Source of the DNA: Selaginella moellendorffii
Taxonomy: Eukaryota; Plantae; Lycopodiophyta
Direction: 5' to 3'
Length of the DNA stretch: 64,000 nucleotides
Assembly: GCF_000143415.4 (NCBI RefSeq)
Contig: NW_003314343.1
Span: 124,813 to 188,812 of the forward strand
In this document: positions 1-64,000 of the stretch, one piece after another
How positions within the stretch are numbered: position 1 is the first letter of the stretch
Layout of the letters: every line of letters begins with the position of its first letter
Position numbers and translations under genes: made by a program
Notes under the pieces: generated by a model
Told to the model about the DNA's origin: nothing
The model's input: the letters and a program-made list of their open reading frames with translations, nothing else
Database searches by the model: none

Positions 1-245
1 TACCCCCCCCCCCCCCCCCCCTTAAGGAACACATGCTTTGGGCTTTCACCCCTTAGTACCAGGAGTTAGTCTCTGGGACAAACAAACTCGAAACTTATTA
101 AATATGGAATGTCCTTAGATTGCGAATTTGGACACGAGACGAACACCATTGTGTTCAGACTGATCTCTACATTCTGTAGATATGCCAAATGAGCGACTCT
201 AGACACTTTCTATAAATAGCATTTGGGAGCGAAATGAGACTAACA
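1..245 (-). mobile_element. Partial LTR (window edge) inserted in the 5' LTR of a TRIM
   Basis: Poly-C followed by GCTTTGGGCTTTCACCCC matches the motif in the LTRs at 50760-50786 and (reverse complement) 56130-56173. Ends in ...CTAACA at 245, where TRIM LTR sequence resumes. Confidence 0.55.
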
Positions 246-850
246 CATAAATAGGGATAAAATAGCCACTAAGGGCTCTCTCATCAAGCAATTGCCCCTT
301 TTCCAATTGGCTTAAGGGAGAGAGATAGGGTGCGCTACAATTGGTATCAGAGAAAATGGCATGGGTTCGATTCCCATTGATTAGTGGTTACTTAAAAATA
401 TAATATACCCTTGAGCAAGATATATTCCTACCCCTAAATTTGAAATCGTACGTATTGGGCATCCATGCGTACATCCTTCCTCTTGTGTGGAGTATCCACG
501 GACAAAGGAATCCATTGTGGGACTGCGGTATGGGTGAATGACTAGTTGCCTCACATGGAATAGCTGGTCTACACAATGGAAGGATTGGTAAATTCAGTGT
601 GGAAATGGAGGTGTTGGTTCCCCTTGGCTTAGTAGGGTTGTTAGTCAATAGTCAATGAGGACATTGACATCTTTGAAGGGGGGGTGAGTGTAGCATATGT
701 GATCATGGGATGAGATTTGGATATACTGTCACAGTGGATCCTTGGAACTTTGGGGGATAAATGGGGATAAAATAGCCATTAAAGGCTTTCTCATCAAGCA
801 ATTGCCCCTTTTCCAATTAGCTTAAGGGGAGAGAGATAGGGTGCGCTACA
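246..850 (+). mobile_element. TRIM (non-coding miniature LTR element): partial 5' LTR 246-339, PBS 342-352, PPT ~675-688, 3' LTR 689-850
   Basis: Repeat 255-339 matches 766-850, both ending GCGCTACA. TGGTATCAGAG is a tRNA-iMet PBS. GAAGGGGGGGTGAG PPT precedes a 162-bp TG...CA LTR. The 349-bp internal region has no retroelement ORF. Confidence 0.85.
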
Positions 851-3800
851 ATATGCCATGACTCAATTTCATAAATTGATGCTTTAATTGAACTTTACAT
901 AAGTACATAGAGTTCTACCTTGCAAAAATTCGTCCACTAAGTCTTGTGCATTTGCTAGGTTCTCCTCTGGTTCCCATGTTACTTCATAGTGTGAAAATCC
1001 TTTCAACTTCACATAAAACTCCTTCACTTTGTGTCTTTATCACTTGCTCTTGCACGCATTGAGGATAGCCTCGACTTTGTATTCTTTTTCCCTTTGGATA
1101 ACCTCAGGTAAATGTCTTACTTGGTCTTTGCAAAACAGATCCTTAAAGTATGGCTTGAGCAAGTTCACATGGAACACAAGGTGCATCTTCCTCATCTCTC
1201 GAGGAAGTTGGAGGTGGTAAGCCACTTTATCAATTAAAGCCTCAATCTTGTAAGGCCCTACAAACTTACTTAAGGAATTCATTTTCAAGAATACATACAT
1301 TTTTACCTTTGGGTCAACTTCCAGCTGATCCCACTTGGTAACCTTAAATTTTTGGTGTTCAGCCACACCTTCTCCCCAGGTTGGAACTTTATGTCCCAGT
1401 GCTTCTGGTACGCATACTTGGTTTGCCTTTGTTGAGCCCATTCCAAAGAATTCTTCACTAGATTCCAAATTTTGAGTCTTTCCACTATTAATGCCTCCAC
1501 TGCGGATAACTCTCTATGATATTTGGCCATACTGAGTTCCATAGGACCTTCAATAGTTCACCCATTGATGATTCCCATGGACTCACCCCGATACTCGAAT
1601 GTGATGAGTTGTTATACCACATTTTCGCAAGTCCCAACTTACCCAATTGGTCTGGTCTCTAGAGACATAGCATCACAAATAATCCTTCAGCTGCCTATTC
1701 ACCCTTTATCCATCTCTCAAGAAGTGTTATTGCCATCAAACTTGACTTAATACTTAATACCTATTTGTAGGTGATAGGCTATGTTGAATTTCAATTTGGT
1801 GCAATACTATTTCAAAAGAGTTCTTCAGAACCTACTGGTGAAGATTTTATTTCGATCTGAAATAATCTCTTCTAGCCTTCCTTGCACTCGAACCACTTAT
1901 TCGAAGAACAACTTTGCCACACCTCCCATATCCACTTCTGTTATGGTGGGTATGAAATATGCCATATTTGAAAACAGATCCACCACCATGAATATCGCAT
2001 CAAACCCCTTGCTTTGAGGGAGTTCCATAATGAAATCTATGTAAGCAACCAAAGGGAACGACTCGAGAGACAATCTATAGGGGTTCAAATATAGAGGGAA
2101 AGGGCCCATGAATAAGAGTGCACCCCCTTTTCCAATCGGTTAAGGGTCTTGGGATATTTGGGGTTAAGCGTCCTTGGGTTTAAATAGTATTGGGCTGGGT
2201 GACCTCCCAGGAACTCCAAATTCAGGAGCTTACATTTATGTTTGTTTATAATAGATGAGTCCATTGTGTTTTGTATAACCTGTTTTCTCTTCCGTTAGTA
2301 GCTCACATCTCTAGTGAGCATCTCGCACCTCTTGGTTCCTTAGCAACACTTCTTGTGCTAAATCATCATTCTCATTTGCTATCCACACATCATCCCAAAA
2401 GGTTGTTATTGCGCTAGATAATGCCAACTTCAAGCTTGCCTTTCAACTTAGAGTATCTGCCACAATGTTGCTCTTCCTAGGTTTATATAGAATTTTGCAA
2501 TTGAACTCGGTCAAAGCATTGGCCCACTGACCTTATTTTCCTTTTAGGTCCGGCTGTGACAAGAAGTGTTTTGTTGCCACATTATCCATGTAAACTTTGA
2601 AGTGTCTTCCAAGGTAGTGTCACTACTCCTTGAGTGCCTTAACCACCGCAAACAATTCCTTCTCGTGGCCAGGCCACTTTTGTTGAGTCTTGTCAAACTT
2701 CTTTGAGAAGAGTGCCATTTAATGGTTGTTTTGCTTCAAAACTGTGCCCAATGCAAAGTCTGAAGCATCCCTTCCTTCCTCAGCTTCCCTTTAAGGTGGA
2801 TAAATGCCGCCTCACATTTTGCTATTTATCCCTTTTCCCGTTTGGTCTGTTAAAGGCAAGACTATTTCCAAATAGTGTTTGATAAACTTTTGGTAGTTGC
2901 ATAAGCCCAAAAATGCCCTCAACATGTGTATATGTGATGGTCGCTCCCATTCCTAGATTGCTTGGACTTTCTTAGGGTCCACCTTGAGCCCGTTCTTGCC
3001 CACCATATGCTCGAGAAACTTTACCTCTTGTTGAGCAAAGTCACATTTGCTCTCTTTAGCATATAACTTGTGTTCCCTTAGTTTCTCAAACACTTTCGTC
3101 AAGTGTTCGACATGCTCCTTTAACGTCTTGCTATAGATTAAAATGTCATCAATATAGATGACCACAAAGTGATCCAAATAAGGTCCAAAAGTGTGGTTCA
3201 TCAGCGCCAAAAATGTTGCCAATGTATTGCATAGCCCAAAGGGCATCACCAGAAACTCAAACCTCCCATACCTTGTTTGACAGGTTGTCTTCTCGACATC
3301 TTCCTTTGCTACTTTGATCTGGTAGTATCTTGATCTTAGGTCAATCCTCGAGAAGTATTTTGCCTTTCCTAACCTATCGAATAGGTCCTCAATCCTTGGT
3401 TAAGGGTATTTGTTTTTCTTTGTATAGTTGTTGAGCAACAGGTAGTCTATGCATATACGCATCTTTCTTTTTCACAAATAACACTGACATCTTATATGGC
3501 GATTTGTTCAACCTAACATACACTTTATCCACCAACTCTTCTAGTTGGTGTTTGAGCTCGTCAAGTTCCTTTTTGTTCAAATGATAGAGGGGACGAACCA
3601 CCGCCTTAGCACTTTTGATCAGCTCAATTTTATATTCTATAAACTCCTCTGGCATAATATTTTGAAATTGGTCCAACACCTGCTGTATCACTAAAGTTAT
3701 TTCTTTTATTCCCGTCTTTTTGTCACTCCTCACCGAGAGTAAATACAAAATTGCTATCATGGTTCCTTTAGTGAGTTGTCCTCTCATGGACACCAGGTTC

Positions 3801-4320
3801 AAACATAAGTGTTTGGCCTTACATTGTGCTACTTTTAGATCTTGGGCTTCCACCTTAGATCATTCTCCCCCGGCATTTGCCAATACCACAAGGTTCCTAC
3901 TTTGTCCATGCAAGGCTACCACAAAACGATTGAACTAATCCATCCCAAAGATTACGTTAAATCCTACCATGTTCAACACGGTGAAATCCACGTTTACTTT
4001 CCATGTCCCTATAATGAGTAACTTTGAGCTAGGGACTGGATCATGTACCTTAGTTTAGTTTTTGCTCGACTTCATGGCCATATTGACTATGGCCTTTTTT
4101 GGGTAGGGACATTGTCTTAAAAAGTGTCCTGCTTCACTGTAATTAAAGCATATGTTGTTTCCCACGCTACTAGCTGATTTGACCTTTTTATCCATGGGTT
4201 TGTCCCTTTTTGCCTAACTCTCCCACATACTTGCTCGTTGGCCACTAGATCTGCCTTTCCAAAACCCTGAAGACTCATTCTTAAAGAAACTCTTCTTGAA
4301 TTTCCCTTTGCAAGAATGCA
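851..4320 (-). mobile_element. Degenerate chromovirus Ty3/gypsy gag-pol remnant, same family as 55750-63282
   Basis: Fragments such as MPFGLCN...YIDDILIYS (RT), DFIMELP...VVD (IN), GPYKI and a chromodomain are collinear with and highly similar to 57900-61770. Many stops, frameshifts and deletions. Confidence 0.92.
2040..2234 (+). mobile_element. 195-bp solo LTR carrying a 5S rRNA-like internal promoter segment (Cassandra-like)
   Basis: TGTAAGC...GCTTACA termini. 2162-2217 GGTTAAGCGTCCTTGGG...TAGTATTGGGCTGGGTGACCTCCCAGGAACTCC resembles plant 5S rRNA box A-IE-box C. Interrupts the gypsy integrase with no TSD. Confidence 0.7.
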
Positions 4321-4329
4321 TTGTAACTT

Positions 4330-5110
4330 CTCAACCTACTTCTCCACTTGCTGCTTGCATTGCTAGCATATCGGGCAAGCACGAACATAGTCTATAACAT
4401 CACCTTCCATACAAGACCAAAAAAACCCCTTTTGTAACGAGGCAAGAGTCTTTCACTTGCCTCCATGCCCAATTGCTAGTACATCATGATGTTCCCACAG
4501 AAATATCCATTACAAATCCTTTGTGGGTAAATACAACCTCTCTTGCTTATAATATATAAGCCCATCTTTGACTAAGAAATAAAACTTTGCATTAGCATAA
4601 TGTGCAACTTTTGTTGTATCACTACCATGAGTCTTCTTCACCAATTCCATCTGTTCTCTTCACAGCCTGCAAATCATCCTTGTAAGATGTTTAGATATCT
4701 TCCAACCAATCCAAGGTTACAATTGAGATTGCCTGAAACTGCAAATGAAAGCTCAAGATTGTGAGCTTGATGCGACAGCCTCTAGAAGCTTTGATGTAAG
4801 TGCCACTTCAGAGATTGTCTTCTTTGCTAATGTTGCTTCTCTATGAGGGCCAGGAAGCTGCAAGTGTTGGGTTGTAGACCGTGGCACACCATGGTGTGCA
4901 GCAGCTAGCATGAATCACTAGTGTGGTTTAGGGAGTTTGTGTTGGGCCATGGCTATGCTCTGGTGACAATGTCAGCTTTGGGCAAGGTGGCAAACAATGC
5001 ATTGATGTGCTCCACACTCCCTACTTGCACATACCCCACCAGCAATGCATTCCATGACACGAGTGAATCAATTGGAAAGATCAGGCTATTGAGTTGGTGT
5101 TGCTCTAGTA
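4330..5110 (-). pseudogene. Decayed PLS-class PPR gene fragments
   Basis: Minus-strand translation gives LVSWNALLVGYVQVGSVEHINALFATLPKADIVT and GFVMDISVGTS, with frameshifts. Confidence 0.55.
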
Positions 5111-8100
5111 ATGCAGATTTCTAAGATGGAAATTGAGCTTCTTATTTATTTCTATTTTAGTAAATATTATATAATTATTTAATACTAAAAAGTAGTGTTT
5201 GTTTGTAATTCAAATATGTATAGTATATGACCGAGATGAGAATACATTATATATAATATACTTTTATAGTTTATCAAAAGACTACTTTAAGGGGGCCAAT
5301 GGTTTCTTATGTTGTGCAAATCTTGAGATTTAACTTATAAACACAAACAAGTAAAAAGAAATATGACTTTGGATATCCTAAAGGAAGGTTGCAAGTGGAA
5401 TAAGTAGAGATGCATTTATGTGTAAAACAAAGTACAAAATGGGATGGGAAGGATATCCTAAGTTCCCCCTTTTATATCCTACATGTGTGGTCACTAATTA
5501 TTCTGTGCACTCATGCAATTTCCTGACTCCAAAAGCCTGAGAGAAAATCCTAAATATAAAGTCTTAAGTGTGGTTTTTTTTTCCTGTTTTCCACTCCTGC
5601 ACACTCAAGAGCAAAGTAGCATGACCCTCTGCTTTCCATTTCTTTAATGATGACTTTGCATAACTACAATAGTAGCTGAGGTATCACTAGGCCTTGGTGG
5701 CTGCTGTAACATTTCCTTTCTTGGTGGTCTTCCTCTGCAGCACCATTTCCAATTTGATAAAGGTACCCGAGGTAATAGCAGCAGTGATCATCACTCCCAA
5801 CTGGCCATCAGTGAGATGAGTGACACAGACATCTCAAACTTCATAATTCAATTGTTGAAGAATGTTCATAGCTCTTCTTAGATGCTGCCACAGTTTCCTC
5901 CCTGCTCTAAAAGACATTTCAAATTCTTTTAAGGCTTGTTAATCTCAACCAGTAGATTTTGGCATATGCTTAGTTCCTAGCATTTGACATTATGAAACCA
6001 GCTTATTCATTTAAATATATAAGCACTAGCAAGAGAATCCAGCTCCATTTAAAATATTAATATTAAATATAAATTTTTTAACAGTTTATTCAAAATACTT
6101 TTTAAAAATTTGGTGTCCAACATCTACCTTTATTTAATAATACTATTAATAAATCACGAGTCAAGCCAAGTTGTAAGACATGAAACATTCCTAGATCATA
6201 TAGTTGCTGTTATAGTTAAAACTTAGAGCATACAAAAACTAAGAATTTTAATTTTTATAACTAAAAGTATAAGTTCTAATTATAAAATAATTTATAAAAA
6301 TAAAATATTGCCCATAATTAATAGCAAATAAATGTTTAACAAAATTAAAGACATTTGACACTCATAGCATACGTTAATGATTTATTTATTTATAAGTAAG
6401 TTGATACACCACATTATAATCGTAATTTGTAATGGACTTATCAAAGATATATACCAATCACCTCAAATGAAACCAAATAAAAACACACTAATTTTTTTAA
6501 AGCGCTATGTTAAATATCTTAATATAAAAATTATAAAACATAATGTAATTTTTATGTATTGTTTTGATAATATAACATTTTAGAATATGAAAACCCCATA
6601 AATATCTCTTTTCCTTTACCCACATCTTTAATAAGTTCTTTAATAGTTGGTATAATTGTGTTTTGTCTAAACTCAATTGTAAAAACCCCTTCATAATACT
6701 TATCAATACAAAAATAACAATTTATAATTATAATTAATAAAAATAATAAATAAAATAATCTTAAAATGCTTTAGTTTCTATTATGGCAACATGGTTGAAC
6801 AGGACTGGCATTTGGAATTTTATTCCTTCAATCCCTTGCTATGACAGGTGGCTATATAGAATAAAGAAAACTGGTCAATGTAAGAAATACATCTTATTCT
6901 TGCTTGTTAGCACAAAACGTAACAAGGTTCTTATTTTTGGAATGATGCTCAGCGACAGCTTCCTTGTAAAGATAATAATCCCATTATAAGACCACAACCC
7001 ATCAACAAAATTCAATAGCTCTAACATGTGACCCTGCTACTCTCTTCCTCCTTTTTCCTGTCTTTCTTCTCATACTCCCCATCTGTGTCTTTGGTTTCTT
7101 CCTCTGGTGCTAGTTCCCCCTCTTAAGTGGCTTCCTCAAGTCAGAATTGCTCTTCACCTCTGTCAGCTCCATATCATAGACATCAAGTTTGCTATAGCAG
7201 CTATGAGTGATGACTTCCCAGCCCATATTCAAGTTCCTTGAGATCAAACCAAGCTCATGGGGTTTCTTTGCAACAAACAGTAGCGATTTAGAACAATAAT
7301 TCATTCCCTGAGGTAAATTATCATCCTCCAAAAGCTTTGGTGACTGGAACTCATAGAGCTTTGGGATTCTTTCTGGCAAGCTTCCTTGCTGTTTCTTGAT
7401 CTTTTGATTCAAGGTAGTAGTGGGGAACAAGAAAGTGCCAGATCTTTCAGATCAATCCCAGCCATGAAAGAATCTAGGTCCTAAATGACCTTGTTCTTGA
7501 ACCTGGGATCCAGCTTGAGAAAGTGAAGGCATGCTTGAAAGCCATTGACTTCTATATATTGTTCCTGTAAACCCACTCATCTTGTTGTACACTTTAATAT
7601 AAACTTAAAAAGATAATAAATATTTAGAAAAAGATTTATTTACATCACTGTATCAATACTTTTTTAAATATTAAATAATATTACAATAAATATTATATCT
7701 TATATATAGAAGTTATATCTCTATATGCTTAAATTAATAAAATTTTGATATTCACATCCAAGATTTTAATTTATTTCAATAAGTATTTAAAATATTAATG
7801 AGTTTTGAAATATGCTAATAGTTATAGTATTAAATAAATTATAAGTTACTATTTACCCAGTACTAATTCAATATTGTATTCTTTTTAGTTTAGATCTCAT
7901 ATTACCCATGTATCTTTCCAATATAAATTGTAATACCATATAACATTGTAATTTTTTTCATAAATTACAAGATTATCATCCTTTTACATACAAATGAAGA
8001 CATTCAGTAACCTTCCTTGATATTTCAGTTTTCCCATATCAAAACCTTTCCAGAATAAAGAACTAAAGTACAGTCTAATTGCATATATAAAGTATATATT

Positions 8101-9259
8101 TGATTTGGTATCTCATTTCTTAAGTCAAGAAAAATATAAAAAATTTGGTCCACTTTTTATGTAGGTTTTATAAATAAAAAAATATTTCCTTTTATCTAAC
8201 AAATATAAAAAAAATTTGTTGGTTTAATACATATTCAATATCATTATCTATTATATATGATGTAGAGTATCTACCTTCTATATATTCTACTGATCCATAT
8301 GTTACTAGATCATTTTCAACATGGAGTTCAAGCATTAATTAAGCTTCTCTTTGGAGTGACTTACCTGTATTTGATAAAATAAGAAAGTAATTGTATTACA
8401 ATATGTTATAAAATATTTTTGTGAATATTAAGAAAAATAGTATAATATTCTAGAATATAAAAACCCCATAAATTCCTCTTTACTTTTATCTATAATAAGT
8501 TAATTAATAATCGGTATATTTGTGTTTTGTCTAAACTCAATTTTAATGACCGGGCTATATCAAATGGATTAAATAAAATTATACAAAGAGATGTGATAAT
8601 TTTAATTTTAACAGTAAGCACTCTTAATATCCAAAATCTACAAAATACCTTTATGTTACTTTAACTATTACTAATGTTATGGTAATCTAACTTTTAATCT
8701 TCAATCCAATTAAGGGAGCTAGTCAATCACATGGCTCATTTGTCAACTTAATTCTGGAATGGAGGTAGATAAGGAGCTCAAGTTCCAATCATTCACACTA
8801 GCAAGGAGAAACAAAATTCAAAGCATTTTTTGATTTTATTAGATTCTGGTCAAGGCACCAAAATATAAGCAAGACTGCATTTGTTCTTACTGAGACTGTC
8901 AGTCAATGTGACACTTGAGAAGAAAAGTACATACATAGCCCAAGAAAAACAAAACCTTTGTGGAAAAACTTCTACCCGTCATCGACCTGTTGTGAATGAT
9001 GTTAAACTTGCATAGCAGACAATTCTCAACCACTTGTCTATGCAAGAACAGTGGAAGTGGTGATTGCATGGCGGTCCATGGAAAATAATAAAAGTTTTTT
9101 CTGATATGAAGCCTTACCGCATCTTCCGAAGAGAACTCGCTCACGACGTCTTGATGATGATCAGCACGGTCTTTTTCGGCGATGGAGCCAGCTGCGTCAT
9201 CATCGCTCCATTATATATACTCATCGTTCTGGATCCTCCAGGCCAGAGGCTTGCACGAA

Positions 9260-10345
9260 ACCATTTGCTCAAACGTTTTCTTCTTCACACAGTTTCAGCA
9301 GAAAGGCTTCCACTGTCGTGCCTAGTCCAAACGCTACAAGAGCTCCACACTGGCATGGATCTCCGCCACCTTTTGCCGCTCGTCTTCAAGCACAAAGAGA
9401 CACGCCGTGCACGACATGTTTCCACACGCGTCAAGAACGTGTCAAGTTTGAGCTCCAAAGCTTGATCCGAACTCGAGACAGGCATCCAACAAAGTTGTGA
9501 AAGCTAAACAATGGACATATCAATTATAACAATTAGGGAACCATAATAGACAGAGCTCGGATATGGCTCGAGGTACGAGAGATCTACGCACCTTCGCAGC
9601 AAAGAACTCCTCACCGACTGGAAGCTGTGAGCCAGGCGATTGCGGTGGTGCCTCACACCAATCTCTCGCGGATCGTCCAGCTCGCGACATATCAGCATTC
9701 CCACCTCACCAGCTCGGTCCGCCATCTCCGCCAAGAGCAGCAGTTCATTGTCGAGGTTGATCGCCCAAGAGCAGTAGCTGGATCATCGTGTCGCGCAGCC
9801 GATCGCCCAAGAGCTCCTGAAAGACGAGATCTTTCCACTGGGAGAAGAGTCCATTGCCATTGCCATCGCTGGAAGGATCGAGCTTGAGGTAGAGCCTGGA
9901 GCACGGCACAGCGATGATAGCGCACGCGAGGGAGTGGTAGTGTGGCGGCGGCGACGGTGGCCGCGATTGATCGAGTGGCACCGCCGAGGGAGAAAACGAT
10001 CGATCGAGGAGTGCCAGGGATTAGGAGATCTAGGAGCCGCGGATGCGGCGGAAGAGGAGGAAGGCCTTCGAGAGATGGAATGTGAGATGCGTCTTGATCT
10101 CCGCCACCGCGGATGCCAGCGCCATGGTGATGGGCTTGAAGAGTGCACGATCGTCCAGGCGGAGGAGGGAGTAGAGCTCGCGCTGGAAACCTGGAAGTGA
10201 TCGAAGAGGGATTGTGACGAGCTGCTCGGCTTCCTCGTCCCGGGGGTTCTCCTCGGCGATTGTGATGCTGTAGCCCAGCTCCATGGGCTGCCAGATGTCC
10301 TCTTCCGCTCCTACAATGATGCCAGAAATCTTCATTTCCAAGGGT
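9260..10345 (-). pseudogene. GC-rich disrupted coding sequence with a RING-like Cys pattern near its 3' end
   Basis: One frame runs through 10341-9560 with several stops. Downstream sequence reads HVLDACGNMSCTACLF...KPFC*NC. It abuts the Helentron end. Confidence 0.3.
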
Positions 10346-13300
10346 CAACTAAACAGTTAAAAAGCAACGAACATTCTAACTAATAAGCTATACTTTAATA
10401 TTTTAATATAAATTAAAATAAATTGCTGCGTGTTGCATTGCAGCAATGTTTAGTTCGCTTTTGTATTTAAATATTTTCTATTATTATATATAATTTATTG
10501 TGATTTGTCCAATAGCTATACCTGCTTTTGTATATATTATATCTTTGATCCATATATGATCTATTATTTTTTATAGTGTGTGTTGTCTGCTATTATTTGT
10601 TTATAACCTTCTTTCTCCATTATTATTTTTAATGGGTTTACTTCTTCACTGTGATAGTCTATATTAAAATCTCCAGTTATTATTATTGGTAATTTATTAT
10701 TTGTTGTTTGGATATAGTTTTGCAGTTGCTCTATAAATGTTTGTATGTTTGTTCCTGGTTTTCTACGTAAATTTATTATTTGTGCTTGCTTTTGTTTTTT
10801 TTTTCCATTATTATATATGTCATTGTCATTGAGTTTGTTTTTACATGTTGTTCTTTTTCTGATTTGTACTCATTTGTATATAATATTGCTATATGTGGTG
10901 GTTGTTCATGTATATGTTATTTATATTTATTAAAAAATAAGTCTTCATGTTTTTTTGTTCTTACTTCTTGCATACATATTATATCTGCTGTTAGTAATTG
11001 TATCTATTTATGTCTTCTTGATGTGTAGTAGCTGATGTTGTATTATGTATTTGTATAATTGTTTTGTTAGGTGTTTTTTGTTGCTGTAAATCTAATAAAT
11101 CAACTTGCCATGGAGCTTTTGTTGTCATTCTTGTTATTTCTATGATTGCATCTTTATTAACTTTAATATGTTTATGTTCAATTGGCCTATATAAATGTAT
11201 GAATGCTGTGTATGCTTGTCCTGGATATTTAGTTTTATATGGGTCATATCCTAGTTGTTTTATTGTTGATCCTTGAGCTCTATGTATTGTTCTTCCTGCA
11301 CGTGGTTGTATTGGAAATTGAGTTCTACTTATAACATGAATTTTCTTTTTAAGGATATTTATTACTAGTGTAATCTTTCTTATTGGTGTCCAGTTTTTAT
11401 TAATATTTTGATTTATATTTTGATTTTCTATAGCTCTTGTTTTTTTCTCCTGTTTTTATTTTTTCAAACTGTATCCATAATATTTGTTCTTGGTCTATTT
11501 CAGTTATCTCTTGTAATATTCCATCTGCTCCATTTACTAGTCCATCTTCTATTGCTATATTTTGTGTTATCTCAATTGCCATTTTTTTTAAAGAAGTAAC
11601 ATTTTATGCAGTCCCTGTGTTTTTCTTGTGTCGTTTGGTAATATTAAATGTCTAGGACAAGTATTTCCATGTATGTCTTAAGCTTCTATTATTAAATTTA
11701 TTCCTTGTGTATGTTGTATTATTTTCTCATTGTGTTCTCTTACTTGCTCATTTGTTGCAAATATAGAATAATACTCTGTATTGTAGGTATTTATAGTGTG
11801 TTGTTTATTTATATACTGTAGATCTACATCTGTTTGTTCTCCTATTTTTATTTTATTTAGTGTGTTCATGAAGATTATATCATCTTTTTGTTTCATTATT
11901 TCAGTTAGTTCATACATTTTGTAATTATCTTTCCATGGGTGGTGTATGGATACATCATTTTCAGGCTTATATGTTTTAGTTGAGTAAATTGGTGCTTCAA
12001 ATGTAGGGTTTAATTGATAAAAATCTTCTGTAAAAATACAATCCATGCCACCAAAATCTATTCTATATGTTGCTTTGAAAGTTTCACATCTTTTATTTAT
12101 ATCTTGTAACATATATATACTTACCATTGATATTTCATCTATTACTAGGCATTTTATTGTTGTGAACTTCTTCTATATTTATCTAGTGTATCATTTGTTA
12201 ATATTGTTTGTCGTTGTTTTGATGCTTCTCCCGAAATGCAAATGCTGAATGTATCTTTGTTCCATTAATGTTACAAGCTACTTTTCCTGTAGGTGCTGTT
12301 ATTAATATTGTTTGTCCTGGCTCTATATTTGCAGTTTGGTTTTTCTTATAATATCTTTTAAGTGTTTCTATTAATGTATTTAATAGCATTTTTTTACCAG
12401 TTCCCGCTCCTCCTGTTAGAAATAAGAATAGTTGTTTATTTGGTTGTTGGATTTTTTTCAATATAAAGTCATCATGTATTATTCTTTGTTTTTAATTCAA
12501 ATTTCTTAATAATTTATAGTATTGACTAGTTTCCATATGATAATCATCTTGTATGATAAGTGTTGTTTGATTTAATACTTTATTTATAATATTTATCTTA
12601 TTATTATTATTATTTATTTATTTATTTTGGTTAAATCTCTTCCATTATCAAATTCATTTGTTAATATGTTTGTATTTAATTCTTGTATATATTTTGTTTG
12701 TTCTTGTAATATTTTATTTGCTTCAAGTTCTGGATTCTCCCAATTAAATTCTGTTTCATCTGTATTTATTTTATAAATGTATTGTTGTTGTTTATTATTT
12801 ATTTCTTCTTTATTTGCTTCATATGCATTCATATATGTCATATAGTTTTATTTTAAATTTTTTTCTTGCCTAAAGTTTATATGTAATATTAATCTTTCAA
12901 AGGCCCATCTTTTTGGGTCTTTTTTTTATTAAAGTTTATATATCTTATGACATTTTTCCTTTTATGTTTTCTTATTGTCACATTGTGAGGGCCAAGTGTA
13001 TGGCTACGATGCCGTATACTAATATTAGCATAGTGGGATTTTGGTAGCCGTCGGATTAATTTCAATCTGGACCATTTGCTCCTATATATAAGCTAGGGTT
13101 TTTGGGCTAATTGATATGCACATTTCTGTATTCCCTTTCGATATTCCATGCACTCACATTGGTGGAGATGAGGGGCACCTTTGATTGTCCCTGGGTTGTG
13201 CTTGGATTTGGGATTTTGGTTTGGATCTAGCTTTTGCATCGTTTAGATCTAGCTTTTTCAATTTTTTTCTTTTGTTCTTTCCTTTCAGGATTTTGGTTTA

Positions 13301-13387
13301 GATTTAGCTTTTTGCATTGTCTAAATCTACCATTTCCTTCCAGCTTTTTGTCATTTATCTTCTTTTGCTCTTTCTTCGTTCGTCTTC

Positions 13388-14320
13388 ATGGCAGATCAGC
13401 AATCTCCTCCTTTGACTCTGGAGCAGCAGTTGGTACAATTGCTTGATGCTATGTGCTTGCAATTGAACAACCAAACTCAATTGATGGCGGCGTTCATGGC
13501 ACGTGGTACAACTCTTCCTACTCTTGGTGCCAATCCTCATGTTCAGCCGGAGTTTTTTCACGAAAATCTTGGAGATGATGTGTACTATTGGTTCGATCAC
13601 TTCACGGTGATTGCCACATATCATTCTTGGGATGATGCTCGACATTTGCATGAGTTTCCCACTTGTCTTCAAGGGACGGCATTGCAGTGGTACAATGGTT
13701 TGAGCGCAGCCACTCGTGGGGATTGGAGTGTTATCCCAGACGTCTTCAAACGTGCCTTCGGACATGCTAACGACTGTGATGATGCCTTCCAACAATTGCA
13801 TTGTCTTCGCCAAGGGCCATCTGAGTCAGTGATGCAATTTTGTGTTCATTTCCGAAGTCTTTTGCTTCGTGCGGAGCCAAATATGTCGGAGTAGATCAAG
13901 CTAGGAATGTTGTGGCCAGCACTTCGTCAAGATCTTGTCGGACTTGTGCATGCACTTACTCCCGCCACCCTTGACGATGCTCTTCGCTTGGCACAACATT
14001 ATGAGATGTCGCCTCTTCCACTTCTCGCTACACATCCTTCAGCTCCACTTCCTGTGGGTGATGGTCCTGTTCCAATGGAGGTTGATGCTGCTGCTGCTCG
14101 AGTCCAAGGCCAAGGGAGAGGACGTGGTCGTGGCCGTGATGTTCGCTGTTGGGCATGTGATGAAGTTGGTCATACTTATCAGCATTGTCGGCGTTTTCCG
14201 GATTGGCGACCTCCATTTCCTGGGTGGAGACCTTGGCATCAGCAACGTCCCGTTGGTGCTGTTGCAGTAGAAGGTTTTGACACTGAGATGCATCCGGGAA
14301 ATGAGGAGTCACAAGAGTAA
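13388..14320 (+). pseudogene. gag (capsid and CCHC zinc knuckle), one internal stop
   Basis: LRQGPSESV, PVPMEVD and CWACDEVGHTYQHC motifs. TAG at 13892. Confidence 0.85.
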
Positions 14321-17300
14321 TGGAGGGACCTTGCGCGAATAAGTCAGTGACCCCTCCATCTTTCTTTTGGGAGTATCATCAAGGGGTTTACTCAGCACCG
14401 GTTCATCCAGTGTTTACTTTCCAAGCTCGTCTTTATAACAAGAGGTCTCCTATTATTCTCTCCGTATTGGTTAATATAGGTTCGAGATTATCTTCTATTG
14501 CTCAACCTGTTGCCACACATTGTCGTCTACACTTGCATCGTGCAATGGAACCAGTTTTCATTCTTTATGGCAACGGCCGTATACATACATGTGCACGGGA
14601 TGAGGCAGACCTGGTTGTGTGTGTGGGTGATCTCGAGCTTGAGTTGCAGTTATTGCAGGTGGTGCCGAGTCAAGCTTTTGACCTCATTCTTGGTATGGAT
14701 TGGTTGCAGCGCAATCATGCCAAGTGTGACTTTGAGGTTTCTCCCCCTTGTCTCATACTTCCTTATGTTTCATCCATTCCTCTTACTTCCGTACCTCTTC
14801 ATCCCTCTACTTCTACCTCTGCTTCTATTACTTTTGTTCCCCCACTATTTCCTCCTATACTTCCATCTTGTTCTACTCTTTCTTTTTCCGATCCCTTCGA
14901 TGATCTTTGTGTTGTAGCAGTTGACTGGCTCATGAAGGAGTATTCTGATCTCTTTGAATTTGACCTATCGTCTGGAGCCAAGATTGCCACACGTCATCCA
15001 ATTCCAATTGGGGATGCTTGTCCAATTAAGGTTTCTGTTCGTTGTCGGTCACCAAAGGAGATCAAGATTTTACATGCAAGTGTCAAGGAGATATTGGAGA
15101 AGGGTGTTATTCGGAAGTCACGGAGTCCTTGGGCATGTGAACCTCATCTTGTGACGAAGCCTGATGGGAGTATTCATTTCTGCATCGACTATCGTCCGTT
15201 AAACGAAGTAACGATCGCGGATGTGTACCCTCTTCCTCACACTGTTGATCTCTTGGATCGTTTAGAGCGAAGTCATTGGTTCACCAAGCTAGATCTTGCT
15301 TCTGGGTACTGGCAAGTACCGATGGCCAAAGAAGATATTCCTAAGACTGCATTTCATACACCATTTGGTTTATATGAGTTCTTGGTGATGCCGTTTGGTT
15401 TGAACAATGCTCCAACAACTTTTCAACGGATGATGAACGAGGTTCTTTGCAATATGCTGGAGGTGACTATTGACTTCATTGATGATGTCTTGATCCACTC
15501 AGAGGGGATACGGGAGGAGCACGTTCATGATGTTTGTAAAGTGTTGGATCGGCTACGTGACATTAGTTTAAAGCTGAAGCAGTCGAAGTGCGTGTTTAGG
15601 TCCAAGGACACAACTTATCTTGGGTACCATATTTCTCGTGAGGGTTTGCAAGTTGATCCTGACAAACTTGTGGCTGTTCTAAAGTTCCCTACTCCGAAAT
15701 GTGTGAATGATGTGCAGCGCTTCTTGGGCAAGGTGCAATATCTCGGGCGTTTTGTGGATCATCTTTCTGATCACACTGCACTGTTGTGAGCGTTGCTGAA
15801 GTCATCAATGTCATCTTTCATCTGGTCTCCGGATGTAGTGCACTCTATCTCCCTCCCCTTAAGCCAACTGGAAAAGGGGCAATTGCTTGATGAGAGAGCC
15901 CTTAGTGGCTATTTTATCCTCATTTATCCCCCAAGGTTCCAAGGATCCACAGTGACAATATATCTAAATCTCATCCCATGATCACATGCGCTACACTCAC
16001 CCCCCCTTTAGAGATGTCAATGTCCTCATTGACTATTGATTAACAACCCTTACTAAGCCAAGGGATTGTGAGTGGGTGTTCGAGGATTTCAAAGAGTTAT
16101 TGACAACTCCTCCGGTTTTGGCATATCCTGACTACACTCGACCTTTTATTTTGCGTGTGGATACTTTTGATATTGGTCTTGGAGGTGTGTGAATGCAAGA
16201 GAGCTCGAGTGTGCCTAGTTAGTGCCATCCCATTGTATACATAAGCCGTACATTATAACCAGCGGAGATGAACTACTCCACGACAGAGGAGTCTTTAGCA
16301 GCAGTCTGGGGTTTCGAGAAACTTCATGCATATCTACATGGTTCTCAGACATTACTTGAAGGTGACCATGCTACTGTTACTTCGTTATTGAAGTGGAAGA
16401 ACCTGGTTGGTCGTACTTCTCGGTGGGCTTTGAAGCTTTAAATATATGATTTTGATGTTGTTCATCGCCCAGGGAGTTGTATGGCTGATGCTGATGCCCG
16501 TTCTCGAGCTCCACTTCCTTCTCCACTCTTTTTTCATGTTTCTGACGAGCCTGTCATTCCAACATCTGTGGATTTTCTAGACGAGGATTTTGTGTCGTCG
16601 GCGGTTGTTGTACTTGACGTTTAGTGTCCACAAGGTGCAGAGCAAGATCTACCTTCTCTTGAAGAGGTTCGCGAGGCTCAAAAGATTGAGCTGTGGATTC
16701 GAAGGCTTCGAGATGCGTTTGAGAATCCTGCATCACTTGATGATGACTTGCCTTTTCAGCATTTACATTCTCAATATCGCCTTGAAGATGGCCTTCTTTA
16801 TTTTGTGGGGACGGATCCTGATAATCATTTACAGCTGGTGGTGCCTTCTGTCTTTATTCCGCGGTTTCTCTATGCCTACCATGATTCTCCTGTTCTAGGT
16901 GGGCATATGGGACATCGTTGTGTGACCGAGAAGTTGCGCAAGTCTTTCTATTAGCCGGAGATGCAACGTGATGTTATCTGGTACATGCGTAGCTGTGTTT
17001 GGTGCCAAGCTCGTAATACTCCCCCTTGTGCTACGGAAGGACGGTTGGAGTCAATTGCAGTTTCTCGTCCATTTGAGTTGGTGGCATTTGATTTTATGGG
17101 ACCTTTTCCCGGTTGACTGTTGGCAATGAGTATGTTATTATTACTTCTGACTATTTGACTCGTTGGGTGGAAGTTGGTGCTCTTGCTAGCGCCTCTGCAA
17201 TTGCTGTTGGATACTTCCTCCTCAATCGAGTGGTGTTCCAGCATTCTTATCCAGAGTGGATTTTTTCGGATAATGGTCCCGCATTTATGGCTGAGGCATT

Positions 17301-18009
17301 TCATGTTTTGACGTCTCAATTGGGGATTCGCCACACTTTCACAAGTGCTTATCATCCATAATCAGACAGTTTGGTGGAACGGCTCGTTCGGACATTCAAG
17401 GGGATGATTGTGAAATATGTGAACTTTCAGCATTCGGATTGGGATGGTTATTTGCCGTCTCTTCGGTATGCATATGTCACTGGGGTGCAGAGTTCTGTTG
17501 ATGCTTCACCATATAAACTCTTATATGGTCATGATCCAATATTACTAACGGAGCTGGGTTTACCTTCACGATTGCCAGGAGCTGCGGATGCTATGTCATG
17601 GATCAGTATTTGACGAGCATTATTCCACTTGTCCGAGCAGAGTCTGCCGAACACTTAGGCCGCATACAAGTGGGACAACAACGGTGGTACAACTCCCATC
17701 ATCGTCTACCTACGGAGTACAAAGTGGATGATTTGGTGTTAGTCCGTTTTCCCCATCTTACGGTACGTGGTTTATCTGGGGCTCCTTGCACAATGAAAAA
17801 GACCGTATCGGGTGTTGCGGCAAGTTGGACCACAAGTTTATGAGGTTCGGCATGATGTCCAGCAGGCCGATCCTCCAGAGATTCTACATGTGCAGTGGTT
17901 GAAACACTTCATACAAAGGGATCAGGAGCAATTAATACCATCTACAGATCTGCCAATGCCTCCTCCTGACGTTCCTCCAGATCCCGGCCTGTCTACAAGA
18001 GAACCCTGA
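14320..18009 (+). pseudogene. pol (PR, RT, RNase H, IN), disrupted
   Basis: DLILGMDWL, FCIDYRPLN, MPFGLNNAP, FIDDVLI, HDSPVLGGHMG and SDNGPAF motifs. Contains stops and a TRIM fragment. Confidence 0.88.
15834..16065 (-). mobile_element. Truncated TRIM (3' LTR 15834-15995, PPT and ~70 bp internal), same family as 246-850
   Basis: Reverse complement of about 620-850. Removing it restores pol WSPD|CEWVF. Confidence 0.9.
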
Positions 18010-20445
18010 TGGTCTTCCATTATTCCGAGAGGGGATGATGTGAGGGCCAAGTGTACGGCTACGATGCCGCATACTAATATTAGCATAGTGGGATTTTGGT
18101 AGTCGTCGGATTGGTTTCAATTCGGACCACTCGCTCCTGTATATAAGCTAGGGTTTTTGGGCTAATTGATATGCACATTTCTGTATTCCCTTTCGATATT
18201 CCATGCACTCACAACATCTTTTTCAATTATATATTCAACTGTTATTTCTGCTAATGTTAATTCTTCTAATTCTTTTGGTCTTTGCATGTATTTTTCTATT
18301 AGTCCTGGTATTGCTATTTTTGTATCTTCTTCATGCATTTTGGCTAACTCTTGTTTTGTTTTTAAACATCTTGTACATTGTTCTTGTGGTTTGGTATCAA
18401 TAAATTGAATTGTTCTAGATATATGATGAAATAGGATTGATAATATTAAAAAAATGCTTGTTGAATTTGCATTTCTCTATCACATATGAAGTTATTTCCT
18501 AATAATCGAACTCTATTGAAAGCATTTGTTCCTTCTTCTTGGCATTTTTTAAATACAGTTGCTAAAGTTTTTGTTATCTCTGTTTCTATACATGCAATAT
18601 ATGATAAACAATAGGATGTTGCTGCATATGGATCAAGTATCATATTAGTGATAATTTTTCATTAAATGTGTCTGTATTTATATCTTTTGGATGTCATTTA
18701 TAAATTTTTTTGGGTTTGTTAATGTTGATTTTATTGCATTCTTATATTGTTCATATGTTAATCCTGTTTTTACTAAATATTCTTCAAAATTTGAATTTTC
18801 TATTTCTTTTTTTTTCTCTTCTAGAATAGTTTTTATTTTGTTATACATTATTGTGTAGGCTTCTTTTTCATGTTTTATAATTTTTTTAATTGGTTCTAGG
18901 ATTTCAGTTTCTGGCATTGGTGGAATTAGATAATTAAATCTACATTTTATATTTTTACATTTTTTACAAGTTTTTCTATGTTTGTAAATTTATACATCTT
19001 TAATACTTTCTTGTAATTTCTTTGAATCAGTACATATTTTTATTAGAATATTCTTTTATTTAATCTAATGTTTGTGGTGGATTGTTGAGCCATATTAATA
19101 CATGCTTATGTGGCATTCCTTGTTGTCGCAAATACATAATTATAATTTTTTTTCTAATATTAGATAATCAGACATTAATAGTTTTCTAAATGCAGTTGTT
19201 TTATGTGTGTAATATCATAATACTGTTATTGGATCAGCTCTTAGCATTTTATATATTTTTTCTTTTTCATTTATATTTTCTTTATTTTGCAATATATGTG
19301 AATTCAAAAGCTCCAAAGCATTTATTAATGGTTTTCAATGTCTTTCTGAACAACTTAATGTTAAAAATAATTTTGGTGGTCCTAATTGTCTTATCATAGC
19401 AAATGCATCTGTTTTTAATCCTTCTAGATTATCTGGTGATGTTCTTAAATTCTTTAAATCTCTAAAACCAATATTTGATTTTAAAATTTTATCCATATTG
19501 CCATTTTGAAGCACATCCTTTGATGTTATTTTCCTTCCTTCATATGTAAATTTTCTCAATCTAAATCCAGCATTTTGATTCACAAATTTAATTTCTGTTT
19601 TTACAGTTGGTGTAAATATATGTTCTATAAGGCCATTAGATATAACAAACAAATTTACTTATCAAGAAATAATACAATGGAAATTAATGAATGAGGATAG
19701 AAGATTTGCAAGACATGGCTTCCCTACAAATATTTTTGGGTATCCCATTTCTTCAACATCTTGATCTATAAATAATCCCAATGGATGTTATAAGAAGCTA
19801 TTGTAGAAACTTTAACAGTCCACAATAAAGTTTGGATATCTATAAGCAGAAATACACCTGTTGATAATTGGGTTAATAAATGTTAGACCAATCCCAATTT
19901 AGATTGATAGGCAATAAAATTTTGTGGAGTAAAAATCTCTTAAGGTGGACCATACCTAAGCAAAACAGATACACTATGAAAAATAACATTTGTTACTTGA
20001 GAAATTTCTAGGACTTTCATATAAGAAATATCTTAGACATTTGGCCTTTAGAGGAAAGCCATCCCCATTTCAAAATTGATTGGGAAGCTTCCTTCTAAGC
20101 CTTCAACCAAGTAACCAATCTTGGAGACTCATGTTCAGGCAAAGTTTGTTGGCAATCCGGCTTAGGCACAACATTACTAGACCGTGAGAGGAGGATCTAC
20201 GTTAGCTTTTCGTTGAAGGGCCGAAGCAAGTAGTTAAGAGTGGCACGCTGGTTCAAGGGATTCTCAGGTTGTGGAGTGAGTTTCCAGTCAGTAGGGAAAT
20301 GCCGAGGCGAATAGAGGACTGGCTAAACCAGCCCCTATTCTTCAATGACCTCTTCAAATTGGACGACAGGATGCTAGGCAGGGAAGACCAGTACACAATC
20401 TGAAGAAAGCTGCATGGCAAAGGCTTCCAAACTCTTAAGCAACTG

Positions 20446-22167
20446 TGTAAGCAACTAAATTTTCCATTCTACTTTAGTCATTTAACCACACCTCCGACCA
20501 CTTGGAGGAGTCTCACTCACAACCTCCATAAGTCCCATTCTGGACTGGGGCTGGCTAGCCCTGAGAACGACATCCATGCCACTCAACCTTTGCACTTGGT
20601 CCAAGTGCTCCACGTGTCCGATCCCATGACCAACACTCAAAGGTCTCACCGACATAACAGTCTGTTACGCTAAGGCCATGCCCAATCAACTTTGCCTCAC
20701 TGGAGATCCAATACCACTTGCATCACAGTCTTGTCTCTCCACGACTGGGCCAACTATCCATGAGTGGTCATCCCAGATCCACTCCTTAGCATTCTTAGGA
20801 TGCCCACCGACAAGGGGAACAGCCTTCCCTAATATCCCTCTTTCAATCCCCACCAAGTCCTGTCCTACCCATGGCCGTATTCACCAACACTGCCACTGGG
20901 TCAAGGCCCATAGGCCCGACCACTAAGTTATAATGTCCTCTGGGACTTCCTTACCATGTGACTATATCCTTAGTCACTACACCAGAGGTCTGCTCCTCTT
21001 CTTTTCCACAGTCTGGGACTTTGGGACAACATTTCGGAACATCGTAGCCCTACGTGGGCCTCATGGGTACTCTCCCCGCTTTCTGCCTTTGGGTGCTCTA
21101 GCCATGGGCTTAGAGCAAAGTTCTATTGAGCCACGCCATGTATCCAAGTAGGTAGTGCCACCCACACTTGGATTGGGAGCATCGACCATTCGATCTCCCG
21201 GGGGAACTAAAGCCGGCTCTTGAACACTTCACCAAGTTACCCCGCTTGTCTGTCCGTATTCACTCTAGTCTTGGACTTCCCAGTGGTCATCCCATCACCC
21301 AACAGTTGGGTATGGCCTTCTAGGGCCAAACTGACATTTTCTGGCCAAATTGGCTCCACTGGGCTCCAACCCCCACACTCTCCCTACTATACTTTTGGAA
21401 CCCCCTGCAGCCCCCCCCCCCCCCCCCCCCCCGGGGGACCCTCCACCCCCCCCCCCCCCCCCCCCCCCGGGGGACAATCACTTTAGCCTTTCACCCAACT
21501 GCCTGTATTAGTATTCGGATTTGGACTCGGACTCGGTCTCGGTCTCGAATTCGGACTCGGACTCGGTCTCAATCTCGGTCTTGGTCTCGGTCTCAGTCCC
21601 GGTCTGGGTTCCATCTCGGACTCCATCTTGGGTCGATCTCGGACTCCATCTCGGACTCCATTTCGGGTCTATCTCGGACTCCATCTTGGAATCCATCTTG
21701 GGTCCATCTCGGACTCCATCTCGGGTCCATCTCAGACTCCAACTTGCGTCCATCTCGGACTCCATCTCTCGTCCATCTCGGACTCCATCTCGGACTCTAT
21801 CTCGGGTCCATCTCGGACTCCACCTTGGACTCCATCTCGGGTCCATCTCGGGTCCATCTTGGACTCCACCTCGGGTCCATCTCAAACTCCATCTCGGGTC
21901 CATCTCGGACTCCACCTCGGACTCCATCTCGGGTCCATCTCAACTCCATCTCGAACTCCATCTCAGGTCCCTTTTCTAGAGACTCACTTATTGCTCACTT
22001 CGTGTTTGTTCCTTGAGCCCTTCATTGGGAGTTCCACTCCTGCTCTCGACCTTTCAAGTTGGAGCTTTTAGTCCAAACGTGTTACGCTCGTTTGGCTTTC
22101 GTTTCGGCCACTACCACGTGGTACCCTTTCGGCTCCACTTTGGGGCCTAGGGGTTTTGTGTCTCACA
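20446..22167 (-). mobile_element. Solo LTR (1722 bp), TSD AACTG
   Basis: TG...CA termini. AACTG at 20441-20445 and 22168-22172. Homologous to 49799-51520. Internal poly-C and a 12-bp tandem array. Confidence 0.92.
21520..21970. repeat. 6/12-bp tandem array (GACTCCATCTCG-like) within the LTR
   Basis: Visible tandem units. Similar arrays at 50790-51290, 55835-56105 and 62220-62490. Confidence 0.9.
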
Positions 22168-23109
22168 AACTGGTGGGAGTTCTAGACAAGGATAGGAGGA
22201 AGACTACAAGGTGTATGTAGGTCTTTAACCTAGGATGGTGGAGGAAAGTCCACCTTGATCTTTTTTTACATTATCAAAGCGGTGAGTGAGGCGAAGAAGG
22301 GGTAGCTTTGGCCTAGGTGTTGTCTCAAACTAGGAGACTTTGTGGCTTTGCAACAGGATGTGGAGCCAAATAGGGAACGAGTCAGCTTGGGGGCTTGGAC
22401 ACAGGCATTTATGACCCCAACACCAGCTTGGGAGGATGGCGATGTGGAAGTTTGGTTTGTTGTGTCTCCTAAACAGAATGTTGGGCGTCCTTTTTGGGTT
22501 ACGAGAGGCAATATACTGCTGCCAAAAGGAGACGAACAGGTCATATTGATGGTGACAGATGACAAAGTCAAGGGTAGGATTTGAGTAGTACGATAAGCTT
22601 TGAAGCAGTTGGTGGTGGTTCAATCGATGGCCCCACTAGAGGGGGATGGCATTCTCAAATGGTGGTGATAGCAACTCATCGAGGATCTGGATTGGGACTC
22701 AATAGCATGGAAATGAGGAGCAAGGAGCTTCTTCTCGTTTGAAGTCAAGGAAGCATAGGATGGTCTCTTGACTAGTAGGGAAGAGGCCTGAGGGGAGATC
22801 CCCAAGCTCTGGAAGAAATGGATCGAGCAAGGAGTTGAAGCAAATCAAGTTACAACACGCTTACATTCTAGAAATTACCGGTATAGGAGAAAGTCAAGGC
22901 CACCTCTTGGTTGGTGGCAAATAATGGGCTGCTAGTAGGATAGCGGTTCTAGGAGGAAGCATGCCGATGATGCAAAGAGTATAACGAGCTAAAGACAATG
23001 CGATATGCACTGTGGGAATGTGATGTGGTGAGAGAGGTATAGCGACAGATCTTCAAGGCGATGCAGGAATTATGAGACATTCTGGAGTTTGAGGCTTAGA
23101 GTGGGGATA

Positions 23110-23402
23110 TCCTCCACTGGTTCAAGGGAGCTAGAGGTCCAACTATTAGTCCAGCTTGGAGGCGTATTCGCTGTCACGGGTGACATAGATGGAACATGCA
23201 AGTCCAGTGGGATGCGACAGGGGATGAAGTCGGGATGTCAATCCGAGAGGAGATGGGCCATGACCACTGGTCCATCTAGAGAGCGACAAGAGTACAAGCA
23301 CTTTGGGAGGCACGGAACTATTGTCACTTTGATGGGCAATAAGCGAGGATAGGTTGGAGGTGTGGTTAAGTGACTAAAGTAAAATGGAAAATTTAGTCGC
23401 TT
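23110..23402 (+). mobile_element. Fragment of a related LTR 3' end
   Basis: GGTGTGGTTAAGTGACTAAAGTAAAATGGAAAA matches the reverse complement of 49812-49846. Confidence 0.6.
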
Positions 23403-23699
23403 TTGGTGGTGGTGGCATCGTGGTGGAGACTCACTCTTGCAGTGGTGTGTCTTTATTATGCCATCCTGAAAGAGTGGGTGAAACCAAGGCAGCTAGAGGA
23501 GTGGCAGTCCAGGTGGCTCCCATTGCAGTGGCGCCGCCTAGACTCCGTTCTACATTCTGCTCAAGTGGGAAACTTGGACATCAACATAATTCAAAGGAGA
23601 TGACCACATCCACTTCTACTTCAGCATTAGGTTGAGCTGCAACACAAGAGGATCACATAGAGTAGCTCATTGAAAGGGTGGCACGCCTAGTTTTTGTAC

Positions 23700-24963
23700 T
23701 AGTCCCATTAGGACATGAAGAATGTACATATACGTTTATTGAAACATAGACTAACAATTGATTTTATATATAAAGCTTTAGAGGCCATAGTCTTTATGCA
23801 TAAAATTGTCACTGTCTAGACCAAATAAGGTAATAGATATATAACATTTCCCTCATAATCTGATGAGTGGAAGGTAGACTAGAAAGAAGTATTCACAAGA
23901 TCTAGAATGAGATTACAGAGCACTTGCTCATGATATTCACAATCTTAACCTCCCTTCAGAATAAACTAAATCATTGCTTAATCAAGCTAAAGAAAAACTT
24001 GAAAGAGAGCGAGTTGAAAGCATATTAGGTACACCTCAATAAAAAGGAAATCAAAAATCCCAATACAACTTTGATGGTCATTCAGAATACGTGAATCCAT
24101 ACGCTACTCCTCCTTGGCAGTATCGACATATAGAAAATGCCTCTGCTTCAGTTGAGAATAGTGGAACACAAAACAATTGAAGTGATTCCTCATAATAGGA
24201 AGAAGAGCTAAATTTACAGCCCTTACCCTCTGATGGTGATCTAGGTTCCCTTACAAACTAAACACCTATTTTGCTTATACTAGTTGCAAAATAGAGCATT
24301 TCCTGTTAAATAGCAATGAACATGATAGCAATTGTAGAAATAACAATAGGCCTTATCATCACATATCTATCCTTTTCTAGAATTAAAGAAGAGGACCCAC
24401 AATTATATATTGAGTAATACATAAAAGCAATTAAGCTCAATCAAATAGATAGGCAAAAAAAAACTTTTTCTTTATATGCTCAAAAACAAAGCCAATAATT
24501 AGTACTATAACAATGATGTCAAAAAGCTTGGTGCATTTGATGAGCAAACAAAGTTTTTCCTTAAGGCTTTCTCTATGAAAACAAACACAAGAAAAAACTC
24601 TGATGAGTTGCAAAAGCTTCATCAAGGAAAATCTGAGACAATTAAAGATTATACAACTCGATTCAACAACCATTATAAGCATTATAAAAACTTAGTATCA
24701 GACAAATGTGTCTACGCCTATACATATAGGGCCTAAAGAAAATTTATCATGAACATGCGATAAAGAGACCTCATACAAATTTTGATGACTTAAAAAAAAC
24801 CATAATTGCCTATCAATATCTTATAAAACAATATGATATAGTAGATATAGTGAAGTCAGACAAAAAGATGACTTTTCCTTGTTCTATAGATAGGGAAACC
24901 AATTGTCTAAGAAGCCTTAAATTGCAAATCAATCTTAAATAAGGGATTTGGTATATTAGATGC
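23700..24963 (+). mobile_element. Decayed retrotransposon gag-like sequence
   Basis: KLHQGKSETIKDYTTRF motif. Its continuation at 26800-26900 encodes two CCHC-like knuckles (CIRCKNENHNKEEC; CQIC..KGH). Confidence 0.55.
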
Positions 24964-27900
24964 AAGAAAATGTTAAGTCCCAGAGTTCGTACTCTGACCA
25001 AAAAGGTCATAATTCTTTATGAGAATTTTCTTTTGGTTGATCTCCAAACTTTAGCAAAATCGCTTCCACAACACCTACAAAATAAACTTGTCAAAGAATG
25101 AACAAGGCTTGCTAATAGTTGGTTGGGTCTCGTTACTGTAGAACCACAAAAATAATCACTAAAGCCATCGTGTGAAAGGAGGCACACAAATAGCAAGAGA
25201 AGGCACCACAAGATAGCCATGCTCACCTAGAAGACATGCCATAACTTTAAACTATATACCCTAAACCCGAACTATAAAAAGTAAATCTCTGTATAGACTT
25301 AAACTATATACCCTAAACCTGAACTCTAAAAGGTAAACCTTGTGTAAATTAGTCTCACACTGGAGGCAATGTAGCAACGGATTAGCTCTAGGTTGTAGAT
25401 TGAGTTTTCCTTGCCACATAGAAGAGTTGTTTGATTATAGATACAGTGTTTATATTAAAGTATGTAGCATACCTACATTTCCTACCATACAAGCTAGCAC
25501 TCCATCTGTGGAAAGTGCATGCCACTATAAGCACATTTTATTTGCTTTTGCGTCATTTTCCTTTTTAGTTGGTGCATCCATCCACTTTGAATAAAGTTGC
25601 TTAAATTTGTTATGGAAGTTAGACTTAATGCAGTGGCAATATTCATTGATACTTGTTGCCCAATAAAATTCATAGCTCTTTTCTCTACCTTGTTATGGGT
25701 AACTTTTATCACCTCCAAATGCTTATTGCATAGCAAACCAATTAACACCAACAGCATCTACCATGAAACCACAAATGTTGGGTTTCTTCTCTATTTGCTA
25801 TTCAACAACCTCAAACATATAAGTTGCCTAAGTTGAACATATAGCACTACTACTTACCCATTAGATATGGTTCACGCATGAACTAACCTCTCTTACCCCA
25901 ATCTTTCATCCCACAAAAGAAAGCAAGCCATAAGCCACAAGCTGTGAGCTATGAGTTGTTAGTGACCTAAGTGATTTCTGTGTTAATCTTGTTTTTTTTG
26001 GCGCTATTGAGAGTTAAGGATGATTTCTACTTCATCATCACTCATTTTATCTTAGCTTTCAAATTCAATTCTTCTTTGTTAGGCTTTAGTCATGATACAA
26101 ACACTAGGTAGCTCTTCTGCATCTCACCATTCTACCTCAATGTGACTAGCTGTAAGTTGTATATCCTTAAGGGGCTTATCATTCTTGCTTGATGATTCAG
26201 CTTAATTGTATGGCCTAGGAGTTTTAGCTTAATCATACTCTTTTGGCCTTTTATAATCTTTAAGCATATTATAGCCTTTAAACTGATTGTATTCTCTAGG
26301 TTGATTATAATCTTTAAGCCTATTTTCCTCATGGCTAGGTGGATAATCTCAAAAATTACTTATAGAAAAATAACCCCAATGGTCACCTTGCCTTTTAGCA
26401 TGTGGGTATCATGTTTGGCATTTCGATTATCATTGTAATCATTCCTTCTACGATAACTTCTATCGTCAAGTAGATAGTTTTACTTACATGTTATTTTATC
26501 AACTTAGACTACCTATTGGCTTCTTAATTGTTTAAACAAGGTTTTATATTCTTTAGTTATATGCCCCTCTTTTTTACAAATTTGGCACTTGATCAATTGC
26601 AATTTGCATTCTTCCTTGTTATGGCTTTTATTTTTGCATCTGATACACCAAATCCCTTATTTGAGATCGGTTTGCAATTTGAGGCTTTTTAGACAATCTA
26701 TAGGACTGATTGTAAGGTTTAGGGTTTAAGGTTTAGGGTTCCCTGTCTACACCAATTATCTAAAAAGCCTCAAATTGCAAACCAATCTCAAATAAGGGAT
26801 TTGGTGTATTAGATGCAAAAATGAAAACCATAATAAGGAAGAATGTAAATTGCAATTGATCAAGTGCCAAATTTGTGAAAAAAAGGGCATATAACTAAAG
26901 AATATTAAACCTTGTTTAAACAACCAGGAAGCCAATAGGTAGCCTGAGTTGATAAAATAAACGATAGAAGTTATTGTAGAAGGAATGATTACAATGATAA
27001 TCGAAGTGTCAAACATGAATACCCACGTGGTAAAAGGCAAGATGACCATTGGGATTATTTTTCTATAAGTAATTTTTGAGATTATCCACTTAGCCATGAG
27101 GAAAATAGGCTTAAAGACTATAATCAACCTAGAGAATACGATTAGTTTAAAGGCTACAATATGCTTAAAGATTATAAAAGGCCAAAAGAGTATGATTAAG
27201 CTAAAACTCCTAGGCCATACAATTAAGCTGAATCATCAAACAAGAATGATAAGCCCCCTAAGGATATACAATTTACAACTAGTCACATTGAGGTAGAATG
27301 GTGAGATGCAGAAGAGCTACCTAGTGTTTGTATCATGACTAAAGCCTAACAAAGAAGAATTGAATTTGAAAGCCAAGATAAAATGAGTGATGATGAAGTA
27401 GAAATCATCTCTAACTCTCAATGGCGCAAAAAAAAAACAACAAGATTAACAGAGAAATCACTTAGGTCACTAACAACTCATAGCTCACAGCTTGTAGCTT
27501 GTGGCTTGCTTTCTTTTGTGGGATGAAAGATTGGGGTACGAGAGGTCAGTTCATGTGTGAACCATGTCTAATGGGTAAGTAGTAGTGCTATATGTTCAAC
27601 TTAGGCAACTTATATGTTCGAGGTTGTTAAATAGCAAATATAGAAGAAACCCAACATTTGTGGTTTCATGGTAGATGCTATTAGTGTTAATTGGTTTGCT
27701 ATGTAGCAAGCATTTGGAGGTGATAAAAGTTACCCATAACAAGGTAGAGAAAAGAGCTATGAATTTTATTGGGCAACAAGTATCAATGAATATTGCCACT
27801 GCATTAAGTCTAACTTCCATAACAAATTTAAGCAACTTTATTCAAAGTGGATGGATGCACTAACTAAAAAGGAAAATGACGCAAAAGCAAATAAAATGTG

Positions 27901-28393
27901 CTTATAGTGGCATGCACTTTCCACAGATGGAGTGCTAGCTTGTATGGTGGGAAATGTAGGTGTGCTACATACTTTAATATAAACACTCTATCTATAATCA
28001 AACAACTCTTCTATGTGGCAAGGAAAACTCAATCTACAACCTAAAGCTAATCCTCCAGTGTAGGTTTACCTTTTAGAGTTCAGGTTTAGGGTATATAGTT
28101 TAAGTCTATACAAAGGTTTATCTTTTATAGTTCGGGTTTAAGGTATATAGTTTAAAGTTATGTCTTGTGGTGCCTTCTCTTGCTATTTGTGTGCCTCCTT
28201 TCACACAATGGCTTTAGTGATTATTTTTGTGGTTCTGCAGTAACGGACCCAGCCAACTATTAGCAAGCTTTGTTCATTCTTTGGTGTTGTGGAAGCAATT
28301 CTGCTGAAGTTTGGAGAGCAACCGAAAGAAGATTCTCATAAAGAACTATGACCTTTTTGGTCAGAGTACAAACTCTGGACTTAACATTTTCTT
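24964..28393. repeat. Large inverted repeat: arms 24964-26697 and 26755-28393, 57-bp spacer
   Basis: Mirror-image ORFs (25597-25836+ vs 27596-27835-; 26132-26332- vs 27096-27296+). Arms are reverse complementary along their length with scattered mismatches and indels. Confidence 0.95.
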
Positions 28394-28450
28394 TTGTCAA
28401 ACTTTTGTTATGATAGCTGCTCTCGCGTTTAAATCAATTTCCTTTAGATT

Positions 28451-30121
28451 TTAGTGTTTCTTCTTGGTGGTGGTCTTGTCCCCACCCAAGAAGCGTGGGA
28501 GATGGAGCAGCGAGTTCACTCTCGTCACACCATCCAGTGCTGACCACTCGTTCTCGTCGGTGGCCAAGCACTCCTTGAGGCTCCGGCTCTTGCTCGCCTC
28601 GCTCCGCCCGCTCCGACAATGATGGAGCTTGATCATCCCCGATGGCGGCTGCTGCTGCTTTAGATCGTCTTCTGTAATCTCTGCCACCACAATCTCCTCC
28701 TCCTGCTGCTTCATTGCCGGAGCCGCAGGTACTTTCGTTTCCTCCCTGGATACTCCGCTCACCTTTTTCTTCACCACTGCTTCTTGGGTGGCGGTGGCGT
28801 CTTTGCCTTTGTTGAGGTAGAGGCACACCACTGCGCAGTCATCCATCTTCGATGTTGGGTACTTGAGCCTCCAAGCTCTAACGGCGGATTCGACCAGCGA
28901 TCGAGCCGATGTCGTCTTTGTTGGAGCTGTGGCCACAATCTTGACGACTTCTTCGTTGCTCAGCACGTCCCACACCTGAAAGTGAAAAAGAGAAACTAAG
29001 AACTTCAAACTTTAAAAAATGGTGACTTGTCTACTCACCCCGTCCGTGGCAAGAACAACAAATTGATCTCTTTCTGTGATACGGTAGTATGACACCTCTG
29101 GGACTGCAATCACTCCAAAGTCCTTGAGACAAAAATCACCAAACGCCCTCGCCATGGCCAGCCCCGGTGAATTGTCGTGCGGTAGCCACACACGGGCAAC
29201 TTCGGGTTCGTCGTGTAAGGCAAAAACTCGACCTTTGCACTGCCTTATTCTCTCTGCTTCTTCTGCTGACGAACACCAAGGTCATTTCCAAGTCGTACTA
29301 GAGATATTCATACCGGGCAAATTGGGTTTGAGATCGACAGTTAGCTGAACTGCTCGTATAGAGTTGTCATCCGCTCGAGATCCCATTACCGCTCTCGAGT
29401 CCCCAACGTTACCAAGAACCAGTTCGTCTCCCTGCGCACAGGAACAAAGAGCCATTGGCAACACAGAAAAGCTTGAACAAGACCTGCTTGATGAGCGTCA
29501 CAGCCGTGGTTCCACTGCAGAAACAGTCGATGATGGGATGAACGCGAAGATCTTTGTCCATCACCTTGTACGACTTGAGATGCGTTTCCTTCCACACCTT
29601 GAACATTTCAGGCTCCTGTGCCTCCTCGCCGGAGTCACTCCCCGGTAGCACCTGTTCTTCGGCTTTCTCGGACTCGCCACCATCGGACAAGTTCTTCGAC
29701 TCCGTAGCCTCCTGCCAGTAGGCCAGCAGCTTTGATGGAAGCGAGTCTCTCACCCTCCGGGCGACAAGATGGCCGTAAGGGCCGTGGCCATCGAAAACGC
29801 CACAGAAAGTTGTATCTTTTCGGGAACAAAAGCTCTAAACCAAAAGAGTCTTTAGCAAACGAAAGCGACACAGGACCCAAAAGAAATTCTTCTCACCTCC
29901 CACACGATCATGGCGTCCTGATTGACACCTTTTCGCCCTTGCTGCGTGAAGAGACAGGCAGCGCTGTTGGAAGCTCCATTGGAACAGATCCTCCCGGTGA
30001 CCAGCGCAAGCCTTTGATCGTGCCGCGCCTCCGCTGCCAAGGCCTCCCGCGCCTCCCTTTTCCTGTCCTTCCTACCAGAGTGGCTTCTCTCTTGCTCCTC
30101 GCACGAAAGGCAGGACCCCAT
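28451..30121 (-). CDS. Protein phosphatase 2C (PPM family, MGSC N-terminus), multi-exon
   Basis: QQGRKGVNQDAM, FDGHGPYGH, CSGTTAV, GNVGDSRAV, GLAMARAFGD, LATDG|VWDVLSN and MDDCAVVCL motifs. GT-AG micro-introns. Confidence 0.93.
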
Positions 30122-31204
30122 GAGGGCCCTGATGATTGTCGCCGCACACTCCACCTTGGATGCTCCACTAGTGCCCTGCGTTGCTCCAGCCGCTACGGAT
30201 CGAGATCTTCGCAAGACTCATCGCTGCTGGGTTGAATTCTGGCACGCTGCCGCCGCGATTGACACTGCGTTCCTGCCGTCATCGGGCGGGATCTTCCAAT
30301 TCACCCATGCAAAAGCCCCAATTCCCGGCCACAGCGCCTCGTCCCCGATTGCTGTGGCCTCGTAAATTCCCGGTACAGTACGATGTGGTATGGAGAGCTG
30401 TAGAGGGCGTGCTTTCGCTAGAAATTCCGTGAATCTTGGGCGCCAGACAAGAATCCACCCATTTCCTGGCTATCCCTACCTGGATCCAAAACCCTGCTGG
30501 GATGAGATTGATCGCAGCGCCTTGCTTGCGCGGCGCGAGCTGGAAGTCACAAGTAGCTTGTGAGGATTAGTGCGTCGTCTTGGCGGCGCCCCTCTCGTCG
30601 CGCTCCCAAAGACGCTCACTCCACGCGGGCGCCAAAAAGAATCTTCCGACTCGGAATGCCCAGCCAGCCGCCGGCAAAAATTCCGAAACGGAAGATCATC
30701 TGCCACGTGGCGCAAATTCGGTCATCTGCGACGGATGTGGTAACGGCCGGTCCGGATGCGCACACGTGGCCGCGGATATTCCCGCCTTGCACGGATTAAG
30801 GGATAAGGTTTAGTCAATCATGGAGCTTTCAAGAGAGCGAGAGGACGCTACTAAACAACTGCTCGCATTTAAAGCTCTGGGCGTTCCATTCCATTCTTCA
30901 GTGTCCTATTTCCTTTTCTCTTCCCATTCACCACACGTGAACATGGTAAGTTTGATCCAATCAAATTGGCAGTAGAAAAGAGTCACGGTGTATAAGTAGC
31001 ATACCTGAAAGAAAGGAGCCACCGAAATAAAAAATGCCCATGGTGGTGATGATACGTTTTAGAGGAATTCTGTGCTTTCTTTCCTTTTTGTTGTTCTTGA
31101 GTGAGTAGGTCATCCATCTAGAAGGAACAGACAAACAAGCTTGATTGTCTCAGAATCGAAACGAGAAAAGAGAAAGTTTCACGTACGTTTTGGGTTTTGG
31201 CGTG

Positions 31205-33060
31205 TCACGGAGTAGGAGCTGAAGTTTCCATGGCAGTGGCGTCCCTTTTGGAGGATGATCTGTTGAGCAAGTACTGTATCTTACACATTGTCACCATCTG
31301 TGCCGGATCGTTTTGAGTCCGTGACATCTCCTGGAGCTTGATCTTCTCGAAGAGATACCGCCGCTCCGCCTCGGCTTCGTTGAGCCGGAGCTTGAGATAC
31401 CTGCTCGCGTACTCCTCCTCCACTTTCTCCGACTTGGCCAGAGCAATCCGCTGGAGATCATCCGCGTCGCGCCTTGCCTCGTCTGCTCGCTGCTGGAACA
31501 TCTCCGCCTCCGCCTGCTTCAGCCGGATGATCGTCTCCAGCTCTTCAATCTGCTGCCTCTTGCGCTGCCTCTCGATCTGGAGCTCTGTAAGTTCCCTCCT
31601 CTTGTCCTCCACCTCCCTGTCGCACGACTCGAGAGACAGCCGAGCTCGCTTCACGTCCACGACCTTCTCAGCAGCCACGCTCTCCATCTTTGAAACGGCC
31701 TCTTTCACCACTTCCGCAATACGTGAGCAAGCCTCCTGCGGCTCCACGACTTTTTTATCCTCGCTCGAATCATCCGCTTCCTCCACCTCCGTTTCTAGGG
31801 GCAGAATGAAAAAAATTGAGCAAAATAGAACAAAACCGTACCTTGGAAAAGCCGGTGTATTTCCTTGAGAACGACGCTCACATCGGTCCCACTTCGAAGC
31901 CTCTCGAGCGACTCGTGAGCCTTCTCATGGAGTTTTTTACCATTCTGGTCCTCGCTGCCATGGAAAATCCGCCGCAAGCTGTCCAGCTCCCGCACGAGCT
32001 CGTTGATATCCCAGTCGGAGGAACACGCTCGAAAAACATCCCTGGCCCAGCCCAAGAGCTCCGACGTGCCACCGCAAGCCCGGCACCTGAAAATCATCTC
32101 GGGAGCAGCAGCAGCTCCGCCACCTTTCTTCTTCTTGGAGCTGGTTCCCGTTGTGATCTGCCGAGCTCGCATCGCACAGTCGGTGTGAGTCCAGTGCGAG
32201 CAAGAGTCGCATCCCACCCAGCGGCAGGTGTTGACGTCGAAATCAAACTTCCCGCAGAGGAGGCACATACACGAGCTGCAAAAGCCCGTCTTGGCGCTGC
32301 AAACTTCGCAGCTACAGTCGTCCACGGGGATCTGAACGTGACATGCCATGTTGCGGCACCTGGTGTGGAAGAAAACTTCGACGAGAGCCGACTGGGTGAC
32401 GCATATATCCGGGTGGAGGAACGCCTGGATCCCAGTCTTGATCGCCACCAGCAGCTCTAGCTGTGTCCGGTGGGATCGCATGAGTGAAGCGGGAGACAAA
32501 TCTCCTCGCGCCTGGACGAGCTTCTGGAGGAGCACGAATTCCTCCCTTTGCCTCGGCCCACCCATGCCGGTCAGAACCTCGCGGAGCTCCGCCTTGAGCT
32601 CTTCCAGGTACTCGTCGGGCTGTGCGTGGAACCGGCTGGCCAGGGCCTCGATGGGAGCTTGCGCTATGTCGCGGAGGTGGATCCTGTCCATGTTTACCAC
32701 CTGGTGGACGACCGTGGAGTGATCGTGATCGTGTTCGTGTTGATCTTCCTCCTTCAGGAGCTTGTCCCTCTCTCTCTCGCCATCGCTCTTGGCCACCGTC
32801 GCCGCCTCCGCCGCCACCAGCACCGGCAATCTTCTTGCCTCTTCCCCTGTTCTTTCCGTCGGCCAGGTCTCGCGAGAGCTGGCGCTCTCCGACGGCGATT
32901 CCCGGCGGCGATCTGGCGATGGGCACGCATCCGACGATGCGAGGGAGAGAGACGTACCGCGAGATTGTGGCGGAGGAGGGGGAGGCGGCGCCGCTGCGCC
33001 TGGCGGCTTGCGATCCAGGGACAGACCCTGGCCCTCGCTGTAAGACCAGCTGCGCTTCAT
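31205..33060 (-). CDS. OBE: OBERON-like PHD-finger and coiled-coil protein; intron 31795-31841
   Basis: RCRNMAC...CSCEVC...FCSSCMC...WVGCDSCSHWTHTDC PHD finger. C-terminal ELETIIRLKQAEAEMFQ...EEEYASRYLKLRL. Confidence 0.92.
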
Positions 33061-33775
33061 GACGATCTTGGACTAGGTGTGGACGAAATCCGCGAAATCC
33101 AGCCCCAGCGCCTAGGAATCCGACCTCATTGCAAGCAAAATGTGGCAAGATAGTGCCGGGAATGCCCCTGATAGCCTCGATCCACGAACCCTAGAAGAAC
33201 GCTGGGGAGCCCTCTCCCATCGGTTAGTTTACTAGAGCCAAGCTTCGAGAACGCCACCGGGTTTCTCTCCATATCTACCAGAATCTTCCCGCATATTCCG
33301 TTCAACATCTGACCTGGTCAGCGTGCCGGGAGATTGTGACCGGCTGGTGGCACGAAAGTGGCGGTGACCAGCGCACGCGCCACCCAGTGTAGCCGGTGGC
33401 TAGTGCGGTGGTCAGCCGGTCAGCCGGTCGGGCGACCTGGTTGGTGGACGCGAGACATATGCTCCAATCCGATTTAGTCTCCGCAGTACAAGTCAAAGTC
33501 AAACTGTGTTTCCTTTTCGCATTTACTAATGCCAGACAATAGCGTGCCAATACCGTTTGATAATGGACGGCTCGGATCACATGCTTTGCGTGACGCAGAT
33601 AAGTATCTCTTACCTTTAAGCTAAACAAAAGTGGTATCTCTAATAAGAATGGAATATCCACCTTCGATCCGGCGCGTATCACAAGATTGACCATTCATAG
33701 TCAAAGCAGCGTGAATTTAGTACTCAAATACTCGCCTCCTCCATTGAAGAGCTCGTAAGTTCTTCACAGACGATC

Positions 33776-34852
33776 ATGGCGTCCTCCTCGATTTTCCGTA
33801 TTGCAGCGTTCCTCCTTCTGATCGTCCTCTCCAGTTCTTGTGCTCGAGCGCAAGATGGATCATGCTCGGAGTCCAGGCCATGCCCCTCCGGGATGTGCTG
33901 CAGCCGGTTTGGATTCTGTGGCACCACCGATGCCTACTGCGGTGCCGATTGCCAATTCCAGTGCCCAGGATCATCAAATCCTCCTTCGGTTCCAAGCCCA
34001 GCAGCACCCAGCCAAAACACGGGCGTGATCGCCACTTACTGGGGACAGGATGGCGGAGAAGGAAGCTTGCTCGATGCTTGCAACTCGGGGAACTACCGGA
34101 TCATCATGGTCTCGTTCCTCTCCCAGTTTGGAAACGGCCAGACTCCGGTGCTCAATCTCGCCGGACATTGCGATCCAGCGGGTGGGACTTGCACCGGATT
34201 AAGCTCCGAGATCAGCCAGTGCCAGCAGCTGGGGATCCGAGTGCTGCTCTCCATTGGTGGCAGCACTGGAAGCTACGGCCTCTCATCGAGCAGCGATGCC
34301 CAGTCCGTGGCGAGCTACATCTGGAATACCTTCCTCGGCGGGAGCTCCAGCTCTCGGCCCCTCGGCAGTGCCGTACTCGACGGCGTCGACTTTGACATTG
34401 AGAGAGGTGCCGTTCCACAGCTCTACGTTGATCTGGCGAGAGCTCTCCGAGGATTCGATGGATCTATGATCCTGGCTGCAGCTCCACAGTGTCCAATCCC
34501 AGACGCCAACCTCGGATCCACAATCCAAGTCTCGGGCCTCTTCAACTACATCTTCGTCCAGTTCTACAACAATCCTTCGTGCCAGTTTGATGGCAGTAGT
34601 GCATCAAACATCCTCTCTTCTTGGAACTCGTGGGTGTCCGACTCGGTCACGCCATCCTCGGCCAGGGTTTTCATGGGATTGCCGGCATCGTCCTCGGCTG
34701 CTCAATCTGGAGGATTCATGCCAAGCTCTACTTTGATCTCCCAAGTTCTTCCTACAATCAGATCTTCTCCGAAATATGGCGGCGTCATGCTCTATGCTGT
34801 GAGTTTTGACCGCCAGACCTCCTACAGTAGCTCCATTCGCTCCAGCGTCTAG
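33776..34852 (+). CDS. Secreted chitinase: signal peptide, hevein (CBM18) domain, Pro-rich linker, GH18 class III catalytic domain
   Basis: [65 protein letters not shown] and KYGGVML motifs. Intronless 358 aa. Confidence 0.95.
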
Positions 34853-34983
34853 AGCGCTTAAATGTTCGTGGCGCTAATCTTGATTTTAAATTCAGTGAAT
34901 ATACTATACTTATTTTGTCCTTGACCGTTTGAAATTGGACGGTCCCGATCAAGTTTGGTCCTTTTAGGTCTAGGGTATTGGCT

Positions 34984-37900
34984 ATGGAGGAGTTTCTGGA
35001 TGTTCTGACGCCAGAAGGCGCGCACGCTGGATTCTCCAAGCCCAGGTATCGCGTAGCGATTCATGGATTAGAGCTGAGTCTGATGCCCTGAGAATGCCAG
35101 GAATTTGGTGCACAGAGATGGCGACTACCATCGAGCAGTGCAGGTGTGCATCTATGCCGAGAGCACGAAGCAAATCCTCTTGCAAAAGCGAGCGGATTGC
35201 AAGGACTCATGGCCCGGGCTGTGGGATATTTCGTCCGCTGGGCATATCTCCGCCGGGGACACCTCGCTACACACTGTCAGGTTTTCTCTTTAGTTTGTCT
35301 CGATGATTTAGTAGAAACGAACGCTTTACTTCTGTAGGAAAGAGCTGGAAGAAGAGCTTGGGATCATCTTACCGGAGGATGCTTTTGAGCTTCTCTTCGT
35401 CTTCCTACAAAGAGTGTAAGCTTTTTTCCTTCTTCTTTATGTAAACTGGATCTCACTGTGTGTGCCTGGGTATAGCGCCCTTAACGACGGGAAGTTTATA
35501 AACAATGAGTACAACGATGTCTACCTTGTGACAACCATCGATCCCATGCCTTTGGAGGCTTTCACGCTTCAGGTGGCTTAAGTTTTAGGTGCGTGAGTTT
35601 GCGGTATTTTGTCTTACCGGAGTTTTTAAGTCTGGTAGGAGTCAGAAGTTTCCGATGTCAAGTATATGTCCATTGAAGAGTACAAGATGGCTTTGATCAA
35701 GAAGGATCCAGCTTATCTTCCATATGACATGGATAAAGAATATCACTTCCTGTTTTCGTCTCTAGAGAAGAGGTACGCATTTGTTTATCACTTCTTTGCT
35801 TCCTTACTATCTCGCTACTCAGATACGCATCAGACGCCAAGCATAGAATCTCGACTTTGCAGAGCCAACTGAGTCGCTATTGTCCCGTCAATCTGACTGG
35901 AGAGGTGAGAATGGTGCATGAAATGAATTGGCACTGGCTCTTGTCTGTTGCAGATTGGTGGCGTGAGCGACGGGGACATCAAGGCATTGTCTTACACGAT
36001 ACGCGCGGCACAGATTCTGGATAGAATATTTATCGAGCAGGTGCATAATCGTCATCTAACCTTTTAGTTCTTCATGTAATGTGTCAGGAATGTTCGAGCA
36101 ACCCGGACTTAAGTTCCTGGCTGGAAAAGAATGGCGAGAACTCAGAGCTCGACCACCTGAAGCTTTCTTATTTCCGGATCAATAAAAGCCCATGGTATGA
36201 TGCGTTACGAATCGCCGACCGGTTACTCACTCCTGTTCGTGTAGGTCTTGTCTTGATGAAAACGAAGCGTTCCTGACAACTGCTGATTCTGCGATTAAAT
36301 CTACGAAAGCAACGGTCCGAAGTGTTCACGGCTGGAATGGCTTGGAATACAGAGCTGCATTTCCGGTGATTAAGCCTCCTGGAGCAAACTTTTATCCTCT
36401 GGACATGGACAAAGCGGTAAGCCATTTGGAGTGTCGTTGCTGGTTCACTGATAGTTTTTGGCAGGAGTTTGAGGCTTGGAAGTCCACACTAAACGAACAG
36501 GAAAAAGAAGATGCAATCGCGTTTTTTACTGTTATTCGGAGAAATGCTACTGATGCTAGCCGCGGATTATTTCTCCGGAAATACTCGGAGGAGTACAAGC
36601 CATATCTTGTAGATGCGGCCAAGCTTCTCAATACTGCCGGAGATTGTGCTGATACCCCCAGGTAAAGAATGCCAGCCTGCTAACAAATTGTCGCCTAACA
36701 CGTTCTAGCTACAAAGTCTGCAGCGCCTTCTCAAGGCAAAAGCAGAATCATTTGTTTCTAATGACTATTTTGATTCCGACGTTGCGTGGATTGAGCTGGT
36801 ATGGCGTTTATGTCATAGACAATCCATAACGGAAATGTTTTCCTTCTGCAGGAGTCCGCAATTGACGTTACTATCGGGCCCTACGAGACGTATGAAGATG
36901 CATTATTTGGTTATAAGGTTGGGCTCCAACCAGTTTTTTTGCTACATCAAATTTGAGTTTTTTCTTTCTCCTGTTTTAGGCGACTTTTGAAGCTTTTATC
37001 GGAGTTCGCGATCATGTAGCGACAGAGCAAGTTCGTCTTTTCAGTGGACAACTGCAGGTGTGGTCCTTTCCGTCGACCTTTCTTTTCTAAACTTTCTACG
37101 CGTGCAAGAACCCAGACTTTGGAAGACAATCTACCTTTGGCTGACAAGTACAAGTCTACGAACGTAAAAGCTTCTCCGATCCGTGTGATTCAATTGATAT
37201 TTAACTCTGGAGTAAGTAGCGAACAATATCTCTTCACTCCTTGTATTCGTCTCTCGTTTACAGGACGTCAAGGGTCCACAAACTGTGGCATTCAACTTGC
37301 CTAATGATGAGAGGATTGTCAAGGAGAGAGGCAGCGCTATGGTGATGCTCAAGAACCTCTCGCAAACAAAGTAAGCACGCACTCTCTGGAGTAACTAGAT
37401 ACATTCAACGTGCTTTTCCTCGTTGCAGATTTGACCATATATTGTTGCCAATTGCAAAAGTCTGCATCGCCGAGTCACAGAAACACTATGTGGATTTCGA
37501 GGCTTTCTTTGCGCACACAATTTGCCATGAATGCTGTCATGGAATTGGTCCACATACTATTGTTCTCCCAGATGGAAGGGAGTCGACTGTGAGGCTGGTA
37601 CGCCATCAGTTCAATTTTTTTTCACTTGCATGACTGACAACACAACATTACAGGAGTTGCAAGAGTGCCATTCTTCATTGGAGGAGGCTAAAGCTGACGT
37701 GGTAGGCTTGTGGGCTCTTCATTATCTGCTGGATCAGGTATGGAGTAAACATTCAGCTTTCGATTAAACGCTATCTCCCTTGCAAACGCAGGGACTACTT
37801 TCCAGGGACTTGGAAAAATCTATGTATGTCTCTTTTCTGGCTGGTTGCTTTCGTTCCATAAGGTTTGGCTTGGAGGAGGCTCACGGGTAAGCAAGCATTT

Positions 37901-38341
37901 CCTTTCCATTCTTAGTTCTTACTGACGGTGGGATCTCAACAGCAAAGGACAAGCATTGCAGTTCAACTGGATTTATAACAAAGGAGGATTCGAGCTCAAC
38001 TCGGATGGCACATTCTCTATTAATTTTGACAAGGTAAGCGCCGGCTCCTCTTCCTTGACTTCTAAGTAATTGCTCGTGGACTCTCCTCAGGTGAGGGACG
38101 CAGTGAAGAGCCTCTGTACCGAGATTATGACTGTTCAGGCTCTAGGGGACAAGGCCGCCGCCATTTCTCTTCTGAGCAAATACGCGACCGTGACACCAGC
38201 ACTGGAGCGCATGCTCTCTCGGGTCAGAGACGCAAAGGTTTGCTTGATTTGCTTCGCGATTCTTGGCACAATTTTCTAGCTCTGTTAACGCAGATACCGG
38301 TGGATGTTGTCCCTTCTTTCGACGTGCTAGAGAGGCTTTGA
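34984..38341 (+). CDS. NUDT3: Nudix hydrolase 3 (Nudix plus M49 dipeptidyl peptidase III-like domain), many micro-introns
   Basis: VHRDGDYHRAV, WPGLWDISSAGH, ELEEELG, KPPGANFYP, TVAFNLPNDE, HTICHECCHGIGP and LEEAKADVVG motifs. Confidence 0.92.
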
Positions 38342-38596
38342 AGCAAAAAGGAACGGTGTTTAAAAGCAAATCTCTTCTTGCTTGGCAATACCAAATACCT
38401 TTCTCTTCGAGGTTAACACTTACATGTCCCCTCGCAAATCGGTGGAGGGCACTCATTTGTCAATCACGCTAAGTTTCAAACAACCTTCTCTTGGACTAGA
38501 AATCACCTCTGCTCACCTGTGTATTAATTCCTACTAACCGAGACGGTCACTTGGATGTCCGAATCTGATCTTCGAAGGTCCGCCGCCCCAACAAAT

Positions 38597-40538
38597 CTAA
38601 CCAGCAGCCGCGACAGCCTCGCCCCGGCTAGCCGCCTCAATCGCAGCCTTTCCTATTGTCTCGCAGTTCTCGCCTTCCACCCTTCCATTCCTTTCATGCG
38701 GCGTATTCGCATCTGTATTGCCGTTTTCATCGCCCTGTATGTGATTTCCTGCGTCGCTGTTTCCTACGTCCTGACTTTGACTAGCGCGGCTGCCTCCTCC
38801 ACCCTTTTGGAGTTGCTCCTGCAAGAGCAAGACATTGGATCAATCCAAATAGAACAAGGTCAGCGAACTTACGAGAAGAGCTGCATTCTCAGCCGCTAGT
38901 TTGTTCCGCTCCTCCATGGCTTGCTCCAGCTCCTGCCGCAAGCTCATGTTTTCCATGGTTAGACTCTCGACCCTTTGCGCTAGCTCCTCACACTCGGCCT
39001 GTGAATCACGCCATTGGTGAGACAAGACTAGATAGAAGAGCGTGAAAGTACCTGCTTTCGCAATCGTGAGCGCCTCGCTGATTCTCTGTTTGATTGCTTC
39101 CTTCGTTGCCGCTTAAGCTCGCGTTCATCCTGTTGCAAGTGTAGAATTCAGTGCAATGAACGAGCCTGGAAATATTTACCTGCAGCCACAGCTCGGGAGG
39201 AACCCCTTCCCTTCCGTGCGGTAACATTTGACCACTTGGCAAGGGCACCATTGACTGGGAACCACGCTTTCCTTTCCCAGACGACTGGTTCCCGGTGGGT
39301 GTTGAGCCCCAGTAATCCATCCCCATGTTAAGACTAGTGCCTACGCTGGCCTTCCCCCCGGCAGGATTTGAAGGAACACCCGGGGACACGAAAGCACTCC
39401 CGACTTGTCCAGAGTATCCGGGCTGCCCAGCACTAGGGGCCGATCCTGAAGCATGACTGCTTAATAAGCACCGACGTGTATTTGATATCTTTGAAAAGAT
39501 CTAAGTACCTTCGGCATTCATCTGTTCCGAGTTCCTCTTGTCGCCCTGAAAGATAAAGCCAAAACAAACGTAAGCCCGCGTAAAGTGTGACAGAGACAAA
39601 GTTAAGTTATTACATCTTCGTCACTGCCATCACTGGATCCTTCACTTCCACTTTCGCCACTGTACAGAAACACAGAACAGAATGTTTCGAGTTTGAGCTA
39701 GATATCGCAACAAGCAGCAGCGTGTATTACCTTTGTGACACTACACCGTTGGGAGCAGCGGTCTTAGCAGCAGCTTCTGCTCCTCCTTTATTCAGCGTTC
39801 CGAGATTACCTAAGCTACTATTCTTCGACTTTTTCATGGGACTTCGCTCCTTGCCGTCGGAAGATTTGCCATCAGTATCTGTTGTAGCTCCCTGAAAGCA
39901 CACAATCAGATTCCAAAGAACAGATATGCGAAAGAGGCATACTTCAGTGGCGTTTCCCGGTGCTGGCATTCCATACTGGCCATAAGGATGTGGCCCCTGC
40001 ACAAAGGATTCCTTCCATCAGCGGAAAGTCGATACCAACAACACCATACTCGTACCGGCGGCATGCCGTAGGGCGGATACATGGTTCCATATGGAGGTGG
40101 GGTCCCGTAAGGAGGCATCATCGGCTGCAAGAAAAAACCATCATGTGAGCTACACATTCGTGACGCAGAGTAATGAAATTTACCTGAGCTCCCCACATAT
40201 ATGGATGCGGCTGATAGCCAGGAGGGGGCGTTCCACTATTGTAATAAGCCTGTAACAAAGTTCTAGATTCATGAGCAACACAAAACTAAAGGAAAGAAAA
40301 TTCTCTATTCTCAGAGAAAAAAGCAAAGCAAAGCTCTATCACACACACACACACACACACCTGAAAAGCCGCTGCCCACTCGGGGTAAGTTGCGGGAGGA
40401 GATGGCTGATCCTGGTGCAAAATGCCACACAAAGTTAGAACGGAAAGAAAAAAATTCTTCCTTGAGAGGAAGAGCCCCCACCTGCGCTGTGGATGTCTTT
40501 GGAGTCTTAGTCGGCGTGGCTGCGTCCCCAGATCCCAT
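38597..40538 (-). CDS. G-box binding factor (group G bZIP), multi-exon
   Basis: MGSGD...YPEWAAAFQ, Pro-rich MFMR region, DERELKRQRRKQSNRESARRSRLRKQ|AECEELAQRVESL. Confidence 0.92.
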
Positions 40539-41029
40539 GCTTGGAGACCACCTATAGCTGACAATCGCGGACAAAAGCTCGAGTTAGTTTGGTATAGGGC
40601 ACGTTTGGCGCAGCACCGCGCAAGAGAAATGCGTGCTCGGGAGCTGCGAGGAGGGGATTTACCTGCATCACTGGAGGAACAAGCGCTGGAGATCGTGATC
40701 TGTCACAAGAATCTATGCCCGATGGAGCTTTTCCCGAGGAGACAAAGGCGCGCAATGCTGGGAGGCGCCGATAATCCACACCAGCGCCTCAACGCCCGTG
40801 CACTGCGCTGCTATTGCGTTGCTCCTTTCCTAAAGCCCTAGAGCCTCGCGCGTCCACGCGAGAATGACACATCCAAACCCTATACAACATGGATGCCACG
40901 GTCTCGCAAACACAAGAAGAAAGAGAGTGTTCGTTGGGAAGGCCGCGCGCCCACCGCGCCGTATGCTCATACGGTAATACAGGCGATCGCCCATGTATTG
41001 TCTAAACTCCTTATGGCGCAATACGTTTA

Positions 41030-41600
41030 AAGAGGTACGGAAGGGACGGCGCACAGACGTGGCTGGGCGGACCTGTGACGTGGCAGGTTCTCTCTTTAAG
41101 GTGGGCCAGGCAGACAACCAATGGAACGCCGGCGCGTAGCAGAAGAAAGAACACGTATACTTCCACAGCTGGAAGACACGCGGCGTGTGAGCAATGGGCC
41201 AGCCAGGAGTATTGTGAGATGGCATCGGACGGCTGGCGATGCCAGTTAGGCTCCGAGGAGATGTGGCCCTTCAAGCTAGTGACCTGGCAGCCCACGTTCA
41301 AATACGTGGAGGGCTGGCGTACGCGTACACGTCGGCGCTTACGATCATGAAAGAGACAGGCGGGGATGCCGGCCACGTGGCGTCCCGCGAGCCAATGCCG
41401 GCCGGATGACGCGGCAGTGGGCACGCGGGGCAAAAACGACGTGGCCTGCGGCGGTGGCGTTATCACGGCCGCTGGATAGTGCCATTTTCGACGGTCGGAT
41501 GCGCGGCACGCTGGCGGCTCGATCATCAATGTCTCAGCCAGCCGTGCATTTGACGCATCCATTACGGAAACCAGAATGATATCACGTGGCAGGTACAAAA
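41030..41600. promoter_or_regulatory. Cluster of ACGT-core G-box/ABRE motifs upstream of the bZIP gene
   Basis: GACGTGGC (~41056, ~41077, ~41438), GCCACGTGGC (~41372), TCACGTGGC (~41582) and further ACGT cores. Confidence 0.5.
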
Positions 41601-41704
41601 AAAAAGATTTTTTTCCACCAACTTTGACTTGTATGAATTCAAACGCTTATCTTTTTATCGCGTAGAAATAGTATGTTACGTAAACAAAAACCATATATAC
41701 CATA

Positions 41705-43889
41705 CTATATAAAACTTGCTACTGCCATCCAAGAACGTAGTCCAGGAGCGCGACCACCAATATGGAGAGGGGATAGAGAGCCAGAGGAATAAACGATGTC
41801 CAAAGTGGGAACGTTGTCCGGGTGCCTCCGAATATACCCATGATCAAAGCCACCAAAGTGATCACCAAAACTTCCGACGAGAAGTCCCATGTCAAGCCCC
41901 GGTAAGCCACAACAGCCAGGAAAATCCCAAGACACAGCGTGTTGTTCATCGTGACTCCACCATAAATCTACCAAAGCAAAGAGCACTCACTGGTCAGCAC
42001 CATTTTTCCTCTCAATCACAACTACACTTCACCTGGGAGTATGTGAGCGATATGTTTTGCTTCTTCTTCTTCGCAGCGAACAAGACTGAGGAGATTGCCT
42101 CGCTTGAGTTCGTAGCCAGTGGCGTGGCTACAAAAGCGATGAAGAAGGACGGGATCCCGGTTGCAGAGGAGAAGTTCTCGATTGAGTCCACCAGAGGATC
42201 GGCAAAGATACCAGCAATAAGTGCGCCAAGCACGATGAGTAGAACTGCTTTGGTGATTATTTGGTTTTTGGTCATGGATTCCCCCGATTCTTCCTCTTCT
42301 TTTTCTTCTCCTCCTCCTTGACCATCCATCAAAGCCATATAGGACGTTTGTGCGCTCTGAGTGTTCATGAAAAGAGAACCAAAAAGTTAGCCAGAGATTT
42401 CAATGCGGTCGCTTGCTTACTTGTGCTTCAGTGTCCCATCCATTATCATTATCACGATGTTCTTCTTTTGGTTGTTGAAGATCTTTAATCCACCTAGTAA
42501 AGCCGCTAATAAACTCAGACTCCGAGATCTTATCGTCGCTAGATCGATCAAAGTCACTCATCCAGGCTTTCAACTCCTCTTCCTTTGGCAAGAGTGACTC
42601 GTGGCCGATACCAAGCCCAATTATTAACGCCTTGAGCTCATGCTGCGTAAGATGACCACTTTTATCTTCATCAAAATAAGAAAACAACCTGCATTCATAG
42701 ATCGCACCGGATGTATACGTACTGAGTCAGGAACTCAAGGTTTAATGAACGCCACTCACTTGGTTAACGCTTCTGTGTTTGTTGAACCGTCTGAAAGTAC
42801 CAAGTCCCCCCAGCTCTTAGATTTGGAGTAGCTAGACAACTTCTGTAGAGTATGAAACAGTCGGAACCGTTGCCTCGCCAAAGCTATTCTTCTTTGCTGA
42901 ATCCATGGCGACATAATCTGCAACACAGCCATAGCTTTTAGAAAGAGTAGTAGTACATTTGTTTGCCAGAAACCGTGATATCACGATACCATACCTGGTA
43001 TATGCAGTAGGCTAGAAGACTGCCAAAAGACAAGACACAGCTCAAGATGATAAAGAAACGCCCCAACTGCGGCTGGCGAATGATTTTAGGGAGCTGCGCT
43101 AAGATGTAGGGAATAACTGTAATAAGCATAATCCAAGCGGAAACTTTTGTCTGTGCGTCAGTTGTCACTCCAGTTTCTACAGAGAAACAGCCAAATCAAA
43201 TCTCGCGGGTGGAAGGATTCGAAAGAGAAAGCTTACTGGACACATCGAACTTCCTGGTAAGCGTCTTGTCCTTGGCTACGAGATTTCCATTCACCTCTTG
43301 AAGATCACACCTTCCAACTATGAGTGAGCTTCCCCATAGGAGCGTTAACAGCATGATCGTTGATCCCGCAAGAAGTCCCATACCAACAAGAACTTGGGAA
43401 AGAACTTCTGCTTCGCTCGCAAACAGACCAGAAACTACGAACGAAGAAAAAGAAAAGCAAAGTTACAAGTTTACGACACAAACTTTGGTTGGAAGTGAAG
43501 AACAAAAAGTCGATGGAAAGCTTACCAAGTATGAGGATTGCGTCTGGCAGTGCTCCGAGAATTGGCAGTAGCAAACCACCGATGATTCCCGGATTTAGAA
43601 CGAGCAGCAGCAACTCACTCCCCTCGGACAGGAACTGCGCGGCCTTGAGCAGAAGAAATCCATACACGATGAGCAAGAAAATGTTGCCAGCGACTCCAGT
43701 GGAGCAGGGCAAGAAGCCATAATTTGGCTCACACGACTCCTCCTTGGCAGCTTTCCTGAGCCTCAACACGGACGGAAATCCCGCCTTGTCGACCGATGAG
43801 CCGCTACTGACGAGCTGAGCGGCCGCCGCTGCCAAGGAAAAGCATGCGAGCAGCACAAAGATCGGCAAGATGTAGCCTCTCGCCCTCAT
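41705..43889 (-). CDS. NCL: Na+/Ca2+ exchanger-like protein with EF-hands
   Basis: CEPNYGFLPC, GIIGGLLLPILGALPDA, GLLAGSTIMLLT, EF-hands DEDKSGHL and DRSSDDKISESEF, PLATNSSEA, VTMNNTLCL. Confidence 0.92.
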
Positions 43890-44636
43890 GATCGAAGGTA
43901 ATCCCCTGGTCGATGGAAAAGGTATCCTGTGGCGCGGAGCTCTAGATCTGCGCCGACTCACCTCGGATTCTAGAAATCTAGCAGCGTAGCGGCAATGCAC
44001 CCGGCCGCCAGTGATGGATCGATCGATCTCCTCCGCGGGCAAATATCTGATAAGTAATGGAATATTCTGGTTCCAGTGAATCTAGGCCGTCCGTCCTGGA
44101 TAGCGCGTATCAGCGAGTGTCGGTGAGCTCTCTCTCTTTTTTCTCTCTCATAATCGTGTCACTTGGAAACGAGCCCAGCTGAGAAGACACACAAATTTTT
44201 CTAGTTACGTGGTGTTCGTCATCTCGAGACACTGAAAAGAGGACTACATGGACGACGAAAGTCAATATAATATAAACTACACCCAACTATGTACCTCACA
44301 TACACACATACTTTGTAAGTACATTCTTTAGAAGCTTTTCATCGACATCGAAGGGGCCCCCTCATATACATTGTCCTCGAAATATGTAAAGGGAAGAAAA
44401 AAAACGAAGAAGAACGCTAATAGTAAGAGACCTGGTGTAAGCAAAAAGATGGATGCCCCCCTCCCTCCCCCTAAGTAGTGCTGTTGTTACATCGTCACCT
44501 CCCCGCTCTTTTCCTATGACCACAAAATCACCGTAACTCCAGACAAAAGCCGCAAAAGAATGTAGGAACGAACCGAAACGAACTTGTGTAAAAACCTCCC
44601 TTGCATTCGTAGTCGTCGTGGTTGTCTTCGTGGCGA

Positions 44637-45987
44637 CTAGCCGCGCACGACCTGGCCCGGATCAAGCTGACCACTGCAGTAGCTGGAAGGAACCACTGAA
44701 ATCTCCTGGCGGCCTTTCCATTCCTCGCCCGGCTTCAAAGTGATTGGCGTCTCGATCACTGCTGGCTCCACGCACACCATGTGTAAATACTCGTCGTCTC
44801 CAAAGTCTGCCATGGCTTTGGCTTTCTTGTCCCATGGATTCCACACGACTGTAGAACAGCACCAGCAATGGTTACCGACCAGTCCAGCACTAAAAGCAAG
44901 TCTTACCTGCGTCTGGGAGGCCTTCCTTTTTCACCACTATCGTCCGCTTTTTTTCGTGATCAACAATGGCGATCTTCGTCGGTGTGCTGACGTACACGCG
45001 ATCCACCTGTGTGTTGTGTATCCTTGGCTTTTCAGAGATCCGGATATCAATATCAGAAAGCTTACCTCTCCATCGAAAGTGATCGAGTCTCCCTGCTCGG
45101 TGAAGCGCTCCCTGTCTTGTAAGTTGTCCAGAAAGTCGAGTGTCTCCAGGCCTTCAATGCGAACCTCACTGCCGCATCAATCAATCGAATCTCGTTAGCA
45201 GAAGAAGCAAAGAAAAGGTCATGGCACACCTGATATCTGACACCGAGAAGTACGTGTGCAGAGCGAACGTAAAGGTGAAAGGCTTGGTATCAGTGTTCCT
45301 CACGCGAATGGTTTGCGCAAGATCGCCGCCTCGCTTGAGAGTAAGACGCATCCGCAGCTCAAAACTGGAGAAAGAAAGAAACATATAGAACTCGCAGCAG
45401 TGAAAAAAAATGTTTTCGACGTACTTGTGTGTCCACATCTTGAGGTCGTCTTCCGCAGGCTTGAGGATGAGATCGACAGTGCTCCCTCGGCTGCTATTGC
45501 TTCCACTTGCGTTAGTGCTTGACAGGATGGGAGGAGCGTCAGTCTCGATGGACCACAGCCTGTTCCTCGCAAATCCATGCTTCTCGAGCGCTCCAACATT
45601 CGCGAACTAAGTAGCAGTAGTTGAGAGAACAAGCGCAATCTCAGACACTCCTGTTTACGAACCTGTGGGAAGCAAATTGGTATGCCACCTCGAATTGGCT
45701 TGGGAGGCTTGAAAGACGTCTGGAATCGGTAGTTTGGAACATTTGAAATGAACTGAACGAATTCTACCTTGCTGCTGAGAAACAAGAGCTCCTCGCCACG
45801 ATCATTCTTCCACGAAACAACCTGTCCCCCGTAGAGATAAACCTGAAAGAGGCTTTCTTTATTGCCAGTTTCTCTAAGACGGAACTAATCGACTCACCTC
45901 CGCCGAGGCTCCCAAAGGCTCCTTGAGGATGATCTTTTCCAGACCAGCAGCATCCCTGGTTACCAGCGGCTCCTGAATCGCAGCCAT
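44637..45987 (-). CDS. Putative glucose-6-phosphate 1-epimerase (aldose 1-epimerase family)
   Basis: YGGQVVSW, PIRGGIPICFPQ, HGFARNR, FTFALHTYF, WNPWDKKAKAMADFGD and MVCVE motifs. Confidence 0.92.
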
Positions 45988-46501
45988 TCCCTCCAACTGC
46001 ATTGTTCGCGAGATCAAAGAAAAGGCCGCAATCGGAATTGGCATGCAAGCGATTCCAGGCGATAGCGCCGGATTACCTCTGCTGTGGAGCTCCGAAATCT
46101 TCGACAATCGATCGAGGAGCAGTGGATCTATCGCCGGCGCCACGCCAGGAAATCAAGCCGCTCTCCTCTCTTAGGTATGACGCCAGGGAGGAGAAAGGGC
46201 TTAAAACACATTCTGTCTTATAATGCCTATCGTGGCCGTCCGTCGCGACAGATCCAACGGATGGTACTTTGTCTGGGCTGGCGTACTTTATATGCCCATA
46301 TGATTTGCTTAGGTTTTAAGCTGACCTGTTGGGTCTCTTCTTGCCCTAGTGATCTACAGGGCTTTGCCATCAGAACATCAGATCAAAGCTTCGAGCTAAG
46401 AAACCATCCATGCAATCATAACAATTTACAAATTTATTGATCTCTCGATCAGATCAAGCAAGCCGAAAGCTATGTAGGATCGATCAAATTATATTGATCT
46501 C

Positions 46502-46807
46502 TCAATCAGAATCACTGCTGCTGCTGCTGCTGCCTCCCCCTGCCTTCTTTTTCTCCTTGTGCTGGTTCTTCTTCTTCTTTATCTTGTCCATGAGACCCTC
46601 TTTCTGGGGCTGTGTAGTAGTGGTGCTCGTTGTTGTGGTAGCCATTCCGGGCTGGGGAGTGCCATAAGAACCCGGGGCGGTGTTGTGTGATGGAGGAGTG
46701 GAGGACTGGACTGGAGTAGCATGACTCGGAGCGGTGTTGTGCGCGACTTGATCCTTCTTGTGACCCATGTGGAGCTTGTCGCTAATCTTTTCCATCATCG
46801 AGGCCAT
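46502..46807 (-). CDS. KS-type dehydrin-like protein
   Basis: MEKISDKLHMG N-terminus, KEGLMDKIK, Lys-rich stretch and terminal SSSSSSDSD. Confidence 0.85.
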   Translation of the reverse strand: MASMMEKISDKLHMGHKKDQVAHNTAPSHATPVQSSTPPSHNTAPGSYGTPQPGMATTTTSTTTTQPQKEGLMDKIKKKKNQHKEKKKAGGGSSSSSSDSD

Positions 46808-47409
46808 TGCTTTGTGAGAAATCTGATAAAGATTCAAGCAGCCAAACATCAGGAACTTGTAGCCACATGGATGAGCCAAAGCGGAATACCTGGAGTGAAG
46901 GGATCTTTTCCTCAAGTTGAAAAGACGGGAAATGGATGAACTCGTTGTAAGGTACAGGGGTTATATACGAGGCTTTGGCGCTGCGTGGGCTAATTGTGCT
47001 TTGCCAGCGATTGCCTCGTTTGATGCTCTAGGCCACGTATCAGTCACCGACACGAGAGGCTATGATTAAAAGAACATTCTTACTTTTCATAAGCAGAGCA
47101 TAATTAATATGAGCAAGATGTCTTTTCCATCGCTGGCTTGTTTGGAAAGGGCAGCGGGATGGTGTTTCTGAGCTAGACAGTCTGCCTGTAGTGGATGCAG
47201 TGGCGCATTTGTTTCCTAAGATGGAGGAAGACACTAGAAACGGCCTGATTTGCAGGTATTCTACCACTTTTGTATTTTCACCATATGAATATTACAAGTA
47301 TTGTAGGCTGCCTCCTCACAAGATCTAGACTGGGGATCTCATATGTAAAAGGTCCCAAAAGTAGTTATTGGCTTTCAACTTCATTCTTTGGTTATAAAAC
47401 AGTAACCCA

Positions 47410-48553
47410 TCAAAAATCCAAAGGATGGGACTGCCAGTGAGCAGCCCTCTCGAATCCATTCCTAAAGCCTTTGTAGTCTCGGATCGCCTCTATAATCTCC
47501 TCCCGCGTGTTCATGACGAAGGGGCCGTGCTGGAACACGGGCTCGTTGAGAGGCTGCCCGGCGATGAGCACGAACCTACAAGCTTTGTCCGAATCGTTCC
47601 ACACCATGACACCGTCTCCGTGGCTCAGCTCCACCGTCGTGTGAGCCTCGATCGGTGGCGTGCCTTTGCTTCCAAAAGTTGGCCTGCCTTCCAGAGTATA
47701 AGCGAAGGAGTTCCATCCCTCGGAGATTTCCTGGGCAAAGCTGGCACCCGGTTGCATGGTTACGTCGAGATACATGGTTGGAGTGCGAGTGTAGACTGGC
47801 GAAGAGATGCCCAATGATTCTCCGGCTATGACTTTGACAGTGGTGCCGTCTTTCTCAGCCACTGGTATGTTTCCAGATTCAAGCTCCTGGTAGTTTGGCT
47901 CGATCCTAGATACAAGAAGCGCTGGTTGATACTCTGATGAAGCAAAGGGAAAACGAAGGAAGAATTTATACTTACATTTTAAACTTGGAGGAAAGATTGA
48001 TCCAAAGCTGGAGACCACGCTGTACACCAGTGCTAGCGGGCATCTCGCAGTGCACAATGCCTCGGCCAGCAGTCATCCACTAGAAGAAACTATCATGATA
48101 AAGCAAGAAAGAAAAACAGAGAGATTTAGCAAACCTGTAAGTCACCAGCTTGAATAGTGCCTGTGTGTCCCGCAAAGTCCTGATGGGTGAAAGCCCCCTA
48201 CACATCGCAAAGAACATTTTTTAATCTCGGTGCATCAGGAAAAAAAGAAGAGGGAATACCTCGAGCATGTACGTGACCGTTTCAAAGCCTCGATGGGGAT
48301 GATCAGGAAATCCGGCTGGTGGAGAAACTATAGATACGTCAACGAAAGAAAAAAAAAGTATTAGAACGAGCAAAACAGAAGAAAAAACGATTGATCGCGT
48401 CAAATTACCTGTGAAGTAGTCGAGCATGAGAAATGGATCCAGTTGTCTCAGCTCGGGTCTTCCGATGCTCCGCCTCACAACCGCACCATCTCCCTCTGGC
48501 TGCTCGTGCGCTACAATCCTCTTGACAACTTGTCTGGGATTTATAAACGCCAT
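47410..48553 (-). CDS. Pirin-like cupin protein (start may lie further upstream in frame)
   Basis: EGDGAVVRRSIG, LDPFLMLD, GFPDHPHRGFETVTYML, QWMTAGRGIVH and GPFVMNT motifs. Confidence 0.92.
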
Positions 48554-49602
48554 GGCTGCCGCGCTTCTCTGGATCGACCTCGCAAGGATTTGCTGCCTAG
48601 AGATACTTGCTGATGCTTGCCGCTGGAGATTGGAAGCGCCAAACAAAGAACACTGCTTTATAAATCCCAACACCATCAGTGAGAGTGCCAGAAAAGCGCA
48701 CTGTCGAATCAAATGCCTCATACACCAATTCCCTCCCCCCAAAACAACTCACCGCTCACAGAGATGTCGAGATCTCTTGCTTTCCCCACTCGATCCGTGA
48801 TCTGGAGCTCAGCCACAATTCAATTTAAAACCTCCACCGTCCGGCTTCCCGGCACTAGCGCTTCGACCTAGACCAAACTAGAACTCTCAAAGGGTGATGT
48901 CACGCCACGCTGAATCTACGGCTGACGCTCAATGACGACGTGCTGACGTCACCTAATGCCATAAGAAATATCAATCGGCTCATAGTCTTCATAATGAGCA
49001 AATCTATGAGCAAATCCGTTCAAGGAAAAACACTCAACTGGAAGCAATTTGCACAGAAATTTGTACAGAAAATGCCTTTACTACCACAATGTTCCTTTCA
49101 CTCTGCTACTAAACTAACTCTTGCACTGCATACGCTAGGCCTCCTGAAGATGTAACCATGCAATGCTGCGCTCACAAGAAGCTTCCACAGGGGCATCTAT
49201 CAGCAAATGGTGCGTGTGAGCTATAAAGCAGCAGCTTTAGCAAGCGAAATCAACCAGGAAAACAGAGTGTGTCGTTTTTGCTTAAAAAACTAACATGGTA
49301 TCAGAACAAATGATGATCTAATGGGCAAAACAAGACCATACAACGAGCTATGCGACTCTAGATCGCTTGACCACTGGACAGCAGCAGAGGAAGAGGAAGA
49401 GCAATATTTGTGCTGTTGAGAACAACAGGGTTGGAGTGTGTCATTGCAGTAGCTTTTTATTTTGAACTTTCCTCAGCGTATTTCAATATGCTTTGTGCGA
49501 GAATGGAAGCACGCAAGGGTGCTTTGGTTGTCAAAGGACACCACCAGAGGCTTGGAGCAAGTAGGAATTTGTGGCACAGAACTGGGTGAGCCAAATTGCT
49601 TT

Positions 49603-52600
49603 TGAAACGAACAGGAGAGCGAACCCTAGGCCAACCTCCCAACCTTAAAGGGCCTTAAATTCCACAGGCTATAAAATATTTTTGAAATATTCCCATGGTT
49701 TGGGTCATTTTCCCCTCCCTTATGACTCAGCCACATACAACAGCCTCGAGAAGTTAATTGAGCCTCACATGAAGGGAGTCCAAGGCAATACAGCTATGTG
49801 TAAGTGATTAATTTTTCCATTTTACTTTAGTCACTTAACCACACCTCCGACCACTTGGGGGAGTCTCATTCACAACTTCCACAAGTCCCAGTTAGGAATT
49901 GGGGCTTGCTAGCCCCGAGAATGGCATCCATGCCACTCAACTTTTGCACTTGGTCTAAGTGCTCCACGTGTCCAATCCCATGATCGACACCCCAAGGTAC
50001 CACCGACATATCGGCTCATTACGCTGAGGCCATACCTATTCACCTTGGTCACACCAGTGGTCCAACACCACCTACATTGCAATCCCGTCTCTCATAGACT
50101 AGGCCATCCATCCATGAGTGATCATCCCAGATCCACTCCTTAGCATCCTTAGGATGCTCGCAGACTTAGGGAATAACCTTCCCCAATATCTCTTTTCCGG
50201 TCCCCACCAAGTCCCTCTCTGTCAATGGCTGTGTTCACCAACACTGCCACTGGATCAAGGCCCGCAGGCTAAGTCCAACTGTCCTCTAGGACTTCCTTAC
50301 TGGGTGACCGTGTCCTTTGTCACCACACCAGAGGGCTACTCCTCTTCCTTTCCACAGTCTGGGACTTTGGGATAACGTTTCGGAACACCGTGGCCTTACG
50401 CAAGCCTCATGGGTACTTTCCCCGCCTTTTGCCTTTAGGTGCTCTAGCCATGGGCTTAGAGCAAGGTTCCATTGAGCCACGACAGGTATCCAAGTAGGTA
50501 GTGCCACCCACACTTGGACTAGGAGCATCGGCCAATCGATCTCCCGAGGGAACTAGAGCCGGCTCTTGAACACTTCACTAAGCTACCCCGCTTGTCAGTC
50601 CGTGTTCACTCTAGTCTTGGACTTCCCAGTGAGCAGCTCATCACCCAACACTGGGTCCGGTCTTCCTGGGCCAAACTGGCCTTTCCTGGCCAAACTGGCT
50701 CCACTGCAGTCCTCCCCCTTACTATACTTTTGGAGCTCACCAAACCCCCCAGGGTCTGGGAGACAAACGCTTTGGGCTTTCACCCTCTCAAACTCGAACT
50801 CGGACTTGGACTTGGACTCGAACTCAGACTTGGACTCGGACTCGGACTTGGACTCGGATTCGGGCTCGGGCTCGGTCTTGGCCTCGGCCTCGGTCTCGGT
50901 CTCGGTCCCGGTCTCGGTCTCGGTCTCGGCCCCGGTCTCGGTCTTGGTCTCGGTCTCGGTCTCGACTTCGGACTCCATCTCGGGTCCATCTCGGACTCCA
51001 TCTCGGACTCCATCTCGGGTCCATCTCGGACTCCATCTCGGACTCCATTTCGGGTCTATCTTGGGTCCACCTTGGACTCCATCACGGACTCCACCTCGGA
51101 CTCCATCTCGGACTCCATCTCGGGTCCATCTCGGACTCCATCTCGAGTCCTTCTCGGACTCCACTTCGGACTCCACTTCAGACTCCAACTCGGGTCCATC
51201 TCGGACTCCACTTCGGACTCCAACTCGGGTCCATCTCGGACTCCACTTCGGACTCCACTTCGGACCCCAACTCGGGTCCATCTCGGACACTTCCACGTAT
51301 CATGTGTTGGTCCTTTTGTGTCCCTTTTTGGAGCCTCACTTATGGCTCGCTTCATGCTCGTTCCTCGAGCACTTCTTTGAGAGTTCCACTCCCACTCTCG
51401 ACCTTTTCAAGTTGGAACTTTTAGTCCAAACGTGTTACGCTCATTTGGCTTTTGCTTTTGCCACTACCACGTGGCACCCTTTCGGCTCCACTTTGGGGCC
51501 TAGGGATTTTGTGTCTCACACTATGGAGAAAAGATGTGCAAATGGCAACACCAACGTCGCAACAAATGGCCATGAAAGAAAGAAAGCAATACGGCTTTCT
51601 CACATGACAATATAGTCATGAAAACAAGAGAATGAGAATAAAACAAATGGCTCAAATCATATAGCAATACGGGTATAGAACTCAATTCTCCCCTTCCTTA
51701 GGAATGTTATCTAAGTCATAACCAAAACTTAGAAACACTCTCTTTACGTCATCCTCAGTTTCCCATGTAGCTTCGTCCATGGAATAACCATTCCATTGAA
51801 CTAACAACTCCCTAGTTGTCTTCCAACGTGTTTTCACCAATCTTTGAGCAAGAATATTAGTCGAATCAACATTCTCTACATCAATCTCTAGGACCTGGAT
51901 GATGGATTGATCCACAACATCACCAGAGTGCAAACACACTTTAAGCTTGCTTACATGGAACGTTGGATAAATCTTTAAACTAACTGGCAAGTCCAAAGTG
52001 TATGCAAGATCCCCCACATGTTGTAAAATTGTCCAATGCCCACAATAACATGGAGACAACTTAGCATTGCCACCTCCTTTTGGAGACCGTTGTGCATCTG
52101 ACAGCTTAAGAAAAACCTTGTCACCAACTTTGTACTCTTGATGACGACGATGCTTATTAGTTAATCTTTTGTCTCGCCCTTGAACTTGCCTTATGGTCAA
52201 CTTTGCTAACTCAAGCTTGTCTTGCATATCTTCCAAGAAATCACAAGCATGAAGTACCCGAACCAAAGCCAAATTCAAACTCATAGGAGACCTAGGCTCA
52301 TAGCTATACATCGCCATAAAAGGAGCTAATAGCCGATTGATGAGTGTTATTGTGAGCAAATTGAAGCAAGGCAAGTACTTCTCCCATACTCCCTATCGAA
52401 TCAAGTTTTCCACAAAAGATCGTAGCATATCTTCTAATAGCTGATTCATGTGCTCTGTTTGCCCATTAAATTGTGGATGCTCACCACTACTCATGCTTAG
52501 TTTAGTCTCTAGCTTCTCAAAGACCATTTGCCAAAACTTGGACGTGAACTTGGGATCCCGATCACTCACAATGTCACCCGGCAAACCATAGAGACTGAAT

Positions 52601-54797
52601 AACCGGTCTACAAATAACTGAGCAAGTTTAGAAGCTTTTATCGTTGTCTTCGTAAGGAAGAAATGAGCCATCTTCGTCAAACGATCCACAACAACCCAAA
52701 TAGAATCATTTCCTCGAAAGGTTTTGGGCAAACCAATGATAAAATCCATTGAGATGTTATCCCACTTATTCTCAAGTACACGTAAAAGATGATAGATGCC
52801 AGCAAGCTTATGATGATCAACTTTGACTGCCTAGCAGATCAAACAACCACGTACGTACTTCTCAACATCTGACTTCATCCCAGGCCAAAAGAAATGCCTC
52901 TTCACCAACATATACGTTCTCAATACCCCTGGATGCCCAGCACATGGCACATCATGACACTCAACCAAAATCCGTTTGATGAGTTTGTCAACACAAGGAA
53001 CCACTACACATCCCTTCTTCACCAGGATTCCATCTCATATGTCAAATGATGCAAACTTGTCACCCTTCAAATCTGTAGAGGAGTCCCTTAACAAAACCTT
53101 CACACGAATATCAATGATAAAGGAGTCGAAGTCAGCAAACTCCTTAAGCTCATCCAAGAGATCGCTGGATAGCTTCATGTACGAGATAAAATTTACCATC
53201 CTGGATAATGTATCAGCCACCTTATTGTCACTTCCATGCTTGTACTGGATCTTAACAGACATTTCTTGCAAGAACTCTTGCCAATGAGCAAGGCAGCCTT
53301 GAAGATCCACATTTTGAGAGACTAATGATCTGAATCTACATAGAAGTCCGATCCATATAGATAATGTTGCCATTCTCGAGTAGGTCAATTCCGTTGTGTG
53401 GCATCAAACTTGTGGCTTATGAATGTGAGAGAATGCCTAACTTGAAGCAATACGGCCCCAAAAGCACTATCACTCACATCATTATTTATAATTTCCACCA
53501 CAGTCACTTTATCATTCATTGACCCCTTCAAAACAATCCTTGCTCTGATGTCCAACTGTATGGCAATGAAAACAATTGCCCTCCACCTTGTCCTTCTCTC
53601 GCTGGTCCAAACGAAGTTTCTTAACTTTATTGCCATCATGCTTCAAGCCACAACGGAATAACGACTGTTTCTTCCCCAAATAGGAAGAATTAGCAAGCTG
53701 GTCATCACGTTGACTACTCTGTAGACTATCTCGTTGACTAGAGTTGACCAAATTGACTGATGGTTTGGGCAAAAAGATCTGAGCCTTAGTGATAGCATCA
53801 ATCAATGTTGCTGGAAAATCTTTCTTGACCTTCTGCTGCACATCCACTGAGCTCAATCCTTTGATGAAACATTGCACATTTAGCAGCTCATTATAGGTCT
53901 CCGTGAGACTAAGGAAAAGATTACGGAACTTGCGGGCATACGCATCCAAAGATAAAGTCCCTTGCCGGATCTTTAACAATTGGTTCACGAGATCAACCTC
54001 TTCAAACTTCTTCACAAACGAAGTGTGGAAAACCTTTGTCCTTGACCTTCTACTGCACATCCACTAAGCTCAATCCTTTGATGAAACATTGCACCTTTAA
54101 CAACTCATTATAGATGCCAAGAAAATATCATGGGACTTGCGGGCATACACATTCAAAGACAAAGTCCCCTGTTGGATCTCTAACAGCTGGTTCACAAGAT
54201 CAACCTCTTTAAACTTCTTAACAAACGAAGCGCAGAAAACCTTTGTCAAATCAGTCCAAGAAGTCAGCTTCAGATTAGCTTTGATGTAATTCTTCCATCA
54301 CGAAGAAGCATGGCCCGTAAGCTTTATCACAAAAAAGTCTATCTTCACCTTATCCTCACAAGAATTGTGAGACCAACAACTTTCCCACAATTCCAACCAA
54401 GAATCAACCTCTTGACTATCACAAACATCTGGTGATGATTTCCATTCCATGATACCATAATCCTTGACATACTTGACGTACCAATGGTAATCACGGACAT
54501 GAGATTGATTCAACCCTTGAGGGTCCATGCGAAGCAAGAAATCCTTAATGAGATTGACAGAATCCTTAACCCCCTTTATGTCGCTCTGAACCTCAGGAAT
54601 TTGGCATCCTTGCTGCACAAAGACATCATCAAGAGTTTCTTCCACATCGTCATGGCTATCATCACTAACGCCATACTCTTCATCAGGATCAATGTCTTGC
54701 TCACCCGCCATCCCCAAAAGAACATGCTACTCCGATACCAATGAAATGAACAAGAGAGCGAACCCTAGGCCAACCTCCCAACCCTTAAGGCGTTACA
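49603..54797 (-). mobile_element. Non-autonomous chromovirus-like gypsy element (gag, RH remnant, IN, chromodomain; no PR/RT seen)
   Basis: PBS TGGTATCGGAG (reverse complement ~54730-54740). LTR end repeated at 49603-49650 and 54742-54790. PPT 51685-51697. CFHCHTVGH, MDFIIGLP, SDRDPKF and LVQWNGYSMDEATWE motifs. Confidence 0.85.
49799..51520 (-). mobile_element. Solo LTR (1722 bp), TSD CTATG, inserted in the 3' LTR of the element above
   Basis: TG...CA termini. CTATG at 49794-49798 and 51521-51525. Homologous to 20446-22167. Confidence 0.92.
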
Positions 54798-56956
54798 AGC
54801 TCTATTTCGTTAAAGTGGGAATTGTCATTATCCCACTTGTAAAATAAGGTTTCCAAACCTTTATATAGTATATAAATATAACAAAATTCAACTGCATTGA
54901 GGCACATGCCATTTTATTTTAAACAAGGAAATGTCTACTCAATCACTTCTCCTCCCCCTGCCACTGCTTCACCTCTCTCTTCTCCTTGTCATCGTCGTCC
55001 AATTTCTTTCCATCCTTTTAATATTGGCTCAGTTGCTCCGAGTCTAGGTGGAGCCCAAGTCCCCATTCAATCTTTACTTTCCCCTTATTAATAAAACAAC
55101 TTCGTAGACTTCCAATAACATGCTGTAACACTTCTAGTATAATGCAAATCCTCTCAAAGAATTGTCTTTTAATATTAATACAATGGCATGGAACCCCATG
55201 CCATAATAAGTTACATTTTTAAATAAATACATGCCATCTCAGACTGTTATTTTTTGCCTCCAACGCCTATACAATAATCTTGGAATTTCATCACTCTCCA
55301 CACTATCAGGATTTAAACCCAATAGTAATGCCATCTCTTCTCCAATACGTCCACGCTCATGTTCAGTGGTCGAAGAACCCATTCGGTTGAGCAGATTATG
55401 GAGATGCGGATAGTGCTTGGCTAGACAATATACATGCCATAAATGATGACTGGTGTCTGTCCAATCAAATGGCTTCTGATATACCGTTCCATCTGCCATT
55501 TGGTTGATTTCTGCAGCCACCTCCTGGACTGATTGGTTCTCTATCACCATCGCTTCAAGCCGTTTTGCAAGGTCCCCCAGAACATACGGTTTCTTCTCCC
55601 TAGTTTCCATACTGCAAGAGATGGGGTGCACTGCATATGTGTGCGTGTTCGCTGCAGTTTTAATCGGCGAGTCATCGATGATGAGGATTTCACTTGACCT
55701 AGCAGTCCGGTTCATCACTACAGCCTCTGGCTTGACGAAGATGGGCTTGTGTAAGGAACCAACTCGCCGAGGTGTCGTAGGCTAAAGGAACCCCGAAAGC
55801 ATGACCAAAATGACAAAGAGTTCATCGGATGGGACCAAGTCGAAGATCGAGTCCAAGACCGACTCTAGGACCGAGTTCGAGATAGAGTCCGGAATCGAGT
55901 CCGAGACCAACTCGGGGACCGAGTTCGAGTCCGAGTTCGAGACCAAGTTCGAGACGGAGTCCGAGATCCGAAATCGGGTCCGAGACCGAGTCCGAGGTCG
56001 AGTCCGAGGTCGGGTCCGAGATCGGGTCCGAGATCGAGTCCGCGATCGAGTCCGAACCCGAATCCGAAGTCGGATCCGAAATCGGGTCCGAGATCGAGCC
56101 AGAGACTAAGTCCAAATACTAATACGGGTCAAGGGGTGAAAGCCCAAAGCGTGTGTCTCCCAGGGGGGGGGGGCTGCGGGGGGTTCCAAAAGTATAGTAG
56201 GGATAGTGAGGTCCAGGAACCAGTTTTGAAGGGACTCTCCAGTTGGGCTTCCAAACCGACTTGAGGTTGGGACTGGGACTAAGGGGCCTTGGGTGGGAGT
56301 GAGCATGGACTTGGCTGGTGCCGGAGGGGCCATCCAAGGAAGTGCTCAAGAGCAGCTCCCACTCCCGAAAGGGAAACCGATTGCGGTGCTCCCGGCTCAT
56401 GTGGAGTGGTGCCCCACTTGAGTACCATGCGGCTCATTGGTCCTTGCCCTTCCTAGGGGCTTGGGCCTTCCTTCGGGACGGAAGTGGGGGGCGAGAGGTA
56501 CCCATACCGGGCCGTTAGGCCACGGTGTTTCACCCCGGCGTCCCGAAGCAAGTGTTGCACTCAAGACTTGGGATTTAGAGGGTCCCATGATCAAGTCTTG
56601 TGGTACCAAGGGATGTTAGGAACCTGGAAGCTTGGTGTGCTTGGCTGCTTGTGCTTGCGGGGAGTGTAGCCGAACCTTAAGTCCAGTCTAACTCGGGGAG
56701 GGGGATTGGGAGTGATTTGGGAATCCGTGGAAGGATGGCTAACACTCCGTTGCTCGTGCAGTGAGTAGTTGAAACCAAGTAGGAGTTGGTACCATAGGCG
56801 AGAACCTTGGCAAGGGAACTTAGCAAAAGCCAAGGCAGTGTTGGACGGATAGACGAGGTAAGCTGGCAAATTGGAAAGGAAAAATTTGTGGCTTACAATT
56901 TGGTATCGGAGCCTTTATCTCAGTTCTAGCGAAGGATAGAGGCGGATTGCTGGGAG

Positions 56957-59900
56957 ATGGCAAGGGCAGGGCGTAAGCGAACCCAGGCGGAGACGGAACC
57001 TCCGCCGGAGCTGGAGCCTCCGGTTGAACAAGAGGCTATGGATGAGGAATCCTTGCATGAGGAGGACTCTAGTGAGGAAACTTCCAAACAGGAGTCCGGT
57101 GGCGAGGTTCGGTCGTCCAAGGCTCGATTGGACGTGCTAGAAGGACAGTTGGCACAGACCAATGCCCTGCTGGAGACTCTCGTACGCAAGTTAAAGCGTG
57201 ACGAGAAGCGGAAGAAAAAGCGAAAGACTGCGGATGCTGGCAGCGCAGAAGGTGCGGACCCTTCGGCAGGGACTGAGGCAAAACCAGACAAGGTCGAACA
57301 GACCGAAGTGGAATCAGTCCCTCAGGCAGTTCCCAAGTACAAACCAAAGCCCCCACCGGTGTTCAAGGGAGTGAACGACTATAAGGTTGTGGAGGATTGG
57401 TTTTACGATATGGAGGACTACTTCCGAGCGTTGCGGTTACCGAGCTCGGAGAAGGTCCCATGTGCAAAACCATACTTGGCAGATAATGCCAAGTCTTGGT
57501 GGAGAACAATGGAGGCCAACAAAGGACCGGTGGCCACCTGGGACATGATGAAGGCGAGGATCCGCGCGACATACGTTCCTCTGAATGCCACTCTGCATCT
57601 GAGAGATGAGCTGAGTAGGCTGAAGCAGACTGGAACCATCCAGGAATATGTGAATGGGTTCATGGCAAAGAGGATACTTGTCACGGACATGGGGGATATG
57701 GATGCGTTCCATGCCTTTATATCAGGTTTGCAAACCTGGGCTCGCGGTGAGGTGATGCGCTGGAACCCGACCAACTACAAGGAAGCGTTGGATGCGGCCA
57801 TCAAGGTGCATTTCAACGATAACCTGTGAAAGGGGAACACGACGGGGTCGGGATCCACGTTTCACAAAGGGGCCAAACCGAGGGGAACATATAGCAAGGG
57901 GAAATTCAAGAAGAGTTTCTCTAAGAATGAGTCCTCGGGGTTCCGGAAAGGCAAATCCGGTGGCCAGCGAGCGAGTACGTGGGGAAGTCAAGCGAAAAGA
58001 GACAAACCCACGGATAAGAAGGTCAAGTCGTATAGCAGCGTGGGCAACAACGTATGCTACAACTGCGGCGAAGCGGGACACTTCTCAAGGGAATGTCCCT
58101 ACCCGAAGAAGGCCAGAGCCAATATGGCCATCAAGTCGGGTGAAGTCCAAACTGAGGTATGTGATCCAGTCCCTAACTCAAAGTTACTCATTACACGAGC
58201 AACTTTGGTAGAGAGTCGTTCGCGACATCTACTAGCCCTCCGAGGGAAGCTCGGAGGTAGCTTTGTTAAGATCCTTATTGACACGGGTGCTTCGGATAAT
58301 TTTGTGGCTGCAGACATAGTCCGGCAAGCCGGACTAACGGTGCAGCGGCTAGGCGAACCAAGGACTATAGAGTTTGTTCAAGGTAGCCAAAGCACCGATG
58401 AGGTACTTCGACAAGCGAGAGTCGAAGTGGGGACATGGAAAGTGGACATGGATTTCACCGTCTTGGACATGGCGGGATTTGACGTGATCTTCGGAATGGA
58501 TTGGTTTAATCGGTTCGTGGTGGCCCTGCATGGACAAGGTAGGAACCTTGTGGTATTGGCGAATGCCCAAGGAAGAAGATCTAGGGTGGAGGCCCAGGAT
58601 CTAAAGGTAGGGCAAAGCAAGGCCAAAGAGTCATGTTTAAACCTGGTGTCCACGAGAGGACAACTCACTAAAGGAACTAAGGCAGCCTTTTTGTGCTTAC
58701 TCTCGGTGAAGAGTGACAAAAAGACAAGAACAGAAGAAGTACCTTTAGTGATCCAGCAGGTGCTGGACCAATTCCAGGATACCATGCCAGAGGAGCTACC
58801 GGCGGGGTTGCCCCCCGCACGACCGATAGAACATAAGATTGAGCTGGTCGAGGGTGCTGAGGCGGTGGTTCGTCCACCCTATCGATTGAACGAAAAAGAA
58901 CTCAAGGAGCTCAAGAGCCAACTAGAGGAGTTGGTGGACAAAGGGTATGTTAGGTTGAGCAAGTCGCCGTATGGGGCGCCGGTGCTATTTGTGAAAAAGA
59001 AAGATGGATCTATGCGCATGTGCATAGACTACCGGTTGCTCAACAAGTATACCAAGAAGAACAAGTACCCTTTGCCAAGGATCGAGGACCTGTTCGATAG
59101 GTTGGGAAAGGCAAAATACTTCTCGAGGATTGACCTAAGGTCAGGATACTACCAGATCAGGGTAGCTGAGGAAGATGTCGAGAAGACAACCTGTCGAACG
59201 AGGTATGGGAGCTTTGAGTTTTTGGTGATGCCCTTTGGGCTGTGCAATGCGCCGGCAACGTTTTCGGCGTTGATGAACCACATCTTTGTACCCTATCTGG
59301 ATCGCTTCATGGTCGTCTATATTGACGACATCTTGATCTATAGCGAGACGCTAGAGGAGCATGCCGAACACTTGGCGAAGGTGTTTGAGAAACTAAGGGA
59401 ACACAAACTGTATGCTAAAGAGAGCAAATGTGACTTTGCTCAACAAGAGGTAAAGTTTCTCGGGCATGTGGTGGGCCAGGACGGGCTCAAGGTGGACCCG
59501 GAGAAGGTCCAAGCGATCCAGGAATGGGAACGACCATCGAATGTACATGAGTTGAGGGTGTTCCTGGGGCTATGCAACTACTATCGAAAGTTTATCAGAC
59601 ACTATTCGAGAGTAGCCCTGCCCTTAACGGACCAAACAGGAAAAGGGAAGATGGTATGGACAGCGGAATGCGAGGCGGCATTCGTCCACCTCAAAGGGAA
59701 GTTGAGGAAGGCTCCGGTGTTGGCATTACCAGACTTTGGTAAGGACTTTGAGGTAGACACAGATGCTTCGGACTTTGCGTTGGGCGCAGTTTTGAAGCAA
59801 GACAACCATCCAGTAGCGTTCTTCTCGAAGAAGCTGGACAAGGCTCAACGGAAGTGGCCTGCCCACGAGAAGGAATTGTTTGCGGTGGTCAAGGCGCTCA

Positions 59901-61729
59901 AGGAGTGGCGACACTACCTTGGGAGACACTTCAAGGTTTACACGGACAGTGTGGCAACGAAACACTTCTTGTCACAGCCCGACCTAAGGGGAAAACAAGG
60001 TCGGTGGGCCAATGCTTTGGCCGAGTTTGATTGCGAGATCCTGTACAAGCCTGGGAAGAGCAACATCGTGGCAGATGCGCTAAGTCGAAAAGCGAGCTTG
60101 AAGTTGGCGATATCTAGCGCGACAGCAACCTTTTGGGACGATGTGCGGACCGCATACGAGAGTGATGGTCTAGCACAAGAAGTGTTGCTGAGGAATCTGG
60201 AGGCGCGGGAAGCTCACCAGAGAGGTGAGCTGCCAACGGAAGAGAAAACGGGCTATGCGGAACGCAACGGACTCATATATTACAAGCAAACGAGGGTGTA
60301 TGTTCCAGAAGGGGAACTAAGGAAAGTAGCCTTGGAAGAGTGTCATGATGGACCTCTTGCGGGACACGGCGGAGTGCCCAAGACGATGGGCTTACTCAAA
60401 AGGAAGTATCACTGGCCGGATATGGCTAAGGACGTCCAAGACTATGTAAAGACATGTCCAACATGTCAGCAGGTCAAAGCCGTGACGAAGGCTAGTGGGG
60501 GCTTGTTGCAAAGCATCCCCATTCCAGATCGTCCGTGGAAATGTCTCACGATGGACTTCATCACGGGACTACCCCCAAGCGAGGGGTTCGATGCGATATT
60601 CGTGGTGGTGGACCGATTTTCAAAGATGGCACATTTCATACCCACCACAACGGATGTGGATGCGGAAGGTGTGGCGAAGCTGTTCTTCGAACAAGTGGTT
60701 CGAGTGCGGGGAAGGCCGGAAGAGATTATCTCAGATTGAGATAAGATCTTCACCAGTAGGTTCTGGAGGACACTCCTAGAACAGTATCGCACCAAGTTGA
60801 AATTCAGCACGGCCTATCACCCACAGACAGGTAATGGGTATTGAGTCAAGATTGATGGCACTAACACTTCTTGACAGACGGACAAACGGAAAGGGTGAAT
60901 AGGCAGCTGGAGGATTATTTGCGATGCTATGTCTCGGGAGACCAGACCGACTGGGTAAGTCATTTGGGACTTGCGGAAATGTGTTATAACAACTCACCAC
61001 ATTCGAGCATCGGGGTGAGTCCATGGGAAGTCATCAATGGGCGAGCTATTGAAGGTCCTGTGGAACTCGGCGTGGCCGAGTATCATGGAGAGTTACCCGC
61101 AGTGGAGGCATTCACGGCGGAAAGACTCAACATTTGGAATCTAGTGAGGGATTCCTTGGAACGAGCTCAACAAAGGCAAACCAAGTACGCGAACCTAAAG
61201 CGCCGGGATGTAGAGTTCCAAGCTGGGGAGAAGGTGTGGCTGAACACCAAGAACCTTAGGCTACCAAGTGGGATCAGCCGAAAGTTGACCCAAAGGTAAA
61301 AATGCATGTATTCCTGTAAATGAATTGATCTTGAGTTCCTTAAGCAGGTTCGCGGGGCCTTACGAGATTGAGGCACGAATCGGTAAAGTGGCTTACTGAC
61401 TCCGACTTCCTCGAGAGATGGGGAAGATGCACCCAGTGTTCCATGTGAACTTACTCAAGCCGTACTTTGAGGATCCGCTTCGCAAGGACCAAGTAAGACC
61501 TTTACCTGAGGTTATCCAAGGGGAAGAGGAATACGAAGTCGAGGCCATCCTCAATGCGCGCAAGAGCAAGCAACAAGGACGCGAGGTGAGAGAGTTCCAT
61601 GTGAAGTGGAAAGGATTTCCACACTGCGAAGCAACATGGGAACCGGAGGAGAACCTAGCGAACGCGCGAGATCTAGTGGAGGAATTTCTGCAAGGCAGAA
61701 CTCTATGTACTTATGCAAAGTTCAATTAA
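56957..61729 (+). CDS. gag-pol polyprotein (CA, zinc knuckle, PR, RT, RH, IN, GPY/F, chromodomain) with predicted introns 60831-60877 and 61296-61347 and three in-frame TGA lesions
   Basis: One frame from 56957 to 60830 with TGA at 57827 and 60737. [22 protein letters not shown] and HHCC motifs. Removing the insertions gives HPQT|DGQTE and KLTQR|FAGPY. Third TGA at ~61397. Chromodomain YEVEAIL...VKWKGF...TWEPEENL. Confidence 0.9.
60831..60877 (+). other. Predicted 47-nt spliceosomal intron in integrase
   Basis: AG|GTAATG...CACTAAC...GACAG|. Removal restores frame and the HPQTDGQTER motif. Confidence 0.85.
61296..61347 (+). other. Predicted 52-nt spliceosomal intron before the GPY/F module
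   Basis: AG|GTAAAA...AAGCAG|GT, AT-rich. Removal restores KLTQRFAGPY. Confidence 0.85.
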
Positions 61730-64000
61730 AAATATATCAATTTGCAAAGTTGAGCAAGTGGCATATGTTGGGACCCGAAGGCGCGCCGAAGGTGAGCTAA
61801 TTAGCATGGGTTAGCTAGGTCGACCAGGTGTAGGGAGCTACGCCCGACTCCCTGCGGGGATGTCGAAACCGTAGACGTATTCTACGGAGGTTGGGTTCGA
61901 GTCCCAACCCCCTAGTAAAGCAAGGCTGGGTTCAAGTCCCGACCCTATACTAGGACGTGGTGAGGGGAGGAGTATAGGGACACCTATATTCCGTTGTCAT
62001 GGGCTCTTGGCCGGGGAGGCTAACTTAGGCACACCGCTAAGTGGGGGGATGCCCCCGGAGACATGGTCAACAAGTCGTAGGATAAAATGAGACGTTCGAT
62101 GTGGGCATCGAACTTCTTCTATGGGTGGTGGAGTTGTAAGGAACCAACTCGCCGAGGTGTCGTAGGCTAAAGGAACCCCGAAAGCATAACCAAAATGACA
62201 AAGAGTTCATCGGATGGGACCAAGTCGAAGATCGAGTCCAAGACCGACTCTAGGACCGAGTTCGAGATAGAGTCCGGAATCGAGTCCGAGACCGACTCGG
62301 GGACCGAGTTCGAGTCCGAGTTCGAGACCGAGTTCGAGACGGAGTCCGAGATCCGAAATCGGGTCCGAGACCGAGTCCGAGGTCGAGTCCGAGGTCGGGT
62401 CCGAGATCGGGTCCGAGATCGAGTCCGCGATCGAGTCCGAACCCGAATCCGAAGTCGGATCCGAAATCGGGTCCGAGATCGAGCCAGAGACTAAGTCCAA
62501 ATACTAATACGGGTCAAGGGGTGAAAGCCCAAAGCGTGCGTCTCCCAGGGGGGGGGGGCTGCGGGGGGTTCCAAAAGTATAGTAGGGATAGTGAGGTCCA
62601 GGAACCAGTTTTGAAGGGACTCTCCAGTTGGGCTTCCAAACCGACTTGAGGTTGGGACTGGGACTAAGGGGCCTTGGGTGGGAGTGAGCATGGACTTGGC
62701 TGGTGCCGGAGGGGCCATCCAAGGAAGTGCTCAAGAGCAGCTCCCACTCCCGAAAGGGAAACCGATTGCGGTGCTCCCGGCTCATGTGGAGTGGTGCCCC
62801 ACTTGAGTACCATGCGGCTCATTGGTCCTCGCCCTTCCTAGGGGCTTGGGCCTTCCTTCGGGACGGAAGTGGGGGGCGAGAGGTACCCATACCGGGCCGT
62901 TAGGCCACGGTGTTTCGCCCCGGCGTCCCGAAGCAAGTGTTGCACTCAAGACTTGGGATTTAGAGGGTCCCATGATCAAGTCTTGTGGTACCAAGGGATG
63001 TTAGGAACCTGGAAGCTTGGTGTGCTTGGCTGCTTGTGCTTGCGGGGAGTGTAGCCGAACCTTAAATCCAGTCTAACCCGGGGAGGGGGATTGGGAGTGA
63101 TTTGGGAATCCGTGGAAGGATGGCTAACACTCCGTTGCTTGTGCAGTGAGTAGCTGAAACCAAGTAGGAGTTGGTACCATAGGCGAGAACCTTGGCAAGG
63201 GAACTTAGCAAAAGCTAAGGCAGTGTTGGACGGATAGACGAGGTAAGCTGGCAAATTGGAAAGGAAAAATTTGTGGCTTACAGCTTGCTACCCCTCACAT
63301 GGACCATAGTCAAGCAATCCTCCTGCATTAGGAGAAAGTCAAATGGTAATATTACTCGCGTCTGATCGTGCATCATCTGTAGCAACGTTAATGCATTGTG
63401 GCGCATCATGGATGTCCAAAATCCCAATTGCAAATTGAACCCGGCCCTCTGTTTTAAGTGTCGCATGGTCATTATTAGATCCCGCAGTTTCTCCCGTGTG
63501 ATTAATGTGAATCTGTCTCTTTTGACCAACTTGCGACCGCAGGCTTTGGAGGGTGCAGTGACATTCGAGGACGAGCCACGCTCATGGGAGAAAAGGACAC
63601 CGTTCAGATCAAAAACGATATAGTACCTTCGCCGTGACTCTGAAATGAAATGCGTCAACATAAAAAATGGTACAAGTCAATTTTACCATCTACAATATTA
63701 GCGAATGGTGCTCCCGATGGTCGTTGAGAGGGTTTTGGTCGAGGAAACGTGAAGGGCGGAAATACTCTCCTCTGCAATGTGGGGTCAATCGCATCCGGTG
63801 GCGTGTGGGCACATGCCATTTCAGCTGTAGACTCTGGTACAACTGGCTCAACAGTGGCATGGGGTGGTTCTGATGGCGTGTGATCACACGCCATTTCAGC
63901 TGGTGCCTCCATTGGCAAAGTGGACATGACCGAACAGGCAGCAGGGGCGGTGTAGGGAGGTTCCAACGGCGCGTAGTCAGACGATTGGGCACACGTTGGA

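Follow-up and report, generated by a model that had tools for sequence, protein, structure and literature searches.

Four introns in a Selaginella Ty3/gypsy chromovirus and a candidate splice switch between Gag and Gag-Pol

We found four introns, termed A to D, in a Ty3/gypsy chromovirus within a 64,000-nucleotide stretch of Selaginella moellendorffii DNA (the window, whose numbering is used throughout). The splice joints of all four are present in contigs of one run that is probably RNA. In the spliced form the primer-binding site (PBS) is lost with intron A, the Gag frame ends at a stop just after the joint of intron B, and the DTG codons of the protease are lost with intron B. The integrase frame stays open only when introns C and D are removed. 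We consider it probable that this four-intron element sorts one transcript into three jobs, namely Gag only, Gag-Pol and copyable genomic RNA.

The element and its match to SM1-Galahad

The element lies on the forward strand, and an old decayed copy of the same family is present near the start of the window. Their parts are as follows.

55750-63282, plus strand: whole element, Gypsy-type chromovirus, 7533 bp
55750..56897, plus strand: 5′ LTR, 1148 bp, TG...CA, with 12-nt unit arrays and a poly-G tract
56901..56913, plus strand: PBS, 13 bp, tRNA-Met type, within intron A
56957..58156, plus strand: gag, 400 codons from the first ATG to donor B; Pfam Retrotrans_gag and zf-CCHC
58055-58096, plus strand: zinc knuckle of gag, Pfam zf-CCHC
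58157..60830, plus strand: pol, with protease, RT, RNase H, integrase zinc finger and first part of the integrase core; Pfam and tblastn
61348..61729, plus strand: last exon, with integrase C-terminus and chromodomain; stop at 61727-61729
62135..63282, plus strand: 3′ LTR, with a purine-rich tract just upstream
851..4311, minus strand: old decayed copy, 80-83% alike, retaining introns C and D and the GT of donor B and lacking the part that matches 58194-58429

A 5-bp target duplication (GCTTG) flanks the element at 55745-55749 and 63283-63287, and the two LTRs differ at 11 positions, all of them transitions. The order of Pfam domains is that of Gypsy elements (gag, zinc knuckle, protease, RT, RNase H, integrase, chromodomain), and the last exon matches Chromo with an E value of 8.8e-17 and SH3_Tf2-1 in part. 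The element thus has the TG...CA LTRs, target duplication, PBS, PR-RT-RH-IN order and C-terminal chromodomain of Ty3/gypsy chromoviruses. The window copy itself encodes neither whole Gag nor Gag-Pol, because it has in-frame TGA codons at 57827 (gag), 60737 (pol) and 61397 (last exon). The arrays of 12-nt units in the LTRs (55800-56140 and 62190-62520) form open low-complexity frames on both strands.

In size, primer site and ORF lengths the element matches SM1-Galahad, a Galadriel-clade chromovirus of S. moellendorffii (PMC3350952), and we infer the assignment from the published description. SM1-Galahad is described as 7.5 kb long, with LTRs of more than 1 kb that contain poly-G and with a 13-bp tRNA-Met PBS (PMC3350952); these features agree with the 7533 bp, the 1148-bp LTRs and the PBS at 56901-56913 found here. 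Its main ORF has 3885 bp (1295 aa) and is followed by short ORFs of 316 and 309 bp, the last with the chromodomain (PMC3350952). In the window, the distance from the ATG at 56957 to the stop at 60842 is likewise 3885 nt when the internal stops of this copy are read through, and the short ORFs have 318 and 309 nt, ORF2 being off by 2 bp. What was published as three separate ORFs (PMC3350952) we read as exons of a spliced gene: the published ORF ends coincide with the stops inside introns C and D. In the portion of PMC3350952 available to us neither 'intron' nor 'splic' has a match, and SM1-Galahad is described there without introns. The sister element SM2-Galahad has one unbroken ORF of 4731 bp in the same source (PMC3350952) and therefore lacks introns C and D. 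Reading the three ORFs of SM1-Galahad as exons would correct the published annotation, and pol genes elsewhere that seem 'broken' or frameshifted may, where host introns are short, also be intact spliced genes. The intron-free SM2-Galahad and the intron-bearing SM1-Galahad would form a natural pair for studying intron gain and loss.

Between 28400 and 48700 the window contains compact host genes, whose introns (read by eye) are 47-111 nt long; we take these genes to encode PP2C, an OBERON-like protein, chitinase, bZIP, a Na/Ca-exchanger-like protein, an aldose-epimerase-like protein and pirin. Two solo LTRs of one family, 1.7 kb each, lie at 20446-22167 and 49799-51520 (minus) and have 5-bp target duplications read by eye; their arrays of 12-nt units resemble the arrays in the Galahad LTR at ∼70%. 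A second decayed Gypsy element (∼49600-54800, minus) has short terminal repeats, a Met-type PBS at ∼54741 and a duplicated 217-bp gag piece; most of its protease and RT are missing, and a solo LTR is inserted near its 3′ end. A further decayed Gypsy element at 13325-17900 (plus) has gag, protease and RT. The window also contains a fold-back structure of ∼3.4 kb (24900-28380), built of nested inverted repeats, two of them 621 and 418 nt long at 96-97% and the others smaller, and fragments with helicase-like and Rep-like motifs at 10560-12170 and 18160-19660 (minus), which presumably are Helitron remains.

Splice joints and splice-site strength

We compared four of 23 listed runs with the element, namely X1, a set of contigs taken as RNA by guess (25.8 million letters in 70015 contigs), and the raw reads of the true RNA runs X14, X15 and X16. 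Three X1 contigs matched the element and are 95-99% alike to the window copy, which assigns them to a sister copy. All three carry joints, four in total, and every joint has GT..AG ends.

56858..56923, plus strand: intron A, 66 nt; X1 contig 1, depth 7.86; covers the final 40 nt of the LTR, the PBS and 10 nt past it
58157..58313, plus strand: intron B, 157 nt (1 mod 3); joint 58156/58314, X1 contig 2, depth 7.73
58317..58319, plus strand: TAG ending Gag after removal of intron B; one added codon (Thr), ...QTE-T-stop
60831..60877, plus strand: intron C, 47 nt; X1 contig 3 and one raw RNA read of X14
61296..61347, plus strand: intron D, 52 nt; X1 contig 3; in the C-terminal part of the integrase

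Of 740600 random deletions of 40-200 nt, 7365 (1%) allow a GT..AG reading, so that four out of four would be expected with a probability of ∼1e-8, and the joints are not deletion noise. Intron B is seen in a single contig, from a run that was guessed to be RNA; this contig has at least 255 nt of flank on each side of the joint 58156/58314 and continues for at least 765 nt past the acceptor, and the downstream contigs are equally deep. Joints A, B, and C with D are spread over three separate contigs, and no contig links A to B, C or D. The raw RNA runs X14, X15 and X16 had 10, 2 and 0 reads on the element, none of them at intron B, and intron C was spliced in one of the 12. The X14 reads lie mostly on the 3′ part of the element (60863-61405 and 61768-62120), in both mate directions. 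RNA with intron B retained was not seen in X1, where the bin 58148-58328 had a depth of 1.03 against 1.02 from the spliced flanks alone; contig assemblies drop rare forms, and X1 is therefore compatible with both B-retained RNA and minor use of an acceptor at 58211. An AATAAA-like hexamer is absent from 58320-59100, and contigs cannot show RNA ends.

We scored splice sites with a matrix built on 31 introns of host genes, which were identified by eye and are 47-111 nt long (median 60). The bZIP introns failed a frame check (2 stops), and the ranks held when the matrix was rebuilt without these 9 introns (22 left). Donors A, B, C and D ranked 1, 2, 4 and 14 among the 313 GTs of the element, which makes donor A its strongest, and acceptors D, B, A and C ranked 1, 2, 7 and 39 among 479 AGs. 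With the 22-intron matrix the acceptor of intron B (...GCTGCAG, ending at 58313) ranked 3 of 479. A branch-like motif is present in 11 of the 31 host introns and absent from the other 20, and for this reason we discarded the branch-point motif as splice evidence. Minority codons of the ORF supply the +3 A of donor B, the acceptor AG and the stop (GTA 0.18, GCA 0.24 and ATA 0.27), a comparison that was chosen after the fact. Introns C and D have repeated letters at their ends, with GACAG both before the donor and at the end of intron C (60826-60877) and the four letters AG|GT shared at intron D (61294-61349); these are possible traces of intron gain.

The first-pass annotation had proposed a splice switch at the gag-protease junction, starting at the donor GAG|GTATGT at 58157. 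This donor has the sequence claimed and is the one used in the X1 contig; with its rank of 2 among 313 GTs, it exceeds what chance would give. As that annotation had also supposed, gag and pol share one frame, since tblastn with four full-length relatives gave a single frame-1 alignment from gag to 60829. The proposed logic, in which splicing gives Gag only, retention keeps Gag-Pol open and the effect is the reverse of that of the integrase introns, is supported by the contig spliced at the predicted donor. The acceptor had been placed differently, at 58211, leaving a micro-intron of 55 nt. The motifs named for it are present (CCCTAAC at 58171-58177, TAG at 58209-58211 and TAG at 58233-58235), and a 55-nt cut would indeed read ...QTE|RVVRDIY-stop, but the only joint from this donor goes to 58314 and the intron has 157 nt. 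None of the suggested junctions from 58156 to 58200, 58212 or 58214 is among the joints listed from X1 and X14-X16. The acceptor at 58211 scored −1.2 bits and ranked 150 of 479 (95 without the nine bZIP introns).

The old copy had been cited as keeping the donor in the form AAG|GTACAT. This sequence is present, but positions +4 and +5 differ and the G at +5 is lost, leaving a weaker donor; as the region matching 58194-58429 is missing, the old copy is uninformative on either acceptor. It has no third-position change in the 12 codons after donor B, too few to use. We also searched for relatives more widely. A protein search with gag gave no match, and one with the gag-protease junction gave a single distant match. 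Among the 150 best protein representatives only P0004 belongs to the same family (66% over 94 aa, decayed), and it is colinear through intron B. A metagenome scan with gag-protease and a viral scan with RT had no match, and a metagenome scan with RT identified 80 loci with 49-68% identity, too distant to test intron B. Ten of these 80 loci have both the knuckle and the protease motif, only two of them in one open frame, and no locus with both motifs has a donor as strong as that of intron B.

Consequences for Gag, Pol and copying

Retention of intron C stops the frame at 60842 and retention of intron D stops it at 61297. Intron C splits the HPQTDGQ motif of the integrase, and the chromodomain is in frame with the integrase only once both introns are removed. 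All four full-length relatives aligned by tblastn in three pieces, with frame changes at introns C and D; together with the joints in X1 contig 3, this bears out the first-pass view that the integrase introns are real. The HPQTDGQ motif is unbroken in all 38 loci that reach it among the 80 distant metagenome loci. Introns C and D are present in both copies in the window (55750-63282 and 851..4311), and the published sequence of the family, which was reconstructed from many copies, ends at 3885 bp, exactly at the stop inside intron C. The genomic RNA must therefore be wholly unspliced.

Intron A contains no ATG and creates none. With the strongest donor of the element at intron A and the PBS inside this intron, RNA that enters splicing would lose the ability to be copied. 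Only RNA retaining intron A has the primer site and would be reverse-transcribed, which is likely why the DNA copies keep their introns. Splicing of intron A would accompany that of introns C and D on the same molecules and so gate reverse transcription. Copying would be expected to rid LTR elements of their introns, and an intron spanning the PBS would be a simple and testable way round this. The two solo LTRs of the related family give no support for conservation of donor A: they have no GT at the position aligned by eye with it, only GAG|GTGTGG 6 nt before.

Intron B starts at the end of gag, 55-60 nt past the zinc knuckle, and holds the DTG codons at 58280-58288. In an unbroken copy, Gag from the B-spliced form would have 401 residues. 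Among 21 frame-shifting AGs the acceptor of intron B gives the shortest Gag tail; an early stop is common, and ten of the 21 give one within 7 codons. Intron B is facultative by necessity, because it is also protease coding sequence with the DTG codons. Its removal would give a Gag-only mRNA, translated in excess and likely the source of surplus Gag for particle assembly, and RNA in which intron B is kept and introns C and D are removed would be the mRNA for whole Gag-Pol. When pol was compared with the X1 copy, 33 of the 40 listed differences (40 of 141 shown) were synonymous, which points to purifying selection on pol. The mRNA with intron B kept and introns C and D spliced must then have been made during the spread of the family. 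If a Gag-only RNA extended as far as the 3′ LTR, two exon joints would lie 2.5 and 2.9 kb past its stop (58317-61347), and such an RNA is a likely target of nonsense-mediated decay. The B-spliced form, putatively the Gag-only RNA, was the only form assembled in X1 despite these decay-prone downstream joints.

Splicing of intron B could instead be cryptic or imposed by a host with very short, permissive introns, in which case it would disable the RNA and be no strategy of the element. This could account for X1 having assembled only the spliced form and for intron B (157 nt, 48% GC) being longer than all 31 host introns, more GC-rich and not AT-rich, and the frequency of early stops among the alternative acceptors is also in its favor. 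The strong donors at 60225 and 59203 in pol go unused, which fits cryptic splicing as well. We nevertheless consider this unlikely: the donor sits at the end of gag shortly after the zinc knuckle, both sites of intron B rank second in 5.4 kb, and the Gag tail has only one codon. Moreover, a single-ORF element needs a source of excess Gag, with no frameshift or stop between gag and pol here, and the integrase of the family already depends on splicing.

The RNA status of X1 was only guessed, and its contigs might be DNA that arose either when a spliced RNA was copied back as a processed retrocopy or through deletions in one genomic copy. We judge this very unlikely, given that four precise GT..AG ends exclude ordinary deletions, that a true RNA read shows intron C spliced, and that X1 has the size and contig number given above; a retrocopy would itself prove that splicing took place. 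It is slightly less probable still that intron B is always spliced and that the family supplies Gag and borrows Pol from a sister such as SM2-Galahad. Such borrowing would fit the lack of a retained form in X1, and in the available text of PMC3350952 a survey found no intact SM1-Galahad copy, with SM2-Galahad having its one unbroken ORF; against it, the synonymous differences in pol require past translation of pol, and introns C and D are placed cleanly in an intact integrase. Least probable of all is the 55-nt intron 58157-58211 as the main Gag-only splice, which has in its favor a length that fits the host introns, a host acceptor (41968) sharing the TTTGGTAG ending with 58211, a good branch motif in CCCTAAC and the loss of rare forms from contigs, and which is opposed by the observed joint at 58314, the low rank of 58211, a branch A that lies just 19 nt past the donor and 36 nt before 58211, with GAG 58199 in between, and the host introns that do without a branch motif. 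The acceptor at 58211 may serve as a minor one.

Our preferred reading remains that of a transcript sorted by splicing into Gag-only, Gag-Pol and genomic forms. A broader version, to which we give even chances, is that the LTR element is a true multi-intron gene whose integrase needs host splicing, in which intron B sets Gag versus Pol and intron A bars spliced RNA from copying, so that the pools for translation and replication would be sorted by the spliceosome alone. The family, with its hundreds of copies, would then have two frame-breaking integrase introns and an intron over the primer site.

Comparison with known systems

We looked for similar cases in the openly accessible article literature, through listings and the opening parts of abstracts. 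Within this scope we found no introns reported for SM1-Galahad, no Gag-only splice in a plant Gypsy element or chromovirus, and no obligatory integrase introns combined with a PBS-removing intron; the accessible portions of PMC2864245, PMC13148404 and PMC12477816 had nothing on such splicing. According to the part seen of a 2025 review, plant LTR elements are generally without introns apart from Ogre and EVADE (PMC12786077), and CRR is said in excerpts of two other papers to splice out rt (PMC6317226, PMC3735527). Penelope-like elements have introns that survive retrotransposition, including one across the repeat/body boundary, as far as the text available of PMC8557442 describes them; unlike the element here, they have no tRNA PBS and no integrase. 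The Ogre elements (Ty3/gypsy, Tat) resemble introns C and D in that a plant Gypsy intron has to be removed for the full polyprotein (PMC6317226, PMC3735527, PMC12786077, each in part). In contrast to our element, Ogre is not a chromovirus and, in the portions of these sources at hand, has a single intron between the protease and RT ORFs, splicing of which yields the long product. Here, protease and RT are in one open frame with no joint between them.

The major splice donor of foamy viruses is located before the PBS. Foamy viruses also make Pol from a spliced RNA, as outlined in the available part of PMC7828637, but there splicing takes out gag so that Pol is made, opposite in effect to intron B.

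The closest parallels to intron B are in Ty1/copia elements. BARE1 of barley carries a short facultative intron (104 nt) where gag ends, and its RNA is divided into separate pools (PMC3735527, available text). As proposed here, a stop follows within a few codons, the spliced RNA is near full length and it is excluded from copying. BARE1 differs in being Ty1/copia and, within the same text, in that the copied RNA comes from a second TATA and has the R region, with no intron gate over the PBS and no obligatory pol introns reported (PMC3735527). In EVD/ATCOPIA93 and other Arabidopsis Ty1/copia elements, splicing of an intron over the protease gives a Gag-only (shGAG) RNA with early termination, and no such conserved splicing was seen in Arabidopsis Ty3/gypsy elements, according to the main text consulted of PMC5580714. 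EVD and the element described here have in common one ORF, an intron over the protease, a frameshift with a stop soon after the joint, and a Gag-only RNA. EVD may differ in that its splicing is coupled to early polyadenylation, whereas the spliced contig runs on for at least 765 nt here, and the text seen of PMC5580714 describes no integrase introns or PBS intron. By analogy, intron B would work like the switch of EVD and BARE1, yet the element is not Copia: it has Gypsy domain order and a chromodomain. Splicing as the way to obtain Gag in excess of Pol has been documented for Copia elements and, in the same part of PMC5580714, for none of the Gypsy elements of Arabidopsis. If true, the chromovirus described here would represent convergence of a Gypsy element, supported by RNA, on the Copia-type splice solution to the excess of Gag over Pol in single-ORF elements.

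Follow-up and report, generated by a model that had tools for sequence, protein, structure and literature searches.

Introns retained in the integrase of a Selaginella chromovirus, and a putative leader intron across its primer-binding site

Introduction

In textbooks, the loss of introns stands as the proof that LTR elements move by way of RNA. Several reverse-transcribing elements are described as spliced. In foamy viruses, the accounts in PMC5035957 and PMC7828637 place the major splice donor in R, within the LTR and upstream of the primer site, and have Pol made from a spliced RNA. The 35S RNA of CaMV is reported to yield isoforms spliced from donors in the leader, of which those lacking the primer site are not reverse transcribed and those retaining it are (PMC4498817). 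Among plant LTR retrotransposons, genomic copies of Ogre (Ty3/gypsy, Tat lineage) are described as retaining an intron that has to be spliced out of some transcripts if the complete polyprotein is to be made (PMC6317226). For Ty3/gypsy elements of Arabidopsis, the published surveys describe no conserved splicing (PMC5580714, PMC3735527), and the only plant exceptions named in a review of 2025 are Ogre and EVADE (PMC12786077). Penelope-like elements also retain introns, including one in the 5'-UTR that lies across the boundary between repeat and body, and the reason for their retention is given as unknown in the account we cite (PMC8557442). Further context is provided by PMC2864245, PMC6839031, PMC7730604, PMC5718144 and 10.1101/2020.02.20.956714. 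In the literature outside subscription journals, Repbase and the FASTA and table of elements of PMC6317226, our search found introns described neither for SM1-Galahad nor for a chromovirus integrase, nor across the primer site of any LTR retrotransposon.

Here, we describe such an arrangement in a window of 64,000 nucleotides from Selaginella moellendorffii (assembly GCF_000143415.4, contig NW_003314343.1, positions 124,813 to 188,812), to which all coordinates below refer. A preliminary description of this window had pointed out two short inserts in the integrase of a chromovirus; we follow up its claims with homologous proteins, public DNA and RNA-type sequencing runs and the published account of the family.

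Results

The element is a full-length Ty3/gypsy chromovirus of 7533 nt on the plus strand (55750-63282), on which all of its features are read. It is flanked by identical 5-nt target-site duplications, GCTTG, at 55745-55749 and 63283-63287. The 5' LTR (55750-56897, 1148 nt) has TG..CA ends, 12-nt tandem repeats and a poly-G tract of 11 at 56163, and it differs from the 3' LTR (62135-63282, 1148 nt) at 11 positions, all of them transitions. A 13-nt primer-binding site of tRNA-Met type, typed from PMC3350952 and from the remembered consensus, follows at 56901-56913, and a polypurine-tract region (62120-62134) adjoins the 3' LTR. The coding region consists of three exons. Exon 1 (56957-60830) encodes, according to Pfam, Gag with its CCHC motif, protease, RT, RNase H, the integrase zinc finger and both catalytic Asp residues; exon 2 (60878-61295) encodes the catalytic Glu and the C-terminal part of the integrase core; and exon 3 (61348-61729) encodes the GPY/F module and a group I chromodomain at about 61532-61690 (Pfam Chromo, E 8.8e-17, with an HP1-like match at E 5e-10). 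They are separated by intron 1 (60831-60877, 47 nt, phase 1) and intron 2 (61296-61347, 52 nt, phase 2). The Pfam order along the element is Gag, zinc knuckle, protease, RT, RNase H, integrase and chromodomain, with no long ORF downstream of the latter; this Gag-PR-RT-RH-IN order, the chromodomain at the end of the integrase, the LTRs and the 5-bp target duplication are those of a Ty3/gypsy chromovirus. The LTRs, the target duplication and the primer site together indicate that reverse transcription and integration brought this copy here, the inserts being already part of it. A gypsy-like integrase with introns is also known from the Ginger1 DNA transposon, an identity ruled out here by the presence of RT, RH, LTRs and a primer site. 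The insertion apparently interrupts an open frame on the minus strand (55242-55749 and 63283-63676), neither half of which has a Pfam match; a DLNGVL motif in this frame is, we presume, reminiscent of HAD-type phosphatases.

The copy itself is dead. Where the preliminary description took its frame to be otherwise open, three in-frame stops had been overlooked. The first, in gag (57827-57829), is likely private to this copy, as the published family ORF is open there (PMC3350952), and a read-through at this stop was rejected on the same ground. The second, in the integrase (60737-60739), and the third, in exon 3 (61397-61399), are private or minority variants, with about 95% and 99%, respectively, of the summed DNA depth in run X1 differing from them. 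RNA-type contigs leave a gap at 57687-57877 that includes the gag stop, so that a further joint is possible there. A hairpin is predicted at 57825-57872 (+), beginning at the gag stop (z -4.1).

The window also holds a decayed second copy of the family on the minus strand (851-4311), identified by sequence comparison at 80-83% identity, which carries both integrase inserts. Its insert 1 (1760-1714) is still 47 nt long and keeps its GT..AG ends; its insert 2 (1306-1266, 41 nt) has an 11-nt deletion and has lost its acceptor. A faster decay of introns than of exons in this old copy was considered and set aside, the mismatch counts (7/47 and 5/41 in the inserts, 155/1066 in exonic sequence) being uninformative. 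Nested at its 3' end is a TRIM-like short element (247-852, +); a distance of about 510 nt separates its two direct repeats, and position 342 has a primer site of tRNA-Met type. It had been stated that the other gypsy elements of the window lack the first insert, which is correct for two unrelated, decayed elements with short LTRs (about 12984-18213, +, and 49603-54790, -) and incorrect for the remnant of the same family at 851-4311. Other residents of the window are a PIF1-like helicase remnant, possibly Helitron-derived (11681-12172, -; E 1.7e-8), a host gene for a GH18 chitinase that includes a chitin-binding domain and is encoded in a single open frame (33776-34852, +), and a host OBERON-type PHD gene (31205-33072, -), whose intron (31841-31795, -) does measure 47 nt, as had been noted. 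Two host proteins had no counterpart in a look-up of exact matches.

On every feature that could be tested, the element fits SM1-Galahad, a Galadriel-related chromovirus of S. moellendorffii, the match being one of description and not of sequence. This family was published as about 7.5 kb long with TG..CA LTRs of 1076/1146 bp and a poly-G tract of 11-25 (Novikov et al. 2012, PMC3350952), beside 7533 nt, 1148 nt and 11 here, and with a 13-bp tRNA-Met primer site, as at 56901-56913. Its consensus is described as a single ORF of 3885 bp (1295 aa) ending in the core integrase, without a chromodomain (PMC3350952). Exactly this length, 3885 nt or 1295 codons, separates the gag ATG from the stop in intron 1 in our element (56957-60841), to which the present copy adds two earlier stops. 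The short downstream ORFs of the consensus, 316 and 309 bp long with CHD_I in the last (PMC3350952), have counterparts here of 318 and 309 nt, with the chromodomain. The same source reports that a consensus was built and no intact copy found among hundreds, from which it follows that the published SM1-Galahad consensus carries both breaks. These were treated there as separate ORFs, and the strings "intron" and "splic" occur 0 times in the main text of PMC3350952, while "Galahad" is absent from the text of its supplement; three introns and their splicing are what is new here. The sister family SM2-Galahad is described as having one open ORF of 1577 aa (PMC3350952), which suggests that the introns were gained in the SM1 line. 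In a quick RT-RH tree, built without named reference rows, the element sits on a long branch at an open fork (88) beside angiosperm chromoviruses, with a best identity of 63%.

The two integrase inserts are as first described in position, length and GT-AG ends. Intron 1 (CAG|GTAATG..TGACAG|) lies four codons ahead of the catalytic Glu of the D,D(35)E triad, and intron 2 (AAG|GTAAAA..AAGCAG|) directly before the GPY motif; each contains an in-frame stop, at 60842-60844 and 61297-61299. The former had been said to stop translation of the integrase: it does end the ORF of the family, and in the present copy it is not reached, as the stops at 57827-57829 and 60737-60739 come earlier. The inserts had also been called AT-rich, which they are only modestly, with a GC of 0.40 and 0.33 versus 0.51-0.52 in the flanks; T makes up 30-35% of them, below the visibly T-rich OBERON intron. 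GT..AG windows of 47 and 52 nt occur at 12/4726 and 23/4721 positions of the coding region. Candidate branch points, from sequence, are the CTAAC of intron 1, its A only 13 nt from the 3' end, and a TTGAT at 22 nt. The two introns fold no better than chance (z 0.73 and -0.17) and are unlike each other and unlike the rest of the element. A comparison with Rfam found 0 matches.

Precise removal of the inserts had been said to restore the integrase, and a comparison with 331 homologous integrase proteins, with X placed at the junctions, bears this out. No gap falls within 3 residues of the junction in 297 of the 301 homologues that span site 1 and in 254 of the 258 that span site 2; over a wider window, in the first set of homologues, the alignments are gap-free at site 1 in 62/62 and at site 2 in 47/57. 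Seven of the 331 alignments stop near site 1, none of them resembling read-through into an intron, and a search for proteins the size of exon 2 found none among 11 candidates. Close relatives were not found, the best identities being about 49%, 51% (among single-domain matches) and 56%. Likewise, 34 metagenome loci proved to be distant elements (29-56%), with no insert wherever they span the two sites.

As to their origin, intron 1 is bordered by a 5-nt direct repeat, and intron 2, which entered at AG|GT, by one of 4 nt; insertions often have such repeats. Introner-type introns use a target duplication as a splice site, have inverted ends and are related to copies elsewhere; of these features, we find the border repeats of 5 and 4 nt and, by eye, no inverted ends.

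The preliminary description had proposed a search of RNA for the junctions 60830/60878 and 61295/61348. Both are present in runs X15 and X17, and the first also in X23; X23 and X24 alone are recorded as RNA, X15, X17 and X18 being RNA by guess. The 47-nt GT..AG segment is skipped exactly in contigs of X15 and X17 and in one raw read of X23, which come from three studies (P3, P4 and P8), and the 52-nt segment exactly in contigs of X15 and X17, from two of these, in a comparison that covered 56898-62134. Both introns are skipped in one contig, X15 record 6, which is an assembly and not one molecule. Expression is very low: among 9.2 million records, 10 reads of X23 match, one of which skips intron 1, and one of X24, with no joint. 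A contig of X18 (P5) retains intron 1 and runs into intron 2, and it may derive from DNA. At 61260, a variant that accounts for 554 of 738,530 of the summed DNA depth in X1 is present both in those contigs of X15 and X17 that are spliced and in the X18 contig that retains intron 1, indicating that the two forms share an origin in one small expressed subgroup.

In genomic DNA, the inserts are retained. X1 provided 18,548 DNA contigs that match 60300-61750, and the summed depth over the two inserts (949k and 931k) shows no dip against adjacent bins (0.93-1.05M). Neither skip is among the best-supported 15 of 27 joints in X1, the lowest of which has a depth of 133; this compares with depths of 104-156 for single rare X1 contigs, and contigs drop rare variants. 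Record 18 of X4 (depth 51, where rare contigs have about 2) covers both inserts ungapped, and record 27 of X6 (depth 132) covers intron 2 ungapped. Beside these, X1 could contain a lone copy without the introns, or X4, X6 and X18 could have skips at low depth. The depth of 51 versus about 2 in X4 and the 18,548 contigs in X1 mark the family as clearly multi-copy, summed depth not being the same as copy number. With GT..AG ends, exact removal in RNA-type data and retention in DNA, introns 1 and 2 share these properties with U2 spliceosomal introns, and we hold with high confidence that they are real and functional.

Variation among copies follows the spliced reading frame. Variant places were taken from the 40 best-supported of 154 and of 372, excluding those under the stops of the copy and in intron 1. 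Downstream of intron 1, 18/25 of them lie at third positions of the spliced frame where 8.2 are expected (P 7e-5), made up of 13/19 in exon 2 (6.3 expected) and 5/6 in exon 3; the corresponding count for exon 1 is 29/36. Mismatches of the decayed copy show no such excess (40/105 at third positions, 36.8 expected). The enrichment indicates that the spliced protein is under purifying selection. Since the introns are common to the copies by descent, the variation is presumably younger than the introns, and thus the region past the intron-1 stop would have stayed in use as protein. Splicing in RNA-type data, retention in DNA and selection on the spliced frame together support what the preliminary description had inferred, namely that the family needs splicing to make its full, chromodomain-bearing integrase, and that its copies descend from unspliced RNA.

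A third, putative intron, which had been missed, lies in the leader. Intron 0 (56858-56923, 66 nt, GAG|GTAAGC..TCTCAG|) takes in the final 40 nt of U5 as well as the entire primer-binding site and ends 33 nt before the gag ATG. It comes from one contig of one run, X15 record 1 (1341 nt, depth 8.9), which aligns to 56922-57686 from its nucleotide 577 onward; of the 576 letters in its loose end, 30 were compared by eye, and 28 of these match 56826-56855. Intron 0 and introns 1-2 are found on different contigs, and we infer that the three are spliced together. The element contains four distinct AG|GTAA sites, three of which are the intron donors; the fourth (59450) is unskipped in X15 record 5. 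Upstream of intron 0, the LTR leader has six ATGs (56305-56735, +), and translation may require further leader splicing or shunting.

The donor of intron 0 also lies in a predicted U5 hairpin (56858-56896), in which it is paired with the terminal inverted repeat of the LTR, a candidate branch point. The hairpin scores z -3.9 on a 48-nt window chosen after the fold had been seen and -0.9 on 86 nt, and 10/250 nearby windows of 48 nt reach z<=-3. As proof of a switch it was rejected, the window being post hoc and related solo LTRs having weaker folds (z -0.8 and -2.3) without a GTAAG donor. These two solo LTRs, of a related family and about 1724 nt long (20444-22167 and 49797-51520, -), share the tandem-repeat block (about 70%) and the U5-terminal hairpin, and have GAG|GTGTGG in place of the intron-0 donor.

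Discussion

Why the introns have stayed in DNA is a matter on which the preliminary description offered no reason, having left aside why spliced RNA is not copied. We think it rather probable that spliced RNA loses its primer-binding site with the leader intron and that copying is thereby confined to unspliced RNA: the spliced RNA could not bind the tRNA primer, and as it could not prime reverse transcription, the introns would not be purged. Under this mechanism, the LTR promoter would give rise to two pools of RNA. The spliced pool would encode a single Gag-PR-RT-RH-IN-chromodomain protein, by arithmetic 1557 codons long, and, having lost the tRNA-Met primer site and the tip of U5, would be a dead end for copying. 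The unspliced pool would be the genome, retaining the primer site and all introns; if translated, it would yield a protein of 1295 residues with an integrase that lacks the catalytic Glu, and it would be the spliced pool that supplies the particle with full integrase. This would require that splicing be largely all-or-none, or that RNAs that retain intron 0 and have lost introns 1-2 be rarely packaged. With such a gate in place, short GT-AG insertions in the integrase would escape purging and could become fixed. Short introns of host-like type are normally spliced well, which counts against a sufficient unspliced pool. We put forward the fuller scheme more tentatively, as a possibility that we would not yet call probable: a 66-nt intron over the primer site that bars every spliced mRNA from being copied, a hairpin in U5 that sets the choice between genome and messenger by hiding the donor, and host-type introns gained and kept behind this gate, two of them now in the integrase.

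Several other explanations share part of these data. The introns may be real and needed, with spliced RNA barred from copying by another route, be it pools that differ in start site, capping or polyadenylation, as in BARE, a packaging signal within an intron or a translation that excludes packaging, and with intron 0 a minor by-product. BARE1 provides a precedent, in that its translated RNAs are reported to lack R and its packaged RNAs to be uncapped and unspliced (PMC3735527), and intron 0 has been seen in one contig only. However, the sole 5' end observed is spliced exactly over the primer site from a consensus donor, and the absence of any fold beyond chance in introns 1 and 2 is a weak point against a structured signal; we judge this route unlikely, if worth keeping in sight. 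Selection among copies would dispense with a gate altogether, if intron-less copies do arise and then fail or are removed through an overdose of integrase, silencing or the loss of U1 protection from early polyadenylation. Binding of U1 is reported to shield full-length EVD RNA from early termination (PMC5580714), and there is room for rare intron-less copies beyond the best 15 of 27 X1 joints. Such selection should, however, leave several independent intron-less copies, whereas no multi-copy skip is among those 15 joints and the published genome survey reported no intact copy (PMC3350952), so that we consider it improbable.

The two remaining explanations deny the introns a function. The inserts could be disabling lesions of a founder, in a non-autonomous family that borrows its integrase from SM2-Galahad or another family and whose splicing is cryptic noise, as the three in-frame stops of the present copy, the very low expression and the existence of an intact sister family might suggest. 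Yet the third-position enrichment is as strong after intron 1 as before it, splicing restores the register exactly at both sites, and the catalytic Glu and the chromodomain have been retained, which together leave this account very little weight. Finally, the skips might not reflect splicing at all, if a rare genomic copy without introns gave rise to them or if reverse transcriptase switched templates at the border repeats of 5 and 4 nt during library making; the repeats are there, and X15 and X17 are RNA by guess only. Against this stand three different GT..AG joins, one of which shares only AG, skips in three studies that include one run on record as RNA, and an expressed subgroup that is found with intron 1 retained as well, so that an artefact is scarcely credible.

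If the introns are kept because spliced RNA loses its primer site, the implications reach beyond this locus. A high-copy family that keeps introns inside its integrase would come with a simple and testable reason in its own sequence, the removal of the primer site by splicing, and messenger and genome would thus be kept apart by natural means, a matter that has long been in question for retrotransposons. With a sister family that has no introns, it would also be a dated case of intron gain, and it would explain why the published survey lacked intact copies of the family. It carries a warning, too: a pipeline that relies on ORFs will score families of this kind as dead, most of all where the introns of a genome are very short. 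The introns of a named family, SM1-Galahad, have been overlooked, and in our analysis the one over the primer site has the greatest value and the least replication.

Among known systems, the arrangement would work most like the gates of foamy virus and CaMV, and the element belongs to neither. As in foamy virus, enzymes would be made from spliced RNA and join a particle with unspliced RNA (PMC5035957, PMC7828637), and a donor upstream of the primer site is present here as well (donor at 56858, primer site at 56901). However, foamy virus is a retrovirus with env, in which one large intron removes gag and Gag is made from genomic RNA, whereas our element has a 66-nt leader intron that ends before gag and two micro-introns that split the integrase core; a separate Pol and an env of the foamy type are absent, the acceptor lying before the gag ATG and gag and pol forming one frame. 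CaMV, in contrast, is a pararetrovirus without integrase, in which splicing reduces ORF I and ORF II expression and rebuilds no active site. Penelope-like elements differ in having neither a tRNA primer site nor a DDE integrase. The Ty1/copia elements EVD and BARE1 resemble our element in that spliced (shGAG) and unspliced RNAs divide the work and the unspliced RNA is the genome (PMC5580714, PMC3735527), but there, the spliced RNA gives a shorter product, Gag, and the full polyprotein is encoded by the unspliced one, the reverse of what is proposed here. In Ogre, the intron lies between the PROT and RT ORFs, whereas in the element described here protease and RT are in one open frame, and the introns lie within the integrase and, on the reading we favor, across the primer-binding site.
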